The notes under the pieces were generated by a model. It saw only the letters and a list, made by a program, of their open reading frames with translations, was not told the origin of the DNA and ran no database searches. Positions 1-64,000 of a DNA stretch of 64,000 bases are shown one piece after another. The translations under genes were made by a program, and so were the position numbers. This stretch comes from Myxococcales bacterium (lineage in GTDB: Bacteria > Myxococcota > Myxococcia > Myxococcales > UBA5297): positions 18,407 through 82,406 of the forward strand of contig JBNKEI010000033.1 in the NCBI GenBank assembly GCA_050288705.1, read 5' to 3'. The number at the start of each line of letters is the position of its first letter. The first letter of the stretch is position 1.

Positions 1-21
1 GAGAGCAGCAAAGCAAAAAGG

Positions 22-561
22 CTAGGAAGCCCCTTGTTTGCCAACCTTTCGACGGACCCGTTCATCAGCATATTTGACGCCCTTGCCTTTGTATGGCTCG
101 GTACGCCTAATCTGCCGTATTCGAGAAGCGGTCATCCCCACTAGATGCTTGTCCGATCCTCTAAGAGTCACCCGCGTGCCTTTATCCACATCACAGGTCA
201 CTCCCTCAGGCATCGGGAAGTCAACCGCGTGCGAAAAACCAAGGCTAAGATTCAGCACCTTACCTTTTAGTTCAGCCCTGAAGCCAACTCCAGAAATCTC
301 CAATACCTCTTCATATCCTACAGACACACCCCTTACAGCATTAAAAATCAGCGTGCGCGTAAGCCCGTGAAGAGATTTGGAAATCTGCTTGTCGTCATGT
401 CGGGCAACAATTATAGTAGCGTCCTTCATCGAAACCGACATTCGAGGATCTACATCAACCTGGATTTTTCCTTTTGGGCCTTCAACCAGGACTTTCCCAC
501 TGTTCAAAGCCACTTTTACTTTGTCAGGTACTTCTATAGGTAGTTTTCCAATTCGCGACAT
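22..561 (-). CDS. rplF: 50S ribosomal protein L6
   Basis: 179-aa ORF with the N-terminus MSRIGKLPIEVP typical of L6. It follows rpsH in spc-operon order. Confidence 0.97.
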   Translation of the reverse strand: MSRIGKLPIEVPDKVKVALNSGKVLVEGPKGKIQVDVDPRMSVSMKDATIIVARHDDKQISKSLHGLTRTLIFNAVRGVSVGYEEVLEISGVGFRAELKGKVLNLSLGFSHAVDFPMPEGVTCDVDKGTRVTLRGSDKHLVGMTASRIRQIRRTEPYKGKGVKYADERVRRKVGKQGAS

Positions 562-584
562 GATTTCCTCTAATAAATCAAGCT

Positions 585-989
585 CTAGAACACTGTACAG
601 ATCAGCTCACCGCCGATCTTCTGTTTACGAGCTTCGCGATCAACCATGATTCCGCGAGACGTAGAAATGATTGCTATACCCATACCGTTAAGAACACACG
701 GTATGCGGGTCGACCCCACATATCTCCGTAGGCTCGGCTTGGACATTCTGCGTATCTCGTTAATTGCCGGCTCGCGATTCGGTCCATACTTCAACATCAA
801 GGTAATCTCGCTATGGGCACGGCCTTCAGTTCGATGGACCAGCATGTCCTTTAGAAAGCCCTCTTCCTTCAATACATACGCAATCCGCTCCTTAAACCTC
901 GAACTTGGGATGATCACTTTTTCATGCCCGGCTCTTGAAGCGTTTCGAATCCTGGTCAGCATATCCCCAACGGGATCTGTCATTGACAT
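585..989 (-). CDS. rpsH: 30S ribosomal protein S8
   Basis: 134-aa ORF with the [17 protein letters not shown] motif characteristic of S8, in the expected operon position. Confidence 0.97.
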
Positions 990-1022
990 GATCGTTTCCT
1001 CGTAATTAAGAAAAGCAGGGGA

Positions 1023-1208
1023 TTACCAGGATGATTTAGTGACCCCAGTAACTTCACCCTTTAGCGCCCTTTCACGGAAGCAGATACGGCACATTTCGAA
1101 TTTTCGCAGGTAGGCGCGACCTCGACCACATATTGGGCATCGATTATACTGCCTTACGCTAAACTTCGGCTTGCGCCTAGCTTGAGCCATCTTAGAAAGC
1201 TTTGCCAT
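1023..1208 (-). CDS. rpsN: 30S ribosomal protein S14, type Z (zinc-ribbon form)
   Basis: 61-aa ORF with CPICG...CRIC cysteine pairs and a KSSW C-terminus, located between rplE and rpsH. Confidence 0.95.
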
Positions 1209-1301
1209 TGTTTCTCCGACTTCCTTTTCATTTCCAGTTTGCTATGCAAGCACGGGGGCGGGACATACCCCACTCCGCTATGATTTGCAAGCAAAGACAT
1301 T

Positions 1302-2006
1302 CTATGCCCTAAACGGCATCCCCAAATGCTTCAATAGAGCCCGGCCTTGCTCGTCGTTTTTAGCAGTGGTTACGATGCTAACATTCAGACCCTTGATTTT
1401 GTCCACTTGGTCGTAGTTGATTTCCGGAAAAATAATCTGTTCTCGCAAACCAAGGGTATAATTTCCGCGACCGTCAAAAGCCTTGGGAGAAACTCCCTTG
1501 AAATCACGTACACGCGGAAGTGCAATATTTACCAGTCGGTCAATAAATTCCCACGCACGATCGTTTCTTAACGTGACCATTGCCCCGATTTGCTGACCAG
1601 CACGAAGCTTGAAATTACTAATTGCCTTACGCGCTCGCGTAACCACGGGTTTTTGGCCAGTAATAGCTGCCAACTGCTGAACACAACCATCTAGTATTTT
1701 GGCGTTACTAATTGCCTCACCCAGCCCCATATTAACCACGATCTTGGAAATCGTAGGCACCTGCATCCGGTTTTTTAACCCTAATTCCTTCATTAAGGTT
1801 GCGACAGACTCTTTTTCGAAACGCGAACGCAGACGAGCTTTACCACTTTTCCGATCAACCTCTCCCGAAGGGGCTAGTTCCCAGCCTAAATCACTCTTTT
1901 TAGCTTTACCCCCAGCGCCCTTGCCACTCTTCTCATCCGACTTTGCCTTCTTAACCATCTTTTCACTCTTTGCAGCGCTCTGTTTCTTATCTGCCGACAT
2001 TTTCAT
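1302..2006 (-). CDS. rplE: 50S ribosomal protein L5 with a ~55-aa Lys/Ala/Ser-rich N-terminal extension
   Basis: The conserved L5 core starts near [42 protein letters not shown]. No in-frame start codon lies near that core. A GGGAGG Shine-Dalgarno sits upstream of the ATG pair at 2006/2000. Confidence 0.93.
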
Positions 2007-2069
2007 CTACCTCCCGCTTCGGTCAGGCCTATGGCATTCTCCCGCCGATCTTTTTTTCCAGTCTCAAGG

Positions 2070-2423
2070 CTAGTCAATAAGCTCTTTACATTTCCTACAG
2101 AGGCGCTGGTTCTTTACGCCTCCTTCTCCAATACCAACTCTACGCGCTCCAATTCGCGTCGGCCGATCGCATCTCGGGCAAACTAATTGCACATTCCCTA
2201 ATGCGATAGTTCCCGCAATCTCAATCCGCCCACCCTCGGGATTCTTCTGAGATCTCCCCTTACGAAGATGCTTAATCACCGATCTCATTCCTTCTACCCG
2301 AATCCTACCCTTTTCCCTGAGGATCTCCAGCACCTTTCCACGGGGTCGTTTTTCGGTACCGCGAAGATTGGCAGCCTCTTTGCCCTTCATTATCTGGACA
2401 GTATCGCCCTTTTTTATTTGCAT
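2070..2423 (-). CDS. rplX: 50S ribosomal protein L24 (C-terminal CxxC...CxxC form)
   Basis: MQIKKGDTVQIMKGK KOW-type N-terminus. CPRCDRPTR...CRKCKE resembles the Thermus-type zinc-ribbon L24. Confidence 0.95.
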   Translation of the reverse strand: MQIKKGDTVQIMKGKEAANLRGTEKRPRGKVLEILREKGRIRVEGMRSVIKHLRKGRSQKNPEGGRIEIAGTIALGNVQLVCPRCDRPTRIGARRVGIGEGGVKNQRLCRKCKELID

Positions 2424-2453
2424 GACGTATTCCTAAACCTCCCTCCTGAACAG

Positions 2454-2822
2454 CTATAAGACTTCAGGAGCAAGGGAAATGATCTTCATGAATTTTTTTG
2501 CACGCAGCTCTCGGGCAACGGGACCAAAAATACGCGTGCCAATTGGCTCGGAATCCTTGGTAATAAGAACCACCGCGTTCTCGTCAAAACAAATGTAGCT
2601 TCCGTCTGGCCGTGCAATTTCCTTGACGGTCCGTACGATTACTGCACGAACTACGTCACCTTTCTTCACTTTGGCGTTCGGAATAGCTTCCTTAACGGCA
2701 ACTATAATAATGTCACCGACGGATGCATATTTTCGTTTTGAACCGCCGAGCACCTTAACACATTCGACGCGTTTCGCTCCCGAATTGTCGGCCACGTCGA
2801 GCTCTGTGGTCATCTGGATCAT
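2454..2822 (-). CDS. rplN: 50S ribosomal protein L14
   Basis: 122-aa [20 protein letters not shown]... Confidence 0.98.
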
Positions 2823-2835
2823 AAAGTACCTCGAA

Positions 2836-3153
2836 TCAGACCTGGGTGCCCTTGCGAATTGTTTCCACTACCAACCAGCGTTTATCCTTGCTGCTTGGAC
2901 GCGTCTCAACAATACGAACGACATCACCTTCAAATAGCGTGGGCTTCTCTGGATAATCGTGAGCTTCGACATGAGCCTTATACTTCACTTGTCGAAGGAC
3001 GTATTTACCGTAAAGAGGATGGCGAACTCGACGTTGCACCTTCACAACAACTGTCTTCTGCATCTTGTTGCTAGTAACTACACCGACCCTATTCTTTGCT
3101 CGGCCATGCTCTACCGCAGCAGCCACTTTATCCCCTACAGCATTTTCAGCCAT
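2836..3153 (-). CDS. rpsQ: 30S ribosomal protein S17
   Basis: S17 core [28 protein letters not shown] preceded by a short N-terminal extension. Overlaps the end of rpmC by 8 nt. Confidence 0.95.
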
Positions 3154-3346
3154 TATTCCGCTCCTTCTCAGCCAATACCGTGAGGATACGTGCTAAGTCA
3201 TGCCTACTCTTTCTAACCTCGGTGAAAGAGTTGAGCCCTCCAGTCTTGCACCGAATCTTCATATCAAATATGCTCGCTCTTAGCTGTTCTACCCTGCTTT
3301 TAAGCTCCTCAATCGAAAGCTCACGAATTTCTTGGGCAGTAGCCAT
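3146..3346 (-). CDS. rpmC: 50S ribosomal protein L29
   Basis: 66-aa [21 protein letters not shown] pattern, in the expected operon position. Confidence 0.95.
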
Positions 3347-3765
3347 CAGATCGCCTCCTCTTGCCGCTGAATAATATGCGTGGCAATAGGAAGCTTGAAT
3401 TGAGCTAACCGAAAAGCAGCTTTAGCCATATCAAGACCAACGCCTTGCATTTCAAACAATATCCGCCCCGGCTTCACGACTGCCACGTAATACTCTACTG
3501 AACCCTTTCCCGTACCTTGCCGAGTCTCCGCTGGCTTTTTTGTGATCGGTTTATCAGGAAAGATTCGAATCCATAGTTTTCCGCCTCGTTTAACATGACG
3601 TGTCAATGCAATACGGCTAGCCTCAATCTGCCGACTCGTCAATCGCCCGGGCTCAAGGGCAACTAAGGCAATGTCTCCAAAATTGAGCCGGTTTCCCCGA
3701 GTAGCCTGGCCTCTCATCCGCCCCTTTTGCATCTTGCGGTATTTCGTGCGTGCGGGTTGCAGCAT
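3346..3765 (-). CDS. rplP: 50S ribosomal protein L16
   Basis: [19 protein letters not shown]. The ORF track starts 2 codons earlier (3771), but the AAGGGAG SD is better spaced for the ATG at 3765. Confidence 0.95.
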
Positions 3766-3792
3766 TTCCATCGCTCCCTTATCTGTACGTTT

Positions 3793-4470
3793 TTAGACTT
3801 GCCCGCGCGGAGTGTTGGCTGCCATCAAGGCCGCGCCTTTGCCCTTCGGCAACACTTCACCACGGAAGATCCACACCTTCACTCCAGTCGTTCCGTAAGT
3901 TGTCTTGCCTATAGCGTACCCATAATCAATATCGGCGCGAAGCGTATGAAGCGGAACTCTACCTTCCCTATACCACTCAAACCGGGCCATTTCCGCCCCG
4001 CCAAGCCTTCCCGAGCAACTAACCTTAATACCCTTTGCACCAAACTTCAGAGCAGTCTGAACTGCCTTCTTCATCGCTCTTCGAAACGCAATCCGGCGCT
4101 CCAATTGAGTTGCGATGTTCTCGGCAACCAATTGAGCATCAGTCTCTGCTTTTCGAACTTCGACGATATTAAGAAAGACTTCATTCATAGTGAGACGCTG
4201 AAGATCCTTCTTAACCGTCTCAATACCCGCGCCTCGCTTGCCGATTACAATGCCAGGACGGGCGGTAAATACATTAACCTTAATCTTATTTGCCGCCCTC
4301 TCAATTTCCACTTTCGAGATTCCTGCATGACCAAGGCTTTTTTTCACGAATTTCCTAAGCTTAATATCTTCGTGAAGCCATTTAGCGTAATTTTTTTCTT
4401 CATACCATTTGGATTCCCAGCTCTTAATTATTCCTAGCCGAAACCCTACAGGGTGGACTTTCTGGCCCAA
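3793..4470 (-). CDS. rpsC: 30S ribosomal protein S3
   Basis: The canonical (M)[13 protein letters not shown]-terminus is obtained from the TTG at 4470, which sits 6 nt after an AAGGAG SD. The track ORF extends to 4488. Confidence 0.95.
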
Positions 4471-4510
4471 GACATTCTCCTTCAGCAAGTGGGACGTCGC
4501 CCAAGATTAC

Positions 4511-4852
4511 CTATTTGCGATCGGCAAGTATCACCGTAACGTGGCTCGTTTTCTTATTCACACGAGTTCCACGTCCCATCGCCCGCGTCATAAACCGACG
4601 CATGGTCGGACCTTGGTCCACATGGATCGTATGAACAAAAAGGCGGTCGACGTCAACCCGGCCTTTGCTCACATCCTCTGCATTTGCGACTGCAGACCGG
4701 AGTAGCTTCTCCAATGGCCTGCAAGCCGCTTTTGGCGTGAACCGAAGAATAGCAAGCGCATTTCCTATTCCTTTTCCTCGAATAAGATCGGCAACCAATC
4801 GGGTCTTCCGGGGAGCAATGCGCAAATGGCGAAGTCGAGCTTGGCTCTGCAT
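4511..4852 (-). CDS. rplV: 50S ribosomal protein L22
   Basis: 113-aa ORF, ARLRHLRIAPRKTRLVADLIRGK. Confidence 0.96.
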   Translation of the reverse strand: MQSQARLRHLRIAPRKTRLVADLIRGKGIGNALAILRFTPKAACRPLEKLLRSAVANAEDVSKGRVDVDRLFVHTIHVDQGPTMRRFMTRAMGRGTRVNKKTSHVTVILADRK

Positions 4853-4866
4853 AATTTCCTTTCCTC

Positions 4867-5154
4867 TTACTTCCCGGCAACTTTGGCTTTCTTTTCGCCA
4901 GAGTGACCGTGAAACGTACGTGTTGGCGCGAATTCACCAAGCTTGTGCCCTACCATATTCTCGGTCACAAACACTGCAACGAATTTTCGACCGTTATGCA
5001 CCATAAACGTACAACTTACAAATTCAGGCAGAATGGTCGACCGGCGACTCCATGTCTTTATTGTTCGATTTTTGGCATTAGAACCTACTAATTCCTCGAC
5101 TTTTCCAACAAGGCTCTCGTCGGCAAACGGTCCCTTTTTAAGCGAGCGCGCCAT
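4867..5154 (-). CDS. rpsS: 30S ribosomal protein S19
   Basis: [15 protein letters not shown]...[29 protein letters not shown]. Confidence 0.97.
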
Positions 5155-5181
5155 TTTCTCTTACCTTACCTTTCCAACTCG

Positions 5182-6030
5182 CTACCTCGCTCGACCGCGT
5201 GCACCACGCCGTCGTTGCGAGACGATGAACTTATCAGTGCGCTTATTAGTGCGCGTCTTTAACCCCTTGGTTTTCTTCCCCCAAGGCGATACTGGATGAG
5301 GATTTCCCTGACCGGATTTCCCTTCACCACCACCATGAGGATGATCGACCGGATTCATAGCTAAACCGCGAACTGTCGGGCGCTTTCCCAACCACCGTGT
5401 GCGACCTGCTTTACCTAAGCGCACGATTTCATTCTCAACATTTCCTACTTGCCCAATGGTAGCTCGACATCCGACCAGAACTTTTCGTACTTCGCCAGAA
5501 GGCACCCGGATCTGAGCATAACGCCCCTCCTTAGCCATAAGCTGTCCCCAGCTTCCAGCAGAGCGAATCATTTGCGCGCCGCATCCTGGCTTTAGTTCCA
5601 CATTGTGGACTACTGTTCCTACCGGTATGCTCTTCAAGGGCAGACAGTTACCAGGACGTATATCAGCATCTTCACCGGATACAAGGGAATCGCCTACTTT
5701 GATACCCAACGGGGCTATAATATATCGCTTTTCCCCATCCACGTAGTGCAGCAGAGCCAACCTAGCAGTCCGGTTGGGATCGTACTCAATATGCGCTACT
5801 CTTGAAGGAACACCATCTTTTTCACGCTTCCAATCAATAATTCGAAAGCGCCGCTTGTGCCCGCCACCAATATGCCGGGTAGAAATGTGGCCATGACTAT
5901 TCCGACCACCAGTTTTTCGAATCGATTCGGTAAGCGACCGCTCTGGACGCATACGAGTTACTTCTGAAAAATCTGCCGCCGAGCAAACTCTTCGACCAGC
6001 ACTAGTTGGCTTGTATTGCTTAATAGGCAT
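5182..6030 (-). CDS. rplB: 50S ribosomal protein L2
   Basis: 282-aa [17 protein letters not shown]...[13 protein letters not shown]. Confidence 0.98.
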
Positions 6031-6042
6031 TAGTCTTCTTCC

Positions 6043-6327
6043 TTACTCAGAATCGAACTCGATGGACTGGCCTTCCTTGAGAATGACTACCGCTCGCTTC
6101 CAGTTGGGACGCCGCCCAATCGAGCGACCCACTCGTTTCTTTTTTCCACGAAGTATGGCGGTACGGACTTCAATCACATTCACTTTGAAAAATTGTTCCA
6201 TCGCTTGACGAATTTCTGTCTTATTGGCCCGACGATCCACTACAAAGCCATAACCATTATATTCTTCCCGAATTCTTTCGAATTTTTCGGTAACGACCGG
6301 CCCTTTAACAACATTCGCGAGGTTCAT
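6043..6327 (-). CDS. rplW: 50S ribosomal protein L23
   Basis: 94-aa ORF, VKGPVVTEK...NKTEIRQAMEQFFKVNV, in the expected operon position. Confidence 0.95.
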   Translation of the reverse strand: MNLANVVKGPVVTEKFERIREEYNGYGFVVDRRANKTEIRQAMEQFFKVNVIEVRTAILRGKKKRVGRSIGRRPNWKRAVVILKEGQSIEFDSE

Positions 6328-6971
6328 CGCACCAACGCTCCTTCCAGTTGCTTTGCCGCAGACACAGTCATCACTAGCGTGTCATGCACGAGCAGGCTTT
6401 CCAGATTCAATCCCTCTGGAGCTAGAACATCAAACCGAGCTAGGTTACGAACGCCACGATGTAGATTGATATTCTCTTTGCTGTCAATCACCAACGCATT
6501 TTCTAGCTTGAGCCCATTACATAGTATCCAAGAGAACGCTTTGGTAAGGCGCCCCTTCTCACCATTGCCCTGCCCTACAACCTCGATTTTGTCAAGAATC
6601 AAAACCTTGCTATCTCGAGCTAGCTGCGACAAAGCAACCTTAAGCGCACCACGCCTCACCCGCCACGGCGGACGATAACTATAGTCACGCGGCTTGGGTC
6701 CCATGGCCTTTCCTCCACCGACCCAGTGTGAAGCACGAATGGAACCCTGTCGAGCTCTGCCAGTCTTTTTTTGTTTCCACGGTTTCTTTCCGCCACCAGA
6801 TACCAACGACGTATTTTTTACCGCTACAGTACCCGCGCGCCGGTTAATCGCTTGAAACTTTGCGACTTCATAAATTAGGTTCTCATTAGAATCGACCGCA
6901 AATACTGCGTCCGCCAACTCCACTTCCGAAACCTTTTGTCCTTCTGTGTCCAATACATCAAACCTTGCCAT
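6324..6971 (-). CDS. rplD: 50S ribosomal protein L4
   Basis: 215-aa ORF with KPWKQKKTGRARQGSIRASHWVGGG. AAGAGG SD upstream. Overlaps the rplW start by 4 nt. Confidence 0.96.
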   Translation of the reverse strand: MARFDVLDTEGQKVSEVELADAVFAVDSNENLIYEVAKFQAINRRAGTVAVKNTSLVSGGGKKPWKQKKTGRARQGSIRASHWVGGGKAMGPKPRDYSYRPPWRVRRGALKVALSQLARDSKVLILDKIEVVGQGNGEKGRLTKAFSWILCNGLKLENALVIDSKENINLHRGVRNLARFDVLAPEGLNLESLLVHDTLVMTVSAAKQLEGALVR

Positions 6972-6999
6972 GGCCGCCTCTTAAAAATGGTCCAATCCT

Positions 7000-7311
7000 T
7001 TAGGACCCTATCTCCACGTCCACACCTGCCGGCAAATCAAGCTTCATCAACGCGTCTAGCGTCTGCTGAGTAGGCTCGAGTATGTCGAGGAGACGTCTGT
7101 GTGTGCGGATCTCGAACTGTTCACGGCTCTTCTTGTCGCCGTGGGGGCTGCGCAGCACGGTAACCTTGTATATACGCGTAGGAAGCGGAATAGGTCCCGC
7201 TATTTCTGCGCCCGTGCGCCTGGCAGTTTCCACGATTTCCCCAACTGACTGGTCGAGCAGTTTGTGGTCATATGCCTTCAGCCGAATCCGGATCTTCTGG
7301 GTTGCCATCAA
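7000..7311 (-). CDS. rpsJ: 30S ribosomal protein S10
   Basis: [18 protein letters not shown]...; the stop lies only 28 nt upstream of the rplD start. Confidence 0.97.
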
Positions 7312-7439
7312 TTGCCTCGAACTAAGTGCTTGCCCGGACCTGCCGAACAGTACACTCGCTGCTTCCCTGCCGACTTATTTGTCGACTAAATACACGCGGC
7401 ACCAATTATTGGCACCGCGATGCTGACTCTCGCCTTAGC

Positions 7440-8633
7440 TTACTCAATGATTTCCGAAACCACCCCAGCACCTACCGTACGCCCACCCTCTCTGATGGCG
7501 AATCGAAGCTCCTTTTCCATGGCAATCGGCTTCGAAAGGCTAACCTCGATCGTAATGTGATCGCCAGGCATTACCATTTCTACCCCTTCAGGCAACTGGA
7601 CCGCCCCGGTAACATCAGTCGTTCGGAAATAGAATTGAGGCCGATACCCCTTAAAAAACGGCGTATGCCTTCCCCCTTCATCCTTGCCCAGCACATAGAT
7701 TGCAGCCTTAAATTTGGTATGCGGGGTCACAGATCCGGGAGCAGCAAGAATTTGGCCTCGTTCGATGTCGTCGCGCTTCAAACCGCGAAGTAAACATCCG
7801 ACATTATCGCCAGCCATACCTTCGTCGAGCAATTTGCGGAACATCTCCACGCCAGTCACTACGGTCTTAGAGGTTCCGCGCAAACCAATGATCTCAATCG
7901 CATCGCCTACCCTGATCTTACCACGCTCAATTCTTCCGGTGGCGACAGTTCCCCGACCTTCAATAGAAAACACATCTTCTACGGGCATCAAAAATGGCTT
8001 GTCTAACACCCGTTGTGGCTCGGGAATATTCGCATCCAGCGCTTCCACCAATGCGTTAATGGATTCCGTTCCTTCTATTCCCTTACTTTGCATAGCCTTT
8101 AAAGCAGTCCCACGAATAACTGGAATAGAATCACCAGGGAACTGGTACTTAGTCAACAGCTCCCGAACCTCCAGCTCAACCAAATCCAGAAGCTCCGTAT
8201 CGTCTACCAAGTCACATTTGTTAAGAAACACTACGATAGCTGGAACATTGACCTGACGCGCTAACAACACATGCTCTTTGGTTTGAGGCATTGGGCCATC
8301 CGCCGCCGACACCACAAGAACAGCTCCGTCCATTTGAGCTGCACCAGTAATCATATTTTTAATGAAATCGGCGTGTCCCGGGCAATCGACGTGCGCATAG
8401 TGGCGCTTGTCCGATTCATATTCAACGTGCGCCACTGCAATGGTCACGATTTTAGAATCATCGCGCACTGTACCACCCTTGGCGATATCGGCATACTCCT
8501 TCGCCTTAGCGAGTCCCTTCGCCGCCTGGGTGAAGGTGATAGCCGCAGTCAGAGTAGTTTTACCGTGATCTACGTGACCGATAGTACCTACGTTCACGTG
8601 AGGCTTTTTCCGTTCAAATTTTTCCTTGGCCAT
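7440..8633 (-). CDS. tuf: Elongation factor Tu (divergent switch-I loop)
   Basis: 397 aa with [13 protein letters not shown] and NKCD motifs and a highly conserved C-terminal half. Sits in the str-operon position after fusA. Confidence 0.96.
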
Positions 8634-8686
8634 TTACTCGCTCCTCTTCTTCCCTTCGGTTTAATTTCTGGTTTTGCACGCTAATT

Positions 8687-10765
8687 CTACCGGCCTCGCA
8701 TTCGAGCCACGATGTCACTAGATATTCCACTTGGCACTGTCTGGTAATGCGAAAATTGCATAGTATAGGTTGCACGTCCTTGCGTGGCAGATCGAACATC
8801 GGTAGCATAACCAAACATACCTGCCAATGGCACCTGAGCCGTAACAACCTGCACACCGAAACGTGGTTCCATACCAAGAATTCGCCCTCTTCGGCTATTT
8901 AAATCGCCAATTACGTCGCCGGTGTACTGCTCTGGAGTAGTCACTTCACAACTCATGATTGGCTCCAGTAAAATTGGGCCCGCCTTTTCCGATCCATCCT
9001 TGAGCGCCATAGAAGCTGCAATTTTGAAAGCCATTTCACTAGAGTCAACTTCGTGAAAGCTCCCATCAAGCAAGGTGACCTTAACATCCACCATCGGATA
9101 CCCTGCCAGTATTCCGCCTTCCATCGCCTCGATAACGCCCTTTTCTACTGCAGGTATGTACTCCTTGGGAATCGCCCCGCCAATCACTGCATCTATAAAT
9201 TCGAAGCCTTTACCGGTTTCGTTTGGCTGCAACAATAGCCAACAGTGCCCATATTGCCCACGCCCACCAGACTGGCGAACATATTTACCCTCGACGCGAA
9301 CCTCTTTAGTTATCGTTTCACGATAAGCAACCTGTCGCTTGCCTATATTGGCCTCAACCTTAAACTCCCTACAAAGCCGATCGACAATTATCTCTAGATG
9401 GAGCTCACCCATCCCACTAATGAGAGTTTGTCCAGTTTCCTCATCCGTACGAACTCGAAACGAAGGATCCTCGAATGACAACTTAGCAAGCGCAGAACTC
9501 AGTTTGTCTTGATCAGCCTTGGTTTTTGGCTCAATAGCTATAGAAATAACCGGTTCTGGGAATTCCATTTTTTCTAAAACAATGGGTCTCGCTTCATCAC
9601 ACAGCGTTTCGCCAGTTACAGTATTCTTTAATCCAACTGCCGCTGCAATGTCACCAACATAAACTACATCAATATCTTCTCGCTTATTAGCATGCATTTG
9701 CAGCAATCGACCAATACGCTCTCGCCGCTTCTTCACCGAATTATATACGTAGCTACCCGACTCTATCTTTCCCGAATAGACTCTAAAATAGGTCAAGGCC
9801 CCAGCAAAGGGATCGGTTTGTATTTTAAAAGCTAGAGCCGAAAAGGGAACTCTTTCATCAACCGATCTACTATCCTCCTGACCATTCAAGGCATTCCCTT
9901 GCACTGGCGGCACGTCTTTTGGCGAGGGAAGAAAATCAATTATAGCATCAAGCAGGGGCTGTACACCCTTATTCTTGAACGCCGACCCGCAAAGAATGGG
10001 AACAACCTTCATGGAGATACAACCCTTCCTCAGGCCAGCAACCACCCGCTCCAACGATGGCTCCTTACTCTCCAAAAATGCATCCATCACTTCATCGTCA
10101 AACTCAGCAGCAGCCTCAATCATCCTGGATCGCCATTCACGAGCCTGACATTGAAGAGAATCGGGAATATCCTGAATATCGACTTTTGCACCCATCGCGT
10201 CTTCTTCAAAACGCAGAGCTTTCATTCGAAGCAAGTCAATTACTCCCTGAAAGCCATCCTCCTGTCCCCAAGGAAGACACACTGGAACAGGATGCGCACC
10301 AAGCCGCCGCCTAATCGTTTCCACGACCCGAAGAAAATCGGCACCAACTCGGTCCATCTTATTCACAAATGCAATACGAGGAACCCTATACTTATCCGCC
10401 TGCCGCCAAACCGTCTCCGACTGCGGCTGAACACCACCAACCCCGCAAAAAACCGCGACAGCACCATCAAGAACCCTTAGCGACCGCTCTACTTCGATAG
10501 TAAAATCAACATGTCCGGGCGTATCAATTATATTGATTCGACAATCACGCCAGAAGCAGGTTGTAGCAGCAGAGGTGATGGTTATACCCCTCTCCTTTTC
10601 CTGCACCATCCAATCCATGACGGCCGTACCGTCATCAATATCGCCGATCTTATGAGTTACACCAGTATAAAACAGTATCCGCTCGGTAGTAGTCGTCTTA
10701 CCAGCATCAATGTGCGCCATGATGCCGATATTCCGATATTTTTCTGTCGGATACTGCTTCGACAT
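8687..10765 (-). CDS. fusA: Elongation factor G
   Basis: Canonical N-terminus [25 protein letters not shown] from the ATG at 10765, with a GAAGGTGAG SD. The track ORF (to 10906) adds 47 implausible residues. Confidence 0.96.
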
Positions 10766-10928
10766 AGACTCACCTTCGCTGCGGCTTTCCCGCCACATTG
10801 GCAACAAAAAAATCCGTCGCCACGCCAATTCATTTACGCTCGTGTCAAAGAACACGAACAACCAGAGCCACACAGGCTCTCTAAGCAAGGGCGAGCTACA
10901 TAACAAAACACGCCCGAATTGTCAACCG

Positions 10929-11399
10929 CTACCAGCGATAATGAGCGAACGCTCTATTCGCATCAGCCATTTTATGAGTATCTTCTCTTTTCTTCACTGC
11001 ATTACCGCGGCTATTGAAGGCATCAAGGATTTCGCCGGCGAGTTTTTCACGCATAGTTTTCTCACCACGCCCCACGGCGTAGGAAATTAGCCAGCGCATA
11101 CCCAGAGCTACCCGTCTATCCTGACGCACCTCCACGGGAACTTGATAAGTAGCACCACCAACCCGGCGACTCTTTACCTCAAGAGCAGGTTTTACGTTAT
11201 CCAAAGCCTTTTTGAAAATCTTTAAGGGCTCTTCTTTAGTTCGATCCTGGATAACATCAAGCGCTCCGTAGCAGATCGACTCCGCAGTAGATCTCATCCC
11301 TTTGCGCATGAGATTATTAACGAATTTAGTTATCAATCGATCCTTGAATTTTGGATCGGGTAGAATCTTTCTTTTTTTCACTTCACGACGACGAGGCAT
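10929..11399 (-). CDS. rpsG: 30S ribosomal protein S7
   Basis: [18 protein letters not shown] from the ATG at 11399. The track start at 11402 is a TTG one codon upstream. Confidence 0.97.
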
Positions 11400-11444
11400 C
11401 AAATTTTCCCGTTTTTATGCAGGCCCGTGGCCCGGAATTCAGTA

Positions 11445-11816
11445 CTAACTTGGTCGCTTGGCTCCATATTTCGAGCGTCCCTGCTTACGACCCTGCACCC
11501 CAACCGAGTCCAACGTTCCTCGCACAATATGGTAACGTACACCCGGAAGATCCTTAACACGACCACCACGAATCATAACCACGGAGTGCTCTTGGAGATT
11601 GTGGCCAACACCAGGAATGTAGCTGGTCACCTCAATCCCATTAGTAAGACGCACGCGCGCTACCTTACGCAAAGCGGAATTGGGCTTTTTGGGCGTTGTA
11701 GTGTAAACACGAGTACATATTCCGCGACGCTGTGGCGATTCCTGTAAAGCAGGCGCTTTCACGCGAGATTTAAGTCTGGTTCGACCCTTGCGGACCAATT
11801 GGGAAATTGTAGGCAT
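11445..11816 (-). CDS. rpsL: 30S ribosomal protein S12
   Basis: [12 protein letters not shown]...[16 protein letters not shown]. Confidence 0.98.
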
Positions 11817-11985
11817 CTTCTCTATCTTCCGTTGGACATTTAATACTCCCCGAATTGGGAAGCACTTGTGAGCCGACTACAAAAGGTGGCGAATTATATT
11901 CCTATTAAACGATCTGTCAACTGTTTTTTGTTCCGTTTTTGGGTTTCCGAAGGGCCCGCGACAGTAGAGCCCCCATTTTCAATTC

Positions 11986-14900
11986 CTAATCCTGAGCGCC
12001 GACGGCTAGCGCCTCTTCTGCTTGCTCTACTGCATCTACCGGGGTCTCTACTTCTATGTCTAGATGATTGTAAGACGCCAATCCCGTACCCGCAGGCACA
12101 AGTCTTCCCATGATTACGTTTTCCTTCAGCCCGCGAAGGTAATCGATCTTGCCGGAAATGGCCGCCTCGGTAAGAACCTTGGTGGTTTCCTGGAATGAAG
12201 AAGCAGAAATGAACGATTCAGTTGACAGCGATGCTTTAGTAATTCCCAACAACAACGCATCGCCCGCTGCCGGCCGCCCACCCTTGGCCTCGACTTTTCT
12301 ATTCTCTTCTTCAAACATCCAGCGCTCGACCTGCTCATCAACCAAGAAGTTGGTGTCTCCCACATCAGTGATACGCACCCGCCTTAACATCTGCCGAACA
12401 ATCACCTCAATGTGCTTATCATTAATTTTCACACCTTGCAGTCGGTACACTTCCTGGATTTCGTCTACCAGGTAGCGCGCTAACTCCTTTTCACCAAGCA
12501 CATGCAGAATATCATGAGGATTCGCAGCACCATCCATTAAGGCCTCACCCGCCTTCACTCGATCGCCTTGATGTACACTAAGGTGTTTACCTTTCCCAAT
12601 AAGGTATTCCTTAGCCAAATCCCCCCTCATCTTGCCATCAATCTCGGGAGTAACAATTACCTTGCGCTTTCCTTTGGTGTCTTTGCCAAAGCTAACCACG
12701 CCATCGATCTCGGAGATTACAGCGTACTCTTTAGGCTTTCTAGCCTCAAAAAGCTCAGCAACACGCGGTAAACCACCAGTAATGTCTTTGGTTTTGGTGG
12801 TTTCTCGCGGAATCTTAGCAATGACCGCACCAGCATCTACTTCATCGCCTTCAGCAACTACGATATTAGCCCCGACTGGTAGCATGTAACGCGCAGGCTG
12901 CTCACTATTGGGCAATGTTTTCGTTTGGCCATCATCGTCCTTAATTGAGACTCGAGGCCGCGCATCAGGATCTTTGGATTCTATAATTACTTTACTAGCA
13001 AGCCCGGTGACCTCGTTCAGCACCTCACTCATGGTTACGCCGTCGATCACATCACCATACTTGATAATACCTGGCACTTCGGAAAGTATGGGCATAGTGA
13101 AGGGTTCCCACTTGGCGAGGATAGTACTGGCTTCAATTCTCTGGCCCTCCTTGACCAAAATATCGGCTCCATATACTACCTGGTAACGCTCTCGCTCTCG
13201 TCCAGAGTCATCTGCAATTAGAATCTCTCCGTTACGATTCATGGCAGCCTGAGAACCATCCTTCTTGGTAGCAATGTAGAGGTTATTAAACTTAACCACA
13301 CCGGCATTTCTATTTTCCAGCGAACTCTGCTCTGCGCGTCGGGTTGCAGTTCCTCCTATGTGAAAAGTACGCATAGTAAGCTGCGTTCCCGGCTCTCCAA
13401 TCGACTGAGCGGCAATTACACCAATTGCCTCCCCCAGATTCACCTTACGCCCACGAGCAAGATCTCGGCCATAACACTCTACGCAAACGCCTCTCTGCGC
13501 CTTGCATGTCAACACCGAACGGATTTTCACTTTATCGATAGCAGTAGCCTCGATCCGTTGAATCTTGGCTTCGTCGATTTCATCGTTCGCAGCACACAAA
13601 AGCTCACCACTATTTGGATCGATTACATCTTCTAGCGCGACTCGCCCGAGAATGCGCTCCCCCATGGGCTCTATAATCTCGCCTCCCTCAATTAACGCCC
13701 CAATGGACAGGCCGTCCAAAGTCCCGCAATCGAATTCAGTCACGATCGCATCTTGGGCAACATCAACCAGACGACGAGTAAGATAACCGGAATTCGCCGT
13801 TTTTAGTGCGGTATCAGCCAATCCCTTTCGGGCCCCGTGAGTTGAACTGAAGTACTGCAACACCGTCAGTCCCTCGCGGAAATTCGCGGTAATCGGGGTC
13901 TCAATAATCTCACCTGATGGCTTCGCCATCAAACCACGCATTCCTGCTAACTGGCGAATTTGTTGAGCACTACCACGAGCACCTGAATCGGCCATGATGT
14001 AGATAGGGTTGAACGAGCTCTGCTCCCGTTTTTCCACCCTAGTAGTTTGGGGATTAATCCCCTCCACGGACTCCTTGGAAATTTCACCCATCATCTCCTG
14101 AGCTACTTTTTCGGTAACCTCGGCCCAAATATCGATAACCTTGTTGTATCGCTCTCCAAAAGTAATAAGACCTTCTAGATACTGGTTTTCTATTTCTTGA
14201 ACGTCTTTAGTAGCTTCTTCCAGGAAGAAATGCTTTTTCTTCGGAACCAGCATGTGTTTTACGCTGATAGAAATACCCGCACGAGTAGCATGATTGTAAC
14301 CAAGAGTACGGATACGATCGGCAAGCAAAACGGTTTCTTTCTCACCACACAATCGATAGCAGGTGTCAATAAGGCCACCTAGCTGCTTTTTATCCATAAC
14401 CTTATTTATGGCATCAAAGCCAATGCGCTCGGGAACGATCTCAGCCAATAGAACTCGACCAACAGTGGTGTCTTTTCGCTGACTACCAACTCGGCAAATA
14501 ATTTTAGCCTGAAGCTCAACTTCTCCGTGATCATAGGCAGCACGAACTTCTGCTGGACTAGAAAACACTTTTCCTTCACCACGCGCAAACTCGCGCGACC
14601 GAGTCATGTAATACAACCCAAGAACGATATCCTGAGTTGGCACAATGATTGGCTTTCCACTAGCCGGAGACAATATATTATTAGTGCTCATCATGAGCAC
14701 TCTGGCTTCCAACTGCGCCTCAATAGATAGAGGAACATGGACCGCCATTTGGTCACCGTCAAAGTCGGCATTAAAAGCCGCGCAAACCAGGGGGTGCAAC
14801 TGAATGGCTTTGCCTTCGATCAGAACTGGCTCGAATGCCTGAATGCCAAGACGATGAAGCGTAGGCGCGCGATTAAGCAAGACAGGGTGCTCACGGATTA

Positions 14901-16146
14901 CATCCTCTAGTATGTCCCAGACTTCCGATCGCTCTTTTTCCACCATCTTTTTCGCGCTTTTAATGGTGGTCACGTACCCCTTATCCTCAAGTTTATTGTA
15001 GATAAAGGGTTTGAAAAGCTCCAAGGCCATTATCTTAGGCAACCCGCACTGATGAAGCTTTAGCTCAGGTCCTACCACTATTACTGATCGACCAGAATAA
15101 TCGACTCGCTTACCAAGCAAGTTCTGGCGGAATCTTCCCTGCTTTCCTTTCAACATGTCGGAAAGAGATTTCAGCGGACGCTTATTAGGCCCGGTGATGG
15201 TCTTTCCTCGTCGCCCGTTATCAAAAAGAGCATCAACCGCCTCTTGGAGCATCCTTTTTTCGTTACGAATAATGATGTCTGGCGCGTTCAGCTCTTGAAG
15301 ACGTTTGAGGCGATTGTTTCGATTTATGACCCGTCGATATAAATCATTCAGGTCACTAGTGGCAAACCTTCCTCCGTCCAGAGGAACCAACGGACGCAAA
15401 TCAGGAGGAATCACTGGAATGACCTCCAACATCATCCAGTCCGGTTTGTTCCCCGACGCTCGAAATGCTTCCGCAACCTTCAGACGCTTGGCCAGTTTTT
15501 TACGCTTGGCATCGCTAGTCGCCGCGCGCATTTCTTTGCGCAATTCTTCGCACATCGTGTTTACGTCAATATCACGCAAAAGCTCCCGAACAGCCTCGCC
15601 ACCCATTCCGACAACGAACGCATCATCTCCATACTCGTCAATTGCCTTGTTATATTTGTCCTCTGTGAGAAGCTCACCTTTCTCAAGAGCGGTCTTCTTA
15701 GGGTCGAGGACTATGTAGCTTTCGCAATACAACACCTTTTCGAGATCTTTGAGGGTTATATCGAGAATATTCCCTATCCGAGATGGTAAACTCTTCAGGA
15801 ACCAAATATGTGCAACCGGAGTAGCCAAAGTAATATGACCAAGGCGCTCTCGCCTCACTTTGGATTGAATAACTTCAACTCCACACTTCTCGCACACTAC
15901 TCCGCGATGCTTCATGCGCTTATACTTGCCGCAATTGCATTCATAGTCCTTGACCGGACCGAATATCTTCGCACAAAATAGGCCATCGCGTTCAGGCTTG
16001 AACGTGCGATAGTTTATGGTCTCTGGCTTCTTCACCTCTCCGTGAGACCACTGTCTAATTTTGTCCGCAGAAGCTAGCGAGATTCGAATCGCTGAGAAGG
16101 ATAACGGATCCTTAGGTTTTTCAAAAAAATTGAAGATGTCTTTCAC
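11986..16146 (-). CDS. rpoC: DNA-directed RNA polymerase subunit beta'
   Basis: NADFDGDQM catalytic motif and an N-terminal Zn-binding CNCGKYKR...CEKCGVEV. The GTG at 16146, 6 nt after AAGGAG, gives the canonical (M)KDIFNFFEK. The track ORF begins at 16161. Confidence 0.97.
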
Positions 16147-16199
16147 GTGCATCTCCTTCATAACCTGACTAGGGGGCGCCCAAAACGCGCCCCATTACT

Positions 16200-19100
16200 C
16201 TAGGCCAATGTTCCCGTCTTCTTGACTTGCTCTCCAGAAGTAGAAGTGTCACCACTCTCGCCTGGCGTAGGAGCAGTCTCAAGCAATTCAACATCTAGAG
16301 CAAGTGACTGCAGCTCTTTTATCAGCACATTGAAGCTTTCTGGAAGACCACTTTCCAACACATTGTCGCCTTTAACAATCGCCTCATACATTCGAGTCCG
16401 GCCAACTACATCGTCGCTCTTCACGGTTAAAAATTCCTGCAACGAGTAGGCTGCACCATATGCTTCCATGGCCCAAACTTCCATTTCCCCTAGACGTTGG
16501 CCTCCGAACTGCGCTTTTCCTCCTAGGGGCTGCTGGGTCACTAGCGAATAAGGCCCAATAGAGCGAGCATGAATCTTTTCATCAACCAGGTGATGCAGCT
16601 TTAGCATGTACATCACACCAACAGTGACATCCTGATCGAAGGGCTCACCTGTCCGGCCATCGAATAATATCTGTTGACCGCTCAGACTTTGTTTGCTGGC
16701 CTTTAAAAGGTCATCGATTTCAGACTCCCTTGCCCCGTCGAAAACCGGCGTCGCTACATGAACACCTTTGTGTAGCCTCCTACAAAGGTTAAGAACCTCA
16801 CTATCCCCAACTTGATCAATTAACTCGTGAAAATTTTGCTCACGATAATGCTGCTTTAATTCTTTGCGCAACAGCTCCGGAGCGTAATTCTCTTGAACCA
16901 GACGATCGAGTTGCTCTCCAAGCGAGCGAGCACCCCACCCAAGATGAGTTTCCAGGATCTGACCAATGTTCATTCGACTAGGAACACCTAGCGGATTTAA
17001 CACAATGTCTACTGGCCGACCATCAGCCATATAAGGCATATCTTCCTCGGGAAGAATCCGAGAAACCACGCCCTTGTTTCCGTGACGACCAGCCATCTTG
17101 TCGCCAACCGCTAATTTTCGCTTGATGGCGACATAAACCTTTACCATCTTAATGACGCCCGGAGGAAGCTCGTCACCCTTCTTCAAACGGCTAATCTTTT
17201 CGCCAAATACCAGCTTGACGACTTCACGCTGCTCTTCGAACGAACTGATGATTTTTCGAACGTTCTCCTCTACTGGACTTTCTATAGCAATTTCCACCCA
17301 ATATTTATGAGGAATATTATCGAGCACCTCATCAGTAAGAACATCGTCCTTCTTCAAGAGCTGCCTGCCACGATCATCAATCAGCTTGGCCAAAGCAGCC
17401 TTGCCTACCAGCAACGTCCGCACTCTCTTGTAGGCCGAGTCCTGGAGAATCTTGATTTCGTCATTCTGATCTTTAAGCAGCTTAGCTTCTTCTTGGCTCT
17501 CAATCTCTTTAGCCCGCTCATCCTTATCAACGCCCTTGCGACTAAATACTTTAGCATTGATTATGGTACCAGTAACGCCGGGCGGAACCCGCAACGAACT
17601 ATCACGAACGTCGCCGGCTTTCTCACCAAAGATTGCTCGCAGTAATTTTTCTTCGGGTGAGAGCTGGGTTTCTCCTTTAGGCGTAATTTTGCCAACCAGA
17701 ATATCCCCTTGCTTCACCTCAGCGCCAATGCGGATAATTCCGGACTCGTCTAAATCTTTGAGCGCCTCTTCTCCAACATTGGGTATATCTCGAGTAATTT
17801 CTTCTTTGCCCAGCTTAGTATCGCGAGCAATACATTCGAATTCCTCAATGTGGATAGATGTAAAGTTGTCTTCCTTAACCAAACGCTCGCTGAGAAGAAT
17901 TGAGTCTTCGAAATTATATCCTTGCCAAGGCATGAAGGCTACAACCACGTTTTGACCTAACGCGAGTTCGCCAGTCTCAGTTGCAGGACCGTCAGCAATT
18001 ACATCGCCTTTCCTTACTCGGTCACCTTTCTTAACGATGGGCTTTTGGTTAATGCAAGTATTCTGATTGGATCGCTGATATTTAATCAGATTATAAATGT
18101 CAACCTCCGATCCGACATCAGAAGCCACCGTGTCTGCCTTAACAACTATGCGCGAAGCATCAACCAAGTCGACCTCACCGTCACGCCTGGCCACTAAGCA
18201 CACGCCGGAATCCCGGGCGACAATGCCTTCAATTCCTGTCCCTACCAACGGAGCTTGGGTTCTCAGCAAAGGAACTGCCTGCCTCTGCATGTTGGATCCC
18301 ATAAGAGCGCGGTTGGCATCATCATTTTCCAGAAATGGAATCAGTGATGCTGCAACTGAAACTAGCTGAATTGGCGAAACATCCATCAGATCGACGTCTT
18401 CAGTTTTTACCTGAACAGTCTCTCCACCGCGACGAGCAGAAGCCAAGGACCCAGTCAGTATTCCTTCTTGGTCGACTTCGGCGTTAGCTTGAGCAATAGT
18501 ATGCTTCTCTTCTTCCAGCGCTGAATAAAATGCTACATTATCAGTCATCTTACCGACTTCTACTTTTCGGTAAGGCGTTTCCACAAACCCGTATTCATTC
18601 ACTCGCGCATAAGTAGAAAGTGACGCTATGAGACCAATATTAGGACCTTCCGGCGTCTCAATTGGACAAATCCGACCGTAGTGAGTACCATGAACATCGC
18701 GCACTTCGAAGCCTGCTCGCTCCCTGGTTAGCCCTCCAGGACCTAGAGCGGACAATCGTCGTTTATGGGTTACCTCAGAAAGAGGGTTAGTCTGATCCAT
18801 GAACTGAGACAATTGGCTCGAGCCAAAGAACTCCTTAATCACTGCAGTCACGGGCTTGGCATTGATCAAATCGTGAGGCATCAAGGTTTCGATTTCCTGC
18901 AGGCTCATGCGCTCACGAATTGCTCGCTCCATTCGAACCAAGCCAATTCGGTACTGGTTCTCCAGCAGCTCGCCAACCGCTCGCACACGCCGGTTACCCA
19001 GATGATCGATATCGTCGATTTCACCTTTGCCATTTTTGAGATCAACTAAATAGCGAATGACTTCAAGAATATCTCGTTTGGTCAAAACCGCATGCTCTAA

Positions 19101-20414
19101 GGGCTCATCAATATTGAATTTGAAATTCAACTTAAGACGACCAACCTTAGAGAGATCATACCTCTCAGGATCAAAAAAAAGCTTCATGAAAAGACTGGTC
19201 GCAGTCTCTACCGTGGGCGGCTCCCCCGGTCGAAGACGCCGATAAATCTCCATGATAGCTTCATCAGTCGAGGCAATCTTATCCAATAAGAGCGTATCTC
19301 GTAGAAAGGGACCAACATTTAGCCCGTCAATAAAAAGGACTTTGAATTCCTTAACACCCCTCTGATGTATCTCTTCGAGCTTCTCTTCAGTAATTTCTTC
19401 GTTGCACTCAACAAGAATCTCTCCGGTCGACTCATCAACCATGTCGTGAGCGCAAACCTTAGTAAGAAGCTCCTCCTTATCCAGGGGCAAAGTTCTAATC
19501 TTAGCGGCTTCTAGCTTCTTAATAGCCCCTCTCGTGAATTTCCGATTCTTTTTAACTATGACTTCGTTGGTTTTCGGGTTCCTAATATCACGAGTTGCTC
19601 GCTGCCCAGGCAAAAGATCGATCTCTACCGACTTTTCGAAATTGTCCTTACCAAGAATGTATACGGTTTCCGTCGCATAGTAATAATTCAGAATCTCTTC
19701 AGTGCTCCCCCTAAAATCAAGAGGACTTCTTTTGCTAGTGTCGGGCACGCCACCCAGAGCACGAATCAGTACTGTTGCCGGCAGTTTGCGACGCCGATCA
19801 ATCCGCACGTACAATATGTCTTTATGATCAAATTCGAAATCTATCCACGACCCTCGATAGGGAATAATGCGCGCATTATACAAAAGTTTGCCGGAAGAGT
19901 GACTCTTGCCGCGATCGTTATCAAAAAACGCTCCCGGACTTCGGTGAAGCTGACTTACCACCACCCGTTCCGTCCCATTGATGATGAAAGTCCCATTCTC
20001 GGTCATCAGTGGGATTTCGCCGAAATAGACCTCTTGTTCCTTTACGTCACGAATTGATTGCGCACCCGTTTCCTCGTCTTTATCCCAAACAACTAGACGA
20101 ACCACCACCTTAATTGGCGCAGAATAAGTCATGCCGCGCTGATGGCACTCGTCCACGTCGTACTTTGGTTTTTCTAAGTGATAGCTAACGAATTCGAGCG
20201 AACTCGTTTCGTTAAAATCCTTAATTGGAAAAACGTCGCGAAACACACCCTGCAGGCCGGTATCTTCACGTTTCTCCGGAGGCACATTGGATTGCAAAAA
20301 CTCGTCGAACGATCGCTTTTGAATATCGATAAGATTAGGAATATCGATGACTTTGGGGATCTTCGAGAAGCTTTTGCGAATTCGGAAGTTATTTTGGATC
20401 GTACGCGTAGCCAT
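16200..20414 (-). CDS. rpoB: DNA-directed RNA polymerase subunit beta
   Basis: Very long ORF with conserved beta-subunit blocks ([41 protein letters not shown]). The probable start is [16 protein letters not shown] at 20414; the track gives 20435. Confidence 0.97.
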
Positions 20415-20494
20415 CCAATCTCCCATCAAGCCCAAAACAAATGTTGGGCCTCAGTTTGTTCCCGTCGCTGCTCTCTCGATGTTCAGGGACATAA

Positions 20495-20522
20495 GAAAGC
20501 CGGAGACAGGCATCGCCTGCCC
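20495..20522 (-). terminator. Candidate rplL-rpoB intergenic attenuator hairpin
   Basis: On the minus strand, GGCAGGC-gat-GCCTGTC forms a 7-bp stem including one G:U, followed by a moderately U-rich tract. The position matches the known rplL-rpoB attenuator of other bacteria. Confidence 0.3.
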
Positions 20523-20546
20523 CGACCTTCTTTTAGGAACTCCTAA

Positions 20547-20921
20547 CTACTTGATCTCTACTGTGGCTCCAGCAGCAGCAATCTGCGCTTTCACCTTTTC
20601 TGCCTCTTCCTTACTTACTCCCTCTTTAAGTGGTTTTGGCGCACTCTCCACTAGATCCTTTGCCTCTTTTAGGCCCAGACCAGTAATTGCACGCACTTCT
20701 TTAATAACATTAATCTTATTGGCACCAGCAGAAACCAATACCACTGTAAATTCAGTTTGCTCTTCTACCGGAGCAGCCTGCGCACCACCAGCAGGCATCG
20801 CTGCAACTATTGGAGCAGCAGCAGAGACACCCCATTTTTCTTCCAGAATTTTAACCAGCTCTGCCGCTTCCATAATGGTCAAACTGGAGAGACTTTCGCA
20901 AATTGCATTCAAATCTGCCAT
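20547..20921 (-). CDS. rplL: 50S ribosomal protein L7/L12
   Basis: 124 aa with an Ala-rich hinge and [31 protein letters not shown]. Confidence 0.97.
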
Positions 20922-20970
20922 TTTTGTGCTCCTAATAAATCATTTTTTCGACACTTGGCCGCTAAATTTA

Positions 20971-21495
20971 CTATTTTGCTTCAAACTCGCTTCTGGCTTT
21001 CAATACTCTTGCAATAGAGGTAGACGGCTGGTTAAGCACACTAGCCAGCAACTGAGCAGGTCTGTTAATCATACCCATCAGCATTGCACGCAATTCCTGC
21101 ATTCCAGGCATTTTTGATAATGCCTCAACTGCCTGGGCATCAATTTTTTTTCCATCAAGAGCCGCGCCACGAACTACAATTTTTTCAGGTATCTTGGAGA
21201 TAAACTCCTGCAATGCCTTTGCAGGGCTCACTGGCTCTTCAAATCCCATGACCAATGCAGTTGGACCCTCAAGGATATCCGAAATAGCCTCGGCACCGGT
21301 TCCTCGCACTGCAAGCTTCGCCAGGGTATTTTTCACAACCTTGTACTCGACATTTTGCTCTCGCAGCTTCTTACGCAGTGCGGTTACGGTTTCTACATCA
21401 ATACCTTTAGGCTCTGCGACTATCGCCACTTTTGCTCGTTTAAGCTTGTCATGAAGCTGAGCTATTGCCTGCTCCTTTTCGCTTCGCTTTTGCAC
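20971..21495 (-). CDS. rplJ: 50S ribosomal protein L10
   Basis: 174-aa ORF directly upstream of rplL with an L10-like pattern (VTALRKKLREQNVEYKVVKNTL). Confidence 0.95.
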   Translation of the reverse strand: MQKRSEKEQAIAQLHDKLKRAKVAIVAEPKGIDVETVTALRKKLREQNVEYKVVKNTLAKLAVRGTGAEAISDILEGPTALVMGFEEPVSPAKALQEFISKIPEKIVVRGAALDGKKIDAQAVEALSKMPGMQELRAMLMGMINRPAQLLASVLNQPSTSIARVLKARSEFEAK

Positions 21496-21753
21496 CAGAA
21501 ATCACCACCCTTCTTTTTTTACCCGCCATTGGGCTCTATTCATACCTGGCACAAGGAGCAGGAACTCAGTTAGAGTCCCCTTGCCTTCCCGTCTCGGCAG
21601 GCCTAGCTTGTTCGCCGTTTAAGCTATCCTACACCCGAACCGGGGACTAGGACGGCGCCTGCTGTCTTGAACCAGGAACTGACGAAGGAACCTAGGTCCA
21701 GCGTCAAAATCGTTGGCCGCATATATTGCGATAAGAATCCGATGTCAACATTT
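21496..21753 (-). promoter_or_regulatory. rplJ 5' leader region (possible L10(L12)4 autoregulatory leader)
   Basis: 258-nt non-coding gap between rplA and rplJ, which is the position of the L10 leader in other bacteria. I did not verify the structure. Confidence 0.3.
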
Positions 21754-22503
21754 TTAGGCAGCTTTGTGCGCCACTGTTATTGCCGAGGTCTCAATTCTGA
21801 CTGACGGACCCATTGTTGAGGTTATAGAAACTGCTTTCAGATAAGTCCCTTTAGCTGTCGACGGCTTCAGCTTCATCACCACATCGACAAGGGCAAGAAA
21901 ATTCTCTACCAGTTTTTCAACAGGGAAGCTTGCTTTTCCCAAACGAGCGTGAACTATTCCCGCCTTTTCCGCTCTGAACTCAACTTTACCGCCTTTTAGC
22001 TCGCGAACCGCCTTAGCAACGTCCATGGTGACGGTTCCTACCTTCGGATTGGGCATTAGGCCTCGCGGTCCTAGAACCTTTCCCAGCCTCCCCACCACCC
22101 CCATCAGGTCAGGAGAAGCCACGGTAGCATCAAAATCGAGAAAACCACCGGAGATCTTTTCTGCGAGATCCTCAGCGCCAACCAGATCGGCCCCGGCCTC
22201 CAGCGCTTCCTTTGCTCGTTCTCCCTTTGCGAAAACAGCTACCCGCATGGATTTTCCGGTACCATGAGGCAATACTACTGCTCCTCTGACCATTTGATCT
22301 GCATGCCTAGGATCAACACCAAGATTCAGAGCCACTTCCAAGGTCTCGTCAAACATGTTGCGATTGGACTTTACTTTTCGGCCGTTGTTGATCTCTTTAC
22401 GCTTTTCGCAGCTCTTTTTTACCAACTCAAATGCTTGCTCGACACTGTATTTCTTGCTGCGATCAATAAGCTCAGCGGCCGCTTGGTATGCCTTACCTGC
22501 CAT
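21754..22503 (-). CDS. rplA: 50S ribosomal protein L1
   Basis: [34 protein letters not shown]. Carries a ~15-aa Lys/Arg-rich insertion before the FDET block. Confidence 0.96.
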
Positions 22504-22575
22504 AATTATTTTTGCTCCTCAGGGTGGTATTGGCGAGCTGCTTGGCGGCTCTCCCACCGATTATCCAACAGTTCA

Positions 22576-23025
22576 TTACCCTTCGATTTCAATCCCCATT
22601 GATCGCGCTGTCCCAGAAATAGTGCGCATTGCTGCCTCTACGGAAGCGGCAGTCATATCCTGAATCTTCATCTTGGCAATCTCTTCGAGTTGCTTCGAGG
22701 TTACTTTGCCAACTTTTTCCTTACCTGGCTTATGCGAGCCCGAACCTTTCTTCTTTTCAGTATGCAGACCCGCTGCTTTTTTCAACAAAACTGCTGCCGG
22801 AGGAGTACGCAGCACGAAAGTAAACGACCGGTCAGAATAGATTGTTATCACTACTGGAATAATGAGAGCGTCTTTGGCTTGCGCTTGAGTAGCGGCATTA
22901 AATTGCTTACAGAAATCCATTATATTCACACCATGTTGGCCCAGCGCTGGACCTACAGGAGGAGCCGGATTTGCCTTGCCTGCTGGAATTTGCAACTTAA
23001 CCTGACCAGTAACCTTCTTTGCCAT
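22576..23025 (-). CDS. rplK: 50S ribosomal protein L11
   Basis: Canonical [36 protein letters not shown] from the ATG at 23025. The track ORF adds 18 residues. Confidence 0.96.
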
Positions 23026-23130
23026 TGTGCTTACCGCCTTGTATTGTGGTTTTCGCGGGCGGATACTCCGCCCTCCCACTTCAATAACTGCGCCTACGCG
23101 AACGACTCACTCGCCCAAGCTGAGTGGAAT

Positions 23131-23724
23131 TTAGTTTTTTTCGACTTGCATAAAGTCAAGCTCTACCGGAGTAGCTCGTCCAAATATGGACACAAGCACC
23201 TTCAACCGACCCTTACTTGCATCGACTTCTTCAACCGACCCATTAAAGTTGGAAAACGGTCCATCGACAACCCGCACTCCATCCCCCACTTCAAACTGCA
23301 CCTTGGGCTTTGGCTTAAGAGTACCTTCACTAATCTGCGTTGTCAGTCGCCGAACTTCCTCGTCGGTTATGGAAGGAATTTTTTCCGGCTCCATAGCCTG
23401 CGTTCCTCCAACGAATCCAGTGACTTTGGGCGTTGACTTGACCAGATGCCAACTACGCTCACTCATGGTCATGCGAGCAAGTATATATCCCGGAAAAAAC
23501 TTCCGCTTAGAAGTACGTTTTTCACCCTTAACCATTTCCACAACTTGTTCCATAGGAACCAGGATTTCTCCAAATAGATCCTCTAGCCCCTCCAAGCGGA
23601 TACGTTCTTCTAATGACTTTTTTGCCTTGTTCTCAAATCCGGAATAGGTGTGGACCACATACCACTTTTTTTCCATGTCTTTTTCTGTACCGCCTTTGGC
23701 ATCTCTAGTTATGGACTCTGCCAT
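23131..23724 (-). CDS. nusG: Transcription termination/antitermination factor NusG
   Basis: KKWYVVHTYSGFENKAKKSLEERI NGN domain plus a C-terminal KOW (VRVVDGPFSNFNGSVEEV). The start is uncertain: 23724, 23745 and 23676 are alternatives, and the track gives 23766 (TTG). Confidence 0.93.
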   Translation of the reverse strand: MAESITRDAKGGTEKDMEKKWYVVHTYSGFENKAKKSLEERIRLEGLEDLFGEILVPMEQVVEMVKGEKRTSKRKFFPGYILARMTMSERSWHLVKSTPKVTGFVGGTQAMEPEKIPSITDEEVRRLTTQISEGTLKPKPKVQFEVGDGVRVVDGPFSNFNGSVEEVDASKGRLKVLVSIFGRATPVELDFMQVEKN

Positions 23725-23775
23725 CGTATTCCTATGCCCTTCCATTTGTTGCCTACTTCCAAACAATATGGCCGT

Positions 23776-24210
23776 CTATCCCGCAATTTTGCTCAACAAG
23801 TATGGAACCCATTTCGTCATTGCTTCGAACGAAAAGGAATCGAAGGCAAAGAATATCAATGCAGAAATCAAGCTGGCGACGATAACGGCGACAGTAGATA
23901 CACGTATCTCTCCAGCCGAGGGCCAAGTAACTCTCTTTAGCTCGGCCGCAATATTCATACCCCCCACCCGAATGACCGGACTGAAATAGCAGTAAACCGC
24001 CCCTCCTGCTGACAAGGCATACCCGACAAGAGCCGAAAGGGCAATGCTTTCTTCACCAAATACATAGGGGTTATTCCACCGCAATGCCCCAATAACAACC
24101 CCAATAGCTTGGTCGAGAAAATACCCAACCAGAAGCGCAAATATCAACAGAGCAACACCAAACATTCGCTTGGGCTCCATTTTTGATTCTGCGCCGGTTA
24201 TCGCGTCCAT
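23776..24210 (-). CDS. secE: Preprotein translocase subunit SecE (three-TM form)
   Basis: Hydrophobic 144-aa ORF with the conserved ELKRVTWPSAGEIRVSTVAVIVASL segment, in the canonical position before nusG. Confidence 0.88.
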   Translation of the reverse strand: MDAITGAESKMEPKRMFGVALLIFALLVGYFLDQAIGVVIGALRWNNPYVFGEESIALSALVGYALSAGGAVYCYFSPVIRVGGMNIAAELKRVTWPSAGEIRVSTVAVIVASLISALIFFAFDSFSFEAMTKWVPYLLSKIAG

Positions 24211-24229
24211 CTTCTACCCCTTCCTAATA

Positions 24230-24303
24230 CAGGCCAGGAGGGATTCGAACCCCCAACATGCGGTTTTGGAGACCGCCGCTCTACCAATTAGAGCTACTGG
24301 CCT
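24230..24303 (-). tRNA. tRNA-Trp (anticodon CCA)
   Basis: The minus-strand sequence AGGCCAGTAGCTCTAATTGGTAGAGC...CTCCAAAAC...GGTTCGAATCCCTCCTGGCCTG folds as a cloverleaf with a 7-bp acceptor and a CCA anticodon. No 3' CCA is encoded. Confidence 0.93.
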
Positions 24304-24359
24304 ATTTCTTTTAGCACACTAAAACTGTCACAAACGGCCGCTCCCCGATGCTCTTACCC

Positions 24360-24512
24360 CTATTTGGTTTCTTTGTGATCAGTATGCTTACGGCACCGCT
24401 TACAATATTTGGAGAGCACCAGCTTATCAGGAGTAGTTCTCTTATTCTTGGTCGTTGAGTAGTTTCGCTCTCTACAGGCTGTACACTCAAGCGTAATAAT
24501 GGTGCGATTCAT
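24360..24512 (-). CDS. rpmG: 50S ribosomal protein L33 (CxxC...CxxC form)
   Basis: Hand-translated 50-aa ORF, below the track cutoff: [50 protein letters not shown]. Confidence 0.93.
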
Positions 24513-24543
24513 TGCTTGACCTTTCTGATACCTTCATTTTGAG

Positions 24544-24616
<73 letters not shown>

Positions 24617-24643
24617 ATCACTTACAGCATTGTCCTTCAAAAG

Positions 24644-24716
24644 AGCGGGAAACGGGATTCGAACCCGCGACATTCAGCTTGGAAGGCTGACGCTCTACCA
24701 TCTGAGCTATTCCCGC
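24644..24716 (-). tRNA. tRNA-Gly (anticodon TCC)
   Basis: Minus strand GCGGGAATAGCTCAGATGGTAGAGC...CCTTCCAAG...GGTTCGAATCCCGTTTCCCGCT. Confidence 0.93.
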
Positions 24717-24776
24717 TTAACATACTTACTTACACTTCATTCTTCTTTGGCCGACATCTCTGACCATAAACATCCT

Positions 24777-24859
24777 TGGACGGGGAAGGGTTCGAACCTT
24801 CGTAGGCATAAGCCGGCAGATTTACAGTCTGCTCCCTTTGGCCGCTCGGGCACCCGTCC
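24777..24859 (-). tRNA. tRNA-Tyr (anticodon GTA, long variable arm)
   Basis: Minus strand GGACGGGTGCCCGAGCGGCCAAAGGG...ACTGTAAAT...variable arm...GGTTCGAACCCTTCCCCGTCCA. Confidence 0.92.
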
Positions 24860-24940
24860 AGAAAACTTAGGTTACTTCTGCTCCATGCGTTTTTACACTC
24901 ACTATCCTGCAAACCTCAGCAGCAAATGCAAATGCCGTTT

Positions 24941-25013
24941 AGCCGGCGGCGGGAATCGAACCCGCGACCCCCTGCTTACAAGGCAGGCGCTCTACCAGCT
25001 GAGCTACACCGAC
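24941..25013 (-). tRNA. tRNA-Thr (anticodon TGT)
   Basis: Minus strand GTCGGTGTAGCTCAGCTGGTAGAGC...CCTTGTAAG...GGTTCGATTCCCGCCGCCGGCT. The acceptor contains two G:U pairs. Confidence 0.9.
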
Positions 25014-25046
25014 CAGCTGCTTATTCGAAACAAAAACAGGAGGCGG

Positions 25047-25075
25047 TCTATAATAAATCATCACCCTCGTGTCAA
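25047..25075 (-). promoter_or_regulatory. Sigma70-type promoter candidate for the tRNA-rpmG-secE-nusG transcription unit
   Basis: On the minus strand: TTGACA (25075-25070), a 17-nt spacer, TATAGA (25052-25047), then a GC-rich CCGCCTCC discriminator. It lies in the 85-nt gap between the rlmB-like stop and the first tRNA. Confidence 0.5.
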
Positions 25076-25098
25076 GAAATATATTTCATTAGCGTTTC

Positions 25099-25872
25099 TT
25101 ACTTAGGCTTAACCGACATCGATTGACGTCGCTGCCTGAAAACTTCGTACAGCAGTATCCCTCCGGAGACTGAGGCATTCAAGCTCCCAAAGGAGCCAAT
25201 CATCGGAATTTTTACTCGATAGTCGCATTTTTCCATCACGATACGTCGAATTCCTCGACTTTCACTTCCCACCACCAACGCAGTGGCTCCTCTGAAGTCA
25301 ACTGCTTCTGGACAGCGATCGCCGAGAACATCGGACGCCACCACCCACATGCCCGCTTGCTTGATTTGACCTATTGCTCGCGAAAGATTGGTCACTCTGG
25401 CAATAGGAAGATGCGCGGAAGCCCCTGCAGAGGCCTTCACAGCCGTGGCAGTAACTCCGACTGCACGGTCTTTGGGAAGTATCATTCCCTGCGCTCCCAT
25501 AGCGTAAGCAGAACGTATCAATGCCCCTAAATTATGTGGGTCTTCAATGCCATCAAGAACCACCAAAAGCGTGTCGGAAGAAGAACACTGAGGCAACGAT
25601 AGCAATTCCTCAAGATGCAGGTACGCGAATTCGGCAACATGTAACACCACACCTTGATGCACTCCCCCTTGCGCCATAGCAGCAAGCCGGTCCCTAGGAA
25701 TATTCTCCACAGGAATACCAAGCCGTTGTGCCTCTTGCGCGATCTTGACTATTGGACCTTTGATCGCCCCCATGGCTAGATAGACTTTTTCTACTGTTTC
25801 CGGCGCAGCTTTTAGCGCTTCTAAGGCGGGATGTATTCCAAATATGCGCGACATCGTCGAAGAAGCTTTCAT
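25099..25872 (-). CDS. rlmB: SpoU/TrmH-family RNA 2'-O-methyltransferase (RlmB-like)
   Basis: LDGIEDPHNLGALIRSA, LVVGSESRGI and GSLNASVSGGILLYE motifs of the SPOUT methyltransferase family. The start may be the internal MSRIFGIHP (25854). Confidence 0.8.
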   Translation of the reverse strand: MKASSTMSRIFGIHPALEALKAAPETVEKVYLAMGAIKGPIVKIAQEAQRLGIPVENIPRDRLAAMAQGGVHQGVVLHVAEFAYLHLEELLSLPQCSSSDTLLVVLDGIEDPHNLGALIRSAYAMGAQGMILPKDRAVGVTATAVKASAGASAHLPIARVTNLSRAIGQIKQAGMWVVASDVLGDRCPEAVDFRGATALVVGSESRGIRRIVMEKCDYRVKIPMIGSFGSLNASVSGGILLYEVFRQRRQSMSVKPK

Positions 25873-26780
25873 CGTCTACGTTCTGCCCTACCAAGCTGTG
25901 CTAACTCAACCGCACGCTCTATCATTGATTTCGCAATATCTATACCCGTCGCTGTCTCGATTTCGTTGATCCCCGGCGAGCTGTTCAAATCAAAAACTTT
26001 TGGTCCATCCGCTGAATCAAACATGTCCACTGCAGCGACCTCTAGCCCCACTAGCCTAGCTGCTCGCTCAGCCAATCCAACTAGTTCTTTGGTTTGTTTC
26101 ACCGCCTCGAATTTCGCTCCCACCGCCAAAGTACGATGTAACCTTCCAGTCCTGGGAACCCGCCGAACAATTGCTACCAACCGTCCTCCCACCACTACTG
26201 CTCTCAAATCTCGTCCTTGCACATATTTCTGAACCAGAACATTGTAGCCAAGCTTGACCAATGCTTCGAGGGTCGCCTCGGTGGACTGGATGGTTTCGCA
26301 AACCATCATTCCCGCCCGATCTCGCGCAAGAAGCATCTTGATTAGCACTGGACACCCGCCCAATTTCTTTACCATGTCCCGAGTATTTTCTGAATGCTCT
26401 TTAGTTGTTTTGGAGCGTGTGGCCACTGCAGTCGCTGCTACTCGCACTTGGTTGGCGCATAGATATTGCAAGCATCGGACCTTGTTACGACTATGCGCAA
26501 TTGCCCATGGCTCGTTCAACGATGGAATTCCCTTCCCAACCAAATGATCGAGGACTGCTAATCCGTATTCTTGTATGGATTGCCCTATGCGCGGGATACA
26601 CACGTCCGTCCGAGGAAAAGCCCTTTTTCCATAAGCCAATTTGTTATGGCGTGCGTACAAGTACAGCTCGCTACGAAGCGGGTCAATCACTCGAATTCTG
26701 TGACCAGCAATTCTCGCCGCATCAATAAGACGCCGGGTTGTATAAATAGCTAGAGATCGGGATAAGACAGTAAGATGCAC
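25869..26780 (-). CDS. rimK: RimK-like ATP-grasp ligase
   Basis: Collinear resemblance to E. coli RimK from the N-terminus (LSRS..YTTRRLIDAA...VIDP) to NSSPGINEIETATGIDIAKSMIE. ATGA overlap with the rlmB-like start. Confidence 0.75.
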   Translation of the reverse strand: MHLTVLSRSLAIYTTRRLIDAARIAGHRIRVIDPLRSELYLYARHNKLAYGKRAFPRTDVCIPRIGQSIQEYGLAVLDHLVGKGIPSLNEPWAIAHSRNKVRCLQYLCANQVRVAATAVATRSKTTKEHSENTRDMVKKLGGCPVLIKMLLARDRAGMMVCETIQSTEATLEALVKLGYNVLVQKYVQGRDLRAVVVGGRLVAIVRRVPRTGRLHRTLAVGAKFEAVKQTKELVGLAERAARLVGLEVAAVDMFDSADGPKVFDLNSSPGINEIETATGIDIAKSMIERAVELAQLGRAERRR

Positions 26781-26795
26781 GCCGATTCCGCGCTC

Positions 26796-27644
26796 CTATT
26801 TTTTCTCAGGAGGAACTAGCTCGAGGCTAATATCCATTGCTCGTGCCGAGTGAGTAAGGGCTCCCATGGAAATATAGTCGACCCCAACTTCGGCAATTTT
26901 CTTGAGCTCATCTATTTCTATTCCTCCTGAAGCTTCTATACGTGCTTTACCGGCCACCATCTGCACTGCTTTCTGCATATCGCGCAGATCCATATTATCC
27001 AAAAGTATAATATCTGCTTCTGCCTGCAATGCCTCGCTAACCTCCGCCAGATTAGTTACCTCCACTTCAATTTTTAAAAGGTGGTGCACGTTTTGCCTAG
27101 CACGATTAATCGCTTCTGAAATTGAACCCACAGCAGCAATATGATTGTCTTTGATTAGGACTCCGTCAAAAAGACCGTATCGATGATTGGCTCCACCACC
27201 TAGGCGAACCGCTGCTTTTTCCAACGTGCGCCATCCGGGAGTGGTTTTACGGGTGTCAAGAATGCAGCACGGAGTGTCTTTTAAAATATAGGCCGCCTGG
27301 CGTGATTTAGTGGCGATCCCAGAAAGCCGCTGTAAAAAGTTTAAAGATGTTCGCTCGCCTGCAAGGATACTACGAGTCTTTCCTTTCACAGTACCAATAA
27401 CTTGCGGGCAATCAAGCCAACTACCTTCTTTGGCAGCAAAGGATATTTCTAGTTGAGGATCGACAAAATGGAAAACTTTTTTTGCGACCTGTACTCCCGC
27501 TAGAACCAACGGTTCTTTAATCAAAAATCGCCCTGTCGATTGCTCTTCTTCGTTAATCAGCGCCTGACTAGTTATGTCCCCACTAGAACCGAGATCTTCC
27601 TCCAGCGCCAGGGCAATCAATCGGTCAACATTGCCAATGTTCAT
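26796..27644 (-). CDS. nadC: Nicotinate-nucleotide pyrophosphorylase (quinolinate phosphoribosyltransferase)
   Basis: 282 aa, ALEEDLGSSGDITS..., TRKTTPGWR, LDNM, SGGI blocks. Confidence 0.92.
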   Translation of the reverse strand: MNIGNVDRLIALALEEDLGSSGDITSQALINEEEQSTGRFLIKEPLVLAGVQVAKKVFHFVDPQLEISFAAKEGSWLDCPQVIGTVKGKTRSILAGERTSLNFLQRLSGIATKSRQAAYILKDTPCCILDTRKTTPGWRTLEKAAVRLGGGANHRYGLFDGVLIKDNHIAAVGSISEAINRARQNVHHLLKIEVEVTNLAEVSEALQAEADIILLDNMDLRDMQKAVQMVAGKARIEASGGIEIDELKKIAEVGVDYISMGALTHSARAMDISLELVPPEKK

Positions 27645-27647
27645 TGG

Positions 27648-30407
27648 TTAATCCGCCTTCAGCCGAGCAATACCCTGTTCCAATTTGAGTCGCTTTTGCT
27701 CCAGCTCATCCATACGCAAGCGGTCTTTTTCTATTACTTCTCGAGGCGCGCGAAGCACAAAATTGGAATTGGAATGCTTTTTTTTGAGTAACTCTAGGTC
27801 GGCATGCACTTTTCCAAGCTCTTTCTGCAACCTCTTGTTCTCCTCCGCCAAATCGACCAACCCTTCTAGAGGAACAAAGATTTCCATATATTTACCCACA
27901 AAGGTAGCTGCTAACCTGGGCTTGGGTCCTGACGCATTCAACTCCAGAGAACAGAGTCCAGCCAGCGGTTCTAAATAGTCACGATTTCTCTCGAGAATGA
28001 ACCTGATTCCTTCTTCCGCCTGAACAATGGCTGCTACCTTTTTGGATGGAGCAATATTGCATTCGCCGCGAATATTGCGCACTCCATCAATGGCCTGAAT
28101 TACCACTGACATTTCTTGCTCAGACTCATCATCGCCAAACGAATCGCGCCCTTGGGGATAGATAGCCACCATGATGCTCGCCGGCTCATCACTTCGGCGA
28201 GGAATTCGCTGCCAGATTTCTTCGGTCAAAAATGGCATAAAGGGATGCAACAGTTTTAGAAGCTGATCGAGCACGTGCACTAGTACTGCCCTGGTTTTTG
28301 CTTTAGCTTCCTGGTTTTGCCCGCTGAGCGCCCCCTTAGAGAGCTCGATATACCAATCACAGAATTCGCCCCAGGCGAATTGGTACAAAATGCTCGCCGC
28401 TTCGTTAAATTTGTAAGCTTCTAACGATTCATTAGCTTGCAAAGCAACTTTATGAAGCCGCGCCAAAATCCAGCGATCCGCCAAAGCCAGCGGCAATGAA
28501 GTGAGCTGTTTTTCCAGCGTCTTAACTACTTCTTCACTCGGCCCCAAATTCATTAATACGAAACGAGAGGCGTTCCAAATCTTGTTGGCGAAACTGCGGT
28601 TACCTTCCACTCTATCCAGCGATAGCTTTATATCCCTTCCTTGAGCAGTAAGAGCGGCAAGGGTGAAACGTAAAGCATCGGTCCCATAAGCAGGCATTCC
28701 CTTGGGAAATTTCTTCTTAAGCTCACGAGGTAACAGCTTTGCGTCAGGCTGACCGTGAATTACATCAAGCGGGTCGATTACATTGCCCTTAACCTTGGAC
28801 ATTTTATCGCCCTTTTCGTCGCGCACCATGGCGTGAAGAAAAACCGTACGAAAAGGCACCTCGTTCATAAAGTGCAGGCCAAACATCATCATCCGCGCTA
28901 CCCAGAAAAAGATGATGTCATGGCCAGTCTCCATGACTGTCGTAGGATAAAAAGTCGACAAAGCAGGAGTTTTCTCGGGCCACCCCATGGTTGAAAACGG
29001 CCACAAACCGCTAGAAAACCAGGTATCCAGTACGTCTTGGTCCCTTGTTAACTCGCCTCCACAACTAGGACAGGAGGTAGGATCTTCTCGCGAAACTACC
29101 ACTTGCCCGCATTGGCAGTACCAGGCAGGAATCTGGTGTCCCCACCAAAGCTGCCGACTAACACACCAATCGTGCAGATTACGCATCCATCCAAAGTAGG
29201 TGTTAGTCCACATCTCGGGTATAAACCGAGTTTTTCCCTCTTCTACCGCTCGAATAGCAGGTTCAGCTAAGGGTGCTATTTTGACAAACCACTGCGGCGA
29301 AAGCGTGGGCTCAACCACGTCTCCGCAGCGCTGACAGACACCTATAGACAGATTGTAGTCTTCGGTTTTGACCAAAAAATTTTGCGCTTCCAAATCGGCA
29401 ACCACTTTTTGCCGAAGATCGCTACAATGCAATCCTTGATATGAACCGGTATTCTCGTTAGCGCGGGCCTCCAAATCTAGGATGGCTATCATTTCTAGAC
29501 CGTGACGCAGCCCGGTCGCGTAATCATTGAAATCGTGCGCCGGGGTTACTTTTACGGCCCCAGTACCGAATTCCATGGAAACCAAATCTCGGTCCCCAAT
29601 AATTGGAATTTCTCGATGAACCAGGGGAAGAAGCACTTTCTTCCCAATCAAATCGCCATACCTAGAATCATCGGGATGCACTGCCACTGCGGTGTCACCT
29701 AACATAGTTTCTGGCCGAGTAGTAGCCACCACCAATCGGCGATCTGATCCCAGCACTGGGTAGGCCAAATACCATAGACTTCCTGATCGTTCTTCATGTT
29801 CCACTTCTAGATCGGAAAGAGCAGTACGGCAGCGTGGACACCAATTAATGAGCCGTTGTGCTCGATATATAAGACCTTCTTCGTATAAACGTACGAAAGC
29901 TTCCCTGACCGACCTAGAAAGACCGGAATCCATGGTAAATCGGATACGGTCCCAATCGCATGATGCGCCCAGCACTTTGAGCTGCTCCACAATGCGACCA
30001 CCGAAGCGCTCTTTCCAGTCCCAGACTCGTTTTAAAAATTCTTCTCGCCCTACGTCGTGACGACTTTTTCTTTCAGTTTTTCTTAGGTCACGCTCCACCA
30101 CCATTTGAGTGGCGATCCCAGCGTGATCGGTTCCCGGCAGCCAAAGGGTATTGAAACCACACATTCTCTTCCAACGAGCCAGGATATCTTGAATGGTGAC
30201 AAAGAGGGCATGCCCCAGATGCAGCTCCCCGGTAATATTTGGAGGAGGGATAACCATGCAAAAGGGAGGTCGTTCAGAAGTATCTTGTGCTCTAAAGTAC
30301 CCCTTATGAATCCAATAGCTATACCACTTAGATTCGGTTTCATGAGGGTTATAAACTTTAGGGATATCACCTAAATCACTTGTTGAAGGACATATTGGTT
30401 CAAGCAT
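27648..30407 (-). CDS. valS: Valine--tRNA ligase
   Basis: HLGH (HIGH-type) and KMSKVKGN (KMSKS) motifs and a C-terminal coiled coil. The ATG at 30407 is the preferred start; the track start at 30416 is a TTG. Confidence 0.96.
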   Translation of the reverse strand: MLEPICPSTSDLGDIPKVYNPHETESKWYSYWIHKGYFRAQDTSERPPFCMVIPPPNITGELHLGHALFVTIQDILARWKRMCGFNTLWLPGTDHAGIATQMVVERDLRKTERKSRHDVGREEFLKRVWDWKERFGGRIVEQLKVLGASCDWDRIRFTMDSGLSRSVREAFVRLYEEGLIYRAQRLINWCPRCRTALSDLEVEHEERSGSLWYLAYPVLGSDRRLVVATTRPETMLGDTAVAVHPDDSRYGDLIGKKVLLPLVHREIPIIGDRDLVSMEFGTGAVKVTPAHDFNDYATGLRHGLEMIAILDLEARANENTGSYQGLHCSDLRQKVVADLEAQNFLVKTEDYNLSIGVCQRCGDVVEPTLSPQWFVKIAPLAEPAIRAVEEGKTRFIPEMWTNTYFGWMRNLHDWCVSRQLWWGHQIPAWYCQCGQVVVSREDPTSCPSCGGELTRDQDVLDTWFSSGLWPFSTMGWPEKTPALSTFYPTTVMETGHDIIFFWVARMMMFGLHFMNEVPFRTVFLHAMVRDEKGDKMSKVKGNVIDPLDVIHGQPDAKLLPRELKKKFPKGMPAYGTDALRFTLAALTAQGRDIKLSLDRVEGNRSFANKIWNASRFVLMNLGPSEEVVKTLEKQLTSLPLALADRWILARLHKVALQANESLEAYKFNEAASILYQFAWGEFCDWYIELSKGALSGQNQEAKAKTRAVLVHVLDQLLKLLHPFMPFLTEEIWQRIPRRSDEPASIMVAIYPQGRDSFGDDESEQEMSVVIQAIDGVRNIRGECNIAPSKKVAAIVQAEEGIRFILERNRDYLEPLAGLCSLELNASGPKPRLAATFVGKYMEIFVPLEGLVDLAEENKRLQKELGKVHADLELLKKKHSNSNFVLRAPREVIEKDRLRMDELEQKRLKLEQGIARLKAD

Positions 30408-30412
30408 TCTTC

Positions 30413-31930
30413 TCAAGCCTTTGTTTCTCGCTCCTTAAGAAGCCTTTCCAGCTCCTCGCGGATAATGGTCTCCGCCAATTGCGGAACGACCTCCCAGGCG
30501 ATCCGCTCGATCAACTCACGAGATGCTCTAGAAAGCGCTTCTTTAAGAACACTTTCTTCGGACCGATCTTGAGTTGTTGGCGTGATTACCTTTGGCGTGC
30601 CAGCAACGACGCGCTTGGCTTCTGTCACAGTTGGAATAGACTCGTCAACCTTTGTTGAACCGATCTTGGATTTAGATGGCGAAGGAAGGAATTTTTCGTC
30701 AATCCAATCTTCGATAACTTCAAAATCCAGATCAAATTTATCGCTTTCGGAATCCGCCGAGGTGACCAAGTTTTCGAACGAGGTTTCGTCTCCGGGAAAT
30801 GGAACTTTCTGCTCTAATTGTGTTTCCTTTCCGGAGCTTATTGGCTCTTCCTTTACACCCTTTTCACCAGAAGACCCAAACGAAACTGAAAACTTTTGCG
30901 TCTGTTCTGCACTAGGAACAGTTAACCCAAAACCAAATGGATCTCTGGCATTGCGTGCCACCGATGAACTAGTGGCTGCAGATCCTGCTGAAAAGCACGC
31001 CGAACTCTCGCTACGCGGAGAAACTTGCACTGCTTCCGGCGAGACCTGATAAGGGGAACGCGAAGGAGGCGAACTTGGAGGATGTCCAGGAACAGGAGGA
31101 GGTCGGCTTCCTAACCCTGCGGAAGGCGTTTTCGAAGGCGCTCCTTGGTTTCCTTGCCCAAAACTTCCACCAAAGCCTCCGGCAGGACCACCGGAGGAAA
31201 CAGTATGCGAAGCCTGGGTAGGCGGCATGTTCGGCTGTGGCTGTCCCGAGGAAGGAAGGTGCGGTTTTATTCCTGGCGGTGGCGGCCTCAAACTACCAAC
31301 CTGAGGGATAGTAGAACTAGCGCCCGCTATTGCAGGCCCGAAAGTCGGCTGACGGGTTCCGCTGGCTAATTGCGGCTGAGAGGCATGAGCAGTAGTAGGT
31401 ACGTTGCTCTCGGTTGGAACATATGCTGCTGACACCGTTGCCGTAGAAGATACATTGGCAGACATTTGGCCAGGCAACCCTGTTTTTTCAGAACTTGCAG
31501 CTAGTGTCTGTGAACCATCATTGGACAGCAGCGAAAAAACACGGTCAATTAATGCCTGGGTCTCGAAAGGCTTCTGAATGTGACCGTCGGCCTTAGCAAC
31601 ACGAGCCCGGTCGTCATCAAAGGCTTCTGACGTACCAGCAAGCAACAATACTCGAATATGGTTTAAATTCGGATCTGATTTGATTTCCTGGCTAACCTCA
31701 TACCCATTCTTCTCGGGCATGATTGTGTCCGCTATGATGATATCGGGCTGCATTTCCCGAGCTTTGACAATGGCTTCTTCTCCATTGTCCACCATAGTAA
31801 GGACATAGTCTTCGGTAGCAAATGTGATCGCCACCATTTTTTGAATGGTGACACTGTCGTCGGCTAAAAGAAGCTTCTTCGGCATTGGAAGCGGCCCCCG
31901 ATGCGCGTAGATCCGCAAAAAATAAGGCAT
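30413..31930 (-). CDS. RomR-like response regulator: CheY-type receiver, ~300-aa Pro/Ser/Gly-rich disordered region, short conserved helical Glu-rich C-terminus
   Basis: The receiver has DD (LLLADDS), an acceptor Asp (IIIADTIMP), T (LLLAGTS) and K (IQKPF). The probable start is MPKKLLLADD at 31885. The architecture matches Myxococcus/Bdellovibrio RomR as I recall it. Confidence 0.8.
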   Translation of the reverse strand: MPYFLRIYAHRGPLPMPKKLLLADDSVTIQKMVAITFATEDYVLTMVDNGEEAIVKAREMQPDIIIADTIMPEKNGYEVSQEIKSDPNLNHIRVLLLAGTSEAFDDDRARVAKADGHIQKPFETQALIDRVFSLLSNDGSQTLAASSEKTGLPGQMSANVSSTATVSAAYVPTESNVPTTAHASQPQLASGTRQPTFGPAIAGASSTIPQVGSLRPPPPGIKPHLPSSGQPQPNMPPTQASHTVSSGGPAGGFGGSFGQGNQGAPSKTPSAGLGSRPPPVPGHPPSSPPSRSPYQVSPEAVQVSPRSESSACFSAGSAATSSSVARNARDPFGFGLTVPSAEQTQKFSVSFGSSGEKGVKEEPISSGKETQLEQKVPFPGDETSFENLVTSADSESDKFDLDFEVIEDWIDEKFLPSPSKSKIGSTKVDESIPTVTEAKRVVAGTPKVITPTTQDRSEESVLKEALSRASRELIERIAWEVVPQLAETIIREELERLLKERETKA

Positions 31931-32081
31931 TTCTTGATACCGTGCGACCCAGCCAAAGTCAAACGGTCATACCAAAATACGTTTTCTTCCTCACCGATTT
32001 TTGCTTCTCGTCTAGGAACGTCTACAAGACGCTCTAAATTGTGGCAAGGAATCATTAGACGTGGCCTTTGTTTTTCTTAAC

Positions 32082-32639
32082 TTATTTCTTTCTTAACTGC
32101 CCTTGACTACTCACCTCATCCATTTTTTCTTTAGCGCTCTCGTTTTTTTCTTTCGTCCAATGATCTAGTTTCTTCAGTCGCTCTCTAAATTGAAAGGGCT
32201 TAATTGAAGGCGCACGTGCGTCATGACATTTTATACAAGTTTTCTCGGAAGGATCGGTGAGACCAACTAGCCTAGATAACTCCGGGTCTTTCATAACGTA
32301 ACTTGCCGAGTAGTACTTCCCCCCACCATGACAAGTTTCACAACTGATTCCCAGCGTCTTGTTTTGCTTGGGAGAATGACAAGAAGAGCACCGACCGTCT
32401 TGTCGTTGTTCATTAGTTAACGATTCAGCAGCTCGAGAATGACCCGAGCTTTCAAAAATTTTGTGTTCCACCACATGGCAACCTTTGCAGGTTTCAGATC
32501 CAACTGACTCTGCGGATTTTGCTCCCCTGAGTGGTAGCAGCAACACTAATGTTAGAACAAGATGATAGCGCATAAGCCTTTTATGCCCTAGCATGACTAG
32601 GCACCCCGGAGCAAGTGCCTCCCAATTTCCGAGAGTCAA
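32082..32639 (-). CDS. Tetraheme c-type cytochrome (secreted)
   Basis: Four CxxCH motifs (CKGCH, CSSCH, CETCH, CIKCH) and a signal-peptide-like LVLTLVLLLPLRGAKSA. The likely start is an internal Met (32594 or 32573). Confidence 0.85.
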   Translation of the reverse strand: MTLGNWEALAPGCLVMLGHKRLMRYHLVLTLVLLLPLRGAKSAESVGSETCKGCHVVEHKIFESSGHSRAAESLTNEQRQDGRCSSCHSPKQNKTLGISCETCHGGGKYYSASYVMKDPELSRLVGLTDPSEKTCIKCHDARAPSIKPFQFRERLKKLDHWTKEKNESAKEKMDEVSSQGQLRKK

Positions 32640-32685
32640 GATGTTGTACGCCTTGGCTTTTTACCTTGGCTATTCTTGGTCTTTT

Positions 32686-33819
32686 TCAGGAAGGACCAAC
32701 CGCCACGAAAGTAGGATCAGGGGTACCTTCTCCTACTTGCTTCACTTGAAGAACTCGCGATACCCGAGCCAAGTACTCGGGATCTTGCAAAGAAGCCTGA
32801 GCTTGGTCCCATGGACAGGGTGGCAAAGAAAACTTTCTTAGTAATCGCGAAACATTTTCGCAGGAAGCGAGCAAATACCGACGAAATACCACTGAACTTC
32901 TAGCTTCTCGGGCAAGCCCATCTATTGCTTCTTGCTGGCGCTCCACCCGGTGACAAATTAGAAGCCAGTCTACTCCCGCTAACACCGCACGCACTGCTGC
33001 TTCCTCGGCGGAATAGTGATTGGCAATAGCTTTCATTTCCAAGTCATCGGAAACCACCAGCCCAAGAAAACCAACTTGATTTCTCAGCCAGTCAGTAATC
33101 CATTTTCGCGAAAAAGTCGCAGGTAAACCAGGCTCCACTGTTTCTATCACTACGTGGGCAGTCATGATTGATGCGAGATTTTCCCGGGCATACTCTTTAA
33201 AGGGAACTAATTCTCGGGTGCAAAGCTGATTCATAGTTTGTCCCACCACTGGCAAAGTGGTGTGGCTGTCTTGCATGGTGTCGCCATGACCAGGAAAATG
33301 CTTTCCGCACGAGGCTACGTTTTCTTTCTCTAAACCACGAGCCAGAGCTACCCCCAAGCGACCTACCAGGTTTGCGTCTCGCCCAAAAGAACGATTACCG
33401 ATTACCGGATTGAGGGGATTACTATCGATATCCAGCACTGGCGCAAAATCGACGTCAAAACCCGCAGCACGCGCTTCTCTCCCCAGCACCCGGCCCACAT
33501 CATAAGCGAGAGACTGATCAGCGATTTCACCTATTGCACGCATGGGAGGAATTGGCGTGAAAGGCTGACCTCTAAGCCTAGCGACGCAACCTCCTTCTTG
33601 GTCTACACAACAAGCAAACGGACGAGCAGCTTCTTGCTTCAACTGAGCGCATAGACTTGCTACTTGTTTCCAGCTTTCGATATTACGTCGAAAAAAGATG
33701 GCTCCCGATACTCCTTGGGCAATTAAATCACGAGCTTCGCTGGAAACAGAGTATCCGTCAAAGCCAATAACTACTAAAGAAGCTGCTGCTCTATGCAGGT
33801 CCAAATGTGTCTCCGGCAA
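32686..33819 (-). CDS. nagZ: Beta-N-acetylhexosaminidase, GH3 family (NagZ-like)
   Basis: GKHFPGHGDTMQDSH catalytic block and the VDQEGG motif. Confidence 0.85.
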   Translation of the reverse strand: MPETHLDLHRAAASLVVIGFDGYSVSSEARDLIAQGVSGAIFFRRNIESWKQVASLCAQLKQEAARPFACCVDQEGGCVARLRGQPFTPIPPMRAIGEIADQSLAYDVGRVLGREARAAGFDVDFAPVLDIDSNPLNPVIGNRSFGRDANLVGRLGVALARGLEKENVASCGKHFPGHGDTMQDSHTTLPVVGQTMNQLCTRELVPFKEYARENLASIMTAHVVIETVEPGLPATFSRKWITDWLRNQVGFLGLVVSDDLEMKAIANHYSAEEAAVRAVLAGVDWLLICHRVERQQEAIDGLAREARSSVVFRRYLLASCENVSRLLRKFSLPPCPWDQAQASLQDPEYLARVSRVLQVKQVGEGTPDPTFVAVGPS

Positions 33820-33907
33820 TGTTTTCCGAAAGCACTGCTGCCGATTACTAATGGCAGTTATTCCCTGGTGCCTTGGTTACCACTATACTATACAGGCACT
33901 CGGCACC

Positions 33908-36040
33908 TTACTTCTGTTTTTTTCTGAAGATTCTGCTGGGCAATTGCAGAGCCCCTTCCGCCATGAGGACTACCGCGGCTAAAGCAAGCAGAACACTCCA
34001 AACCGGCCAAGGAAGAATTTCTCTGTTTCTCTCACTCTCTGTTTGGGCTTGAGTATTACCACCTAGTAGGAGCTTCCATTCCTTTTCGTCTAATCGTGCG
34101 AGATTACTTTCGCCAGAATGAATATTTGCCGCGAAGGTTGAATCAGAGAGTGCTTCTTGGTTAGAGGAAACGGGGGTTTGTACCTGATAAATTCCTGGAA
34201 ACCGAACTACCGCTTCCAAATGATCGCCGACTTTGCGAACAGGAATTTCTTTTTTGTTTGAGCCCGCAACTATTAGCCGATCTACTGTTGGTGTGAAACT
34301 CAACTTCTTTGTTTCCCCTACCATAACCTGCTCTAAATTTTTCTCATCAAGAGCACCAGAAAGCCATCCGGCGAGTCTTTGCATTACCGGGAGAAAACTG
34401 GTGCGAATAGGCCAATCAGTCCACGCCCTATCTACAGTAGAGGTATATAGAAGTACTTTCCCTAAGCCGTATTTAGATTCGACAAGGGCCATAGCTCCGT
34501 CATCATAGGTTACTAAAGGAGTTATTTGGTTTGCATCTCCTGGAGCTAGTAAGAAATAGCGATTAGTACGAACCGACAAAATACTTTCTTTGGCGTCTCC
34601 AGAAAAAACAGCTAGCGCAGGGTGCTCAAACTTAATTTGGAAGAAATGCGCTGGCTTTTTAGTAAAAGTATTTTTGTTTTCTTCTGCGGCTGTTTTCAGC
34701 ACGTGAAGCTTTCTGGGTAACAAATTACCTAAGTATTTATTATAATAGTCTACATCGACTTGATCACCCAAACTTATCATCAGACCCGATCCTTCTCGCA
34801 CTCTTTTTTCTAATTCAGCAATTTTTTCCTGCGGCAATGTGCGTAGGTTTAATAAGAAGAAAAGGTCATAAGCTGATAATTTTTCATTTGTTAAACTTTC
34901 TGAATCACGCAAAACTGGACGCACCGGACTACCCGGGGCATTTAGTGCTGCTTCCACAAAAAAAGCTTCGTCTTTATACCGAGAAACATGGGGGGCTCCA
35001 TTTACAATTAGAGCGTGAATGTCTTTTGGCACATGCCACGCAAAATAGCGCACATCGTCTGCTGCTAAACAATCACTTTCAATTTCCATTGCTCCAGCAT
35101 AAATCCCTCCCTGAGGAAACCTATAGACCAGGGGCTGCGCAACTACTCCCTGGGCAGGAATAGCTACGAAACTTTTGGCTACAATTTTTTGACCAACGCG
35201 CAGAGCAATTTTTAAATCTTTTACTTTCTTTTTTGAGTAATTAACCACAGTCGCGGTAAATTGATATGCTCTATGGCCCACCGCCGGCACTGCTTCTACT
35301 TTCAATTGCGTAATAGCAACATTAGGAAGTTCAGAAACGTTTTTCGCGGCATCTAATATGATGATTTCTGGTCGGATGTCTCCGGAACGAGTTTCCACTT
35401 TCAGGCTAGACCAATCAGCTCCTAGCGAATAGGTAGTCATATCGGTTGCTAATACCATTCGCTTGCGCGGCAAGGAGGAAGCAGCGAGTATTTGACCTGC
35501 GCGCTGCAAGCAAATGGCCATTTCCTGCGACTCCCAGGTACCCTGCACCTGCTCAATAACCCGCAACAAGCCATCGCGATCGTAGCTTGGCGGTACCGCC
35601 ACTCGGAAATCACCAGAATCACAGGTAAGAAAACCAATTTGCGCATTCGCTGGGGCGCTATTAACTTCTTGGCGAAGCATTTCTTTTGCGCGCTCTAACA
35701 GCGCACGTCCGTCTAAACGGTACCCCATGGACATAGATGTATCTAACGCCATCATGACCGCCATGGGCCCTTGCGCAACTACTGTATCTAAAGCCTTTTT
35801 GCGCTGCGGTCGAGCAAGAGCTAAGGGAATCGCCAGCAGTAATAGGGTGCGTAACAAAAACAAAATTATGCGTTTCAGTCTTAGTTTTCGAGAATTACGC
35901 CTCTGCGATCGCAGAATAAAATCGATGGCCGCAAAAGCATGGGGTCGAGCCTTACGGCTCTGAAAGAGGTGTAACAGAAGCGGAATGGTCGCTAAACCCA
36001 TTCCATACAACATGAAAGGATTCGCCCATTCCCATCCCAT
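33908..36040 (-). CDS. BatA-like membrane protein (N-terminal double-TM aerotolerance-regulator domain + vWA-like domain + C-terminal TM)
   Basis: The N-terminus FMLYGMGLATIPLLLHLFQSRKARPHAFAAIDFIL is typical of the BatA_N domain. LDTSMSM is a MIDAS-like DxSxS motif. There is a terminal hydrophobic helix. Confidence 0.75.
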   Translation of the reverse strand: MGWEWANPFMLYGMGLATIPLLLHLFQSRKARPHAFAAIDFILRSQRRNSRKLRLKRIILFLLRTLLLLAIPLALARPQRKKALDTVVAQGPMAVMMALDTSMSMGYRLDGRALLERAKEMLRQEVNSAPANAQIGFLTCDSGDFRVAVPPSYDRDGLLRVIEQVQGTWESQEMAICLQRAGQILAASSLPRKRMVLATDMTTYSLGADWSSLKVETRSGDIRPEIIILDAAKNVSELPNVAITQLKVEAVPAVGHRAYQFTATVVNYSKKKVKDLKIALRVGQKIVAKSFVAIPAQGVVAQPLVYRFPQGGIYAGAMEIESDCLAADDVRYFAWHVPKDIHALIVNGAPHVSRYKDEAFFVEAALNAPGSPVRPVLRDSESLTNEKLSAYDLFFLLNLRTLPQEKIAELEKRVREGSGLMISLGDQVDVDYYNKYLGNLLPRKLHVLKTAAEENKNTFTKKPAHFFQIKFEHPALAVFSGDAKESILSVRTNRYFLLAPGDANQITPLVTYDDGAMALVESKYGLGKVLLYTSTVDRAWTDWPIRTSFLPVMQRLAGWLSGALDEKNLEQVMVGETKKLSFTPTVDRLIVAGSNKKEIPVRKVGDHLEAVVRFPGIYQVQTPVSSNQEALSDSTFAANIHSGESNLARLDEKEWKLLLGGNTQAQTESERNREILPWPVWSVLLALAAVVLMAEGALQLPSRIFRKKQK

Positions 36041-36046
36041 GTGACT

Positions 36047-36973
36047 CTATACCGCCCTTCCTTTTTCCCGTCGCGTTATAAAGCGTAGTACTATGCGATC
36101 AAGCAAAGCATCGGTTCGTACTTGTTCGTATTCAACCTTGCTCTCTGCGCAAGATTGTTTAATTTTCTGGAGGAAATTATTCATTTCTTCTAGATAGGAA
36201 TCACGAATCTCCCGAGGATCTACTTGCTCGGTGCGCTCATCTTCCATAGAACGGAAAAGAGTGGAGTCTTCAAAAGGGAACTCCAGTTCTGCGGGATCGA
36301 GCACCTGAAAAACCGAAAGCTGGCTCTTTTTGGTACGCCCGAAAACACTTGGCAGAGTTTGCGGCTCTTCGTCAAAAAAGTCAGAAAAAACTATGGTTTC
36401 TAGGGGATGTTGATTCTTTTCACGCAACAACTTAGCCACATCCTGCATATGCGCAGTTCCGCCTCCATGAAGTCCCTCTAAAGCTTTGAGGATTACCGAA
36501 AAATGACCGGCACTGCTTCGGGGAGGAATGATTTCCATTCCGCTACCTCGGCAGATAAGTAATCCAACTGCATCCTGTTGGCGGATTAATAGATAGGCCA
36601 GGGAAGCCGCTAAAACTGAAGCTACGTCCAATTTAGAAAGGTGTTGGGATCGATAATTCATGGAAGCCGATGCATCAACCACTAAAAAAGCTTTTAGGTT
36701 GGTCTCTTGCTCGTACCGTTTTACGTAATATTTGTCGTATCTTCCATAGGAACGCCAATCGATGTGTCGCACTTCATCGCCAGGAGCATATTCCTTGTGC
36801 TCAGCGAACTCGATGGATTGCCCCTGATAAGGGCTACGGTGAATTCCCGATAGAACCCCGTCCACCACTGTTCGAGTCCTTAGCTGAACAGTAGAAAGTT
36901 TGGCTAAAAAGCTCGCGTCAAGAATCATGAGCGGGAGAGTATCGATTTGAGAGAAATTGTAAATAAATGGCAC
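36047..36973 (-). CDS. DUF58-family protein (vWA-like, usually MoxR-associated)
   Basis: Signature FAEHKEYAPGDEVRHIDWRSYGRYDKYYVKRYEQETN followed by VVDASASM. Confidence 0.8.
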   Translation of the reverse strand: MPFIYNFSQIDTLPLMILDASFLAKLSTVQLRTRTVVDGVLSGIHRSPYQGQSIEFAEHKEYAPGDEVRHIDWRSYGRYDKYYVKRYEQETNLKAFLVVDASASMNYRSQHLSKLDVASVLAASLAYLLIRQQDAVGLLICRGSGMEIIPPRSSAGHFSVILKALEGLHGGGTAHMQDVAKLLREKNQHPLETIVFSDFFDEEPQTLPSVFGRTKKSQLSVFQVLDPAELEFPFEDSTLFRSMEDERTEQVDPREIRDSYLEEMNNFLQKIKQSCAESKVEYEQVRTDALLDRIVLRFITRREKGRAV

Positions 36974-37019
36974 CCGTTACTGACCTTGCGCTGGGCTGCC
37001 TGCAAATAAAAGCCGAGTT

Positions 37020-38378
37020 TTAAGCCCCTTCATGCCCGGGTATGACAAAATGAAAAGTGGCGCCGCGTCCTAACTCGCTCTCTGCCCATATTTTACCTCC
37101 GTGAGCATCTACAATTCCTTTGGCAATAAAGAGACCGAGCCCTGTCCCTTGTTTTTGACCTATTCCAGATTTCCAAAATCTCTCAAATAAACGGGGCATG
37201 TTTACTAAAGCAATTCCAGGACCGTTGTCGGAAACGCTAAACCGAACCCCTTGGCCCTCTTTTTGTGCCGACATCTTGATTTTTCCACCTTCGGGAGTGA
37301 AACGAATTGCGTTTCCCAGGAGGTTGGACAGCACTTGCAATAAGCGTTCTTTGTCAGCTTGCAGCGTATAAAATTCGTCGGAAAAAGAAGTTTCTAATTG
37401 TATTGATTTGGAAGAGGCAAGGCTTGCAAAAACATTCGTGGTTTCGTTCAACAAATCGGTAACCGCGCAAGGCGTACGCTGAATAGTGAAACGACCACTT
37501 TCTAGACTTGTCGCATCTAAAAGGCTGCGAATTAAATGTTCCATTTGCATGGAAATACTTTCGATGCCCGATGCATGGCTATGAATTTTATCAAGCGCTG
37601 AGCTTTTGCGCATAAGGGTGGCCTTTATGGTAATTGCGGACAGAGGGTTGCGTAGATCGTGGGCAACCACTGCAAGGAGCTGATCTCTTGCACGAATCGC
37701 TTGCTTGGAAATTTGCAAGGCTTTTTTCTCGTTCATGTGAATAGTCGCTAGCTTCTTGGACGACCACCAAGCAATTGCGCCGCCTGCGAAAATGCTTGTG
37801 ATAACGACTATGAACGCGATTCTAGCGGCAATTTGTGCGTCTTGTCTCATTTCATTTAAAGCAATCGATAATCTCTCTTGGCGAAATAAAAGAAATGCAT
37901 CTATATCTCGATCAAGCGTTATTCTTTTGGGTAGGAGTTCATTTTCAAATCGAGTGCTGACGGTTTCCAGATTTTCCCCCTTTTCTCTAGCAGATAACAA
38001 TTCATCTAAGGATTGAATGTATACGTTAATAGAAGCTATCAGTTGGTTGGATAGCCGAGTGCCCTGAACAGAATCGACTCCACTCCTTACTTGAATAAGC
38101 CCGCGAGAGACTTGGGCTTCGGATTCGCGTGTGCGAGCCAGAAAGGAAGAGCTTCCAGTTAGTAGGAAGCCACGCGCACTAGCAAGAGTTCTTTCTACAT
38201 CTGCCCGAAGCCGTTCTGCGATAACGACTTTTTCCATTTCTCGGTTTATTTCTGCTTCGCGAGCAATAGATGAAGTATTTAGTTTAAGTAATGCGAATAC
38301 TCCTGCTCCCCCAACAACCAAAAGTATAATCAAAAACGTGGCTATCAATCGGCTTGGAAAATTTTCGATTTTCCGCAC
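37020..38378 (-). CDS. Sensor histidine kinase (TM - helical periplasmic sensor - TM - HisKA - HATPase_c)
   Basis: H-box VAHDLRNPLSAI, N-box LLGNAIRFTP, G-boxes DNGPGI and GTGLGL, and two hydrophobic helices flanking a ~170-aa helical domain. Confidence 0.9.
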   Translation of the reverse strand: MRKIENFPSRLIATFLIILLVVGGAGVFALLKLNTSSIAREAEINREMEKVVIAERLRADVERTLASARGFLLTGSSSFLARTRESEAQVSRGLIQVRSGVDSVQGTRLSNQLIASINVYIQSLDELLSAREKGENLETVSTRFENELLPKRITLDRDIDAFLLFRQERLSIALNEMRQDAQIAARIAFIVVITSIFAGGAIAWWSSKKLATIHMNEKKALQISKQAIRARDQLLAVVAHDLRNPLSAITIKATLMRKSSALDKIHSHASGIESISMQMEHLIRSLLDATSLESGRFTIQRTPCAVTDLLNETTNVFASLASSKSIQLETSFSDEFYTLQADKERLLQVLSNLLGNAIRFTPEGGKIKMSAQKEGQGVRFSVSDNGPGIALVNMPRLFERFWKSGIGQKQGTGLGLFIAKGIVDAHGGKIWAESELGRGATFHFVIPGHEGA

Positions 38379-38470
38379 ATAAAACTCCTCGGGTCTTGTG
38401 GATGGATTATTTAGTAATCAAGAGCGCCTTTGGCATGGGGAGCTTTCCCAACATTGACACAGGAAAATCA

Positions 38471-38930
38471 AGGGCATGTCCCTATATCCGACATCGCCGC
38501 TCCGTCATTCCCGCGAAGGCGGGAATCCAGTGGGCACGACTTTGTCAATCGATGATTTGGGGCCAAAGGTCAGCTCGTCCAGGGTTCGTTTTTTCGATGA
38601 GACCCATCTTCCACGCACGACGCCACTTTTTTAGCTGCTTTTCACGACCAATTGCGGTCAACATGTCCTCGAACAACTCATAGTACAACGAGATATGGAC
38701 CTTGTATTTGGCGGTGAAGCCCTGCACGATATCATTTCTGTGTTGCAAACGGCAGCGTAGTTGCGTGACGTTTTCATCCTCGACAATTACCGCTCGCTGG
38801 CGGAGGCCAAGAGATCTCCTCGGGTAAGAACGCAAAACTTCGGACTAAATTATCGCCAATACTCGTGATTCCCGCTTTCGCGGGAATGACGGAGGGCGTG
38901 GCGCCGGATATGGATGGGGACACGCCCTAG
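38471..38930. mobile_element. TIR-flanked GIY-YIG-associated element (copy 1, carries a decayed GIY-YIG ORF)
   Basis: Imperfect ~60-bp terminal inverted repeats, with the left arm beginning at 38471 and the right arm at 38865-38930. Each arm contains the hairpin ATTCCCGC-GAAR-GCGGGAAT (38507-38526 and 38868-38887). A near-identical copy of 38471-38574 recurs inverted at 46671-46776. Confidence 0.55.
38545..38835 (-). pseudogene. GIY-YIG nuclease-family gene, N-terminally truncated or decayed
   Basis: LRCRLQHRNDIVQGFTAKYKVHISLYYELFEDMLTAIGREKQLKKWRRAWKMGLIEKTNP matches the small GIY-YIG (URI-like) family. The N-terminal YVYIL (GIY) strand is missing, and the only start is a weak TTG with no evident SD. 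Confidence 0.6.
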
Positions 38931-39039
38931 TAACTACTGGAGATGCTGTCTGCCCAAATAGCCGGCGAGCATACCGAGGTCGTTGTCAGTATTCCCTTCT
39001 TCCCTTATGCTTCCGACCTGCTAAAAGGAACTCGATTAC

Positions 39040-40668
39040 TTGACAAGGGGAAGACCACTGGAACGCCCAGAAGCATTATTGAAAAGCGCATTGGAGAAGG
39101 TAGTTTTTTTTGAGTGCCGCCTCGATCAGCTCTCATCTGATTTATGCCGTGCTAATAGCGAGATTGAACGGTTAAAATCCGAGCAGAGTAGAGCAACCCA
39201 GCTAGAAATTCAGCTACGCCAGGAACTCGCAGCCTCGGAATCGCGCGCCAATTTGGCCAAACGAGAAAGAGACGAAGCTTTAGAAAATGCCGCGGTCGCT
39301 CGTCAAGAACGAGAGCGTTTTTTAGATCGCCTAATTGAAGCAGAACAGATTAGGCGAGCCGGTGAAGAGAATGAAGGCATTGATTTGGCTTCTTTCATTG
39401 CGGAGCTACGTTCGGAAGTTCTTCACCTTCGAGCTACGGTTTCCGACCAGCATGCACCTTTCCAACCGGTCAGGCCGGCGATTTCAACCACCTGCATTCA
39501 GGCTTCCCAGCAAGACCAAGAACCTCAACCAGAACATCAAGACGCTGGCTCACCATGCCCAGCACCAGCCTCTATTACCGCTGCTTCATTGGAAAATCCC
39601 TCTCCTAAGCCTCCGACCTCTGCTGCTCCCCCGCGAGTATTGGGTTTCCGATCCACTCAAGATGCTGCCACCTTGATGGCTTCCCAAGGAAGAATTGGTA
39701 TTGGGGAGCAGGAGCATCAAGCCCTAAGTATTCGCGCCCGCTTTGAAACGCGCTCGGAAGAAACCCTGTTTTTCCTCTCTTTGCGAGAGCTGGCTGCCCC
39801 CGACAGTATTTCGCGAATGCGTGCCGCTCAAAGGCTGAAGTCGTTAGGTCCACGAGCGGCCCTCCCGGCAATTGCCGCCGCACTTAACACCGAGGAATCA
39901 CCAGAGGTAGTTTGTGCTCTTATGGAAGTCTGTGCCGCTGCAAAAGAAAATTCGATTCTTCCCCTGCTGGAGACCAAATTAGGTTCTGCCTCGGTTGAAG
40001 TGCGCTTGTCGGCATTGGAAGCGGTTTTCCGCCTTCAAGGGCCATCGTGTCTTGCCCGTGCTATGCAGGACAAAAGCTCTCGTGTTCGTCGCCGAGCTGC
40101 GGTACTTGCTGCCGGACAGAATGAGGCTATTTCTGTATTGGAGCAAGCCGCAGGGGACGCAGACGCTTCGGTTCGCCGGGTAGCCGCTCTTGGTCTTGCG
40201 GCAGTAGGATGCGCTCGTGCTCAATCTTGGTTGCTCTCAGCTCTAGATGATAACGATGTTACTGTGCGCCGGGCTGCTGCCAAGGGGCTTTCCCGTTCTT
40301 TTGGGCCGCAAGTATTCGCCGTTGCTGACCTGGATGCTTCCCGGAGGCGCCGCGAGATTCGCCGGCTAGTAGCGCAACCAACGGCAGAGACTACACCGAG
40401 AACGGCGAATGCAACCTCGCTCTCAGCAACTCCATTGGCGACCCTGTCGACAACCTCATCGGGCACGGTTGCAGCTCCCAGCCCACTGCCACATCCGCAA
40501 CTAGAATCGGATATTCTCGACATTGTGTATTCTGCTCTGCGCGGCCAAAGCCAGGAAGAGCTACGTCGCAACTTGAAGGCAGACCAAGAATTGGTGGCCT
40601 CTTCGATTTCTTCGCTATTACAGAGAGGCAAATTAGTTCGGCGCGGCCAACGGTATTTTGTGCCGTAG
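39040..40668 (+). CDS. pomY: PomY-like protein: N-terminal coiled coil, Pro/Ser/Ala/Gln-rich disordered region, HEAT (PBS-lyase-type) repeats, basic C-terminal tail
   Basis: Heptad-rich residues 1-130. Repeated xxVRxxAAxALxxxG HEAT units (SRMRAAQRLKSLG, VEVRLSALEAV, SRVRRRAAVLAAG, ASVRRVAALGLA, VTVRRAAAKGLS). Lies immediately upstream of the ParA-like gene. The TTG start is uncertain. Confidence 0.5.
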   Translation: MTRGRPLERPEALLKSALEKVVFFECRLDQLSSDLCRANSEIERLKSEQSRATQLEIQLRQELAASESRANLAKRERDEALENAAVARQERERFLDRLIEAEQIRRAGEENEGIDLASFIAELRSEVLHLRATVSDQHAPFQPVRPAISTTCIQASQQDQEPQPEHQDAGSPCPAPASITAASLENPSPKPPTSAAPPRVLGFRSTQDAATLMASQGRIGIGEQEHQALSIRARFETRSEETLFFLSLRELAAPDSISRMRAAQRLKSLGPRAALPAIAAALNTEESPEVVCALMEVCAAAKENSILPLLETKLGSASVEVRLSALEAVFRLQGPSCLARAMQDKSSRVRRRAAVLAAGQNEAISVLEQAAGDADASVRRVAALGLAAVGCARAQSWLLSALDDNDVTVRRAAAKGLSRSFGPQVFAVADLDASRRRREIRRLVAQPTAETTPRTANATSLSATPLATLSTTSSGTVAAPSPLPHPQLESDILDIVYSALRGQSQEELRRNLKADQELVASSISSLLQRGKLVRRGQRYFVP

Positions 40669-40677
40669 GACTTATTT

Positions 40678-41634
40678 ATGGACCAGATTTTTTATACTCC
40701 TAGGCGCACCGCACAGCTACTTAGCATTGAGTTAAGAGATCTTCATGCAGTCCTGCGCAAAGATCGATATTCGCCTATCGATATACTGACTTTGCGCCAA
40801 CGCCTGAAAAAAATGCCTCCCAAATTGGGGCCGCGCCGGCAGCTATTTCTCAATTTCAAGGGTGGTACTGGCAAAACCTCGATTTCAACTAGCTATTCTT
40901 TCCGCATGGCAGAAATGGGATACCGGGTATTGCTAATTGACTTGGATAGCCAGGGCCACGCCACCAAATGCTTGGGACTAGAAGGTGAATCGTTCGAACA
41001 AACTTTACTAGACGTTTTAGTAAAAAGGATTCCCATTTCGCAAGTCATTGTACACTCGGGAATGCCACAGCTAGATTTGGTGCCGTCCAATTTATCGATG
41101 AGCACTGCTGATTTGGCGCTGATGCCTTTAGCCGGTCGGGAGTTTAAACTGCGTAATGCCGTCAATCAAATAGTTCAACAATACGATTTGATTGTTATGG
41201 ATGCTCCTCCTTCTTTTGGGCTACTCAATCTGAATGCTTTGATGGCCTCCGATGACCTTTTAGTTCCTGTTTTGGCTGATTTTCTCTCGTTTCATGGATT
41301 AAAACTACTTTTCGAAACTGTAGAGGGCCTGGAGCTGGATTTACAGCATCAACTGGACCATATTTTTATAATTATCAATGCTTTTAATGCTACTTTCAAA
41401 CTCGCTAAAGAGGCGCAAAGTGCGCTTCGAGAACATTACGGTGAATTCTTGTGCAAAACTGTGGTTCGGCAATGCACCAAGTTTGCTTTGGCTTCCAGTG
41501 AAGGTCGGCCAGTCTTTCTAGCCGATCCCGAATCCAAAGGGGCGAAGGACATTCAGTCGTTAATTGTCGAATTGATGCGAAAATTGGGGATAGCCAAAAC
41601 CACTTCTCGCGCGGTATCCGCCGGCAAAAGATAA
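40678..41634 (+). CDS. pomZ: ParA/MinD-family ATPase with a ~55-aa N-terminal extension (PomZ-like)
   Basis: Deviant Walker A FKGGTGKTS, Walker A' LLIDLDSQGH, Walker B IVMDAPPS. Flanked by two coiled-coil proteins. Confidence 0.55.
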   Translation: MDQIFYTPRRTAQLLSIELRDLHAVLRKDRYSPIDILTLRQRLKKMPPKLGPRRQLFLNFKGGTGKTSISTSYSFRMAEMGYRVLLIDLDSQGHATKCLGLEGESFEQTLLDVLVKRIPISQVIVHSGMPQLDLVPSNLSMSTADLALMPLAGREFKLRNAVNQIVQQYDLIVMDAPPSFGLLNLNALMASDDLLVPVLADFLSFHGLKLLFETVEGLELDLQHQLDHIFIIINAFNATFKLAKEAQSALREHYGEFLCKTVVRQCTKFALASSEGRPVFLADPESKGAKDIQSLIVELMRKLGIAKTTSRAVSAGKR

Positions 41635-41657
41635 GCAAGCTGTAATTGGAGGAATCG

Positions 41658-42614
41658 ATGCGCAAAGCTTTTGACGCCAATGTCTCTCGTTCCAAACCTC
41701 GGCTGAGAATGGGAACTGTAATCTCTACTGCTGAACCTTCTCGATCACCAGAGCCAGAGGAGTTCCTTGAAGAAGAGGAAATGTCTGCCGAGCAAGACGA
41801 TTCTGGCGAGGCGTCCGATTCGCTATCGTCCCAGCAATCGATCGAGGATGAGGAGGACTTCGACCAAGAAGAAGATGATTCTTTGTCTGAAAGCGCGCAG
41901 TCAGCCACAGTCTTAGCGGAAACAGGCGCCACCGAAATTGCCCTCGACCCGCAAGAGCGCCGTGAACGACTGCGCGAACGGCTTAAGGCAGCGACTGCCA
42001 AAGTTCAGCCCACCGAACCGACTCCCCAAACCCCTGCGGAAGCGCGAAGCTCGGCTCTTGCTCTGGTAGGACACTTGCGCCAGGAGCTGGAAAACGCTCA
42101 CCAGCTCAATACTTCACTAGCCAAAGATTTGGAACAAGCGCGAAGCGATCTGGGTCGAGCTGCCGAAGAAGCACGCATGCGCACTGCGGAAGCTACCCGC
42201 ATGACCAACGAGGTTAATGAGCGCGCTACGCTCATGGAGGAACTAGGAAAAGAAATGGCCAGCCTAGAAACCGAAAGAGACGATGCTTTGGTGGAGTTGC
42301 GAGCCGTTCGCGCAGAAGTAGAAAAGGAAACCGCACTGCGCAAGGAACTGGAAAAGAAACTTGCTGAACGCGACGCAGAATTGGCGGAAACTCTAACTGA
42401 AGAAGAGCGATTAGCAACCGAACTAGAAGCACGCAATATTGAGCTGCGAAGATGCCAACTATCCCTAGATACCCTTTCGGAAGAAAGAGACCGCCTGGCC
42501 AAACAAGTTGCTGAAATTACCAAGGAACGGTCAGACCTACTCGATTCCCAAAAAGCTTTAGACGAAATTCATCGGGCTTTAGCAGAAGCTCGCGCTCGTT
42601 TTGGCTCTCGCTGA
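41658..42614 (+). CDS. pomX: PomX-like protein: basic N-terminal peptide, acidic tract, long C-terminal coiled coil
   Basis: The ATG at 41658 is preceded by a GGAGGA SD; the track start at 41646 is a TTG. N-terminus MRKAFDANVSRSKPRLR, then an E/D/S-rich tract, then ~190 aa of heptad-rich sequence. Confidence 0.5.
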   Translation: MRKAFDANVSRSKPRLRMGTVISTAEPSRSPEPEEFLEEEEMSAEQDDSGEASDSLSSQQSIEDEEDFDQEEDDSLSESAQSATVLAETGATEIALDPQERRERLRERLKAATAKVQPTEPTPQTPAEARSSALALVGHLRQELENAHQLNTSLAKDLEQARSDLGRAAEEARMRTAEATRMTNEVNERATLMEELGKEMASLETERDDALVELRAVRAEVEKETALRKELEKKLAERDAELAETLTEEERLATELEARNIELRRCQLSLDTLSEERDRLAKQVAEITKERSDLLDSQKALDEIHRALAEARARFGSR

Positions 42615-42657
42615 TGATTTGCGCGCTTGACTTACTGGGGTGGAGACTTTCTTGCTT

Positions 42658-43779
42658 TTAACTATCTTTGCACTGCATAATTTCTTGGTAAGCCTTAAGC
42701 AACAATTGATTACGCCGCTCGGGAGCAAAATTAACCTTTGCCCGTTTTCGGGCATTTCCTCCCATGGCCAACCTTATTGCTTTGTTCTTTCCTAAAAGAA
42801 GCATGGCCTCGGCTAACTGCCGCGCATTTGGCTCTACCACCATTCCGTCTTTTTCTTCTCTGATTAGTTCCGCCATTGCCCCCCGATTGGCTACAATAAC
42901 CGGCTTGCCGCAGGCCATAGCTTCTAAAACCGCCCGACAAGTACCGTCGTTGCCTTCTGCCAGCCATATTTTTACGTCCAGTGCCCGATAAGAAGCCACC
43001 AAGTGGTCACCGGTTTGATACCCAACAAAATGTATTCGCTTTTCCAATGCCCATTGTTTTGACAACGTTCGTAACGGCGATTCGTATTCTCCCCTACCAA
43101 TGATTACCAAATGCGCCTGACTAAGTTCACCAGCAACGCGCGCAAATCCGCGAATGATTTGTTCGTGAAGACGTTCCACTTTAATACGGGAGATTATTCC
43201 AAAGATTAATGCTTGGTCATCAATTCCCCATTCGGCGCGTTTTGATTTCTCTTCACCAGGGCAGAACCTTTCCGCGTCTACTCTTCCCGGTAAAACATGA
43301 ATTCGTTGGGGTTCTATCCCGTGACATTCGTTTAATTGGCGCGCGTATTCCTGACAGGAAACTATTAGACCGTCTCCAGTACGCAATCCCCTTCCCCGAA
43401 ACCACCCCGGACGAATAGACCGAGCGATTTCTGCCGATCGCACTAAGGTAGGACGCAGTCGTAGCCCGAGCATAGCTAGCCAAGCTATAGTATGGTCGTG
43501 GGCGAACCGGCAATGCACCAGATCGGCTTGCCGTAAGCGGCTACGCAGCCTAATTACATCACGCACTATTTCTCTCAAGGTAGGCTTGGGGCAAAGAGTA
43601 AGCTCTTTCATTACCGGAAAGCCTGCTTGCTCAATTGCCGCCACATAGTTTCCAGGGCGCCGAGTATCACACCCAAACATGACTTCGTGACCTGCTTGCC
43701 TTAAGCCTTGAGCATCTTCTAGGCATAACTGGGCTGGTCCAGTCACGGAAGAAGTGGACAGCAACATCAGAATTTTCAC
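42658..43779 (-). CDS. Glycosyltransferase, GT4 (RfaG/WaaG-like) family
   Basis: 373 aa, GT-B fold pattern with a C-terminal EGNDGTCRAVLEAMACGKPVIV (E-x7-E-like) block. 4-nt overlap with the upstream hldC-like gene. Confidence 0.8.
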   Translation of the reverse strand: MKILMLLSTSSVTGPAQLCLEDAQGLRQAGHEVMFGCDTRRPGNYVAAIEQAGFPVMKELTLCPKPTLREIVRDVIRLRSRLRQADLVHCRFAHDHTIAWLAMLGLRLRPTLVRSAEIARSIRPGWFRGRGLRTGDGLIVSCQEYARQLNECHGIEPQRIHVLPGRVDAERFCPGEEKSKRAEWGIDDQALIFGIISRIKVERLHEQIIRGFARVAGELSQAHLVIIGRGEYESPLRTLSKQWALEKRIHFVGYQTGDHLVASYRALDVKIWLAEGNDGTCRAVLEAMACGKPVIVANRGAMAELIREEKDGMVVEPNARQLAEAMLLLGKNKAIRLAMGGNARKRAKVNFAPERRNQLLLKAYQEIMQCKDS

Positions 43780-44264
43780 TTACTTAGACCTTTTTCCCGA
43801 AGGCAGTCAATGATCGCAGTGGAAGAGTGATTTTTGGGGTCGCCAGCAATGGCTACTTGGCCACCGTATGCCAGAACCTCTTCTCGCTCGGGAATGCTTT
43901 CCTGGCAGTAATCAGTCCCTTTGACATGAAAATCAGGACGCAAGGCGCGCAATATTCTCCGAACGTTTGGTTCATCAAATAAAAGTACGTAGTCTACACA
44001 TGCCAGCGCCGCCACCAGTTCTGCCCTTTCCGCTTCGGGCACAATTGGCCGCCCTTCCCCTTTGTATGCGCGAGTAGAGGCATCACTGTTTATGGCCACC
44101 ACCAGAATATCCGCTATTGTTTTTGCTGCTTGCAGATAACGTAGGTGTCCTACGTGTAATAAATCGAATACTCCGTTAGCCAGTGCCAAAGTTTTTCCCT
44201 GCTTACGCGCTGCGCCAACCAAGTCTATCAGGGTCTCCAGTCGCCCGATCTTGTGCACACTCAT
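43776..44264 (-). CDS. hldC: D-beta-D-heptose 1-phosphate adenylyltransferase (RfaE domain II, stand-alone)
   Basis: Cytidylyltransferase-family signature NGVFDLLHVGHLRYLQ, 162 aa. Confidence 0.85.
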   Translation of the reverse strand: MSVHKIGRLETLIDLVGAARKQGKTLALANGVFDLLHVGHLRYLQAAKTIADILVVAINSDASTRAYKGEGRPIVPEAERAELVAALACVDYVLLFDEPNVRRILRALRPDFHVKGTDYCQESIPEREEVLAYGGQVAIAGDPKNHSSTAIIDCLREKGLSK

Positions 44265-44268
44265 GCCA

Positions 44269-45297
44269 TTACCCTAATTCTTCTTTTAATTCCTGATAGA
44301 ACACGGTGGCGGTGCCTGATTTGAGAACCTGCAACGCCCCAGCGATGTTTGCCAATTGCGCTGCGCTCGAAAGATCGGCGCCCGCAGAAAGAGCCAGAGC
44401 TAGGGTAGCCCCCACCGTATCTCCCGCACCAGTTACATCTACCGCTTCTTGATCGCCATGAGCGGGAATAAACTCAATTTCTCCATTCTCTACTACCGCC
44501 ATCCCGTAGCGCCCACGAGTAACCACCATTGATTGCCCGTTCATCCGCGATTGCACCACTTGGATAGCTTGTGTAAAACGCTCTTCAGTATCGGCGCGTA
44601 CTCCTGCCAACGCTGCCAATTCTGGCTCATTTGGCTTGAGTATGGTTGCTCCCGCAAATTCACCCAGTTGATACCGGCTATCCACGCAAACAGGAATTCC
44701 TTCTTTGGCAATGGTCAGTATTTCGGCAATCACTGGTTTTCCTAACACTCCCGAGCCATAATCAGAAATCAATATTGACTCAGCTTGGCGAGCATATTCG
44801 CGCACCATGGCTGCTAATTCGTTTTCTAGTGAGGCCGGATAGGCTCCTTCACACCCTCGATCCAAGCGCAACATTTGCTGCCGTCGAGTGTTATGTCCAC
44901 CGGCCAAAATGCGTGTTTTGGTCTCTGTAGGAAGTGAGGATTCAGGTGAAAGAAGTTCGATACCAGCTTCGCGACACGAACTGCGTAAATGGCCACCCAT
45001 TTCATCGTTACCAACATAGCCCAGAGCAGTCACTTGCGCGCCAAGGGCCTTCAAGTTGGCAGCCGCATTGCCCGCTCCACCAAGCTTTACCTCGGAGGAT
45101 TCGTAGCGAACAATCAGCACCGGGGCCTCCCGAGAAACCCTGTCCGATTCACCAAAAATGTAGTGATCGGCTACCAGATCGCCTATTACAAGAATTTTTC
45201 GGCCTTTAAACCCTTTTAGAAGAGTCTCTAGTCGATAGTCATCGTTTCTTGATTGAACTGTATGCACAAGAGAGATTAAAGGGGGCTTTGGGCTCAA
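44269..45297 (-). CDS. hldA: D-beta-D-heptose 7-phosphate kinase (RfaE domain I, PfkB family, stand-alone)
   Basis: PfkB/ribokinase pattern: LVIGDLVADHY, GGAGNAAANL, C-terminal DVTGAGDTV. The start is uncertain (TTG at 45297 or GTG at 45267). Confidence 0.85.
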   Translation of the reverse strand: MSPKPPLISLVHTVQSRNDDYRLETLLKGFKGRKILVIGDLVADHYIFGESDRVSREAPVLIVRYESSEVKLGGAGNAAANLKALGAQVTALGYVGNDEMGGHLRSSCREAGIELLSPESSLPTETKTRILAGGHNTRRQQMLRLDRGCEGAYPASLENELAAMVREYARQAESILISDYGSGVLGKPVIAEILTIAKEGIPVCVDSRYQLGEFAGATILKPNEPELAALAGVRADTEERFTQAIQVVQSRMNGQSMVVTRGRYGMAVVENGEIEFIPAHGDQEAVDVTGAGDTVGATLALALSAGADLSSAAQLANIAGALQVLKSGTATVFYQELKEELG

Positions 45298-45336
45298 GAG
45301 TCAACCACGCTCTTTCTTTAAGTTAGGTTTTTATCA

Positions 45337-46350
45337 ATGACTTCTCACCGATTTCTTTCTTGCCCCCCTTCACGCCTACCTGGCCCCAATGAGCCGTGCT
45401 GGTGTGGAAGTGGAAAAAAGTATAAACGCTGCCATTCTTCCCAGGATCAGGAATCTTCGCGAAAGCGTACTAAAGCCATTTTTAGACACAAGCCAGTACA
45501 GCCTGGAGTGGTAAGCCCACGAAGAAAAGTTCCTGAACATATCCCTATGCCTGATTACGCAAAAAGCGGTAGTCCTAGTGACTCTCCTGTCGACGAAAAA
45601 ATGTCGGGAGAGCGACTAGACCGCATGCGCCGCGCATGCAAAGCTGCCGCTATGGTGCTGCAAACAGTTGGCTCTCAAGTTTGTCCGGGAATATCTACCG
45701 ATGCGCTTGATGCCTATGCCCACCAGGAATACATCCGCTTGGGAGGGTACCCAAGCACTCTCAACTACCACGGATTCCCCAAATCAATTTGCACCTCGGT
45801 AAACGAAGTGATTTGCCACGGAATACCCGACAGCCGTCCTTTGGAAGAAGGCGATATTGTCAATCTGGATATCTCCATTTTTCTGGAAGGCATGCATGGC
45901 GATTGTTCGGCCACCTTTTTGGTCGGTCAAGTAGATGAAGAGTCTAAATGTTTAGCCCGAGTGACTAAAGAATGCATGATGCTCGGCATCGAGGCGATAA
46001 AACCCGGACGCCCTATTAAGGATATTGGTAGGGTTATTGAAGCGCACGCTTCTCGACATGGGTACGGCGTAGTACGCGCTTATTGTGGTCATGGAATTGG
46101 TGAGAAATTCCATACTTCCATCCAGATACCTCATCATCTCGATGAAACTGCTACTCAAAAAATGCTGCCTGGCATGGTCTTTACCGTAGAACCGATGATT
46201 ACCGCAGGCACCTGGGAATCGCGAGTTTGGAAAGACGGTTGGACAGCGGTCACTGCTGATGGGAAGCGGACTGCTCAGTTCGAACATACCGTCCTAGTTA
46301 CCGACCAAGGGGCGGAAATTCTGACTATTCCTTCCGGCTCCTCACCATAA
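45337..46350 (+). CDS. map: Methionine aminopeptidase type I with an N-terminal SEC-C zinc-binding motif and a eukaryote-like linker
   Basis: CWCGSGKKYKRCH SEC-C motif, a VSPRRKVPEHIPMPDYA linker, and a MetAP core (ICHGIP, DIVNLDIS, GHGIG, FTVEPM, QFEHTV). Confidence 0.92.
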   Translation: MTSHRFLSCPPSRLPGPNEPCWCGSGKKYKRCHSSQDQESSRKRTKAIFRHKPVQPGVVSPRRKVPEHIPMPDYAKSGSPSDSPVDEKMSGERLDRMRRACKAAAMVLQTVGSQVCPGISTDALDAYAHQEYIRLGGYPSTLNYHGFPKSICTSVNEVICHGIPDSRPLEEGDIVNLDISIFLEGMHGDCSATFLVGQVDEESKCLARVTKECMMLGIEAIKPGRPIKDIGRVIEAHASRHGYGVVRAYCGHGIGEKFHTSIQIPHHLDETATQKMLPGMVFTVEPMITAGTWESRVWKDGWTAVTADGKRTAQFEHTVLVTDQGAEILTIPSGSSP

Positions 46351-46413
46351 GCTTATTCAAAATAGCCAAATGCAAAACCCGCCGGCAAATGGGGTTTGGG
46401 ACGAGAGCCCCGA

Positions 46414-46776
46414 CTAGGGCGTGTCCCTATATCCGGCACCACGCACCCGGCACCACGCCCTCCGTCATTCCCGCGAAAGCGGGAATCCAGGGGGCGCCAC
46501 AGTCGAACGACCAGCTTGCATTCCGATCTGACCTTTGGTTTAGGCTTTGGATGGCGTTACGATTGTCGTTGGACGAGAGTAAGTAGTCTCAGATTCTTGG
46601 TTTCTTGAAATCGCGTCGTAGGCCAGGAAGGCTCTTTCGGAGACCGGAATTTCATGGAGGCGTTGGATGGGCTGACCTTTGGCCCCAAATCATCGATTGA
46701 CAAAGTCGTGCCCACTGGATTCCCGCTTTCGCGGGAATGACGGAGCGGCGATGTCGGATATAGGGGCATACCCTAG
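46414..46776. mobile_element. TIR-flanked GIY-YIG-associated element (copy 2, ORF-less derivative, inverted relative to copy 1)
   Basis: 46414-46490 resembles the reverse complement of 38865-38930. 46671-46776 is a near-identical reverse complement of 38471-38574, including the last 10 codons (ADLWPQIID*) of the GIY-YIG gene. Hairpin cores are at 46467-46486 and 46719-46738. Confidence 0.55.
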
Positions 46777-46877
46777 AGCGACGGCGAGCTTTGCTCGCCC
46801 AAAGCGGAAAAACTGGGGTTTTGCAATTGCCTCAAAAGATACTCCCCAACCATGCTTTAGAATGCCAACTTGTCCCC

Positions 46878-47915
46878 ATGAGCATTCCTCGGGCCCTCCA
46901 AATCACTGCCGCTATTCTAATTTTGGCGGGCCTGGTTTGGGGAGTAGTTAATGCGCCCTTTGCGCTGGGCCTGACTTATGGGTCGGCTATTTTGGCCATG
47001 GCCATTGACCGCGGAGTGCAATGTCTTGGCAGAAAGGGTGTACCTAGGACCGCGGGAATTGCTTTGCTACTTTCTATTATCCTTTTGCTGGTCGCCGGAA
47101 TTTTGGCCCTCGCCGGCCCCATCTTAATTTCTCAAATCCGTTACTTCATTGCATTCGTGCCTCAAGCCATCGACCGGCTTCAGGATACCCCCTGGTTCGA
47201 AAGAGTAGCCCGAGAAATTGATCTTGCTGACCAATTACAACGCTTGAAGCAGCAGATTCCTACCATTTTGACCCGCACCATAGATGCGGCGTTGGGTGCA
47301 GCGTTTCAGGTGCTTTCCTGGATTTTGTTTGCAGTAACCGTATTCTTTCTAACTGTTTTCATGTTGGTTTTTGGCCGTAAGTTTCTCCAAAGAGTTTTGG
47401 AGCAGTTGCTACCCCAAAGTAAGAAACGTTATCAACAAGTACTACATAATATCTATCGTAGTGTTGGTGGATACATATTTGGTTTGGGATTAGTAGTTTT
47501 GTTAAATGCTACTGCTACAACTACTTTCTTGGCGATAATGGGCATACCTCTTTTCTTGCTACTAGGGTTGTTGAGTGGGTTCTCTACAATCATTCCTATT
47601 GCAGGTCCTACTTTTACCGCACTAGTGGTTTCATTAATTGCTTTGACAGAAAGCGGTTGGCCCAAAGCACTGGGAGTCATTATATTTCTGGTCATTTACC
47701 AGCAATTTGAAAACCAAGTTATTGGTCCTTTGATTTACCGAAAAACCGCACGTATAAATCCTTTAGCTTTGGTAGTAGGGCTTTTATTTCTTTCTGAACT
47801 TTTTGGATTTGCAGGAGCGGTTCTTTCTGTTCCCACCATGGCGATTCTCCAGGTTCTTTATCTGGAGATAATCCATTCAATAAAGCCTGCAGTTTCTACC
47901 GACCAGTCGAATTAA
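46878..47915 (+). CDS. AI-2E family transporter (PerM/UPF0118)
   Basis: Polytopic membrane protein with the conserved C-terminal block PLLLLGLLSGFSTIIPIAGP...FENQVIGPLIYRK. The start at the ATG 46878 avoids reading through the repeat element. Confidence 0.85.
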   Translation: MSIPRALQITAAILILAGLVWGVVNAPFALGLTYGSAILAMAIDRGVQCLGRKGVPRTAGIALLLSIILLLVAGILALAGPILISQIRYFIAFVPQAIDRLQDTPWFERVAREIDLADQLQRLKQQIPTILTRTIDAALGAAFQVLSWILFAVTVFFLTVFMLVFGRKFLQRVLEQLLPQSKKRYQQVLHNIYRSVGGYIFGLGLVVLLNATATTTFLAIMGIPLFLLLGLLSGFSTIIPIAGPTFTALVVSLIALTESGWPKALGVIIFLVIYQQFENQVIGPLIYRKTARINPLALVVGLLFLSELFGFAGAVLSVPTMAILQVLYLEIIHSIKPAVSTDQSN

Positions 47916-48032
47916 TTGGCGGCCAACATCGCCGGGTAATTCTTGCCGATCAGAAAAACTTTCTCTGTCAATAAAATGAAAAGAAAGGCCCAATGTCAAT
48001 TGTTTGGCAGGTTGCTATCCTAATCCTGACCC

Positions 48033-48117
48033 TCTCTCTAGGGGAAATTAGAGAGATACTTCTTCCCAATGGGAACCTTACATTCCCTCTCCCTCTGGGA
48101 GAGGGTTAGGGTGAGGG
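48033..48117. repeat. Two REP-like hairpins in the transporter-flgD spacer
   Basis: TCTCTCTA-ggggaaat-TAGAGAGA (48033-48056) and CCCTCTC-cctctgg-GAGAGGG followed by TTAGGGTGAGGG (48085-48117). The second resembles a widespread bacterial palindromic repeat family. Only one copy lies in this window. Confidence 0.35.
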
Positions 48118-48188
48118 ATTCGGCCCAGGTTTTGAAAGGGTTTCGAATAGATTTGAATTCCAAGCCGACTTAAATTAGGGAGAACCCA

Positions 48189-48875
48189 ATGGCATTGTCT
48201 GCTCTTTCTTCGACTTCATCTAGCTCCGACATATCCAATGCCAGTGCGGCAATGGGCTCCAATAATCTTGGCAAAGACCAATTTGTTAAATTATTAATGG
48301 CCCAATTAAGCAATCAAGACCCCACTAATCCAGTGGACAATCAAGCTTTTGTTGCTCAATTAGCTCAATTTGCCACCTTAGAACAATTAGCATCGGCCAA
48401 TCGTTCCCTAGATTCTCTTCTAATAGCGCAGAACACCGCTAATCAGAACGCATTGGTCTCGTTAGTAGGAAAAGATGCTTTATTAAATAATGACCAGATT
48501 AACTTGGAAGGCACCGCAGAGGAACAATCAATTCTTGGCCAACTCTCTCTTCCCGCGGATGAAGTTGTTGCTACCATCACTGACAGCCAAGGAAAAACCG
48601 TGCGTACCCTCCGGGCAGGGCCTTTTGCGGCCGGCAATATACAAATGACTTGGGACGGCTTGGACGATCAAGGTACGCCCCTACCTCCTGGTGAATACCA
48701 CTCACAGTTAACCGGGTCCAAAAAGAAAGGTAACGAAGTAATCAATATACCAGTAAAGCAGCTCTACCGGCATCGAATCACCGGTATTTCATTTCTAGAG
48801 GGCCACCCGGAGCTAATGGTAGGCACTAGACGTATTCAACTATCTGATTTAGCGGAAGTGGTTCAGCCCAGCTAA
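48189..48875 (+). CDS. flgD: Flagellar hook assembly/capping protein FlgD
   Basis: GKDQFVKLLMAQLSNQDPTNPVDNQAFVAQLAQFATLEQL signature. Confidence 0.92.
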   Translation: MALSALSSTSSSSDISNASAAMGSNNLGKDQFVKLLMAQLSNQDPTNPVDNQAFVAQLAQFATLEQLASANRSLDSLLIAQNTANQNALVSLVGKDALLNNDQINLEGTAEEQSILGQLSLPADEVVATITDSQGKTVRTLRAGPFAAGNIQMTWDGLDDQGTPLPPGEYHSQLTGSKKKGNEVINIPVKQLYRHRITGISFLEGHPELMVGTRRIQLSDLAEVVQPS

Positions 48876-48928
48876 TTTCCATTTCCCCCAATACTTCTTC
48901 CCCTACTTCTCTTACGCAAGGAGCTACC

Positions 48929-50215
48929 ATGAGTCTATCCACCGCACTTTTTTCCGGCGCTACCGGCCTAGAATCCAGCAGCCTCGATCTTTCGGTAATT
49001 GGTGACAATATTGCTAACGCCAACACCGTGGGATTTAAAAGCAGTCGAGCCACTTTCGAAGACGCCTTAGCGCAAAATCTGAACTCCAATTCCGGGCAGC
49101 GTGGCCTAGGCACCAAGCTGCAAACCGTGCAGCGTATGGTCACTCAGGGAAGCTTAACCAACACTGGTTTAGCCACTGATTTAGCTATTGATGGTCCTGG
49201 TCTATTTGTAGTACATGGTTCCCACTCTGGCCACCAAGGAAGCTTTTATACCCGCGCTGGTCAGTTCACTCTTGATTCTAACGGGTATCTAGTCAACCTG
49301 GACGGTCTGCGCGTACAAGGATACCCGGCAAATTCTACCGGCGCTATTCAACCGAATTTGGGCGACTTATTAGTAGGCGAAGCCACCACTCAGCCTCAGC
49401 CAACATCAACTATTCAGCTACGCGCTAATTTGCAATCCGACGCCGAAATTCCTACCGTTCCTTTTGACCTAAACGACGCCGCGGCGACTTCTAATTTTTC
49501 GGTGGCTTCCACTGCTTACGATTCGTTAGGAAACGCTCATCAGATTTCCATTTATTTTCGCCGCAATGGCCCCGGAACCTGGGAGTTTCATGCCGCAACT
49601 GACGGAGGAGGTGTTCAGGGCGGAATGCCGGGGATGCCCATGGAAATTGCTTCCGGCTCACTTTCTTTCGACGAGCAAGGAAGATTAATGGACCAGAACC
49701 AAAACACTAGTTTCAATCCCCAAGGAGCAGTTAGTCCCCAATCGCTCTCTTTTTCCTTTGGCTCGGGAACTAGCACTGGAGGAAGCGGTTTGGACGGCAT
49801 TACTCAGTTTGCCAACGCTTCCTCCATCTCTTTTGTAAATCAGAACGGATATGGCTCCGGGGAGCTTTCGAGCATATCTATCGACACGCAAGGAATTGTA
49901 ACCGGAGCGTTTTCCAATGGCCTCACTCGTTCTTTGGGACAAGTAGCCATTGCCGATTTTTCCGCAACCGACAAACTGACACGTATGGGCGGCAATCTTC
50001 TTATGCAAACCCCTGCCTCTGGCGACCCCGCCATTGGCGCGGCCGGGGAAGGTGCCCGAGGCGCCATTGTTGCTGGAGCACTGGAGCAATCGAATGTAGA
50101 TTTAGCCAGCGAGTTTATTCGTATGATTACTGCTCAGCGAAATTTTCAGGCCAACTCCAAAACAGTTACCACTGCTGACCAGCTTCTTGCCGAGTTAATG
50201 TCTATCAAGCGGTAG
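48929..50215 (+). CDS. flgE: Flagellar hook protein FlgE
   Basis: N-terminal MSLSTALFSGATGLESSSLDLSVIGDNIANANTVGFK and C-terminal SNVDLASEFIRMITAQRNFQANSKTVTTADQLLAELMSIKR rod/hook family motifs. Confidence 0.92.
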   Translation: MSLSTALFSGATGLESSSLDLSVIGDNIANANTVGFKSSRATFEDALAQNLNSNSGQRGLGTKLQTVQRMVTQGSLTNTGLATDLAIDGPGLFVVHGSHSGHQGSFYTRAGQFTLDSNGYLVNLDGLRVQGYPANSTGAIQPNLGDLLVGEATTQPQPTSTIQLRANLQSDAEIPTVPFDLNDAAATSNFSVASTAYDSLGNAHQISIYFRRNGPGTWEFHAATDGGGVQGGMPGMPMEIASGSLSFDEQGRLMDQNQNTSFNPQGAVSPQSLSFSFGSGTSTGGSGLDGITQFANASSISFVNQNGYGSGELSSISIDTQGIVTGAFSNGLTRSLGQVAIADFSATDKLTRMGGNLLMQTPASGDPAIGAAGEGARGAIVAGALEQSNVDLASEFIRMITAQRNFQANSKTVTTADQLLAELMSIKR

Positions 50216-50666
50216 TTTTGCCTCGTTAACCAGATTCTACCCACCCCTACCCAGCGCCGGATAGAAAACCGAAGACAAGAAAAATGCATTTTTTCCGAGA
50301 ATTCGCGCTTTTTATCAGAAATGCATATCTAGGCACTAAGCATGCAATGACTTTTTTTGTCTTTTAAAAACAGAATAACTAGTGAGTTGAGGAGCCGGCT
50401 TTTTTTAATCAGCTTGTTACTACAGCGGTGCTCCTCGTTACCAACTTTTATAAAAAAAGGAGGGAGGCCATGCCTTCACCGTAAATCTTAATATGCTGAT
50501 CGGCCACCCTGTCTCGTTATAGGCGAGCGATTCCCACCTTAGAAAGAAGGTTTTTCGATCGTACGCCAATTTATATTTAATAAAATTGAATAACGCGCCG
50601 AGAAAGAAAATGGGATTCATTGTTGGAGTAATGGTTACATAGCGGTTTTCCATTTGGGAGAAATAA

Positions 50667-52526
50667 ATGCGCAGATACATTTCTGGGTATGCCCCGCTAG
50701 GCGGTCTTTTGGCATTAGCCCTGGTATTTTCCGGATGTAACGGAGGAGGAGAAGAAGAATACGAAATTCCAGTAATGGCTCCCGATCCATTAGCTGCCGA
50801 TTATCCTGGTCTCGATGAGTTATCGCGGCCTATTACCGCATTGTCCGCTGCTTGTACTTGGGCCTCCACGGGGTCAGGAACAGTAACGATTACTGTTGAT
50901 GATGGGGAAACCGCCATAGTAAGCAGAAATACCGCCGGCACAATTTTTGTAAACAGTCAGACTTGTACTGGCTCGGGCACTACCGCAACCAGCAGCAATA
51001 CTAAAATTATTAATATTTCTTCCCAAGCAGCTAACGAAAGCGAAACTGTAATCATTGATTACTCCTTTGGAACCTTTGGTCTGGGTACTACTACCGCCGG
51101 TACTACTGGTATTCGCATTGATTTAGGAACTAGTGGAACTGATGCGGTTAAAATACGTGGTAGTGAAAATGCCGATAATTATTCCTTGGGCAAAGATACT
51201 TATTACTACATTGCGGCAAATACTGACAGCTATCCCGATGTTGTCATGCTTAATACCCCAGACACCATTGTGATCAGTGCTGGCCCGGGCGCTGACCGGG
51301 TTTATGCGGGCGGTGGTTATGGAACCGGCAATGCGGTAGACATGACCCTCACCATTTATGGTGGTGAAGGAAATGACACCCTTACTGGCGGTACTGCCGC
51401 AGATACCATAAAGGGCGGCACTGGTAATGATTTGATTACCGGCAGCACTGGCGATGATTCGCTATACGGTGAAGGCGGAAACGACACTTTTGGCGAAGGA
51501 AGCTCTAATAGCGGGACTGACTATTTCTCTGGCGGCGATGATACCGATACGGTTGATTACTCTTCCCGCACCCTCGCGCTAACCATATCGATAACCGGTA
51601 CTGGCGCATCTGGTGTTTCCGGAGAAAACGACAATATTCAGACTAACGTAGAAAACGTCAAAGGCGGAAGCGCTGCCGATGTAATCACTGGAAGCAGCTC
51701 AGCAAATACAATTTATGGTTACGCAGGAAACGACACCATATACGGCAAAGCAGGAGACGACAGTCTTTATGGTGGCGATGGCAATGATACTTTTTATGAA
51801 GACGGCACTGAACCTAATGGTTCTGACGTGATTAGTGGCGACGGCGGCACTAGCGACTTAGTGGACTACACTTCGCGAACGGGAGCACTAACTATCACCA
51901 TTAACAACACTGCGAACGACGGTGAATCCGGCGAGAATGACAACATCATGACCACGGTAGAGCACGTAAAAGGATCTACTGTTGGTGACACCATCACTGG
52001 AAGCAGCTCCGACAACACCATCTGGGGTTACGCAGGCAATGACACCATCGACACGGGTTCCGGTGCGGACGTTATCTATGGCGGCTTAGGCGATGATGTT
52101 CTGACTGGCGGATCCGGCGATGATACCTTCTACGAAGAAGGCTCGGGAACCAATGGCGCTGATACCTTTAACGGTGGAACTGGTGTCGATACGGTGGACT
52201 ACACTTCGCGTACTGCGGCAGTAACGGTAACCATGGACGGCGCAGCAGCTAACGACGGTGAAAGCTCCGAGACCGATGATGTAAAGGATGACGTAGAGCG
52301 ACTCAATTGTCCCACTGGCTCTTACGTCTGCACTGTAACCGGTAATGCCCTGAGAAATGAGATTACTGGCGGCGACGGCGATGATGTCTTAACTGGCGGC
52401 GACGGTGATGACATCTTAGACGGCGGCGCTGGCGACAATTGGCTCGCTGGCGGTGACGGTGACGGTGATGTCTGCTTTAGTAGTCCCACCGGCACCACAG
52501 GCACCGAGACTGGTTGCGAGCTATAG
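50667..52526 (+). CDS. RTX-repeat (hemolysin-type Ca-binding beta-roll) lipoprotein, paralog 1
   Basis: Signal peptide with lipobox VFSG-C. Many GGxGxDxL/I nonapeptides arranged in three ~95-aa modules. GGGAG SD. Confidence 0.85.
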   Translation: MRRYISGYAPLGGLLALALVFSGCNGGGEEEYEIPVMAPDPLAADYPGLDELSRPITALSAACTWASTGSGTVTITVDDGETAIVSRNTAGTIFVNSQTCTGSGTTATSSNTKIINISSQAANESETVIIDYSFGTFGLGTTTAGTTGIRIDLGTSGTDAVKIRGSENADNYSLGKDTYYYIAANTDSYPDVVMLNTPDTIVISAGPGADRVYAGGGYGTGNAVDMTLTIYGGEGNDTLTGGTAADTIKGGTGNDLITGSTGDDSLYGEGGNDTFGEGSSNSGTDYFSGGDDTDTVDYSSRTLALTISITGTGASGVSGENDNIQTNVENVKGGSAADVITGSSSANTIYGYAGNDTIYGKAGDDSLYGGDGNDTFYEDGTEPNGSDVISGDGGTSDLVDYTSRTGALTITINNTANDGESGENDNIMTTVEHVKGSTVGDTITGSSSDNTIWGYAGNDTIDTGSGADVIYGGLGDDVLTGGSGDDTFYEEGSGTNGADTFNGGTGVDTVDYTSRTAAVTVTMDGAAANDGESSETDDVKDDVERLNCPTGSYVCTVTGNALRNEITGGDGDDVLTGGDGDDILDGGAGDNWLAGGDGDGDVCFSSPTGTTGTETGCEL

Positions 52527-52567
52527 CGGAAGTCAAGCCGCGCAGCACTGCCCCCCCTTGCGCGGCC

Positions 52568-52589
52568 GCCGACGAGATAGCTCGTCGGC
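52568..52589 (+). other. Stem-loop upstream of the terminator
   Basis: GCCGACGAG-atag-CTCGTCGGC, a perfect 9-bp stem. Confidence 0.5.
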
Positions 52590-52594
52590 AATAC

Positions 52595-52631
52595 GCGAGG
52601 CCCGCCTCCTAAGGTGGGCTTCGCCTTTTTT
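52595..52631 (+). terminator. Rho-independent terminator between the RTX paralogs
   Basis: GCGAGGCCCGCC-tcctaa-GGTGGGCTTCGC (12-bp stem with two G:U) followed by CTTTTTT. Confidence 0.75.
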
Positions 52632-52655
52632 CAAACCTTTGTCTTAGGAGAGAAC

Positions 52656-54509
52656 ATGGACCGATTTCTTTATTCCCTGATCTCACTGGCTAGTAAGATC
52701 AGCTCTCTCCTGTTGCTTTTTTCTTTGGCTGCTTGCAATGGAGAACCAGAAATTATTCCCGAAAAAAAAGCCACTCTTCCATTTCATGAGTCTGGCGGAA
52801 TAACGGAACTAGAACAGCCGCTCAACCCTCTACATAATGGCGCCTGCTCTTGGTCTTCCACTAATGGCGGTACCATTACGGTAAACCTGCAAAGCGGAGA
52901 AACAGCAGTTCTTTTTCGTAATTCCTCGGGAACATTTTTTTTGAATGGAGAAACTTGTACTGGTTCTAGCACTACTGCAACCACTGGCAACACTCGCACC
53001 ATAAACATTGCCGCAGAAACCACTGACGGAGATGAAACCGTCATTCTTGATTTTATACCGGGAATTTTTGGCACTGGCAGCTATGCCTCTCCTGGTATTA
53101 CTGTTAACTTAGGAACCAGCGGAAATGACGCTTTCAAAATCCGCGGCTACACCAGCGCCGATTACATTACCTTAGGAAAATCTGGCTCGGTAACCTCCAT
53201 AGCCCTTAATGCCGATAATTATGCAGACGTAGTTTTTTCCGGAACGGTGCCCCCTTTTACTTTTAGTTTAGTTGAAGGAAATGACCGATTCTCCGCAGCC
53301 GGTGGATATGGAACCGGAAGCAGCGCCTATGACGTAGCCCTAACCATCTATGGCGGCCCAGGAAACGACACTGTTATCGGAGGGTCAGCCAATGACGTTA
53401 TTTATGCTGGGGAAGGAAACGATACCCTTCAGGGAGGATTAGGCGATGATTCCCTATACGGAGAAGAAGGCGACGACTATTTTCAGGAAGGCAGCTCTTC
53501 CAACGGCGCTGATTTCATGTCCGCAGGTAGCGGCACTGATACCGTAGACTATTCGTTGCGAACTGCTTCGGTAACTATTGTGCTCGACGGAGTGAGCAAC
53601 TCTGGACAAAGCGGTGAGAACGACATTTTGGACTCAGCTTTTGAAAATGCCTATGGAGGAAGCGGAGACGACACCATTACCGGAAATAATTCTTCCAATT
53701 TGCTCAAAGGCAATGGAGGCAACGACATTATTTACGGCAAGGCGAATAACGATCTTCTGTACGGTGGTGATGGAAACGACACTTTTATGGAAGAAGGCCT
53801 CGGCCCCAACGGAGCAGACAGTTTTTATGGCAACGCGGGCATTGATTTAGTTGATTATTCTTCTCGTACCGGAGCTTTAACTGTAACCATTAACAGCGCC
53901 CTAGCCAGCTCGGGAGAGTCAAACGAAAAGGACCGAATTCTCTCTGATGTGGAGAATATTAAAGGCGGCTCGGCCAATGACACCATCACTGGCAACTATG
54001 GCGATAACACCATTTGGGGTTTAGGAGGTAACGACATTATTAAAGGGGGTTCGGGGAGTGATGTGATTTACGGAGGGCTCGGAAACGACTCTCTCGCGGG
54101 AGAAGCGGGCGACGACACTTTTCTTGAAGAGGGCCCTGTTTCCAATGGAAGCGACGAATTCCATGGCGGAACCGGCACCGACACCGTGGATTACACCTCG
54201 CGCACTGCCAGTTTGACGGTTACCATGGACGGTACAGAAGCTAATGACGGAGAAACCGGCGAAAACGATAACGTCAAAGACGACGTAGAAAGACTACTTT
54301 GCCCTACCGCGAATTATGTCTGTTTGGCCACCGGCAATAGCAAGAACAACGAAATGGTTGGGGGAACGGCCAACGATTCTTTTGACGGCGGAGATGGCGA
54401 CGACACTTTAGACGGAGCCGGGGGAGATAATACGCTTGACGGCGGAGACGGCGATGGCGACTTCTGCATGAATTGGGGGGCAGGCACTACTGTACGCTGC
54501 GAAATGTAA
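52656..54509 (+). CDS. RTX-repeat lipoprotein, paralog 2
   Basis: The ATG at 52656 follows a TAGGAG SD; the track GTG at 52614 lies inside the terminator. Lipobox LAA-C. Same module organisation as paralog 1. Confidence 0.85.
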   Translation: MDRFLYSLISLASKISSLLLLFSLAACNGEPEIIPEKKATLPFHESGGITELEQPLNPLHNGACSWSSTNGGTITVNLQSGETAVLFRNSSGTFFLNGETCTGSSTTATTGNTRTINIAAETTDGDETVILDFIPGIFGTGSYASPGITVNLGTSGNDAFKIRGYTSADYITLGKSGSVTSIALNADNYADVVFSGTVPPFTFSLVEGNDRFSAAGGYGTGSSAYDVALTIYGGPGNDTVIGGSANDVIYAGEGNDTLQGGLGDDSLYGEEGDDYFQEGSSSNGADFMSAGSGTDTVDYSLRTASVTIVLDGVSNSGQSGENDILDSAFENAYGGSGDDTITGNNSSNLLKGNGGNDIIYGKANNDLLYGGDGNDTFMEEGLGPNGADSFYGNAGIDLVDYSSRTGALTVTINSALASSGESNEKDRILSDVENIKGGSANDTITGNYGDNTIWGLGGNDIIKGGSGSDVIYGGLGNDSLAGEAGDDTFLEEGPVSNGSDEFHGGTGTDTVDYTSRTASLTVTMDGTEANDGETGENDNVKDDVERLLCPTANYVCLATGNSKNNEMVGGTANDSFDGGDGDDTLDGAGGDNTLDGGDGDGDFCMNWGAGTTVRCEM

Positions 54510-54686
54510 GGCAGAAGCGCATAGCCAATAGTTTTTTGCAACGCGCTCCCGTAGGTGTCATGCCGAAGCTTACGCTCAAAAAACGTCGACAACCGTGGCC
54601 GTTTTGACCACGTCGGCCCGAGCCCAAGTAGAGGTTATGTCGATAGTACCTTTGTGCGCTCGATGCGAACCATCCCTCGCACTCAG

Positions 54687-55091
54687 CTATAATTCGATGA
54701 CCCAGTTTTCTACCAACAGACCCTCAATTCCAGAGAAATCTTTCATATTATTGGTTACCAGAATTAGTTTTTGCGAAATTGCATGCGCAGCAATGAGCGT
54801 ATCAAAGCGATGACGGCCAAGATGGACACCTTTAATGCGCAAATCACCGTAGCTACGTGCCGCCAAAGCATCAAATTCCAAGGCAGGGAGGAGTTGCAGG
54901 AGTCTGTCCAATTGATTACGCCTTTTAGTAGCTAGCTTGGGCTCGCTACCAACGCCATGTTCCAACTCGGCTAAGGTGATTGTAGATATTCCTGCATCGC
55001 CCACACGCAGTTTCTTAAATCGCTGCACAACCGAAGGAGGCTGATATTTCATTAGGTAGATACAAATGTTAGTATCAAGAATGTAGTTCAC
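54687..55091 (-). CDS. vapC: VapC PIN-domain toxin
   Basis: (M)NYILDTNICIY...TLAELEHG...LVTNNMKDF pattern, 134 aa from a GTG that overlaps the vapB stop (GTGA). The track ORF is over-extended to 55259. Confidence 0.88.
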   Translation of the reverse strand: MNYILDTNICIYLMKYQPPSVVQRFKKLRVGDAGISTITLAELEHGVGSEPKLATKRRNQLDRLLQLLPALEFDALAARSYGDLRIKGVHLGRHRFDTLIAAHAISQKLILVTNNMKDFSGIEGLLVENWVIEL

Positions 55092-55318
55092 CAGTCGCGC
55101 TCCGGTTCCATCCCTTCCTCTCTTCCCTGTGCCATGTAATCGGGATCGAAACCAGAAAAAACCTCTAGAACTTGTTCGAGCGAACCTTCTGCTGGTCTCA
55201 CCACAAGGTGGTCCCCTTCGCGAAAAAGTTCCACTGCGGTTCCCGGCACTGCCGGCCACAATTCCCGGGGAATTCTAACTGCAAGCGAATTTCCACTTTT
55301 GAATAGTGTGGTCCTCAT
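55088..55318 (-). CDS. vapB: VapB antitoxin (AbrB/SpoVT-type)
   Basis: MRTTLFKSGNSLAVRIPREL swapped-hairpin N-terminus, AGGAGG SD. Confidence 0.88.
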   Translation of the reverse strand: MRTTLFKSGNSLAVRIPRELWPAVPGTAVELFREGDHLVVRPAEGSLEQVLEVFSGFDPDYMAQGREEGMEPERDW

Positions 55319-55333
55319 ATTCCAACCTCCTGC

Positions 55334-55365
55334 GTATATACTAGTATATACCTAATTTGAGTCAA
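55334..55365 (-). promoter_or_regulatory. vapBC promoter/operator: perfect 18-bp palindrome overlapping a -10-like element
   Basis: GTATATACTAGTATATAC (55334-55351) is its own reverse complement. A TTGACT -35-like hexamer lies at 55365-55360 on the minus strand, with TAGTAT 16 nt downstream inside the palindrome. Confidence 0.6.
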
Positions 55366-55439
55366 GAGCAGCAGTCGAGCGACGCAAGGATCAACAGGGA
55401 ACGCTAGAAGGTTGCCATGAACATAGCTCGATAAATCAC

Positions 55440-55928
55440 TTACCCCCCGTTTGTATCGTCAGGATCAGGAGGAACTTTTCCTTCTCTCCAGGTACACAAG
55501 TTATTTACACAGTCTGGCACCACATAACAGTCTGGCTCTTTAGATTCAGGAGGACACCGTGGGCAAAATATGTCAGCCATGCACCGACTAACCGGAGCAT
55601 AGCGATTCATTTCTACTTTGGCCTCATATTTAAAAGCTTCCAAATTCGCAGAGTTAATTAAGGCTTTATTACAAAACTGAATAGAGGAATTACTTTCTAG
55701 CTCCACGGGAAGGCAATCAGCCGGAGCATTGCAGGACGCATATTTAATAGTAATCTCATTCATTGCACATTGAAAAGCATCTAAACCTTCGCATTGCAAA
55801 ACAGAATTAACACAGCCGGGATAGCTGTAAACCGGTCTTCTTTCACTTTCCGGCGAATCACAGCCAAAAATGCCACCAGCGAGTAGTACCCCGAAAATAG
55901 AAGCTACCCAGTAAAACAATTTGTGCAT
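55440..55928 (-). CDS. Cys-rich lipoprotein of unknown function
   Basis: Signal peptide with lipobox IFG-C and about a dozen further cysteines in 140 mature residues. I recognise no family. Confidence 0.6.
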   Translation of the reverse strand: MHKLFYWVASIFGVLLAGGIFGCDSPESERRPVYSYPGCVNSVLQCEGLDAFQCAMNEITIKYASCNAPADCLPVELESNSSIQFCNKALINSANLEAFKYEAKVEMNRYAPVSRCMADIFCPRCPPESKEPDCYVVPDCVNNLCTWREGKVPPDPDDTNGG

Positions 55929-55970
55929 TTTAAAACCCCTTCTGGCAAATCCAAGGCATATTAGTTTTGA

Positions 55971-56657
55971 TTAAGTGGCTTTCTTTCCCGACGAGTTAAA
56001 AGAGTAAACATCTTTTACCGCAACATTACGATAACGTTCATATTTTAAGTGCATATTTGAAAGCAGCCAAATAAAAGCGCGTTGGGTTTTATAAGAAAAA
56101 CAACCAGCTTGTTCTTTTATGAGCATAATTTCTCTAATGATATTTTTTTTTGCTTCCGGCGGATGATAACAAAACGCTGGCGAAAACATGTAATTTCCTT
56201 TTATAGGAACAAGTCGGGCCTCAATCAGGTCCCCTTTGCGCAGCCCCACTGCTTTTCGACGTTCAAAAACATTTATATCCTGATCGGTGAAACAATCGCG
56301 CAACCTAATCGTTGGCACCGTTATCTTTTGTACTTCATATAGCGAATGCAGAGTTCTGGTGAAACCGCGAAATACCTCCCACTCTTCGTCTGATATCCTC
56401 GATACATTTGATACCCTGGTCGTAAACTCTTCCAAAAAAAGTTGTGCAGGGGTTTTGCCCTCTAAAAGAAGAAAATCAAAAATAAAAAAATCGATAAAAC
56501 CAGCCATGCGCATCTCAAAAGAACGATCATCTTCGAATATTTCGCCAGTGGACGCAAAATATTCTGCCTTTGCCGCCAAAAGCTGCTCTTTAAATCGTGC
56601 TCCTCCGACAAAAGCGATCACCTCTTCTAACTGAGCATCGTACACGTTAAACCCCAT
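55971..56657 (-). CDS. Hypothetical protein (228 aa)
   Basis: Long ORF 15 nt downstream of pyrC on the same strand. I recognise no motif. Confidence 0.55.
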   Translation of the reverse strand: MGFNVYDAQLEEVIAFVGGARFKEQLLAAKAEYFASTGEIFEDDRSFEMRMAGFIDFFIFDFLLLEGKTPAQLFLEEFTTRVSNVSRISDEEWEVFRGFTRTLHSLYEVQKITVPTIRLRDCFTDQDINVFERRKAVGLRKGDLIEARLVPIKGNYMFSPAFCYHPPEAKKNIIREIMLIKEQAGCFSYKTQRAFIWLLSNMHLKYERYRNVAVKDVYSFNSSGKKAT

Positions 56658-56672
56658 GGAACTCCATGTAAA

Positions 56673-57962
56673 TTATCGATAGGAATAGACTACCCGACCA
56701 CCAACAACTGTATAGATTGCTTTTCCTTTCAGGCTGCGATTCAAAAACGGAGTATTGGTGCTCTTTGAATGCAGCTCAGCAGGTGCACATAGCCACTGAC
56801 AATGGGGGTCAATTACGGTGACGTCTGCCGGGCTACCTTCAGCCATAACTCCCCCAGAAACATTCAGCACTTTCGCTGGCCCAGTGGAAAGCAGCTCTAC
56901 CATTCTCAAGGGAGAAAGCATCCCTATTCTCACTAATTCTAAACTCAACGGTACGGCCGTTTCCAACCCCACAAGCCCATTAGCAGCCGCTTCAAACTCC
57001 ACTTCTTTTTGCATAGTGGCGTGCGGCGCATGATCAGTGGCAATAGCATCAATGGCGCCATCGGCTAGAGCATCAATAATTGCTTGACGATCGCATGGCG
57101 TTCGCAAAGGCGGGTTAACCTTGGCATAAGTGTTGTAATCAGCTACTGCTTCTTCGGTCAAAGTGAAGTGGTGAGGGGCAGCCTCGGCAGTAACCGACAA
57201 CCCTCGTTTTTTGGCGTCTCGAAGCAAGCGTACAGAGCCAGCGCAGGAAAGATGCGCCAAATGAAGCCGGCCACCAGTGACTTCCAGCAGGCTCAAGTCT
57301 CGTGCTACCATTGATTCTTCCGCCGCAGAAGGAATTCCCGGTAGTCCTAGACGAGTAGCCATTGGACCCTCGTTCATTACACCTTTTCCTGCTAGGCTTA
57401 GGTCTTCCTCGTGAGCAATAACCGGCACTTGAAAACATTTGGCGTATTCTAATGCCCGTCTCATTAGTGCCGAACTCATAACTGGATGACCGTCGTCAGA
57501 TATGGCCCGACAGCCAGCAGCTACTAAGTCTCCTATCTCCGCAAGATGTTCGCCTTTCAAACCCTTACTGATAGCTCCAACAGGGTAGACTCGCGCCAAA
57601 TTGGCATTACGTGCTTGCCGGAGAATTAGTTCGGTTACTCCCTGATGGTCGTTGGCTGGTTTGGTATTAGGCATACAGGCAATGGCGGTAAAGCCGCCGG
57701 CCACTGCCGCCGTAACACCACTAGCCACAGTTTCTTTGTATTCTTCTCCTGGCTCGCGCAAGTGCACATGAAGATCGATTAGCCCGGGAACCACCCAACA
57801 ATTGGTAGCATCGATTACCTGCGCCTGGGAAAACTCCGAAATTTCCAGAGGCTGTCCGCTAATTTTAGTAATCCTGCCATCATCTATTTGCAGATGACCA
57901 GTGGCATCTTTGCCCGAGGCGGGATCAAGCAAACGACCATTAATGATAAAGAGCAAAGGCAT
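56673..57962 (-). CDS. pyrC: Dihydroorotase
   Basis: PGLIDLHVHLREPG metal-binding motif, amidohydrolase fold pattern, ATDHAPH. Confidence 0.92.
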   Translation of the reverse strand: MPLLFIINGRLLDPASGKDATGHLQIDDGRITKISGQPLEISEFSQAQVIDATNCWVVPGLIDLHVHLREPGEEYKETVASGVTAAVAGGFTAIACMPNTKPANDHQGVTELILRQARNANLARVYPVGAISKGLKGEHLAEIGDLVAAGCRAISDDGHPVMSSALMRRALEYAKCFQVPVIAHEEDLSLAGKGVMNEGPMATRLGLPGIPSAAEESMVARDLSLLEVTGGRLHLAHLSCAGSVRLLRDAKKRGLSVTAEAAPHHFTLTEEAVADYNTYAKVNPPLRTPCDRQAIIDALADGAIDAIATDHAPHATMQKEVEFEAAANGLVGLETAVPLSLELVRIGMLSPLRMVELLSTGPAKVLNVSGGVMAEGSPADVTVIDPHCQWLCAPAELHSKSTNTPFLNRSLKGKAIYTVVGGRVVYSYR

Positions 57963-58159
57963 GGGGCTCCTTCAAGTGACCGAAAAATTATTTTCAAACG
58001 AAATGAGCATCGCAACAACTCTAGGCTTCGGAGTTTAATCCTGGGTACAAATAATTATCAGAAACAGTGGCATTTAAAAAAATAAATAAACGAGCAACCC
58101 GCCCTAGCCTACTTGATAATTAGTGGGTCGATTACAACAATTTCTCACCCGCGCCCAAG

Positions 58160-59989
58160 TCACAGAGAAGCAACCAGGCCGAGCAACTCTTCACGCTCGC
58201 GAGAGAGGCCATTAACATCGTCACGCAAGCGGCTTTTCCATGGCTCGGGCAGATAATTCAAATGGTTGGTATAAAGAACTGCTTCCAGAGTTTGTAGTTG
58301 CTGTTTAAGCATCGATCCTTCGGGAACAAAAGATTCGGCCTCTTCTATAAAAACTCGCAAATCAACAATTACATTTTGATCTTCTCGAGCAAATCCGCTA
58401 GCTCGACGGGCTCGTCTTCGCGAACGATTACCAATAAGCTCCAGAGCTGCGGGGGTAAAAAAACCGAGGACTGCAAACAGTTTCTTTAACTCATCGTCAG
58501 TTGGCATATTAGTACTCTGCGGACTAGCGGCCAACGATGCAGATTCCAGCGAAATCAATCGAATTCCACAACTTTCACAAACCGCTTTCAGTACTGCTTT
58601 TTTTTCGGCAAAGGTTTCCGGAGCCAATATTGGCAAATGCTCCTCCACCCTGCCAGGGCGACCAGTATCGGGCGCCAAATTGAATGGCCTCGCCGTCAAT
58701 AACATCCAAAAAATTTTTCCCCGGTATTCCGGGTCACCCATAAAGGCAGTAAAGGCTCCAAAAACCCGCTCATCGACTTTGTTGCCGGCGTCGCTGCGCT
58801 CATTACCCAGAGTCTTATCAGCTTCATCGATCATCACAATATTGGGGGTCATGGCTTTTAAAATATTAAAAATAGTATCAAGGTTACTTTCAGTCTGCCC
58901 TACATACATTCCTCGAAAATTGCGCAAGGACACTGCATTTATTCCCGCATCATGAACAAACGCCTTGGCAATAAAAGTCTTACCAACACCGTTGGGGCCA
59001 GGGCAAACCACTCCCACTGGGACGTCTGGACGACCATCCCGCAAATCTTGAGCAGTGTCTTTCAAAAAAGATTTAATAGCGTCGTTTCCACCTACTGCAT
59101 CCAAGCCATGATGGGAAGAAAGAATTTCCAACATTCCTCGGCTGTCACGGGATATTAATTCTCTTTTCCGCGCGCTAACGTAATTAATGGTCAAGATGCG
59201 CTCCGCAGAGTGAAGCGCACGCAAAAATAAATGCCGGATTCCTGTTAAAGTTAGCCCAGCAGTCAATTCCACTAACTGCGTTTCGGTAATGTTCATTGCC
59301 AGGCTTTCACCATTTTCCACTACCAGCTTAGCCTGTTGCCAACGCAGAAATCGTGCTCGTTCTTCCGCAGTAGGACGAGGAACATCAATAGTTGTTACTA
59401 GCTCACTTCTAACCAAATCGGGGTGAAGATTATGTATTTGCGAAGTAAAGGCAAAGCAAACTGCCTTTCTTGCCCCAGAGTCCTGCAGCCGCTCGTAAAA
59501 CATTTGCGCGAACCGCTGCAAAGTAACCGTATTAATACGATCAATTTCGGTCATCGATTGGGGATCGCCATTTGGCGCCAAGTGCTCGGCATAATCAAGC
59601 ACTAGGGCAACCGGGCGTTGGGAACACTCAATCCCTACAATAAAAGCTTCAATAAACGCCAATGCGCGAATACTCTCCTTAGGAAAATCGAAAACACTAC
59701 GAATTATTCTTTGCCCGGGCGGAAGATTTTGGTTGGCTAAACCAACAAATTCTTCCGCGTCCTTAGTGTTTTGAAAGCGCATTCCTCTTGATACGTCGTA
59801 ATACACAATAATGAATCCGCTTTTTAGCAACATACTTTCTACATAAGCGCGGCCACTCACATACTCTCCCCCAAGTGGAAAGAGATCACTAATATTGTTG
59901 TGCAAAACAAAAAAAGCTGATTCGCAGCGGGAATAAGAATCGCGAAAAGCTTGCGCCCAAGGAGTATAAGTGGCTTGACTAGCGGTCAT
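58160..59989 (-). CDS. Classical-clade AAA+ ATPase with an N-terminal P-loop-less AAA-like module
   Basis: Walker A GPNGVGKT (residues 331-338), Walker B IVMIDEAD (384-391), SRH-like LLTARPFNLAPDTGRPGRVEE. Residues 1-300 lack a P-loop but contain ALVLDYAEHL and IDVPRPTAEERARFL AAA-like blocks. ATGA overlap with the upstream gene. Confidence 0.85.
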   Translation of the reverse strand: MTASQATYTPWAQAFRDSYSRCESAFFVLHNNISDLFPLGGEYVSGRAYVESMLLKSGFIIVYYDVSRGMRFQNTKDAEEFVGLANQNLPPGQRIIRSVFDFPKESIRALAFIEAFIVGIECSQRPVALVLDYAEHLAPNGDPQSMTEIDRINTVTLQRFAQMFYERLQDSGARKAVCFAFTSQIHNLHPDLVRSELVTTIDVPRPTAEERARFLRWQQAKLVVENGESLAMNITETQLVELTAGLTLTGIRHLFLRALHSAERILTINYVSARKRELISRDSRGMLEILSSHHGLDAVGGNDAIKSFLKDTAQDLRDGRPDVPVGVVCPGPNGVGKTFIAKAFVHDAGINAVSLRNFRGMYVGQTESNLDTIFNILKAMTPNIVMIDEADKTLGNERSDAGNKVDERVFGAFTAFMGDPEYRGKIFWMLLTARPFNLAPDTGRPGRVEEHLPILAPETFAEKKAVLKAVCESCGIRLISLESASLAASPQSTNMPTDDELKKLFAVLGFFTPAALELIGNRSRRRARRASGFAREDQNVIVDLRVFIEEAESFVPEGSMLKQQLQTLEAVLYTNHLNYLPEPWKSRLRDDVNGLSREREELLGLVASL

Positions 59990-60873
59990 GACCTAGTCCT
60001 TCGAGATACGCGATTTCTACGCGAATTCTTATTACCAACAATTTCATCACAAGCCTCTCCCGCTGCCCTTAATCTGGCTTGCAGTTCCGATACATCGCTT
60101 ACCGATGCAACTCCGCCTATGGCTACGTCGGCTTTGCGTAATTCCATGGCCAGTTTGAATTCCTGCAAATTTTTTTCGATTACGGTAAGCACCGAGCCAA
60201 TTTGCTTCTTTTTATCTTTAGCTGCCCGCCATTGTAGAAGAGTACGTTCGGTAGATTCTTTGGCTTCCAGCAGCGCATCGCGCACCGTTCCCGGCTCGGT
60301 CCGCTTTTCTTCTTCTTGGATACGTTGAAGCTCAGCTTCCAGCCAAGCTCCGTCAGAAGCTTGAATGATACGTTCCAACCTGCCATGCAGCTTTACTAAC
60401 TGAATAGCGCGGTCGCGCAAATCTGCTAAATCCGGCCGAGAGGATTGCATCATGGCTTCTACTGAATCATCAATTCCATCCAAAAAAACTGCTTCAATGG
60501 TGCGATGATGATAGAGAATTTTTTCCAACCCCAAACGCACTTCCGGAGCTGCTGATTGTAAAATACCTACCAGCTCACGGGTGGACTTGTCCTGTACCTG
60601 CTTTGATGCCTCTTGTTGTAATTGCTTTACTAGATTTTGATCCAATCCAGCGGTTACGTAATAGCCATACAGAACCACTCCTAAACCCGCTACAAACCCC
60701 CCCAAGGCAATACCCAAATCGGACCCCAGTGCGGATGATCCTCCTACTGCAATAGCTGCTCCCAGAGCGCTGGGAATACCAAATACATGTAAAAACCGTT
60801 GGCGCCAGCGAAAACAAGACTTCAAGCGCTCACGCCAACCAGGAATATAAGGAGAGGTCACGTCCACATCCAA
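59986..60873 (-). CDS. Membrane-anchored all-helical protein (two N-terminal TM segments + ~210-aa helical cytoplasmic domain)
   Basis: Gly/Ala-rich hydrophobic stretches GIPSALGAAIAVGG and IALGGFVAGLGVVLYGYYV, followed by heptad-like helices. The start is uncertain (TTG 60873, GTG 60867 or 60861). Confidence 0.7.
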   Translation of the reverse strand: MDVDVTSPYIPGWRERLKSCFRWRQRFLHVFGIPSALGAAIAVGGSSALGSDLGIALGGFVAGLGVVLYGYYVTAGLDQNLVKQLQQEASKQVQDKSTRELVGILQSAAPEVRLGLEKILYHHRTIEAVFLDGIDDSVEAMMQSSRPDLADLRDRAIQLVKLHGRLERIIQASDGAWLEAELQRIQEEEKRTEPGTVRDALLEAKESTERTLLQWRAAKDKKKQIGSVLTVIEKNLQEFKLAMELRKADVAIGGVASVSDVSELQARLRAAGEACDEIVGNKNSRRNRVSRRTRS

Positions 60874-60885
60874 GTAGGAACCTTT

Positions 60886-62508
60886 TTATCTATCCCCACA
60901 ATTAAAAAGACGGAATTCTGTTCGCCGACTAGCATCAGCGTCTTCTGCTCCGTTTTTCAACACCAGACGCTCAGAGCCAAAACCGCGAACATCAAATCTC
61001 GAATCAGGAAAGGCCTTACTATCAATTTCGTGCAACACCTGCACAATAGCTTTGGCTCTCGCTTCGCTTAACCTTTTATTCAAAGCGGCATTCCCACTTG
61101 AACTAGTATGTCCATAAACGCGCACACAAAGAGCTGGAAATCCTTTTAATTGCTCAGCAATTCCCACCACGATGCTCCGCCCGTTTGCATCTAAAGACCA
61201 TTTACCATCGCCAAAATAAATATTGGGAAGTTTTAGAGTTCCCACATCGGCGGTAGTATCGTGCTTAGCTTTTTCTGCGTTATAGGAGTAAGTTTTTTCC
61301 TTTACACTCAGCTTAGGCGCACGTACTTCGGTTTGTTTTCCTGCTACTTCCGCTGCTAATCTCGCTTTTTCTTCTAGTCGTGATTTTATTGCAACTAGAA
61401 AACTATCATTTAAAATATTGGACGCATTAGGTAAATCCGATGCGCTCACTTTGTTTTTTGCAACTAGTAATCTTCCGGTTTTGGTAATACGCTCCATCAT
61501 TTTGGCAGGAGTGCCGCATTGCCCCCACCATAAACAGGCATTTTCTTCATAGTTCAAAAAGTCAATACCCGAAAGAACTGCTTCACCCAGCTTGGTTTCC
61601 CCTCCACAGTCTGCCCCACAATCAGCAGTAATAAATTGAGCATGGGCAGCAGGGTCATTTCCATAGTTGCCGATAACCTTGAAATAGGCGCTGGCTAATT
61701 GCTGCAACGTTTCTCTTTCCTGAATTACAAAGTCACGGTTAGCTACTAAAACGTCTATAATTACGTCGTCGGCTTGCCCACCGGTAGCAAAAACTTTAGG
61801 AAATCCTTCTTTCTCCGCCAAAGCAGTAAAAGGCTGCCAGAGCACCGCTACTTGCACCTTTCCTTGCTTTAGTTTTTCCCAACAATCTTTTGCCACCACG
61901 CCGTTATCGGTAGAAAGGTCTTCGAGTGCTGAAAAAGAAAGACTAGCGAAATCCCAAAGATGCTCGCTGGGGGTGCCGGTGGAATAACAAACTCTATCGC
62001 TTCGTTTTACTTCGTCGAAACTGCTTTTTCCTTTTTGCAAAAATATGGCGTCACCACCATTGGATTCATCAATATTCCAAAGTATAACTCCAGGGTAAAT
62101 GCCATCTTTTTTATTTTTTGCTCCATGTTGAAGAAAAGCATCTACTGTAGTTAATGCAATATCTATTTCGCCATCAGCCAATGCTTTCATCCGCTCGTAT
62201 TGATCGTAATATTTTTCGTCATCAATATAATCAATTCCGATTTCGGACTTTGCTAGCTCCTCAGCCAAGCGGGGTTCATTACGAAAAGTGCTGTACCCTG
62301 ACCAGGGATCACCCGCAATCTTAATAATTTTTTTAAATTTTTTACCGCTTAACGAGGTAGAGCTATTCAAAGCTTTTTCTTTATACTTTTCTTGAATAAT
62401 CGGCTGAACAAATTTCACCCAACCAAAATATCCCGCTGCTCCCAATATAACTAATGGAATTCCAATTCTAAGCAGTGGGCCGGGACGCCCATTCGAACTT
62501 TGTGACAT
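60886..62508 (-). CDS. Membrane-anchored periplasmic protein: NMT1/SsuA-like solute-binding fold fused to an OmpA/MotB-like peptidoglycan-binding domain
   Basis: N-terminal TM IGIPLVILGAAGYFGW. A binding-protein-like region (IAGDPWSGYSTF...DIALTTVDAFL...). C-terminal YFGDGKWSL...VYGHTSSSGNAALNKRLSEARAKAIVQVL...RRTEFRL OmpA_C-like block. The ATG at 62508 follows an AGGAG SD. Confidence 0.8.
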   Translation of the reverse strand: MSQSSNGRPGPLLRIGIPLVILGAAGYFGWVKFVQPIIQEKYKEKALNSSTSLSGKKFKKIIKIAGDPWSGYSTFRNEPRLAEELAKSEIGIDYIDDEKYYDQYERMKALADGEIDIALTTVDAFLQHGAKNKKDGIYPGVILWNIDESNGGDAIFLQKGKSSFDEVKRSDRVCYSTGTPSEHLWDFASLSFSALEDLSTDNGVVAKDCWEKLKQGKVQVAVLWQPFTALAEKEGFPKVFATGGQADDVIIDVLVANRDFVIQERETLQQLASAYFKVIGNYGNDPAAHAQFITADCGADCGGETKLGEAVLSGIDFLNYEENACLWWGQCGTPAKMMERITKTGRLLVAKNKVSASDLPNASNILNDSFLVAIKSRLEEKARLAAEVAGKQTEVRAPKLSVKEKTYSYNAEKAKHDTTADVGTLKLPNIYFGDGKWSLDANGRSIVVGIAEQLKGFPALCVRVYGHTSSSGNAALNKRLSEARAKAIVQVLHEIDSKAFPDSRFDVRGFGSERLVLKNGAEDADASRRTEFRLFNCGDR

Positions 62509-62600
62509 CAATGTCTCCTAAATCCTCCTGCAATCTCCCAACAAAACCAGCAGAATGGACGCATTAGTTTTTTCGCATCTACAGACAGTTAACCAGCTAG

Positions 62601-63353
62601 CTAGCCAATTCCTGGTTTGTTTTCGGTCGCGCGCACGCCGGAAGTTGAAGAATCAGCGCCTGCTTGTTGGCGAGCTTCTAGCATGGCCTGAAATTTTGAT
62701 TTACTAGCACTTACTCGCACTTTTTCTCGAAGCTGACGCCGTTTTTCGTCGCGAGTTGCTCCCGACATTTCGTCAGAAATGTCTGCCTGCGCTGCAACCG
62801 AATCAATATACTTATCGATATCAGCAACTGCCCCCTCCTCGGATGCGGTACTCATTCCACTCATCATATCGTTAAAGGACTTGCGCGCCTGAGCTGACTG
62901 TAACTTGGCGATCATTGCGTCGCGTTTGGAACCCATTTGTTTAGTGCGCGACTCTAAATCACGTAGCTTAACCAAATAATCGGACACCATTTTTTCGGAA
63001 TTAACCAACTCGGAACGCAGGTGATTCAACTCTCCGTCCAGCGCCTCTTTTTCGTTTAGTAGGTCTTCGCCCAATTCTTGCGCCTCGACATTTCCGGCCT
63101 CAGCCTCCCTTAAGGCGCCCTCTAATTCCTCTTCCGCCTGTCTGAGTTGCTTGGATTTCTGCTCCACCATTGACCTAAGCTTGTTGCGCTCGGCAGCTAA
63201 ACGGCCTACCGCGGTCTGCATTTTCTGATATTGGTCTTTCATTTTGTTAATGGCCATCTCGTAAACTGCTTCTGGATTAGACTGTTCCAAACTACGTTGC
63301 CCTTGCCAGAACAGCCCTTTTACGAAGTTCATAAACCTTCCCACTACGCTCAT
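62601..63353 (-). CDS. pspA: PspA/IM30 (Vipp1/ESCRT-III superfamily) protein
   Basis: N-terminal GRFMNFVKGLFWQGQRSLEQSNPEAVYEMAINKMKDQYQKMQTAVGRLAAERNKL aligns with E. coli PspA FSRFADIV...EDPQKLVRLMIQEMEDTL. Coiled coil throughout. AGGAGG SD. Confidence 0.88.
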   Translation of the reverse strand: MSVVGRFMNFVKGLFWQGQRSLEQSNPEAVYEMAINKMKDQYQKMQTAVGRLAAERNKLRSMVEQKSKQLRQAEEELEGALREAEAGNVEAQELGEDLLNEKEALDGELNHLRSELVNSEKMVSDYLVKLRDLESRTKQMGSKRDAMIAKLQSAQARKSFNDMMSGMSTASEEGAVADIDKYIDSVAAQADISDEMSGATRDEKRRQLREKVRVSASKSKFQAMLEARQQAGADSSTSGVRATENKPGIG

Positions 63354-63454
63354 CTTAATCCTCCTAACTCAACGTCCACGATCCGTCGATCCCATTGGAC
63401 AACTTGGGCGGGTTTGTAAATTGACCTGCCTTAATAGCGATATTGTTGTATTAT

Positions 63455-63994
63455 TTAGGTCGAGTTGGAAACCACCTTTCCAAAAAATTCCCGAGCAGCC
63501 TGTAAGCGTGATTCCTCTACCAAGCAAGCTTTGCGCAGCCCTTCCAAAGAGCGATTAATGTTTTCCATTCTCTGGCGATGCTCTTCGATTTTTTGAGTTA
63601 ATATATCGATTTCTGCTTGTTCCTGCTCAAGGGCTCGGGCTATTTCTTCCTCTTTGCTCCTCATCAACCCTCGCACCCGCTTAATCTTACGTTCCGCATC
63701 CTCTAAAACTGCTTCTCGGCCTTTTCCAATGGCTCCTAAAAATGCTTCCGCGGCAGCGATTTTTGATCCTTGGGGAAGCGAAGCGTCCAACCGGCTCAAA
63801 AATGATTCTAACTGTTCCACTTCATCGGTATTAGGAATTCCCGCCAAATCGTACTGCTCTTGAAAATCAATGACTACCTCCCCCGTTTCGTCGGTAGCTA
63901 TTTCGATGGTTTCTGCAGAAACAAGATCGGCCGGTCCCGGAGGAACCGCAAATTCACTTCCTGATAATAGTGCCGCAAATTCATCATCCCCCAA
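63455..63994 (-). CDS. Acidic N-terminus + coiled-coil protein (possibly 5'-truncated by the window edge)
   Basis: The ORF is open to position 64000, and the listed start is a TTG. The C-terminal ~90 aa are heptad-rich (KRVRGLMRSKEEEIARALEQEQAEIDILTQKIEEHRQRMENINRSLEGL). Confidence 0.6.
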   Translation of the reverse strand: MGDDEFAALLSGSEFAVPPGPADLVSAETIEIATDETGEVVIDFQEQYDLAGIPNTDEVEQLESFLSRLDASLPQGSKIAAAEAFLGAIGKGREAVLEDAERKIKRVRGLMRSKEEEIARALEQEQAEIDILTQKIEEHRQRMENINRSLEGLRKACLVEESRLQAAREFFGKVVSNST

Positions 63995-64000
63995 CTCATC

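Follow-up and report, generated by a model that had tools for sequence, protein, structure and literature searches.

A widespread RDxxK variant of the switch-I loop in a probable housekeeping elongation factor Tu of a Myxococcales bacterium

The elongation factors Tu (EF-Tu) that have been characterised typically carry the sequence xAPEExxRGITI in their switch-I (effector) loop, a pattern that the TIGR00485 model does not require and whose near-invariance in textbooks rests on Proteobacteria, Firmicutes, Thermus and organelles. The specialised paralogues Streptomyces Tuf3 and SelB depart from the canonical sequence; they are additional copies, located outside the str operon and divergent over the whole protein. 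Jenkins and Fuerst are said to have described in 2001 (J Mol Evol 52:405-418) a unique 11-amino-acid motif in the EF-Tu of Pirellula marina as a signature of planctomycetes, a motif which we take to be the RDxxK loop of type A treated below. Their work is cited in PMC3444138. In E. coli EF-Tu, Thr61 is the switch-I sensor of the γ-phosphate and its modification traps the open form, Lys56 is a methylation site, and Arg58 adjoins the sarcin-ricin loop, its mutation lowering the GTPase activity (PMC5851678, PMC2586802).

The window, as we call the whole 64-kb stretch of DNA that was analysed, encodes an EF-Tu (Table 1) with 67% identity to that of E. coli over the full length. With the TIGR00485 EF-Tu equivalog model it scores 684.6 bits over residues 1-397, above the cut-off of 522.4, and it comprises the G domain and the β-barrel domains II and III (PF00009, PF03144 and PF03143, respectively). 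The three domains, the G1-G4 motifs, the operon position, the catalytic His and the Mg-binding Thr are common to this protein and canonical EF-Tu as known from E. coli and Thermus (PDB-codes: 1EFC, 1EFT, 1TTT). The gene order rpsL-rpsG-fusA-tuf-rpsJ is that of a housekeeping tuf, and because rpsJ adjoins it, the gene occupies the str/S10 housekeeping position. Considering these features together with the evidence presented below, we regard the window tuf as very probably the real, ordinary housekeeping EF-Tu gene of its lineage, with a switch I of the RDxxK type A. A minor, conservative difference lies in the G5 motif at residue T176 (8106..8108, minus strand), which reads R-G-T-A-L-K here and R-G-S-A-L-K in E. 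coli and most relatives.

Table 1. Features of the tuf region and of the second classical tuf slot, in window coordinates.
Feature	Position	Strand	Basis or remark
tuf	7440..8633	-	397-aa EF-Tu; translation, E. coli identity, TIGR00485, Pfam GTP_EFTU/D2/D3
Variant switch-I (effector) loop, residues 49-65, type A, +2 aa	8439..8489	-	computed coordinates; motif kept in homologues
Thr64 codon	8442..8444	-	aligns with E. coli Thr61 (Mg2+/γ-phosphate ligand)
R57-D58-D59-S60-K61 codons, RDxxK core	8451..8465	-	alignments
P-loop GHVDHGKT, residues 19-26	8556..8579	-	canonical; translation
Switch-II DCPGH, residues 83-87, catalytic His87	8373..8387	-	canonical; translation
NKCD guanine-specificity motif, residues 138-141	8211..8222	-	translation
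fusA, EF-G (706 aa by the source annotation)	8687..10807	-	directly upstream of tuf
rpsJ (S10)	7000..7308	-	directly downstream of tuf
tRNA-Thr(TGT)-Tyr-Gly-Thr(GGT) ... tRNA-Trp cluster, before secE-nusG-rplKAJL-rpoBC	24229..25014	-	
Classical second tuf slot, 238 nt, empty	24305..24542	-	between tRNA-Thr(GGT) and tRNA-Trp

In comparison to its canonical relatives, the differences of the window EF-Tu cluster in residues ~33-67. Where canonical EF-Tu has APEExxRG, it has GGTVRDxxK and two further residues. An earlier note on this DNA had located a loop longer by two residues, with the Thr kept, at residues 49-65, and had described the APEE and RG elements as replaced in an EF-Tu that is otherwise canonical and stands beside an EF-G with ERGITI; coordinates, alignment and translations all agree with this description. 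Of the consensus xAPEExxRGITI, T64-I65 alone is retained, and the distance from Ile50 to the Mg-binding Thr amounts to 14 residues compared to 12 in E. coli. Switch I of the EF-G encoded by fusA in the same operon is of the canonical ERGITI form.

The loop fits the pattern I-[AT]-K-G-G-[TI]-x-R-D-x-[ST]-K-x-V-T-I, which we call type A. In a MAFFT alignment the canonical row K-A-P-E-E/R-E/- -/R-G-I-T-I faces K-G-G-T-V/R-D/D-S/K-I-V-T-I in type A and K-A-S-E-K-Q-G-R/R-D/D-T/K-I-L-T-I in the longer type B, with K61 aligned with E. coli Arg58 and V63 with Ile60. Residues Y47, I50, K52, R57, T64 and I65 are invariant among the 39 homologues of alignment A1, and A51, D58 and K61 are almost so; the latter two do not vary at all in 117 dereplicated variant sequences, and the aligned columns of canonical EF-Tu hold Glu and Arg. 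The canonical Arg58 is Lys in the RDxxK loop, and Gly59 is replaced by Ile or Thr and E. coli Asp50 by Ala or Thr. Outside the loop, the only change seen to co-vary with the loop state is Met140 to Leu142 beside the NKCD motif, a weak signal that is not corrected for phylogeny.

All 60 matching EF-Tu sequences in the PDB are canonical and none has the RDxxK loop; the best of these alignments leave a two-residue gap facing GGTVRDDSK. An AlphaFold2 model of the window protein (mean pLDDT of 82) matches EF-Tu structures in its fold with an E-value of ~1e-62. It adopts an open, GDP-like form, with a TM-score of ~0.8 to GDP structures and ~0.5 to GTP structures. A hairpin of residues 55-57 and 63-65 follows a short helix (residues 47-51) in this model, but the pLDDT is below 55 there, as it is throughout residues 51-70 and also in switch II, so the model is no evidence for the geometry of the loop. 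Because of this low confidence, the residue-by-residue assignment of functions given next is drawn from the sequence alignment.

How could a factor with such a loop work? We propose that a type-A factor would work as any EF-Tu does. T64, as the counterpart of Thr61, would bind Mg2+ and the γ-phosphate, and V63, as the counterpart of Ile60, would make up the half of the hydrophobic gate that belongs to switch I. Perhaps together with the invariant R57, K61 would provide the positive charge of Arg58 near the sarcin-ricin loop and the aminoacyl-tRNA. The equivalent of Arg58 is ambiguous and could be either of the two, and R57 could share or assume the Arg58 role; D58 may stand in for the acidic Glu. 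Since T64, V63, K61 and D58 have counterparts in the alignment, the essential chemistry would be retained. The loop changes appear to fall where switch I refolds, and the two extra residues would extend this stretch, which alternates between a helix in the GTP form and a β-hairpin in the GDP form.

How far the loop is conserved among relatives was assessed with the best 120 protein clusters from a collection of 5.8 billion sequences. The window-type loop is present in ~100-110 of them, and IAKGGT[VIL]RDxSKI[VL]TI occurs, barring rare single-residue variants, in each of the 83 full-length clusters whose identity is 81-100%. Alignment with related taxa, which had been suggested as a check, thus reveals a clade-wide loop. 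The submitters' labels of the near relatives are Myxococcales, Myxococcaceae or Anaeromyxobacter. Two canonical proteins of 475 and 491 aa (P0029, P0042) were set aside, their score being inflated by the extra length. Among the 54 representatives at 50% identity that include the N-terminus, 44 are canonical, 2 have the RDxxK loop and 8 another sequence, counts that are unusable as a census, the representatives found being for the most part fragments and fusions. The G+C content is 48% in the window and 50% in tuf, and 65% in the contigs of a relative (L124) whose EF-Tu is 87% identical; base composition therefore shifts widely inside the lineage of the window.

The distribution over the bacterial tree was followed by a genome scan with the back-translated motif R-D-x-x-K-x-x-T-I-x-x-x-H-V-E-Y over 185,579 GTDB species, with one genome per species. 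At least 120 loci match, and all 120 among the matches listed are tuf genes. They fall into two length classes, with two (type A) or five (type B) residues more than the canonical loop. Type A, which reads IAKGG[TI]xRDx[ST]KxVTI, accounts for 75 of the 120 loci among the matches listed. These comprise at least 34 loci of Verrucomicrobiota (including an Akkermansia MAG), at least 27 of Planctomycetota and at least 7 of Myxococcota, the last including the complete RefSeq genome of Sorangium cellulosum So ce26; further loci belong to Bdellovibrionota and Elusimicrobiota. Type B, VAKASExxGRRDxTKI[LMV]TI, is found among the matches listed in Acidobacteriota, Gemmatimonadota, Nitrospirota, Kiritimatiellota and Lentisphaerota, as well as in part of the Phycisphaerae, in Omnitrophota and in several candidate phyla. 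The segment A-K ... R-D-x-x-K-x-x-T-I and the housekeeping positions are common to type B and the window type A, whereas type B (as in VAKASESQGRRDxTKILTI) is three residues longer and retains KA[SP]E, which resembles the canonical KAPEE.

Taken together, RDxxK EF-Tu of both types occurs in more than a dozen phyla among the matches listed. In Pseudomonadota, Bacillota, Actinomycetota, Bacteroidota and Cyanobacteriota there is essentially none among these matches, three oddly labelled MAG contigs aside. Where flanking genes are present in the matches listed, the order is tRNA-Thr-tuf-tRNA-Trp-...-rplK-rplA in the majority and fusA-tuf-rpsJ in at least ~25 loci, and no 8-kb locus of a variant gene with flanks contains a second tuf. 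In many phyla, which together make up much of the bacterial tree, EF-Tu normally carries the RDxxK loop, so this loop is a known variant and no peculiarity of the window genome. The lineage-specific innovation that the earlier note had considered does not survive the occurrence of the same loop, and of the form with five additional residues, in so many phyla among the matches listed; the same note had named wide occurrence in a known clade as an outcome that would speak against it, and the genome scan found just that. Its description of switch I as nearly invariant is right for the structurally studied phyla and fails beyond them, given the spread of the RDxxK loop. A sub-variant of type A with a longer preceding segment, KDIAKGGIDRDATKTVTI, was observed in two loci with Myxococcota labels (L012, L060) and three with Phycisphaerae labels (L037, L050, L119), in every case in a tRNA-tuf-tRNA-Trp context. 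Its presence under two phylum labels could reflect transfer or mis-binning.

A full-text search of the literature found no open-access paper that discusses the RDxxK loop and no occurrence of the loop strings. The planctomycete EF-Tu of the fetched loci (IAKGGTVRD[ED]TKTVTI) shares its type-A loop with the window protein; compared to the planctomycete signature, however, the type-A motif is not unique to planctomycetes among the matches listed. The window organism itself is not a planctomycete, as its relatives are labelled Myxococcales and it has in common with Polyangia loci an S10 operon without rplC; an uncultured member of the Myxococcota is its most probable source. Public databases already list this very protein, along with thousands of its relatives, under the name elongation factor Tu.

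Whether the loop had a single origin or was transferred was approached with a loop-masked neighbour-joining tree of 133 sequences and 100 bootstraps. In this tree the type-A clade of the window has the type-B proteins P0088 and P0096 as its sister group, with 93% bootstrap; only shallow nodes are supported, the deep nodes reaching 0-21%. With residues 30-70 masked, the mean identity of the window clade is 83% to these type-B sisters, 82% to a canonical group labelled Anaeromyxobacteraceae, 74% to E. coli, and 73% to the type-A EF-Tu of Polyangia, Verrucomicrobiota or Planctomycetota. The state of the loop therefore does not track the similarity of the EF-Tu backbone. In a synonymous-site test, third-codon-position identity in the loop region was no higher for type-A than for canonical loci, which gives no sign of a recent transfer of the loop. 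The simplest series would lead from the canonical loop to type B, by an insertion of five residues after the Arg, and on to type A by a deletion of three residues.

Two contigs with mosaic tuf genes were inspected. The protein P0087, with a canonical loop, 80% identity to the window EF-Tu and 92% to the type-A protein P0017, had appeared to be evidence for a loop swap and was discarded, because its contig (L123; ENA ERZ724040 NODE_16647; 3.9 kb at 2.7x coverage) is chimeric. From tuf nucleotide ~270 on, its DNA is 100% identical to that of the type-A contig L124, whereas upstream of this point the identity is only 68%; the 3′ end of fusA and the first ~90 tuf codons come from a canonical-loop organism and have a GC content of 58%, compared to 66% in the L124 part, and the junction is inside a conserved region of tuf. 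The other mosaic EF-Tu, P0271, is encoded on a contig of 3,266 bp (L127) from the very fragmented assembly GCA_036706575.1. Its residues 1-75 are canonical and resemble the P0272 group, while from there on it matches the type-B protein P0088 (L128) with an identity of 98% in protein and ~87% in DNA. The gene order on this contig is tRNA-Thr-Tyr-Gly-Thr cluster - tuf - rpsJ - rplD, so that the upstream neighbour is not fusA. L127 could be a natural recombinant, a chimera, or the product of a cross-over between two copies in one genome. A genuine L127 would mean that the sister clade can hold canonical and variant forms side by side or exchange them.

Could the loop be an error, or the mark of a copy with a special task? 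The probability that it arose as a sequencing or assembly artefact in this 50-nt segment is practically negligible. NCBI assembly GCA_050287685.1 encodes the identical protein on a contig of 145,693 bp, and so does a Logan assembly made independently from run SRR36185847. This agreement rules out the local assembly error that had been considered at the outset; moreover, the reading frame is intact, and the same motif recurs in unrelated assemblies by the hundred, a finished genome among them. It is also very unlikely that the operon gene encodes a specialised paralogue while a canonical-loop tuf elsewhere does the bulk of the work, the second of the readings proposed in the earlier note. Such a pair of genes would fit with the L127 mosaic, which could stem from a cross-over within a genome that has two copies of tuf, but the first apparent canonical close relative turned out to be the chimeric contig of P0087. 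The gap between tRNA-Thr and tRNA-Trp is the usual site of the second tuf in two-copy bacteria, or of the sole tuf in many others. Both classical positions are inside the window and the one in the str operon alone is filled, which makes a specialised paralogue unlikely; tblastn detected no remnant of tuf in the empty slot and no second tuf in the 64-kb window. In contrast to Tuf3 and SelB, the window gene is in the str operon and its divergence is limited to ~35 residues, so that neither divergence over the whole protein nor a location outside ribosomal operons applies to it. Variant genes elsewhere, where flanks are readable among the matches listed, are likewise in housekeeping slots and have no second tuf in their 8-kb loci. 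In most of the fetched genomes tuf occupies the tRNA-Thr/tRNA-Trp slot that is empty in the window.

Is the switch-I segment a mobile cassette, so that the window lineage or its canonical relatives gained their state by short-patch recombination or gene conversion instead of vertical descent? The window clade is nearer to the canonical group labelled Anaeromyxobacteraceae and to its type-B sisters than to the other type-A groups, and yet the type-A loop is nearly identical across Polyangia, Verrucomicrobiota, Planctomycetota and the window clade; the L127 mosaic points in the same direction. On the other hand, the tree does not support its deep nodes, rate differences among phyla could yield the same pattern of identities, the third codon positions give no sign of recent transfer, and one of the two mosaics is chimeric and the other sits on a short contig of a fragmented assembly. 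We therefore consider a mobile cassette unlikely. A further proposal, which we hold to be quite unlikely, is that the RDxxK loop is not just a neutral clade marker but an alternative switch state that is exchanged between lineages by short-patch recombination, may stand beside a canonical copy in some genomes, and is kept for altered ribosome-stimulated GTPase kinetics or regulation, or for escape from toxins or proteases. Under this proposal the context of Lys56 methylation and Thr61 phosphorylation would be altered; alternatively, toxins and proteases directed at switch I, such as the Lit protease, could lose their universal target R-G|I-T-I.

As an ordinary housekeeping gene with a type-A loop, the window tuf needs no special explanation, and the remaining interest is a general one: a strongly conserved alternative effector loop whose occurrence follows the EF-Tu backbone only in patches. 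Much of bacterial diversity translates with a loop that has no Arg-Gly and exceeds the canonical length by 2 or 5 residues. The groups with this longer loop include the PVC phyla except Chlamydiae (none among the matches listed), Acidobacteriota, Nitrospirota, Gemmatimonadota, Polyangia and Bdellovibrionota. This is of relevance for the modelling of EF-Tu from these phyla, for EF-Tu-directed antibiotics and toxins if they depend on the switch-I sequence, and wherever the indel is to serve as a phylogenetic marker.

The genes downstream of tuf show a feature of their own. The S10 operon of the window (6324..7311, minus strand) runs rpsJ, rplD, rplW, rplB without rplC, and an L3 query gave no match within the 64-kb window. 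The S10-L4 order without rplC is also present in the relatives L121 and L124-128. Among the fetched loci that extend past rpsJ, S10-L4 is further seen in the Myxococcota loci L006 and L077, and S10-L3 in every other phylum.

What the first reader, a model, noticed from the sequence alone, without database searches (positions are those of the whole stretch)
38471..46776. Two inverted copies of a GIY-YIG-associated TIR element bracket a 7.5-kb gene block at a strand-switch point
**Seen in the sequence**
- 38471-38574 and 46671-46776 are near-identical reverse complements (about 100 bp with a handful of mismatches).
- 38865-38930 and 46414-46490 are a second, more diverged, reverse-complement pair.
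- The two composite elements (38471-38930 and 46414-46776) are therefore in opposite orientation.
- They enclose the Pom-like triad, the GT4/hldC/hldA heptose cluster and map.
- Copy 1 also marks the end of a ~38-kb run of exclusively minus-strand genes.

**Inference**
- Long inverted repeats at this spacing are substrates for homologous-recombination inversion of the intervening segment.
- Alternatively, the elements may simply have inserted independently into intergenic regions.
- No transposase is present, so composite-transposon mobility is not supported.
Basis: partly seen in the sequence, partly recalled or inferred. Interest (0 to 1): 0.55.

Follow-up and report, generated by a model that had tools for sequence, protein, structure and literature searches.

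The report
Two decayed Ssn-nuclease hairpin repeat elements
The two inverted repeats are real, but they are broken copies of a repeat unit described in 2025 (a small GIY-YIG single-strand DNA nuclease gene flanked by "NTS" hairpins) lying in two intergenic gaps of a myxobacterial genome, and nothing indicates they ever flipped the genes between them.

Summary
Arms 38468-38581 and 46664-46777 are 114 nt long and 95% complementary. A second pair (38867-38907 / 46447-46487) is 41 nt at 98%. Together they define two TIR-bounded elements in opposite orientation: E1 (38471-38931) and E2 (46414-46777).

The inner part of every TIR is a hairpin. Three of the four match exactly the Neisseria NTS motif CGTCATTCCCGCGMAVGCGGGAATCYRG of Chenal et al. 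2025 (PMC11893778), the ssDNA target that flanks ssnA, a ~95-aa GIY-YIG ssDNA nuclease gene.

- E1 keeps only codons ~31-97 of ssnA; both catalytic tyrosines are gone.
- E2 keeps only the last 11 codons.

A relative with 89-93% nucleotide identity (JGI metagenome 3300038402) lacks E2 at the map/AI-2E junction. It also lacks E1, together with the neighbouring histidine kinase gene, at the DUF58/HEAT junction. Both junctions there have the same orientation as in the window. GC skew of the enclosed genes equals that of same-strand genes outside.

So these look like independent insertions (or losses) of decayed Ssn/NTS units. Inversion and composite-transposon readings are not supported.

Verdict: a new member of a known kind, of low to moderate interest. 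The lineage-specific outer TIR, the presence/absence difference and a 5'-truncation series hint at mobility, which has not been demonstrated for this class.

The parts
38471..38931 (-). E1: composite element (A-end TIR, truncated ssnA, filler, B-end TIR). The strand given is that of the ssnA remnant.
   Evidence: TIRs and inverted repeats. Logan contig L002 stops at 38500, 30 nt into the repeat, and L008 starts at 38884. Homology with the repeat-free relative L092 resumes at about 38936-38947, 5-15 nt beyond the CCCTAG end.
38471..38540 (+). E1 A-end TIR: outer module AGGGCATGTCCCTATATCCGACATCGCCGCTC followed by the NTS hairpin at 38503-38530.
   Evidence: Exact match to the NTS and SRM motifs. 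The same end, finishing in ...GGGACATGCCCTAG, is followed by unrelated flanks in E1, E2 and L090.
38545..38745 (-). ssnA pseudogene remnant: codons ~31/32-97 plus the stop. The GIY and YIG tyrosine motifs are missing.
   Evidence: Match to the profile of 26 homologs at positions 30-96 of 97, E = 8e-34. tblastn gives 95% identity over consensus residues 32-97. Pfam GIY-YIG is only partial and below cut-off. See also the alignment.
38746..38863 (.). E1 filler between the B-end hairpin and the truncated gene; not related to ssnA.
   Evidence: Alignment score to the L090 5' coding region lies inside the shuffle distribution. No match to any fetched locus.
38864..38931 (-). E1 B-end TIR: NTS-like hairpin at 38864-38891 (tail CACG, so it fails the strict motif) plus an outer module ending in CCCTAG.
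46414..46777 (+). E2: gene-less derivative in inverted orientation (B-end TIR, filler, last 11 ssnA codons, A-end TIR).
   Evidence: It is absent from the orthologous spacer in relative L091.
46463..46490 (+). E2 B-end NTS hairpin.
   Evidence: Exact NTS and SRM match.
46665..46700 (+). Last 11 codons of ssnA (GWADLWPQIID) plus the stop codon.
   Evidence: tblastn 11/11 identical.
46715..46742 (-). E2 A-end NTS hairpin.
   Evidence: Exact NTS and SRM match.
46368..46822 (.). Full segment missing from the empty site of the relative: the E2 core plus about 40 nt on each side. It has a 10-nt terminal inverted repeat (TGCAAAACCC / GGGTTTTGCA) and TGCAA at both junctions.
   Evidence: L091 aligns to window 45721-46367 and to 46809-47797; junctions were read. 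The two extra flanks, joined, fold at -22.4 kcal/mol, z = -2.4. Logan contig L008 ends at 46392.
38932..46413 (.). The 7.5-kb enclosed gene block: Pom-like triad, GT4, cytidylyltransferase-like, PfkB kinase, map. It is not part of either element.
   Evidence: Pfam. The block forms a separate 7509-nt Logan contig. Its orientation is the same in the repeat-free relative. Its GC skew is equilibrated to the present orientation.
37020..38378 (-). CHASE3 histidine kinase gene next to E1, absent together with E1 in the relative.
   Evidence: L092 joins window 36978 to about 38947 through an unrelated 56-nt spacer.

Best explanation
E1 and E2 are two decayed, non-autonomous copies of an Ssn/NTS unit. 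The intact form of that unit is a ~95-aa single-domain GIY-YIG nuclease gene (ssnA) flanked by two inward-facing NTS hairpins, which belong to the CGTC-tagged REP class. In this Myxococcota lineage each hairpin is extended outward by a 32-55 nt lineage-specific TIR module ending in CTAG. From the published biochemistry of Neisseria and Wolbachia homologs, Ssn binds the NTS hairpin only in single-stranded DNA and nicks a few nucleotides 5' of it. Here that position would fall inside the outer TIR module, on the top strand at one end and the bottom strand at the other. Neither copy can make the nuclease: E1 lacks the N-terminal 30 codons carrying both catalytic tyrosines, and E2 keeps only 11 codons. 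They could act only as targets for an Ssn supplied in trans, if the genome still has one. The two copies lie independently in two intergenic spacers, one divergent (HK/HEAT) and one co-directional (map/AI-2E). Their inverted orientation looks incidental. They did not create the strand switch and have not inverted the 7.5-kb block. Shown: the repeat anatomy, the NTS identity, the ssnA homology and truncation, the absence of the elements in a relative, conserved junction orientation, and equilibrated skew. Inferred: cleavage by Ssn at these sites, insertion rather than loss as the direction of change, and mobility.
For: - Three of the four hairpins match the NTS and SRM motifs exactly; none occurs elsewhere in 64 kb, against 0.18 expected (motifs from PMC11893778).
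- The E1 ORF matches a profile of 96-aa GIY-YIG proteins at positions 30-96, E = 8e-34. Those homologs carry PF01541 and have Y, Y and E at the same spacing as Nm SsnA Y6/Y17/E64.
- Of 80 related metagenomic loci, 57 have NTS-like hairpins nearby and 35 have them on both sides. The canonical geometry is NTS(+) about 40 nt before the start and NTS(-) just after the stop, the same as in E1.
- Other copies exist. L090 has an identical A-end and a different flank. Two further near-identical but truncated ssnA products were found, P0001 (95% identical) and P0007 (94%), both from NCBI. Logan contigs of the same population (99.97-99.99% identical) break 30 nt into the E1 A-end TIR and inside the E1 B-end hairpin.
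- Relative contig L091 has a 78-nt map/AI-2E spacer without E2. L092 has DUF58 next to HEAT, without HK and E1. Both junctions are oriented as in the window.
- Plus-strand GC skew is -0.012 for block plus-strand genes and +0.007 for outside plus-strand genes; it is -0.139 for block minus-strand genes and -0.139/-0.140 for outside minus-strand genes.
- No transposase, recombinase or second ssnA lies in the block or within about 10 kb.
Against: - Assignment to the cd10448 clade could not be tested directly, and no Nm SsnA sequence was available for a pairwise comparison.
- No intact ssnA of this lineage was seen: L090 has a frameshift in an A-run, and P0001 and P0007 are truncated. The in-trans activity is therefore hypothetical.
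- Insertion cannot be told from precise loss without an outgroup. TGCAA at both E2 junctions fits either a target-site duplication or a microhomology-mediated deletion.
- The segment missing in the relative is about 90 nt longer than the TIR-defined E2, and E1 is missing together with a whole HK gene. Neither site is a textbook clean empty site.
- The exact outer TIR was found nowhere in the genome, metagenome or viral collections, so genome-wide copy number is unknown.
Confidence: 0.8

Rival explanations
1. The inverted pair acts as a recombination substrate. RecA-mediated exchange between the 114-nt arms inverts the 7.5-kb block, either as the event that produced the present strand-switch arrangement or as an ongoing flip-flop in the population.
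For: The arms are 95% identical with a 56-nt perfect run, which from general knowledge of RecA recombination is long enough for rare exchange. The Logan assembly leaves the block as a separate contig, so that assembly does not fix its orientation.
Against: The repeat-free relative has DUF58|HEAT and map|AI-2E junctions in the window's orientation, so the arrangement is ancestral. GC skew of the block's plus- and minus-strand genes equals that of the same-strand genes outside; a recent inversion would swap these values and a long-term flip-flop would give intermediate ones. No invertase or recombinase gene is present. The second pair of arms is only 41 nt.
Confidence: 0.05
2. The two elements are the arms of a composite transposon, or the borders of a mobile island that brought in the Pom-like, heptose and map genes.
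For: Inverted terminal copies bracketing cargo is the classical composite-transposon layout.
Against: The same block sits between the same neighbours in a relative that lacks both elements. No transposase is present and both ssnA copies are dead. map and the Pom-like cell-division genes are core genes; the triad is conserved in distant Myxococcales MAGs. Block GC content and skew match the surroundings.
Confidence: 0.02
3. The outer CTAG-ended TIRs belong to an unrelated MITE or IS (for example an IS5- or IS630-like element that duplicates CTAG or TA). That element captured, or was invaded by, an ssnA-NTS unit, and its movement depends on a conventional transposase encoded elsewhere rather than on Ssn.
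For: In most related metagenomic units the inverted repeat stops at the NTS: of 20 canonical units, only L013 shows an analogous non-NTS outer repeat. The core ends read CTAG|GG...CC|CTAG in E2. The published Ssn cut site, a few nt 5' of the NTS, does not coincide with the element ends, which lie 32-55 nt further out.
Against: The outer module is found only joined to the NTS in all five termini seen. The outer 23-mer occurs nowhere else in the window, and the terminal motif, alone (viral) or joined to the NTS core (genome, metagenome), gave no hit in three large collections. No candidate transposase was seen. CTAG or TA as a duplication is ambiguous: the E1 left end reads CAAG.
Confidence: 0.1
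4. Assembly artefact: the MAG contig was mis-joined or mis-oriented across multi-copy repeats, so the bracketing geometry is not real.
For: Logan contigs break at E1 on both sides and 22 nt short of E2. The source is a short-read MAG.
Against: The order and orientation of all four flanking junction genes are reproduced in independent contigs of a related population from another sample. The Logan contigs are 99.97-99.99% identical to the window up to the repeat edges.
Confidence: 0.03

Closest known systems
Ssn/NTS (SRM) units: ssnA flanked by NTS hairpins (Chenal et al., Nat Commun 2025, PMC11893778)
   Same: Hairpins identical to the published NTS consensus. A ~95-aa single-domain GIY-YIG gene lies between two inward-facing hairpins, with the same gene-to-hairpin distances as in 35 of 80 related loci. 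The paper itself notes the IS-like NTS-ssnA-NTS architecture.
   Different: Found in a Myxococcota MAG rather than Neisseria, Wolbachia or Rhizorhabdus. Both copies are dead (5'-truncated gene, and a gene-less derivative). The TIR extends 32-55 nt beyond the NTS with a lineage-specific module ending in CTAG. There are only four hairpins in 64 kb and no clustering around genes. Presence/absence between close relatives is seen here, whereas the paper does not show mobility.
CGTC-tagged REPs (Di Nocera et al., BMC Genomics 2013, PMC3733652) and Neisseria dRS3/NIME repeats
   Same: CGTC tag at one end, a GC-rich palindromic stem-loop and a CCA tail. The dRS3 core ATTCCC-N8-GGGAAT is present in all four hairpins. 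As in NIMEs, the hairpins bound other repeated sequence.
   Different: Not high-copy or arrayed in this window. Here the hairpins occur only as the inner parts of two discrete TIR-bounded units.
REPtrons / RAYT-REP (REPIN) systems and TIRtrons
   Same: A small nuclease or transposase-like gene flanked by inverted hairpin repeats that also occur as gene-less doublets. The nuclease recognises ssDNA hairpins. Gene-less derivatives resemble REPINs or MITEs.
   Different: The associated protein is a GIY-YIG nuclease, not a HUH/Y1 (IS200/IS605-type) transposase. Strand-transfer activity has never been shown for Ssn.
Bacterial MITEs (for example Correia elements of Neisseria)
   Same: Size of 360-460 bp, TIRs, intergenic location, decayed or no coding capacity, presence/absence between relatives, and a possible short target duplication.
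   Different: No cognate transposase family has been identified, and the duplication is ambiguous (TGCAA at the extended E2 ends; CTAG or TA at the core ends).

Membership tests
Ssn/NTS (SRM) unit | Hairpin matching NTS CGTCATTCCCGCGMAVGCGGGAATCYRG, or the degenerate SRM motif | tested here: met
   38503-38530(+), 46463-46490(+) and 46715-46742(-) match both motifs exactly. 38864-38891(-) fails only in the 3' tail (CACG). Expected count is 0.18 per simulated window.
Ssn/NTS (SRM) unit | Single-domain GIY-YIG protein of about 94-100 aa (CDD cd10448 clade) encoded between the hairpins | tested here: inconclusive
   The E1 ORF aligns to a profile of 96-aa PF01541 proteins at positions 30-96, E = 8e-34. 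CDD or clade assignment and a direct comparison with Nm SsnA were not possible. NCBIfam has no model and the PDB has no relative.
Ssn/NTS (SRM) unit | Catalytic residues equivalent to Nm SsnA Y6, Y17 and E64 | tested here: not met
   Full-length homologs have Y, Y and E at the same 11- and 47-residue spacing (residues). E1 lacks both tyrosines, since its N-terminal 30 codons are replaced by unrelated sequence. E2 has none of the three. Both window copies are therefore pseudogenes or derivatives, not functional members.
Ssn/NTS (SRM) unit | Hairpins on both sides of the gene, inverted, with the CGTC side outward | tested here: met
   Seen in E1 and E2. The same geometry occurs in 35 of 80 related loci.
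Ssn/NTS (SRM) unit | Site-specific cleavage of ssDNA only, a few nt 5' of the hairpin | not testable with these tools
   This is biochemistry. It is known only for Neisseria and Wolbachia homologs.
CGTC-tagged REP | Short palindromic stem-loop tagged by CGTC at one end, with a short CCA-like tail | tested here: met
   The sequence reads CGTC-ATTCCCGCG-AAGG/AAAG-CGCGGGAAT-CCA in three of the four hairpins. The definition is from PMC3733652.
MITE / non-autonomous TIR transposon | Terminal inverted repeats with discrete ends shared by copies in different flanks | tested here: met
   The A-end finishes at ...CCCTAG in E2 and L090 (...CCCTTG in E1), followed by three unrelated flanks. Outer-TIR z scores are 4.0 and 6.6.
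MITE / non-autonomous TIR transposon | Target-site duplication | tested here: inconclusive
   TGCAA lies at both junctions of the ~450-nt segment absent from L091, while CTAG or TA lies at the core ends and the E1 left end reads CAAG.
MITE / non-autonomous TIR transposon | Filled versus empty orthologous sites | tested here: met
   E2 is absent in L091 at 93% flank identity. E1 is absent in L092, but together with the HK gene. The direction of change (gain or loss) is not resolved.
MITE / non-autonomous TIR transposon | Cognate transposase in the genome | not tested
   Only 64 kb of the genome is available. There is none in the window.
Composite transposon | Cargo moves with the two flanking elements, and at least one arm encodes a transposase | tested here: not met
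   The block is present with the same neighbours in a relative lacking both elements. There is no transposase and both ssnA copies are dead.
Programmed invertible segment (invertase switch) | Site-specific recombinase gene in or next to the segment, with both orientations present | tested here: not met
   No recombinase domain occurs among the block and flanking proteins. Orientation is conserved in the relative and the skew is equilibrated. Population heterogeneity was not testable without reads.

The most novel reading that the evidence does not exclude
The NTS-ssnA-NTS unit is a true transposable element whose GIY-YIG ssDNA nuclease is, or initiates, the mobilising activity. That would be a new class of bacterial transposon or homing-like element that also generates gene-less MITE-like derivatives. 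Three observations here would be its footprints: presence/absence of E2 (and of E1) between relatives about 90% identical; discrete ends shared by copies in unrelated flanks; and a series of 5' truncations of ssnA all anchored at the A-end. That series runs from L090 (full length) through P0001 (from about codon 18), E1 (about codon 31) and P0007 (about codon 53) to E2 (about codon 87). It would fit a copying process that starts at the Ssn nick next to the A-end hairpin and aborts at variable length.
Probability: 0.15. Interest if true: 0.8.

Novelty: new member of a known kind. Interest (0 to 1): 0.3.

Why it matters
On its main claim the finding is ordinary. The inverted repeats are dead copies of a repeat/nuclease system described in 2025, and they neither caused nor mark an inversion. 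They matter in practice because they break short-read assemblies.

The modest added value lies in three points:
- A clean filled/empty comparison for an Ssn/NTS-derived element between close relatives.
- A lineage-specific extension of the TIR beyond the NTS.
- An A-end-anchored truncation series of ssnA.

All three bear on an open question raised by the Ssn paper: whether NTS-ssnA-NTS units are, or once were, mobile elements, and whether the long-known CGTC-type REPs finally have their mobilising enzyme.

Tried and rejected
- Exact-pattern scans with the outer terminal motif (joined to the NTS core for the first two, the terminal motif alone for the third) found nothing in genome contigs, metagenome contigs or viral contigs. 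Genome-wide copy number could not be obtained.
- Contigs encoding the two closest paralogs, P0001 and P0007, are not on record.
- Synteny in Myxococcales MAGs found with the HEAT protein (44-51% aa identity) is limited to the Pom-like triad, so it is useless for the inversion test.
- Look-ups of the AI-2E and FlgD proteins returned only the source contig, so the Logan contig to the right of E2 could not be examined.
- The idea that the E2 interior and the E1 5' part are diverged ssnA sequence was rejected. Profile and DNA alignments score no better than shuffles, and there is no match to any fetched locus.
- The idea that the strand switch is a replication origin or terminus was rejected. GC skew stays at or below zero across the window and follows gene strand only.
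- Rfam, the PDB, NCBIfam and a plasmid BLAST (a single 37-nt NTS hit in a Photobacterium replicon) added nothing.
- Promoter and terminator scans of both elements gave nothing above shuffles. The one promoter-like site, at 38983-39011, lies outside E1 in sequence conserved in the relative.

Full report
**Observation**

The repeat finder reports arms 38468-38581 and 46664-46777 (114 nt, 95% complementary, 8082 nt apart) and arms 38867-38907 and 46447-46487 (41 nt, 98%). The six mismatches in the long pair leave a longest perfect run of 56 nt. The hairpin core occurs four times and the outer terminal 23-mer three times in 64 kb, with 0.00 expected from shuffles.

Each element carries its own terminal inverted repeats (I3, I4, I5; alignment). 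There are therefore two composite elements: E1 at 38471-38931 and E2 at 46414-46777. They are in opposite orientation, because the remnant of the internal gene is on the minus strand in E1 and on the plus strand in E2. Pfam confirms the gene content between them: HEAT-repeat protein, ParA-like ATPase, a third ORF without a family, GT4 glycosyltransferase, cytidylyltransferase-like, PfkB kinase, and M24 methionine aminopeptidase.

**Anatomy**

Reading inward from either end, a TIR has two parts:
- An outer module, CTAGGGCRTGTCCCTATATCCGRCA plus 9-24 further nt.
- A 28-nt hairpin, CGTCATTCCCGCGAA(G/A)GCGGGAATCCAG.

The two ends differ. The "A-end" lies directly after the stop codon of a small minus-strand ORF in E1, and the "B-end" lies upstream of that ORF.

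The E1 ORF (38545-38835) matches a profile built from 26 homologous 95-100-aa GIY-YIG proteins, but only at positions 30-96 of 97 (E = 8e-34). The first 30 codons, which carry the GIY and YIG tyrosines, are replaced by about 120 nt with no detectable similarity to the gene. E2 retains only the last 11 codons (GWADLWPQIID) next to its A-end. Its 173-nt interior is unrelated to the gene. No other copy of the gene exists in the window.

**What it is**

A full-text search led to Chenal et al. 2025 (PMC11893778). They define the Neisseria NTS as CGTCATTCCCGCGMAVGCGGGAATCYRG and a broader "Ssn-related motif" (SRM). They show that these hairpins flank ssnA, a 94-aa single-domain GIY-YIG gene, in many phyla: 71% of homologs have an SRM nearby and 42% have one on both sides. 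They also show that SsnA binds the hairpin only in single-stranded DNA and cuts a few nucleotides 5' of it.

Three of the four hairpins in the window match both the strict NTS and the SRM pattern. The fourth deviates only in its tail. Nothing else in 64 kb matches, against 0.18 expected. The hairpin also fits the older descriptive class of "CGTC-tagged REPs", which were said in 2013 to lack a dedicated transposase (PMC3733652). It contains the dRS3 core ATTCCC-N8-GGGAAT as well.

In the homolog alignment the two tyrosines and the glutamate have the same spacing as Y6/Y17/E64 of Nm SsnA. Among 80 related loci fetched from metagenomes, 57 have NTS-like hairpins nearby and 35 have them on both sides. 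The usual geometry is NTS(+) about 40 nt before the start codon and NTS(-) just after the stop, exactly as in E1.

**What is particular to this lineage**

In most related units the inverted repeat ends with the NTS. Of 20 canonical units with enough flank, only L013 has an analogous non-NTS outer repeat, and three others have extra NTS pairs. The 32-55-nt outer module here is therefore lineage-specific, and it is statistically real (z = 4.0 and 6.6). The exact outer TIR was not found in any searchable collection.

A third copy, L090 from an ENA metagenome, has the N-terminal coding region intact and an extra A in an A-run. Its A-end is identical and finishes in ...GGGACATGCCCTAG, followed by a flank unrelated to those of E1 and E2. 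It has no B-end within 234 nt upstream.

Two further near-identical gene products from NCBI, P0001 and P0007, start at about codon 18 and about codon 53. The N-terminus of P0007 (VSNSWFLE) matches a reading frame of the E2 interior. Five copies therefore form a 5'-truncation series anchored at the A-end, and none is verifiably intact.

**Source and assembly**

The window comes from MAG GCA_050287685.1, contig JBNKCJ010000004.1. The nearest named relatives of its HEAT protein are Myxococcales MAGs.

Logan contigs from SRR36185847 are 99.97-99.99% identical to the window and break at the elements:
- One contig ends at 38500, 30 nt into the E1 A-end.
- The 7.5-kb block is its own 7509-nt contig, covering 38884-46392.

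The repeat is thus multi-copy in that sample, and short-read assemblies fragment there.

**Test of the inversion idea**

Two contigs from JGI metagenome 3300038402 come from a relative at 89-93% nucleotide identity.
- L091 runs from the 3' half of map through a 78-nt spacer into the AI-2E transporter gene. It aligns to window 45721-46367 and 46809-47797. E2, plus about 40 nt on each side, is absent.
- L092 runs from the DUF58 gene (window 36221-36978) through a 198-nt spacer into the HEAT gene (window 38947 onward). The histidine kinase gene and E1 are both absent. Homology resumes 5-15 nt beyond the CCCTAG end of E1.

In this repeat-free relative both junctions have the window's relative orientation. 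The divergent strand switch and the block's orientation therefore predate the elements.

GC skew gives independent support. Plus-strand skew is -0.012 for the block's plus-strand genes and +0.007 for plus-strand genes outside. It is -0.139 for the block's minus-strand genes and -0.139/-0.140 for minus-strand genes outside. A recent inversion would swap these values, and a long-term flip-flop would give intermediate ones. The skew profile also shows no origin or terminus at the switch. No recombinase or transposase lies in or near the block. The same comparison rules out a composite transposon, because the cargo is present without the arms.

**Insertion or loss**

The E2 comparison is the closest thing to a filled/empty pair. 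The empty site reads ...AAAACAGCCGCTT-TGCAA-TTGCC.... The filled site has TGCAA at both junctions and a 10-nt terminal inverted repeat, TGCAAAACCC...GGGTTTTGCA. This fits a 5-bp target duplication, but it fits a microhomology-mediated deletion equally well.

The missing segment is about 90 nt longer than the TIR-defined core. The two extra flanks, once joined, fold into a hairpin (-22.4 kcal/mol, z = -2.4). The Logan contig ends at 46392, as if sequence from about 46363 onward were also repeated. One reading is that the E2 core sits at a CTAG in the loop of a second small palindromic repeat. This remains unresolved.

**Mechanism**

I commit to the following with about 0.8 confidence. These are non-autonomous, decayed Ssn/NTS units lying independently in two permissive intergenic spacers, and their inverted arrangement is incidental. 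If an active Ssn exists elsewhere in the genome, it would bind the hairpins when the DNA is single-stranded and nick a few nt 5' of each. That position falls inside the outer TIR module, on opposite strands at the two ends. Cleavage and any biological effect, such as limiting recombination of incoming ssDNA as in Neisseria, are inferred from the published family and not shown here.

**Novelty and score**

This is a new member of a known kind. The main claim (inversion at a strand switch) is not supported, and the element class was published in 2025.

The residual interest lies in the presence/absence difference, the discrete shared ends and the A-end-anchored truncation series. Together these keep open, at perhaps 15%, the reading that Ssn/NTS units are mobile and that the GIY-YIG ssDNA nuclease initiates their spread. 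That would be a notable new class of transposon or homing-like element, and it would give the CGTC-type REPs their missing enzyme.

Overall interest: 0.3.

Noticed in passing
window 37020-38378 (with 36979-38946 as the variable segment): The CHASE3 histidine kinase gene next to E1 is absent from the orthologous DUF58/HEAT spacer of the ~90%-identical relative L092, where an unrelated 56 nt stands in its place. The HK gene and E1 together form one ~1.97-kb presence/absence segment whose right edge coincides with the E1 B-end. HK GC content is 0.447 against 0.484 for the window.
   Followed up: partly
window 46368-46413 and 46778-46822: The segment missing at the empty site of L091 extends about 40 nt beyond each CTAG end of E2. 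The two extra flanks have a 10-nt terminal inverted repeat (TGCAAAACCC / GGGTTTTGCA), TGCAA at both junctions, and an internal perfect hairpin GGCGAGC-TTT-GCTCGCC. Joined, they fold at -22.4 kcal/mol (z = -2.4). Logan contig L008 stops at 46392, as if sequence from about 46363 were repeated elsewhere. This may be a second small palindromic repeat into whose loop the E2 core inserted.
   Followed up: partly
E1 38545-38745; E2 46665-46700; L090 235-504; proteins P0001 and P0007: Five near-identical copies of this ssnA lineage form a 5'-truncation series, all keeping the 3' end and the A-end TIR: L090 full length (with a frameshift in an A7 run), P0001 from about codon 18, E1 from about codon 31, P0007 from about codon 53, and E2 from about codon 87. 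The N-terminus of P0007 (VSNSWFLE) matches a frame of the E2 interior (VVSDSWFLE). No intact copy was seen.
   Followed up: partly
L038, L066, L073, L080, L086 (metagenome loci): Some ssnA-like genes sit in arrays of 8-12 NTS-like hairpins. These are either alternating in orientation at spacings of about 40-60 nt (L066, L073), like BIMEs or REPIN doublets, or mostly in direct orientation at about 120-160 nt (L038).
   Followed up: no
window 39040-42614; L003-L006: The HEAT-repeat protein, ParA-like ATPase and third (Pfam-less) ORF form a triad that is the only part of the block syntenic in distant Myxococcales MAGs (44-75% aa identity). This is consistent with a PomY/PomZ/PomX-like cell-division positioning module. 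Some homologs of the HEAT protein are named 'Wire protein' in UniRef.
   Followed up: partly
whole window: GC content is only 0.48, low for Myxococcota. GC skew is dominated by gene strand (about -0.14 for minus-strand genes and about 0 for plus-strand genes), implying one replichore across the whole window with the minus strand leading.
   Followed up: partly
window 54687-55318 and 50667-54509: Precomputed Pfam on the source contig shows a PIN/MazE-type toxin-antitoxin pair and, upstream of it, two adjacent ~620-aa HemolysinCabind (RTX-type) proteins downstream of the flagellar FlgD/FlgE genes.
   Followed up: no
window 42733-42795 (+): Weak sub-threshold Rfam match to suhB/mmgR (22.4 bits against a gathering score of 41, E = 0.41), overlapping the 3' end of the GT4 gene on the opposite strand. 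Most likely chance.
   Followed up: no
window 38983-39011 (+): A sigma-70-like promoter match (TTGTCA-17-TATGCT) lies just outside E1, in sequence conserved in the relative L092. It is plausibly the native promoter of the HEAT/Pom-like operon, left intact by the E1 insertion upstream.
   Followed up: no

Follow-up and report, generated by a model that had tools for sequence, protein, structure and literature searches.

Operons of the type "PspA -> PBPB+OmpA -> ... TM+Snf7 -> inactive-AAA+AAA" were listed by Ravi et al. (2024, mSystems 9:e00847-23; PMC11237479), with OGG56892.1 of Candidatus Handelsmanbacteria and AA314_08174 of Archangium gephyra as examples. In the Handelsmanbacteria operon a permease and an ABC ATPase directly follow the PBPB+OmpA gene and no separate substrate-binding protein (SBP) is present; in the Archangium variant the ABC ATPase/permease are located outside the operon core (PMC11237479). 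The occurrence of a protein combining a binding-protein and an OmpA-like domain (SBP-OmpA) within a PspA/Snf7/AAA+ operon has therefore been published, by comparative genomics, since 2024. The paper contains no family-level analysis of this protein.

The stretch of DNA analysed here (the window, 64 kb) carries an operon with the same gene order: a gene called X, PspA, a protein with a signal/TM segment, a binding-protein domain and an OmpA domain, an anchored helical protein, and an AAA+ ATPase of which the C-terminal module alone is recognisable. Unlike the long form of the published operon, it has no permease or ABC ATPase, and unlike the Archangium gephyra protein, which lacks an OmpA domain, its SBP-OmpA protein has one. 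The features are the following.

63455..64000, minus strand: X, the first operon gene; cytoplasmic coiled-coil protein, truncated where the window ends; full length 215 aa, from an identical public contig (L007)
62601..63353, minus strand: PspA/Vipp1 (IM30, ESCRT-III superfamily), 250 aa; Pfam PF04012, E 1.2e-13
60886..62508, minus strand: SBP-OmpA gene, 540 aa, stop codon included; N-terminal anchor, NMT1/TauA-like SBP domain, linker and OmpA_C domain
62407..62511, minus strand: residues 1-35 of SBP-OmpA; short tail with a GRPGP-LT-G-P motif, predicted to be cytoplasmic, and a single hydrophobic helix (hydropathy, conservation)
61408..62331, minus strand: SBP domain, residues 61-368, with the fold of type II periplasmic binding proteins (NMT1/SsuA/TauA group; Foldseek, profile matches)
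61243..61407, minus strand: linker, residues 369-423; Lys/Glu-rich helix, then a less ordered spacer (secondary structure and pLDDT of the model)
60904..61242, minus strand: OmpA_C-like domain, residues 424-536 (Pfam); R485 kept, canonical Asp replaced by Ser470
59986..60873, minus strand: 2-TM helical partner, 295 aa; basic N-tail, Gly/Ala-rich two-helix hydrophobic hairpin (about residues 27-73) and a long all-helical domain, predicted to be cytoplasmic
58160..59989, minus strand: AAA+ ATPase, 609 aa; C-terminal module of the classical Cdc48/VCP/Afg2 type (Pfam AAA, residues 331-452, E 4e-24)
58088..58104, minus strand: terminator-like hairpin with a T-run, 56 bp past the AAA+ stop codon; a pattern match, such sites in the region being no more frequent than by chance

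Architecture and conservation of the SBP-OmpA protein

If a TTG is read as the start, the open reading frame spans 60886..62511 (minus strand, 541 aa), and the residue numbers in this text, which are counted from it, are higher by one than those counted from the ATG. The start codon is likely the ATG at 62508, with AGGAG in front of it; a public protein 100% identical to the resulting 540-aa product exists (P0001), and the coordinates 60886-62508 given by an earlier, sequence-only reading of this DNA agree with the ATG start. That reading had also divided the protein into four parts (one N-terminal hydrophobic helix, a binding-protein region, a Lys/Glu-rich linker and an OmpA_C block), and this architecture was found with Pfam, the AlphaFold model (pLDDT 86.8, pTM 0.82), Foldseek and hydropathy taken together. 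The fusion itself had been called unusual, which it is not: NMT1-like binding proteins joined to OmpA form a large family with 694 representatives of 50%-identity clusters. Among the best 149 of these, 116 are at least 480 aa long, the OmpA domain was present in 10 of 10 sampled representatives, and nearly all of the approximately 700 clusters carry it.

A Kyte-Doolittle scan gave one hydrophobic segment, residues ~13-35, which sits inside the long helix H18-50 of the model. Ravi et al. label this segment 'SIG', a cleaved signal peptide being the alternative to an anchor. The GRPGP-LT-G-P motif of the tail is 88-95% conserved, compared with about 30% in the juxtamembrane stretch, and because of this conservation the anchor is probably kept uncleaved. 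In variants of about 800 aa a signal peptide, a further domain and a further TM segment are added, which would give the same outside orientation and so supports a periplasmic location of the protein. Given this orientation, the presence of the OmpA domain, and eight cysteines that are invariant across both Polyangia clades, we infer that SBP-OmpA is a periplasmic protein anchored in the inner membrane. The putative disulfide pairs of the cysteines, placed from strand ends and helix starts, would be Cys175/210, 298/302, 326/332 and 462/538.

The binding-protein fold of the middle region (~61-368) was recovered in both structure and family-profile searches. The best Foldseek match of the model in the PDB was TauA (6ssy, E 1.9e-14, target TM 0.82), followed by SsuA (3ksx, TM 0.78) and then by PqqT, ThiY and Thi5, and the family profile matched SsuA of E. 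coli (E 3.5e-4) and TauA (E 8e-3). Domain annotation with Pfam succeeded in part: the OmpA_C domain scored above its cut-off, but the search with the window protein alone gave no match to an SBP family. NCBIfam SsuA_fam matched it below threshold (E 1e-4, 21.7 bits; cut-off 163.5), and some relatives do reach Pfam NMT1_2 or NMT1. Judged by these profiles, the window protein is a homolog of the curated NMT1/SsuA families and not a member of them. Some homologs bear the NCBI name 'phosphate ABC transporter substrate-binding/OmpA family protein'; this name was rejected, the fold matching TauA/SsuA/NMT1 and not PstS.

The putative ligand cleft, whose positions were deduced from the locations of strand ends and helix starts and not from model coordinates, is conserved. 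Across 108 family representatives with a median identity of 28%, D68, G72, Y73, G152, D154, P181, S182, W225, P227 and D253 are each found in at least 105. W225 aligns with Trp176 of TauA and D253 with Asp205, both of which are ligand contacts by crystallography, and Asp205 also by mutagenesis. The mapping onto TauA is confined to these two residues, the N-lobe contacts Gln30, Gly61, Gly79 and Glu106 having no mapped equivalents. The likeness to TauA and SsuA thus covers the fold, a detectable sequence relation and the Trp176/Asp205 equivalents, and, for SsuA, a Ser at a helix start that matches its GSSSH region. The differences are an identity of 12-15%, the membrane anchor, the fusion to OmpA, the lack of permease and ATPase in the operon, and four extra invariant acidic residues, D68, D124, D148 and D154. 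With these residues, a simple sulfonate or phosphate is a less likely ligand. An amine-bearing ligand is probable, given the acidic and aromatic character of the predicted cleft and its retention of the Trp176 and Asp205 equivalents.

The linker was modelled as a helix (370-390) followed by a stretch of lower confidence, in agreement with its description as Lys/Glu-rich, and its conservation is 0.54 versus 0.76 in the SBP domain. The C-terminal block matched Pfam PF00691 (residues 432-528, E 1.4e-14, score 54.7 bits, cut-off 27.2) and OmpA-like domains in the PDB (E 1e-8 to 1e-9), the best being YiaD (2k1s) and T6SS anchor domains; the best NCBIfam matches of the protein were OmpA-type anchor lipoproteins. 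With the anchors YiaD, YfiB, TssL/TagL and MotB/PomB it shares the Pfam OmpA domain and the N-x2-L-S-x2-R-A motif, the Arg of which (R485) never varies within the Polyangia clades and is shared by 106 of the 108 representatives of the family. It differs from them in the large SBP domain between anchor and OmpA and in the replacement of the Asp that contacts diaminopimelate (DAP). In A. baumannii OmpA the DAP contacts are Asp271 and Arg286 (PMC5974059). The window protein has GHTS where solved domains have GHTD or GYTD, with Asp in all five of those aligned, so that the canonical position is Ser470 here, Asn in most orthologs and S, G, R or A family-wide. The C-terminal domain is predicted to bind peptidoglycan, which is not assured because of this replacement.

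These data bear on a mainly structural role, in which SBP-OmpA would be an inner-membrane-peptidoglycan tether (YiaD, MotB-type, TagL-like) and the SBP fold would act as a spacer or bind a wall or protein component, not a free small molecule. The conserved OmpA domain and spacer, the resemblance to anchor lipoproteins, and the close paralogs in unrelated contexts described below are all in keeping with it. We nevertheless consider it improbable, since near-invariant strand-end and helix-start residues at such low overall identity, among them the TauA contact equivalents, are the signature of a small-molecule site, and the missing canonical Asp weakens pure anchoring. It is very improbable that SBP-OmpA is a stator subunit of the MotB/ZorB kind, or a component of anti-phage defence, that works with an ion-conducting partner. 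The basis for this reading is the 'TM + OmpA-like' layout, which resembles MotB, and matches of PADLOC ZorB models to the OmpA-like part (E 1e-7) and, weakly, of IetA to the AAA+ protein (E 1e-6). The PADLOC matches are restricted to the generic OmpA and AAA cores, and the defence reading was rejected for this reason. The stator reading was rejected as well: none of 40 sequences has an Asp or Glu in residues 13-35 of the anchor, there is no partner of the MotA/ExbB/ZorA type, the 2-TM neighbour having no such family match, and stators have no counterpart to the 310-residue SBP domain.

The five-gene operon and its conservation

All five genes lie on one strand. They are separated by 101, 89 and 12 bp, the last gap being that between the stop codon of SBP-OmpA and the 295-aa partner, which in turn overlaps the start of the AAA+ gene by 4 bp. 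The hairpin at 58088..58104 is likely the end of the unit in this genome. The window ends 6 bp past the listed start of X, and the region upstream of the operon was therefore viewed through orthologous loci. No TM segment was seen in X by hydropathy, and it matched no Pfam or NCBIfam family; it is located upstream of PspA in every orthologous locus.

For PspA, the profile of the orthologs matched Vipp1/PspA structures at E 2.5e-8. The N-terminal amphipathic segment is conserved, R6, F7, N9, F10, G13, L14, F15 and W16 being invariant. The AAA+ protein matched Afg2, VAT and Cdc48 in the PDB (E 1e-28) over residues 323-475 only; no match was found for the N-terminal ~320 residues, which are compatible with a degenerate module. 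The model of the 295-aa partner (pLDDT 83.6) is all helical, and its hairpin was assigned from hydropathy. The family of this protein occurs only with the same SBP-OmpA clade, and it occupies the operon position of the published 'SIG+TM+Snf7' gene. The Snf7 assignment of Ravi et al. was not reproduced here by three approaches: hhalign against the PspA ortholog profile gave a probability of 0.2%, the partner profile searched against PDB sequences gave spurious haemagglutinin coiled-coil matches alone, and Foldseek gave nothing significant (best E 0.024; CdvB2 0.34, Vipp1 0.54).

The expectation that orthologs would be found next to PspA/AAA+ genes was borne out. Among species-representative genomes, 16 loci encode a homolog with 64% identity or more, and every one of them has the order X, PspA, SBP-OmpA, 2-TM helical protein, AAA+; the order recurs in 21 metagenome loci and in the JGI loci L001-L003. 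The linkage is a strictly conserved operon and not a coincidence. Close paralogs with 55-62% identity and the same motifs occur outside any PspA context, so SBP-OmpA can apparently work without PspA/AAA+.

ABC transporter genes in and around related operons

The sequence-only reading had noted that no ABC permease or ATPase gene is adjacent, and this was found to apply to the whole window: phmmer probes detected no ABC ATPase, no BPD-type permease and no second NMT1-type SBP in the 64 kb. There is likewise no ABC gene inside the block in any of 37 orthologous operons. The Polyangia system has shed the ABC transporter of the operon. In the surroundings of the orthologous blocks, an ABC ATPase ORF was seen just upstream in one metagenome locus (L044), and one lies downstream on the opposite strand in four loci. 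At two loci of Polyangia paralogs (L028, L023) an SsuB-like ATPase is adjacent.

Distant homologs of SBP-OmpA (~30% identity, 27-34%) are encoded in a VWA/TelA operon, where a complete ABC importer of the NMT1 type adjoins them. Operons with the order VWA, SBP-OmpA, 2-TM helical protein, TelA, NMT1-type importer were found in beta/gamma-proteobacteria, Desulfobacterales and many metagenomes. They resemble the window operon in the cleft motifs of the SBP-OmpA homolog, in its position directly before a protein with the layout of the 295-aa partner (hhalign probability 72%), and in their neighbours, which include a soluble helical stress protein and, in many cases, a classical AAA+ gene. They differ in having TelA in place of PspA, in encoding a VWA protein as well as a complete importer equipped with an SBP of its own, and in the lack of the eight cysteines from the SBP-OmpA homologs. 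The importer's own SBP is soluble and accompanies the anchored SBP-OmpA, to whose cleft its own is related but not identical; since the importer brings this free SBP, the anchored protein appears to be an extra. We found no description of the TelA/VWA/OmpA/ABC neighbourhood in the literature, which is not proof of novelty as a 2012 Ter-system survey (Anantharaman, Iyer and Aravind) possibly fell outside the search. Orthologs beside ABC genes had been named in the sequence-only reading as one of the observations that would refute it; such neighbours accompany the distant homologs and the Handelsmanbacteria gene from the literature, whereas the orthologs proper do not have them.

These neighbourhoods are the main ground for viewing SBP-OmpA as the membrane-tethered, wall-anchored substrate receptor of an ABC importer, the permease and ATPase of which would be encoded elsewhere in Polyangia. 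The distant homologs always adjoin an NMT1-type importer, an SsuB-like ATPase adjoins some Polyangia paralogs, and the cleft is conserved as in a working SBP. The position of the Handelsmanbacteria gene, directly before a permease and an ABC ATPase with no separate SBP, further suggests that a role in transport is ancestral or at least possible. Against it stand the absence of ABC genes from the window and from the orthologous operons, the free SBP with a non-identical cleft that the TelA-type importers carry, and the fixation of the SBP domain to the wall by OmpA on a spacer of ~55 residues, a position awkward for docking to a permease. We regard such a receptor as unlikely, although it is the strongest of the competitors to a role within the PspA operon. 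The first two of these observations are also what argues for a role other than transport.

Proposed role of SBP-OmpA in the PspA/AAA+ operon

The explanation that we prefer, and to which we give about an even chance, is that SBP-OmpA, tethered to the wall, serves as the subunit that binds a ligand in the periplasm, within a conserved operon of five genes in Polyangia (Myxococcota) for envelope stress (membrane remodelling) that also encodes PspA, a 2-TM helical protein and an AAA+ ATPase. The conserved cytoplasmic tail (GRPGP) and one uncleaved anchor helix would hold the protein in the inner membrane, the NMT1/TauA-type Venus-flytrap domain would close on a small ligand in the periplasm, and the helical spacer would bring the OmpA-like domain to peptidoglycan. 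In the Polyangia clade SBP-OmpA would feed no co-encoded ABC importer; it may report a periplasmic ligand or the status of the wall, fix the position of the machine, or both. On the cytoplasmic face, the 2-TM helical protein and PspA would receive the signal by way of the anchor and tail, and the AAA+ ATPase would remodel the assemblies of these two proteins. Of the earlier interpretation, the architecture, the conserved PspA/AAA+ operon and the lack of ABC genes in the block stood, and the unusual nature of the fusion did not; the proposal of a sensor for a ligand or the envelope state that links membrane and wall may still hold, as may signal transfer to PspA/AAA+.

A more specific version, speculative and rather doubtful in our view, makes SBP-OmpA a transport-independent trans-envelope receptor. 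Closure of the flytrap on a periplasmic amine-type ligand, measured against a wall attachment that stays fixed, would be relayed via anchor and tail to the 2-TM partner and would gate the assembly, or the AAA+-driven remodelling, of an ESCRT-III-like PspA polymer; elsewhere the same pair of receptor and partner would act with TelA.

To our knowledge, only a few of the inputs that tell bacterial polymers of the PspA/Vipp1/ESCRT-III type where and when to act are understood (PspB/C, LiaI/F). The operon is a candidate periplasmic input to PspA-type polymers, as the gene of a predicted ligand-binding, wall-attached protein lies beside those of an anchored helical protein and an AAA+ remodeller. 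These results take a known type of operon a step further and do not describe a system of a new kind. What they add to the single line published before is the loss of the ABC transporter in Polyangia, the conservation over ~700 protein clusters of a binding cleft that seems fit for an amine-bearing ligand, an OmpA domain with a non-canonical wall-binding site, and the pairing of SBP-OmpA with TelA in other phyla. If SBP-OmpA were indeed a transport-independent receptor and worked with its partner and TelA in other phyla, TelA would be a functional counterpart of PspA, and SBP-OmpA with its hairpin-helical protein would be a general input module for membrane-stress machines.

The operon and its products

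Five co-directional, closely spaced ORFs on the minus strand, from 58160 to 64000, make up the operon that contains the gene under study.

ORFs of the operon, from X to the AAA+ gene
63455 to window end, minus strand: X, coiled-coil protein (its length in L007, the identical public contig, is 215 aa)
62601-63353, minus strand: PspA homolog
60886-62511 (TTG start listed), minus strand: SBP-OmpA protein, with an N-terminal anchor, an NMT1/TauA-like binding domain (SBP), a linker and an OmpA_C domain
59986-60873, minus strand: 295-aa protein
58160-59989, minus strand: AAA+ ATPase, 609 aa

From X to AAA+, the genes are separated by gaps of 101, 89 and 12 bp and then overlap by 4 bp. A terminator-like hairpin lies 3' of the AAA+ stop codon, and the next gene encodes a dihydroorotase-like amidohydrolase. 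The start of the SBP-OmpA gene is listed as TTG at 62511. Since an ATG at 62508 is found 7 nt past an AGGAG, and since a public protein that is 100% identical to the product (P0001) has 540 aa, the coordinates 60886-62508 of the sequence-only reading were right. Residue numbers used here are counted from the TTG and are one higher than those counted from the ATG.

Downstream of the dihydroorotase-like gene, ORFs of 228 aa (55971-56657, minus strand) and 162 aa (55440-55928, minus strand; Cys-rich, with a lipoprotein-like signal) had no family match and no counterpart in the orthologous PspA loci. At 54687-55259 (minus strand), the ORF as listed encodes a PIN-domain protein (PF01850, E 3.6e-12) that begins with a long extension rich in Arg and Gly; it may be a toxin of the VapC type whose start was called wrongly. 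Two tandem paralogs of ~620-630 aa with lipoprotein-like N-termini (50667-52526 and 52614-54509, both plus strand) have the calcium-binding nonapeptide repeats of RTX proteins in multiple copies (PF00353, E 1e-40 and 2e-37).

The SBP-OmpA protein has one hydrophobic segment only, at residues 13-35, and an OmpA domain at residues 432-528 (PF00691, E 1.4e-14), both as the sequence-only reading had described them; solved OmpA-like domains of YiaD, OprF, T6SS anchors and A. baumannii OmpA match the protein at E 1e-8 to 1e-9. The middle region gave no Pfam match of its own and was matched by NCBIfam SsuA_fam below threshold only. The NMT1/SsuA-type fold claimed for it was recovered by structure and by profile. 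In a confident AlphaFold2 model built from 40 homologs (pLDDT 86.8, pTM 0.82), Foldseek assigned residues ~61-368 to the NMT1/SsuA/TauA group of type II binding proteins, with matches to TauA (6ssy, E 1.9e-14, target TM 0.82) and SsuA (3ksx, TM 0.78) and with PqqT, ThiY and Thi5 ranking next, and the sequence profile of the binding-region family reached E. coli SsuA (E 3.5e-4) and TauA (E 8e-3). The model continues from the SBP domain through the expected Lys/Glu linker, helical at 370-390, and a less ordered spacer to the OmpA domain.

The description of this fusion as unusual did not hold. Exhaustive phmmer with the SBP region alone matched 694 representatives of 50%-identity clusters, 251 of them at E<=1e-10, and 116 of the best 149 are at least 480 aa long. 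The C-terminal OmpA domain was present in 10 of 10 sampled representatives, several of which reach NMT1, NMT1_2 or Phosphonate-bd models, and some members already go by the name 'substrate-binding/OmpA family protein' at NCBI.

The identity of PspA was confirmed by Pfam and by an ortholog profile against Vipp1/PspA structures (E 2.5e-8). The C-terminal module of the AAA+ protein is of the classical Cdc48/VCP/Afg2 type (E 1e-28); nothing recognisable was found in its N-terminal ~320 residues, and the description 'inactive + classical' in the literature allows for this. A system of PspA, a membrane-anchored divergent Snf7 protein and a two-module AAA+ ATPase was described by Ravi et al. 2024 (PMC11237479), who take the PBPB domain to be the receptor of the linked transporter and the OmpA domain to be the contact with peptidoglycan. 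What the window has is this system with the transporter genes missing. The 295-aa protein, whose family was found with the PspA operon only, starts with a basic tail, which is followed by a hydrophobic hairpin rich in Gly and Ala and by a long domain that is helical throughout. Its assignment to Snf7 was not recovered by hhalign against PspA (probability 0.2%) or among PDB sequences (no match), and the best Foldseek E was 0.024, with CdvB2 and Vipp1 at 0.3-0.5 amid generic helical proteins. The literature searched contained no experimental study of a member.

Gene context of orthologs and distant homologs

Full-length homologs at least 64% identical always lie in the order X - PspA - SBP-OmpA - 295-aa protein - AAA+, as seen in L001-L003, in 16 of 16 species-representative genome loci and, where the contig was long enough, in 21 metagenome loci. 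The finding is real and was correctly described, and the link to PspA and AAA+ is a conserved operon. In many orthologous loci the block continues with a 582-aa protein and a TerB-like protein. Locus L001 has an MscS-like mechanosensitive channel gene upstream and TerB-like and HtrA (trypsin-PDZ) genes downstream (4496-5863 and 16945-18821), which are envelope or osmotic-stress functions; none of the three was found in the window.

The association does not extend to a paralogous Polyangia group, 55-62% identical, which is entirely without PspA operon context, and paralog and PspA-linked ortholog can occur in the same MAG (e.g. JAYTOL01). In L004/L027 (10001-11722) and L005, a 55%-identical paralog follows a PatA_N (PF14332) protein and a 157-aa protein, with FGE-sulfatase and Ser/Thr kinase genes on its 3' side.

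The absence of an adjacent ABC permease or ATPase, noted for the window, was general for the orthologous block, as no ABC gene was found inside it in the 16 genome and 21 metagenome loci or in L001-L003. An ABC ATPase lies past the TerB-like gene on the opposite strand in four orthologous loci and upstream of the block in one, L044. Distant homologs (27-34% identical), in contrast, adjoin such genes. They are spread over beta- and gamma-proteobacteria, Desulfobacterales and a large number of metagenomes, and their TelA-type operon reads VWA - SBP-OmpA - 278-aa protein - TelA - free NMT1-type SBP - permease - ABC ATPase, often accompanied by a divergent classical AAA+ gene. It was found in 8 genome loci and 40 of 80 metagenome loci and is conserved like the PspA operon; no published description was found in the literature searched. 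TelA-type loci are L032, L033, L035, L036, L039 and L079-L122 (e.g. L033:8993-16541); in L033 the AAA+ protein is fused to ankyrin and a second NMT1+OmpA gene lies upstream.

The 278-aa protein (L084:7611-8444 and relatives, alignment A7) has a hairpin-plus-helical layout like the 295-aa protein, and the two profiles gave a moderate match confined to the hairpin (hhalign probability 72%, E 3.5e-5). One member of its family weakly matches PF10112 (XpaC-like; E 0.0097), a family presumably encoded beside a TelA-like gene in Bacillus. Between the free SBPs of these operons and the anchored SBPs, identity is only 16-19%. Since most cleft positions are common to both, with differences at D68, E149, G153, P181 and 226, a ligand class related to that of the anchored SBPs would fit.

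The SBP-OmpA protein could be the receptor for an ABC importer encoded elsewhere, an explanation that we consider possible but rather unlikely. A Handelsmanbacteria operon keeps it in play, as does the scope of the ABC search, which covered the window and the homologous loci. A non-transporter role is favoured because the operon is without a transporter and because, in the distant systems, the transporter has its own SBP.

Proposed topology, ligand cleft and putative wall-binding site

Three lines of evidence led us to propose that the SBP and OmpA domains lie in the periplasm on an uncleaved anchor. In 40 sequences, the motif GRPGP-LT-G-P before and within the hydrophobic segment is 88-95% conserved and the juxtamembrane stretch after it only ~30%; n-regions of signal peptides normally lack conservation of this kind, so that an uncleaved anchor is predicted. 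Both Polyangia clades have eight invariant cysteines (175, 210, 298, 302, 326, 332, 462 and 538) that none of the distant homologs has, and these probably form four lineage-specific disulfides, as would fit an oxidising, periplasmic compartment. A DCGxDC motif is among them. In variants of ~800 aa, the SBP-OmpA body is preceded by a signal peptide, an additional N-terminal domain of ~250 residues and one more TM segment with a loop rich in Arg, additions that would give the body the same orientation. These variants (P0079, P0082, P0086, P0092 and P0115; L006:10001-12391; L024) stand outside the PspA context. A MotB/ZorB-like or defence component appears highly improbable, given an anchor TM without an acidic residue, no channel partner and PADLOC matches that were generic only.

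Conservation of the cleft was assessed in 108 full-length representatives (median 28% identity across the SBP region). Some cleft motifs had served as search patterns for loci; the counts are free of this bias because the representatives came from whole-domain phmmer. In the model, near-invariant residues would face the interdomain cleft from the ends of strands and the starts of helices: D68 (105/108), G72 (108/108), Y73 (107/108), G152 (106/108), D154 (108/108), P181 (107/108), S182 (105/108), W225 (107/108), P227 (107/108) and D253 (108/108). Position 70 is aromatic in all 108, and D124, D148 and E149 are present in most. By HMMER alignment, with the numbering offset verified at Leu204/Asp205 and Trp176, W225 aligns to TauA Trp176, which lines the pocket, and D253 to TauA Asp205, the hydrogen-bond partner of the taurine amine; without this Asp, affinity drops 10,000-fold (PMC6906117). 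The helix start (T/S)-P-S-(E/H)-H aligns to SsuA GSSSH. So acidic and aromatic a cleft suggests an amine-bearing or cationic ligand over phosphate or a plain sulfonate. Its conservation also weakens the explanation of the protein as mainly a structural tether, which we regard as improbable.

The putative wall-binding site departs from that of all solved OmpA-like domains aligned, having GHTS (GHTSS, residues 468-472, window 61096-61110) in place of GHTD/GYTD. In A. baumannii OmpA, Asp271 and Arg286 bind diaminopimelate (PMC5974059). The Arg is kept (R485, 106/108 representatives), and the canonical Asp position holds N or S in Polyangia and S/G/R/A elsewhere in the family. With the Arg retained and the Asp replaced, peptidoglycan binding is plausible but not assured, and its mode may be non-canonical.

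Proposed role of the SBP-OmpA protein

The best supported reading, to which we give roughly an even chance, is that the SBP-OmpA protein would be the periplasmic, wall-tethered ligand-binding subunit of a stress module of PspA, a helical membrane protein and an AAA+ ATPase, and that in the Polyangia clade its part would be sensing or positional anchoring rather than that of a receptor for a transporter. The literature and NCBI naming already cover the architecture and the operon type, and the family is large. What is new is incremental: the transporter-less Polyangia form, the conserved acidic and aromatic cleft with its mapping onto contacts of TauA, the non-canonical OmpA site and the TelA-type sister system.
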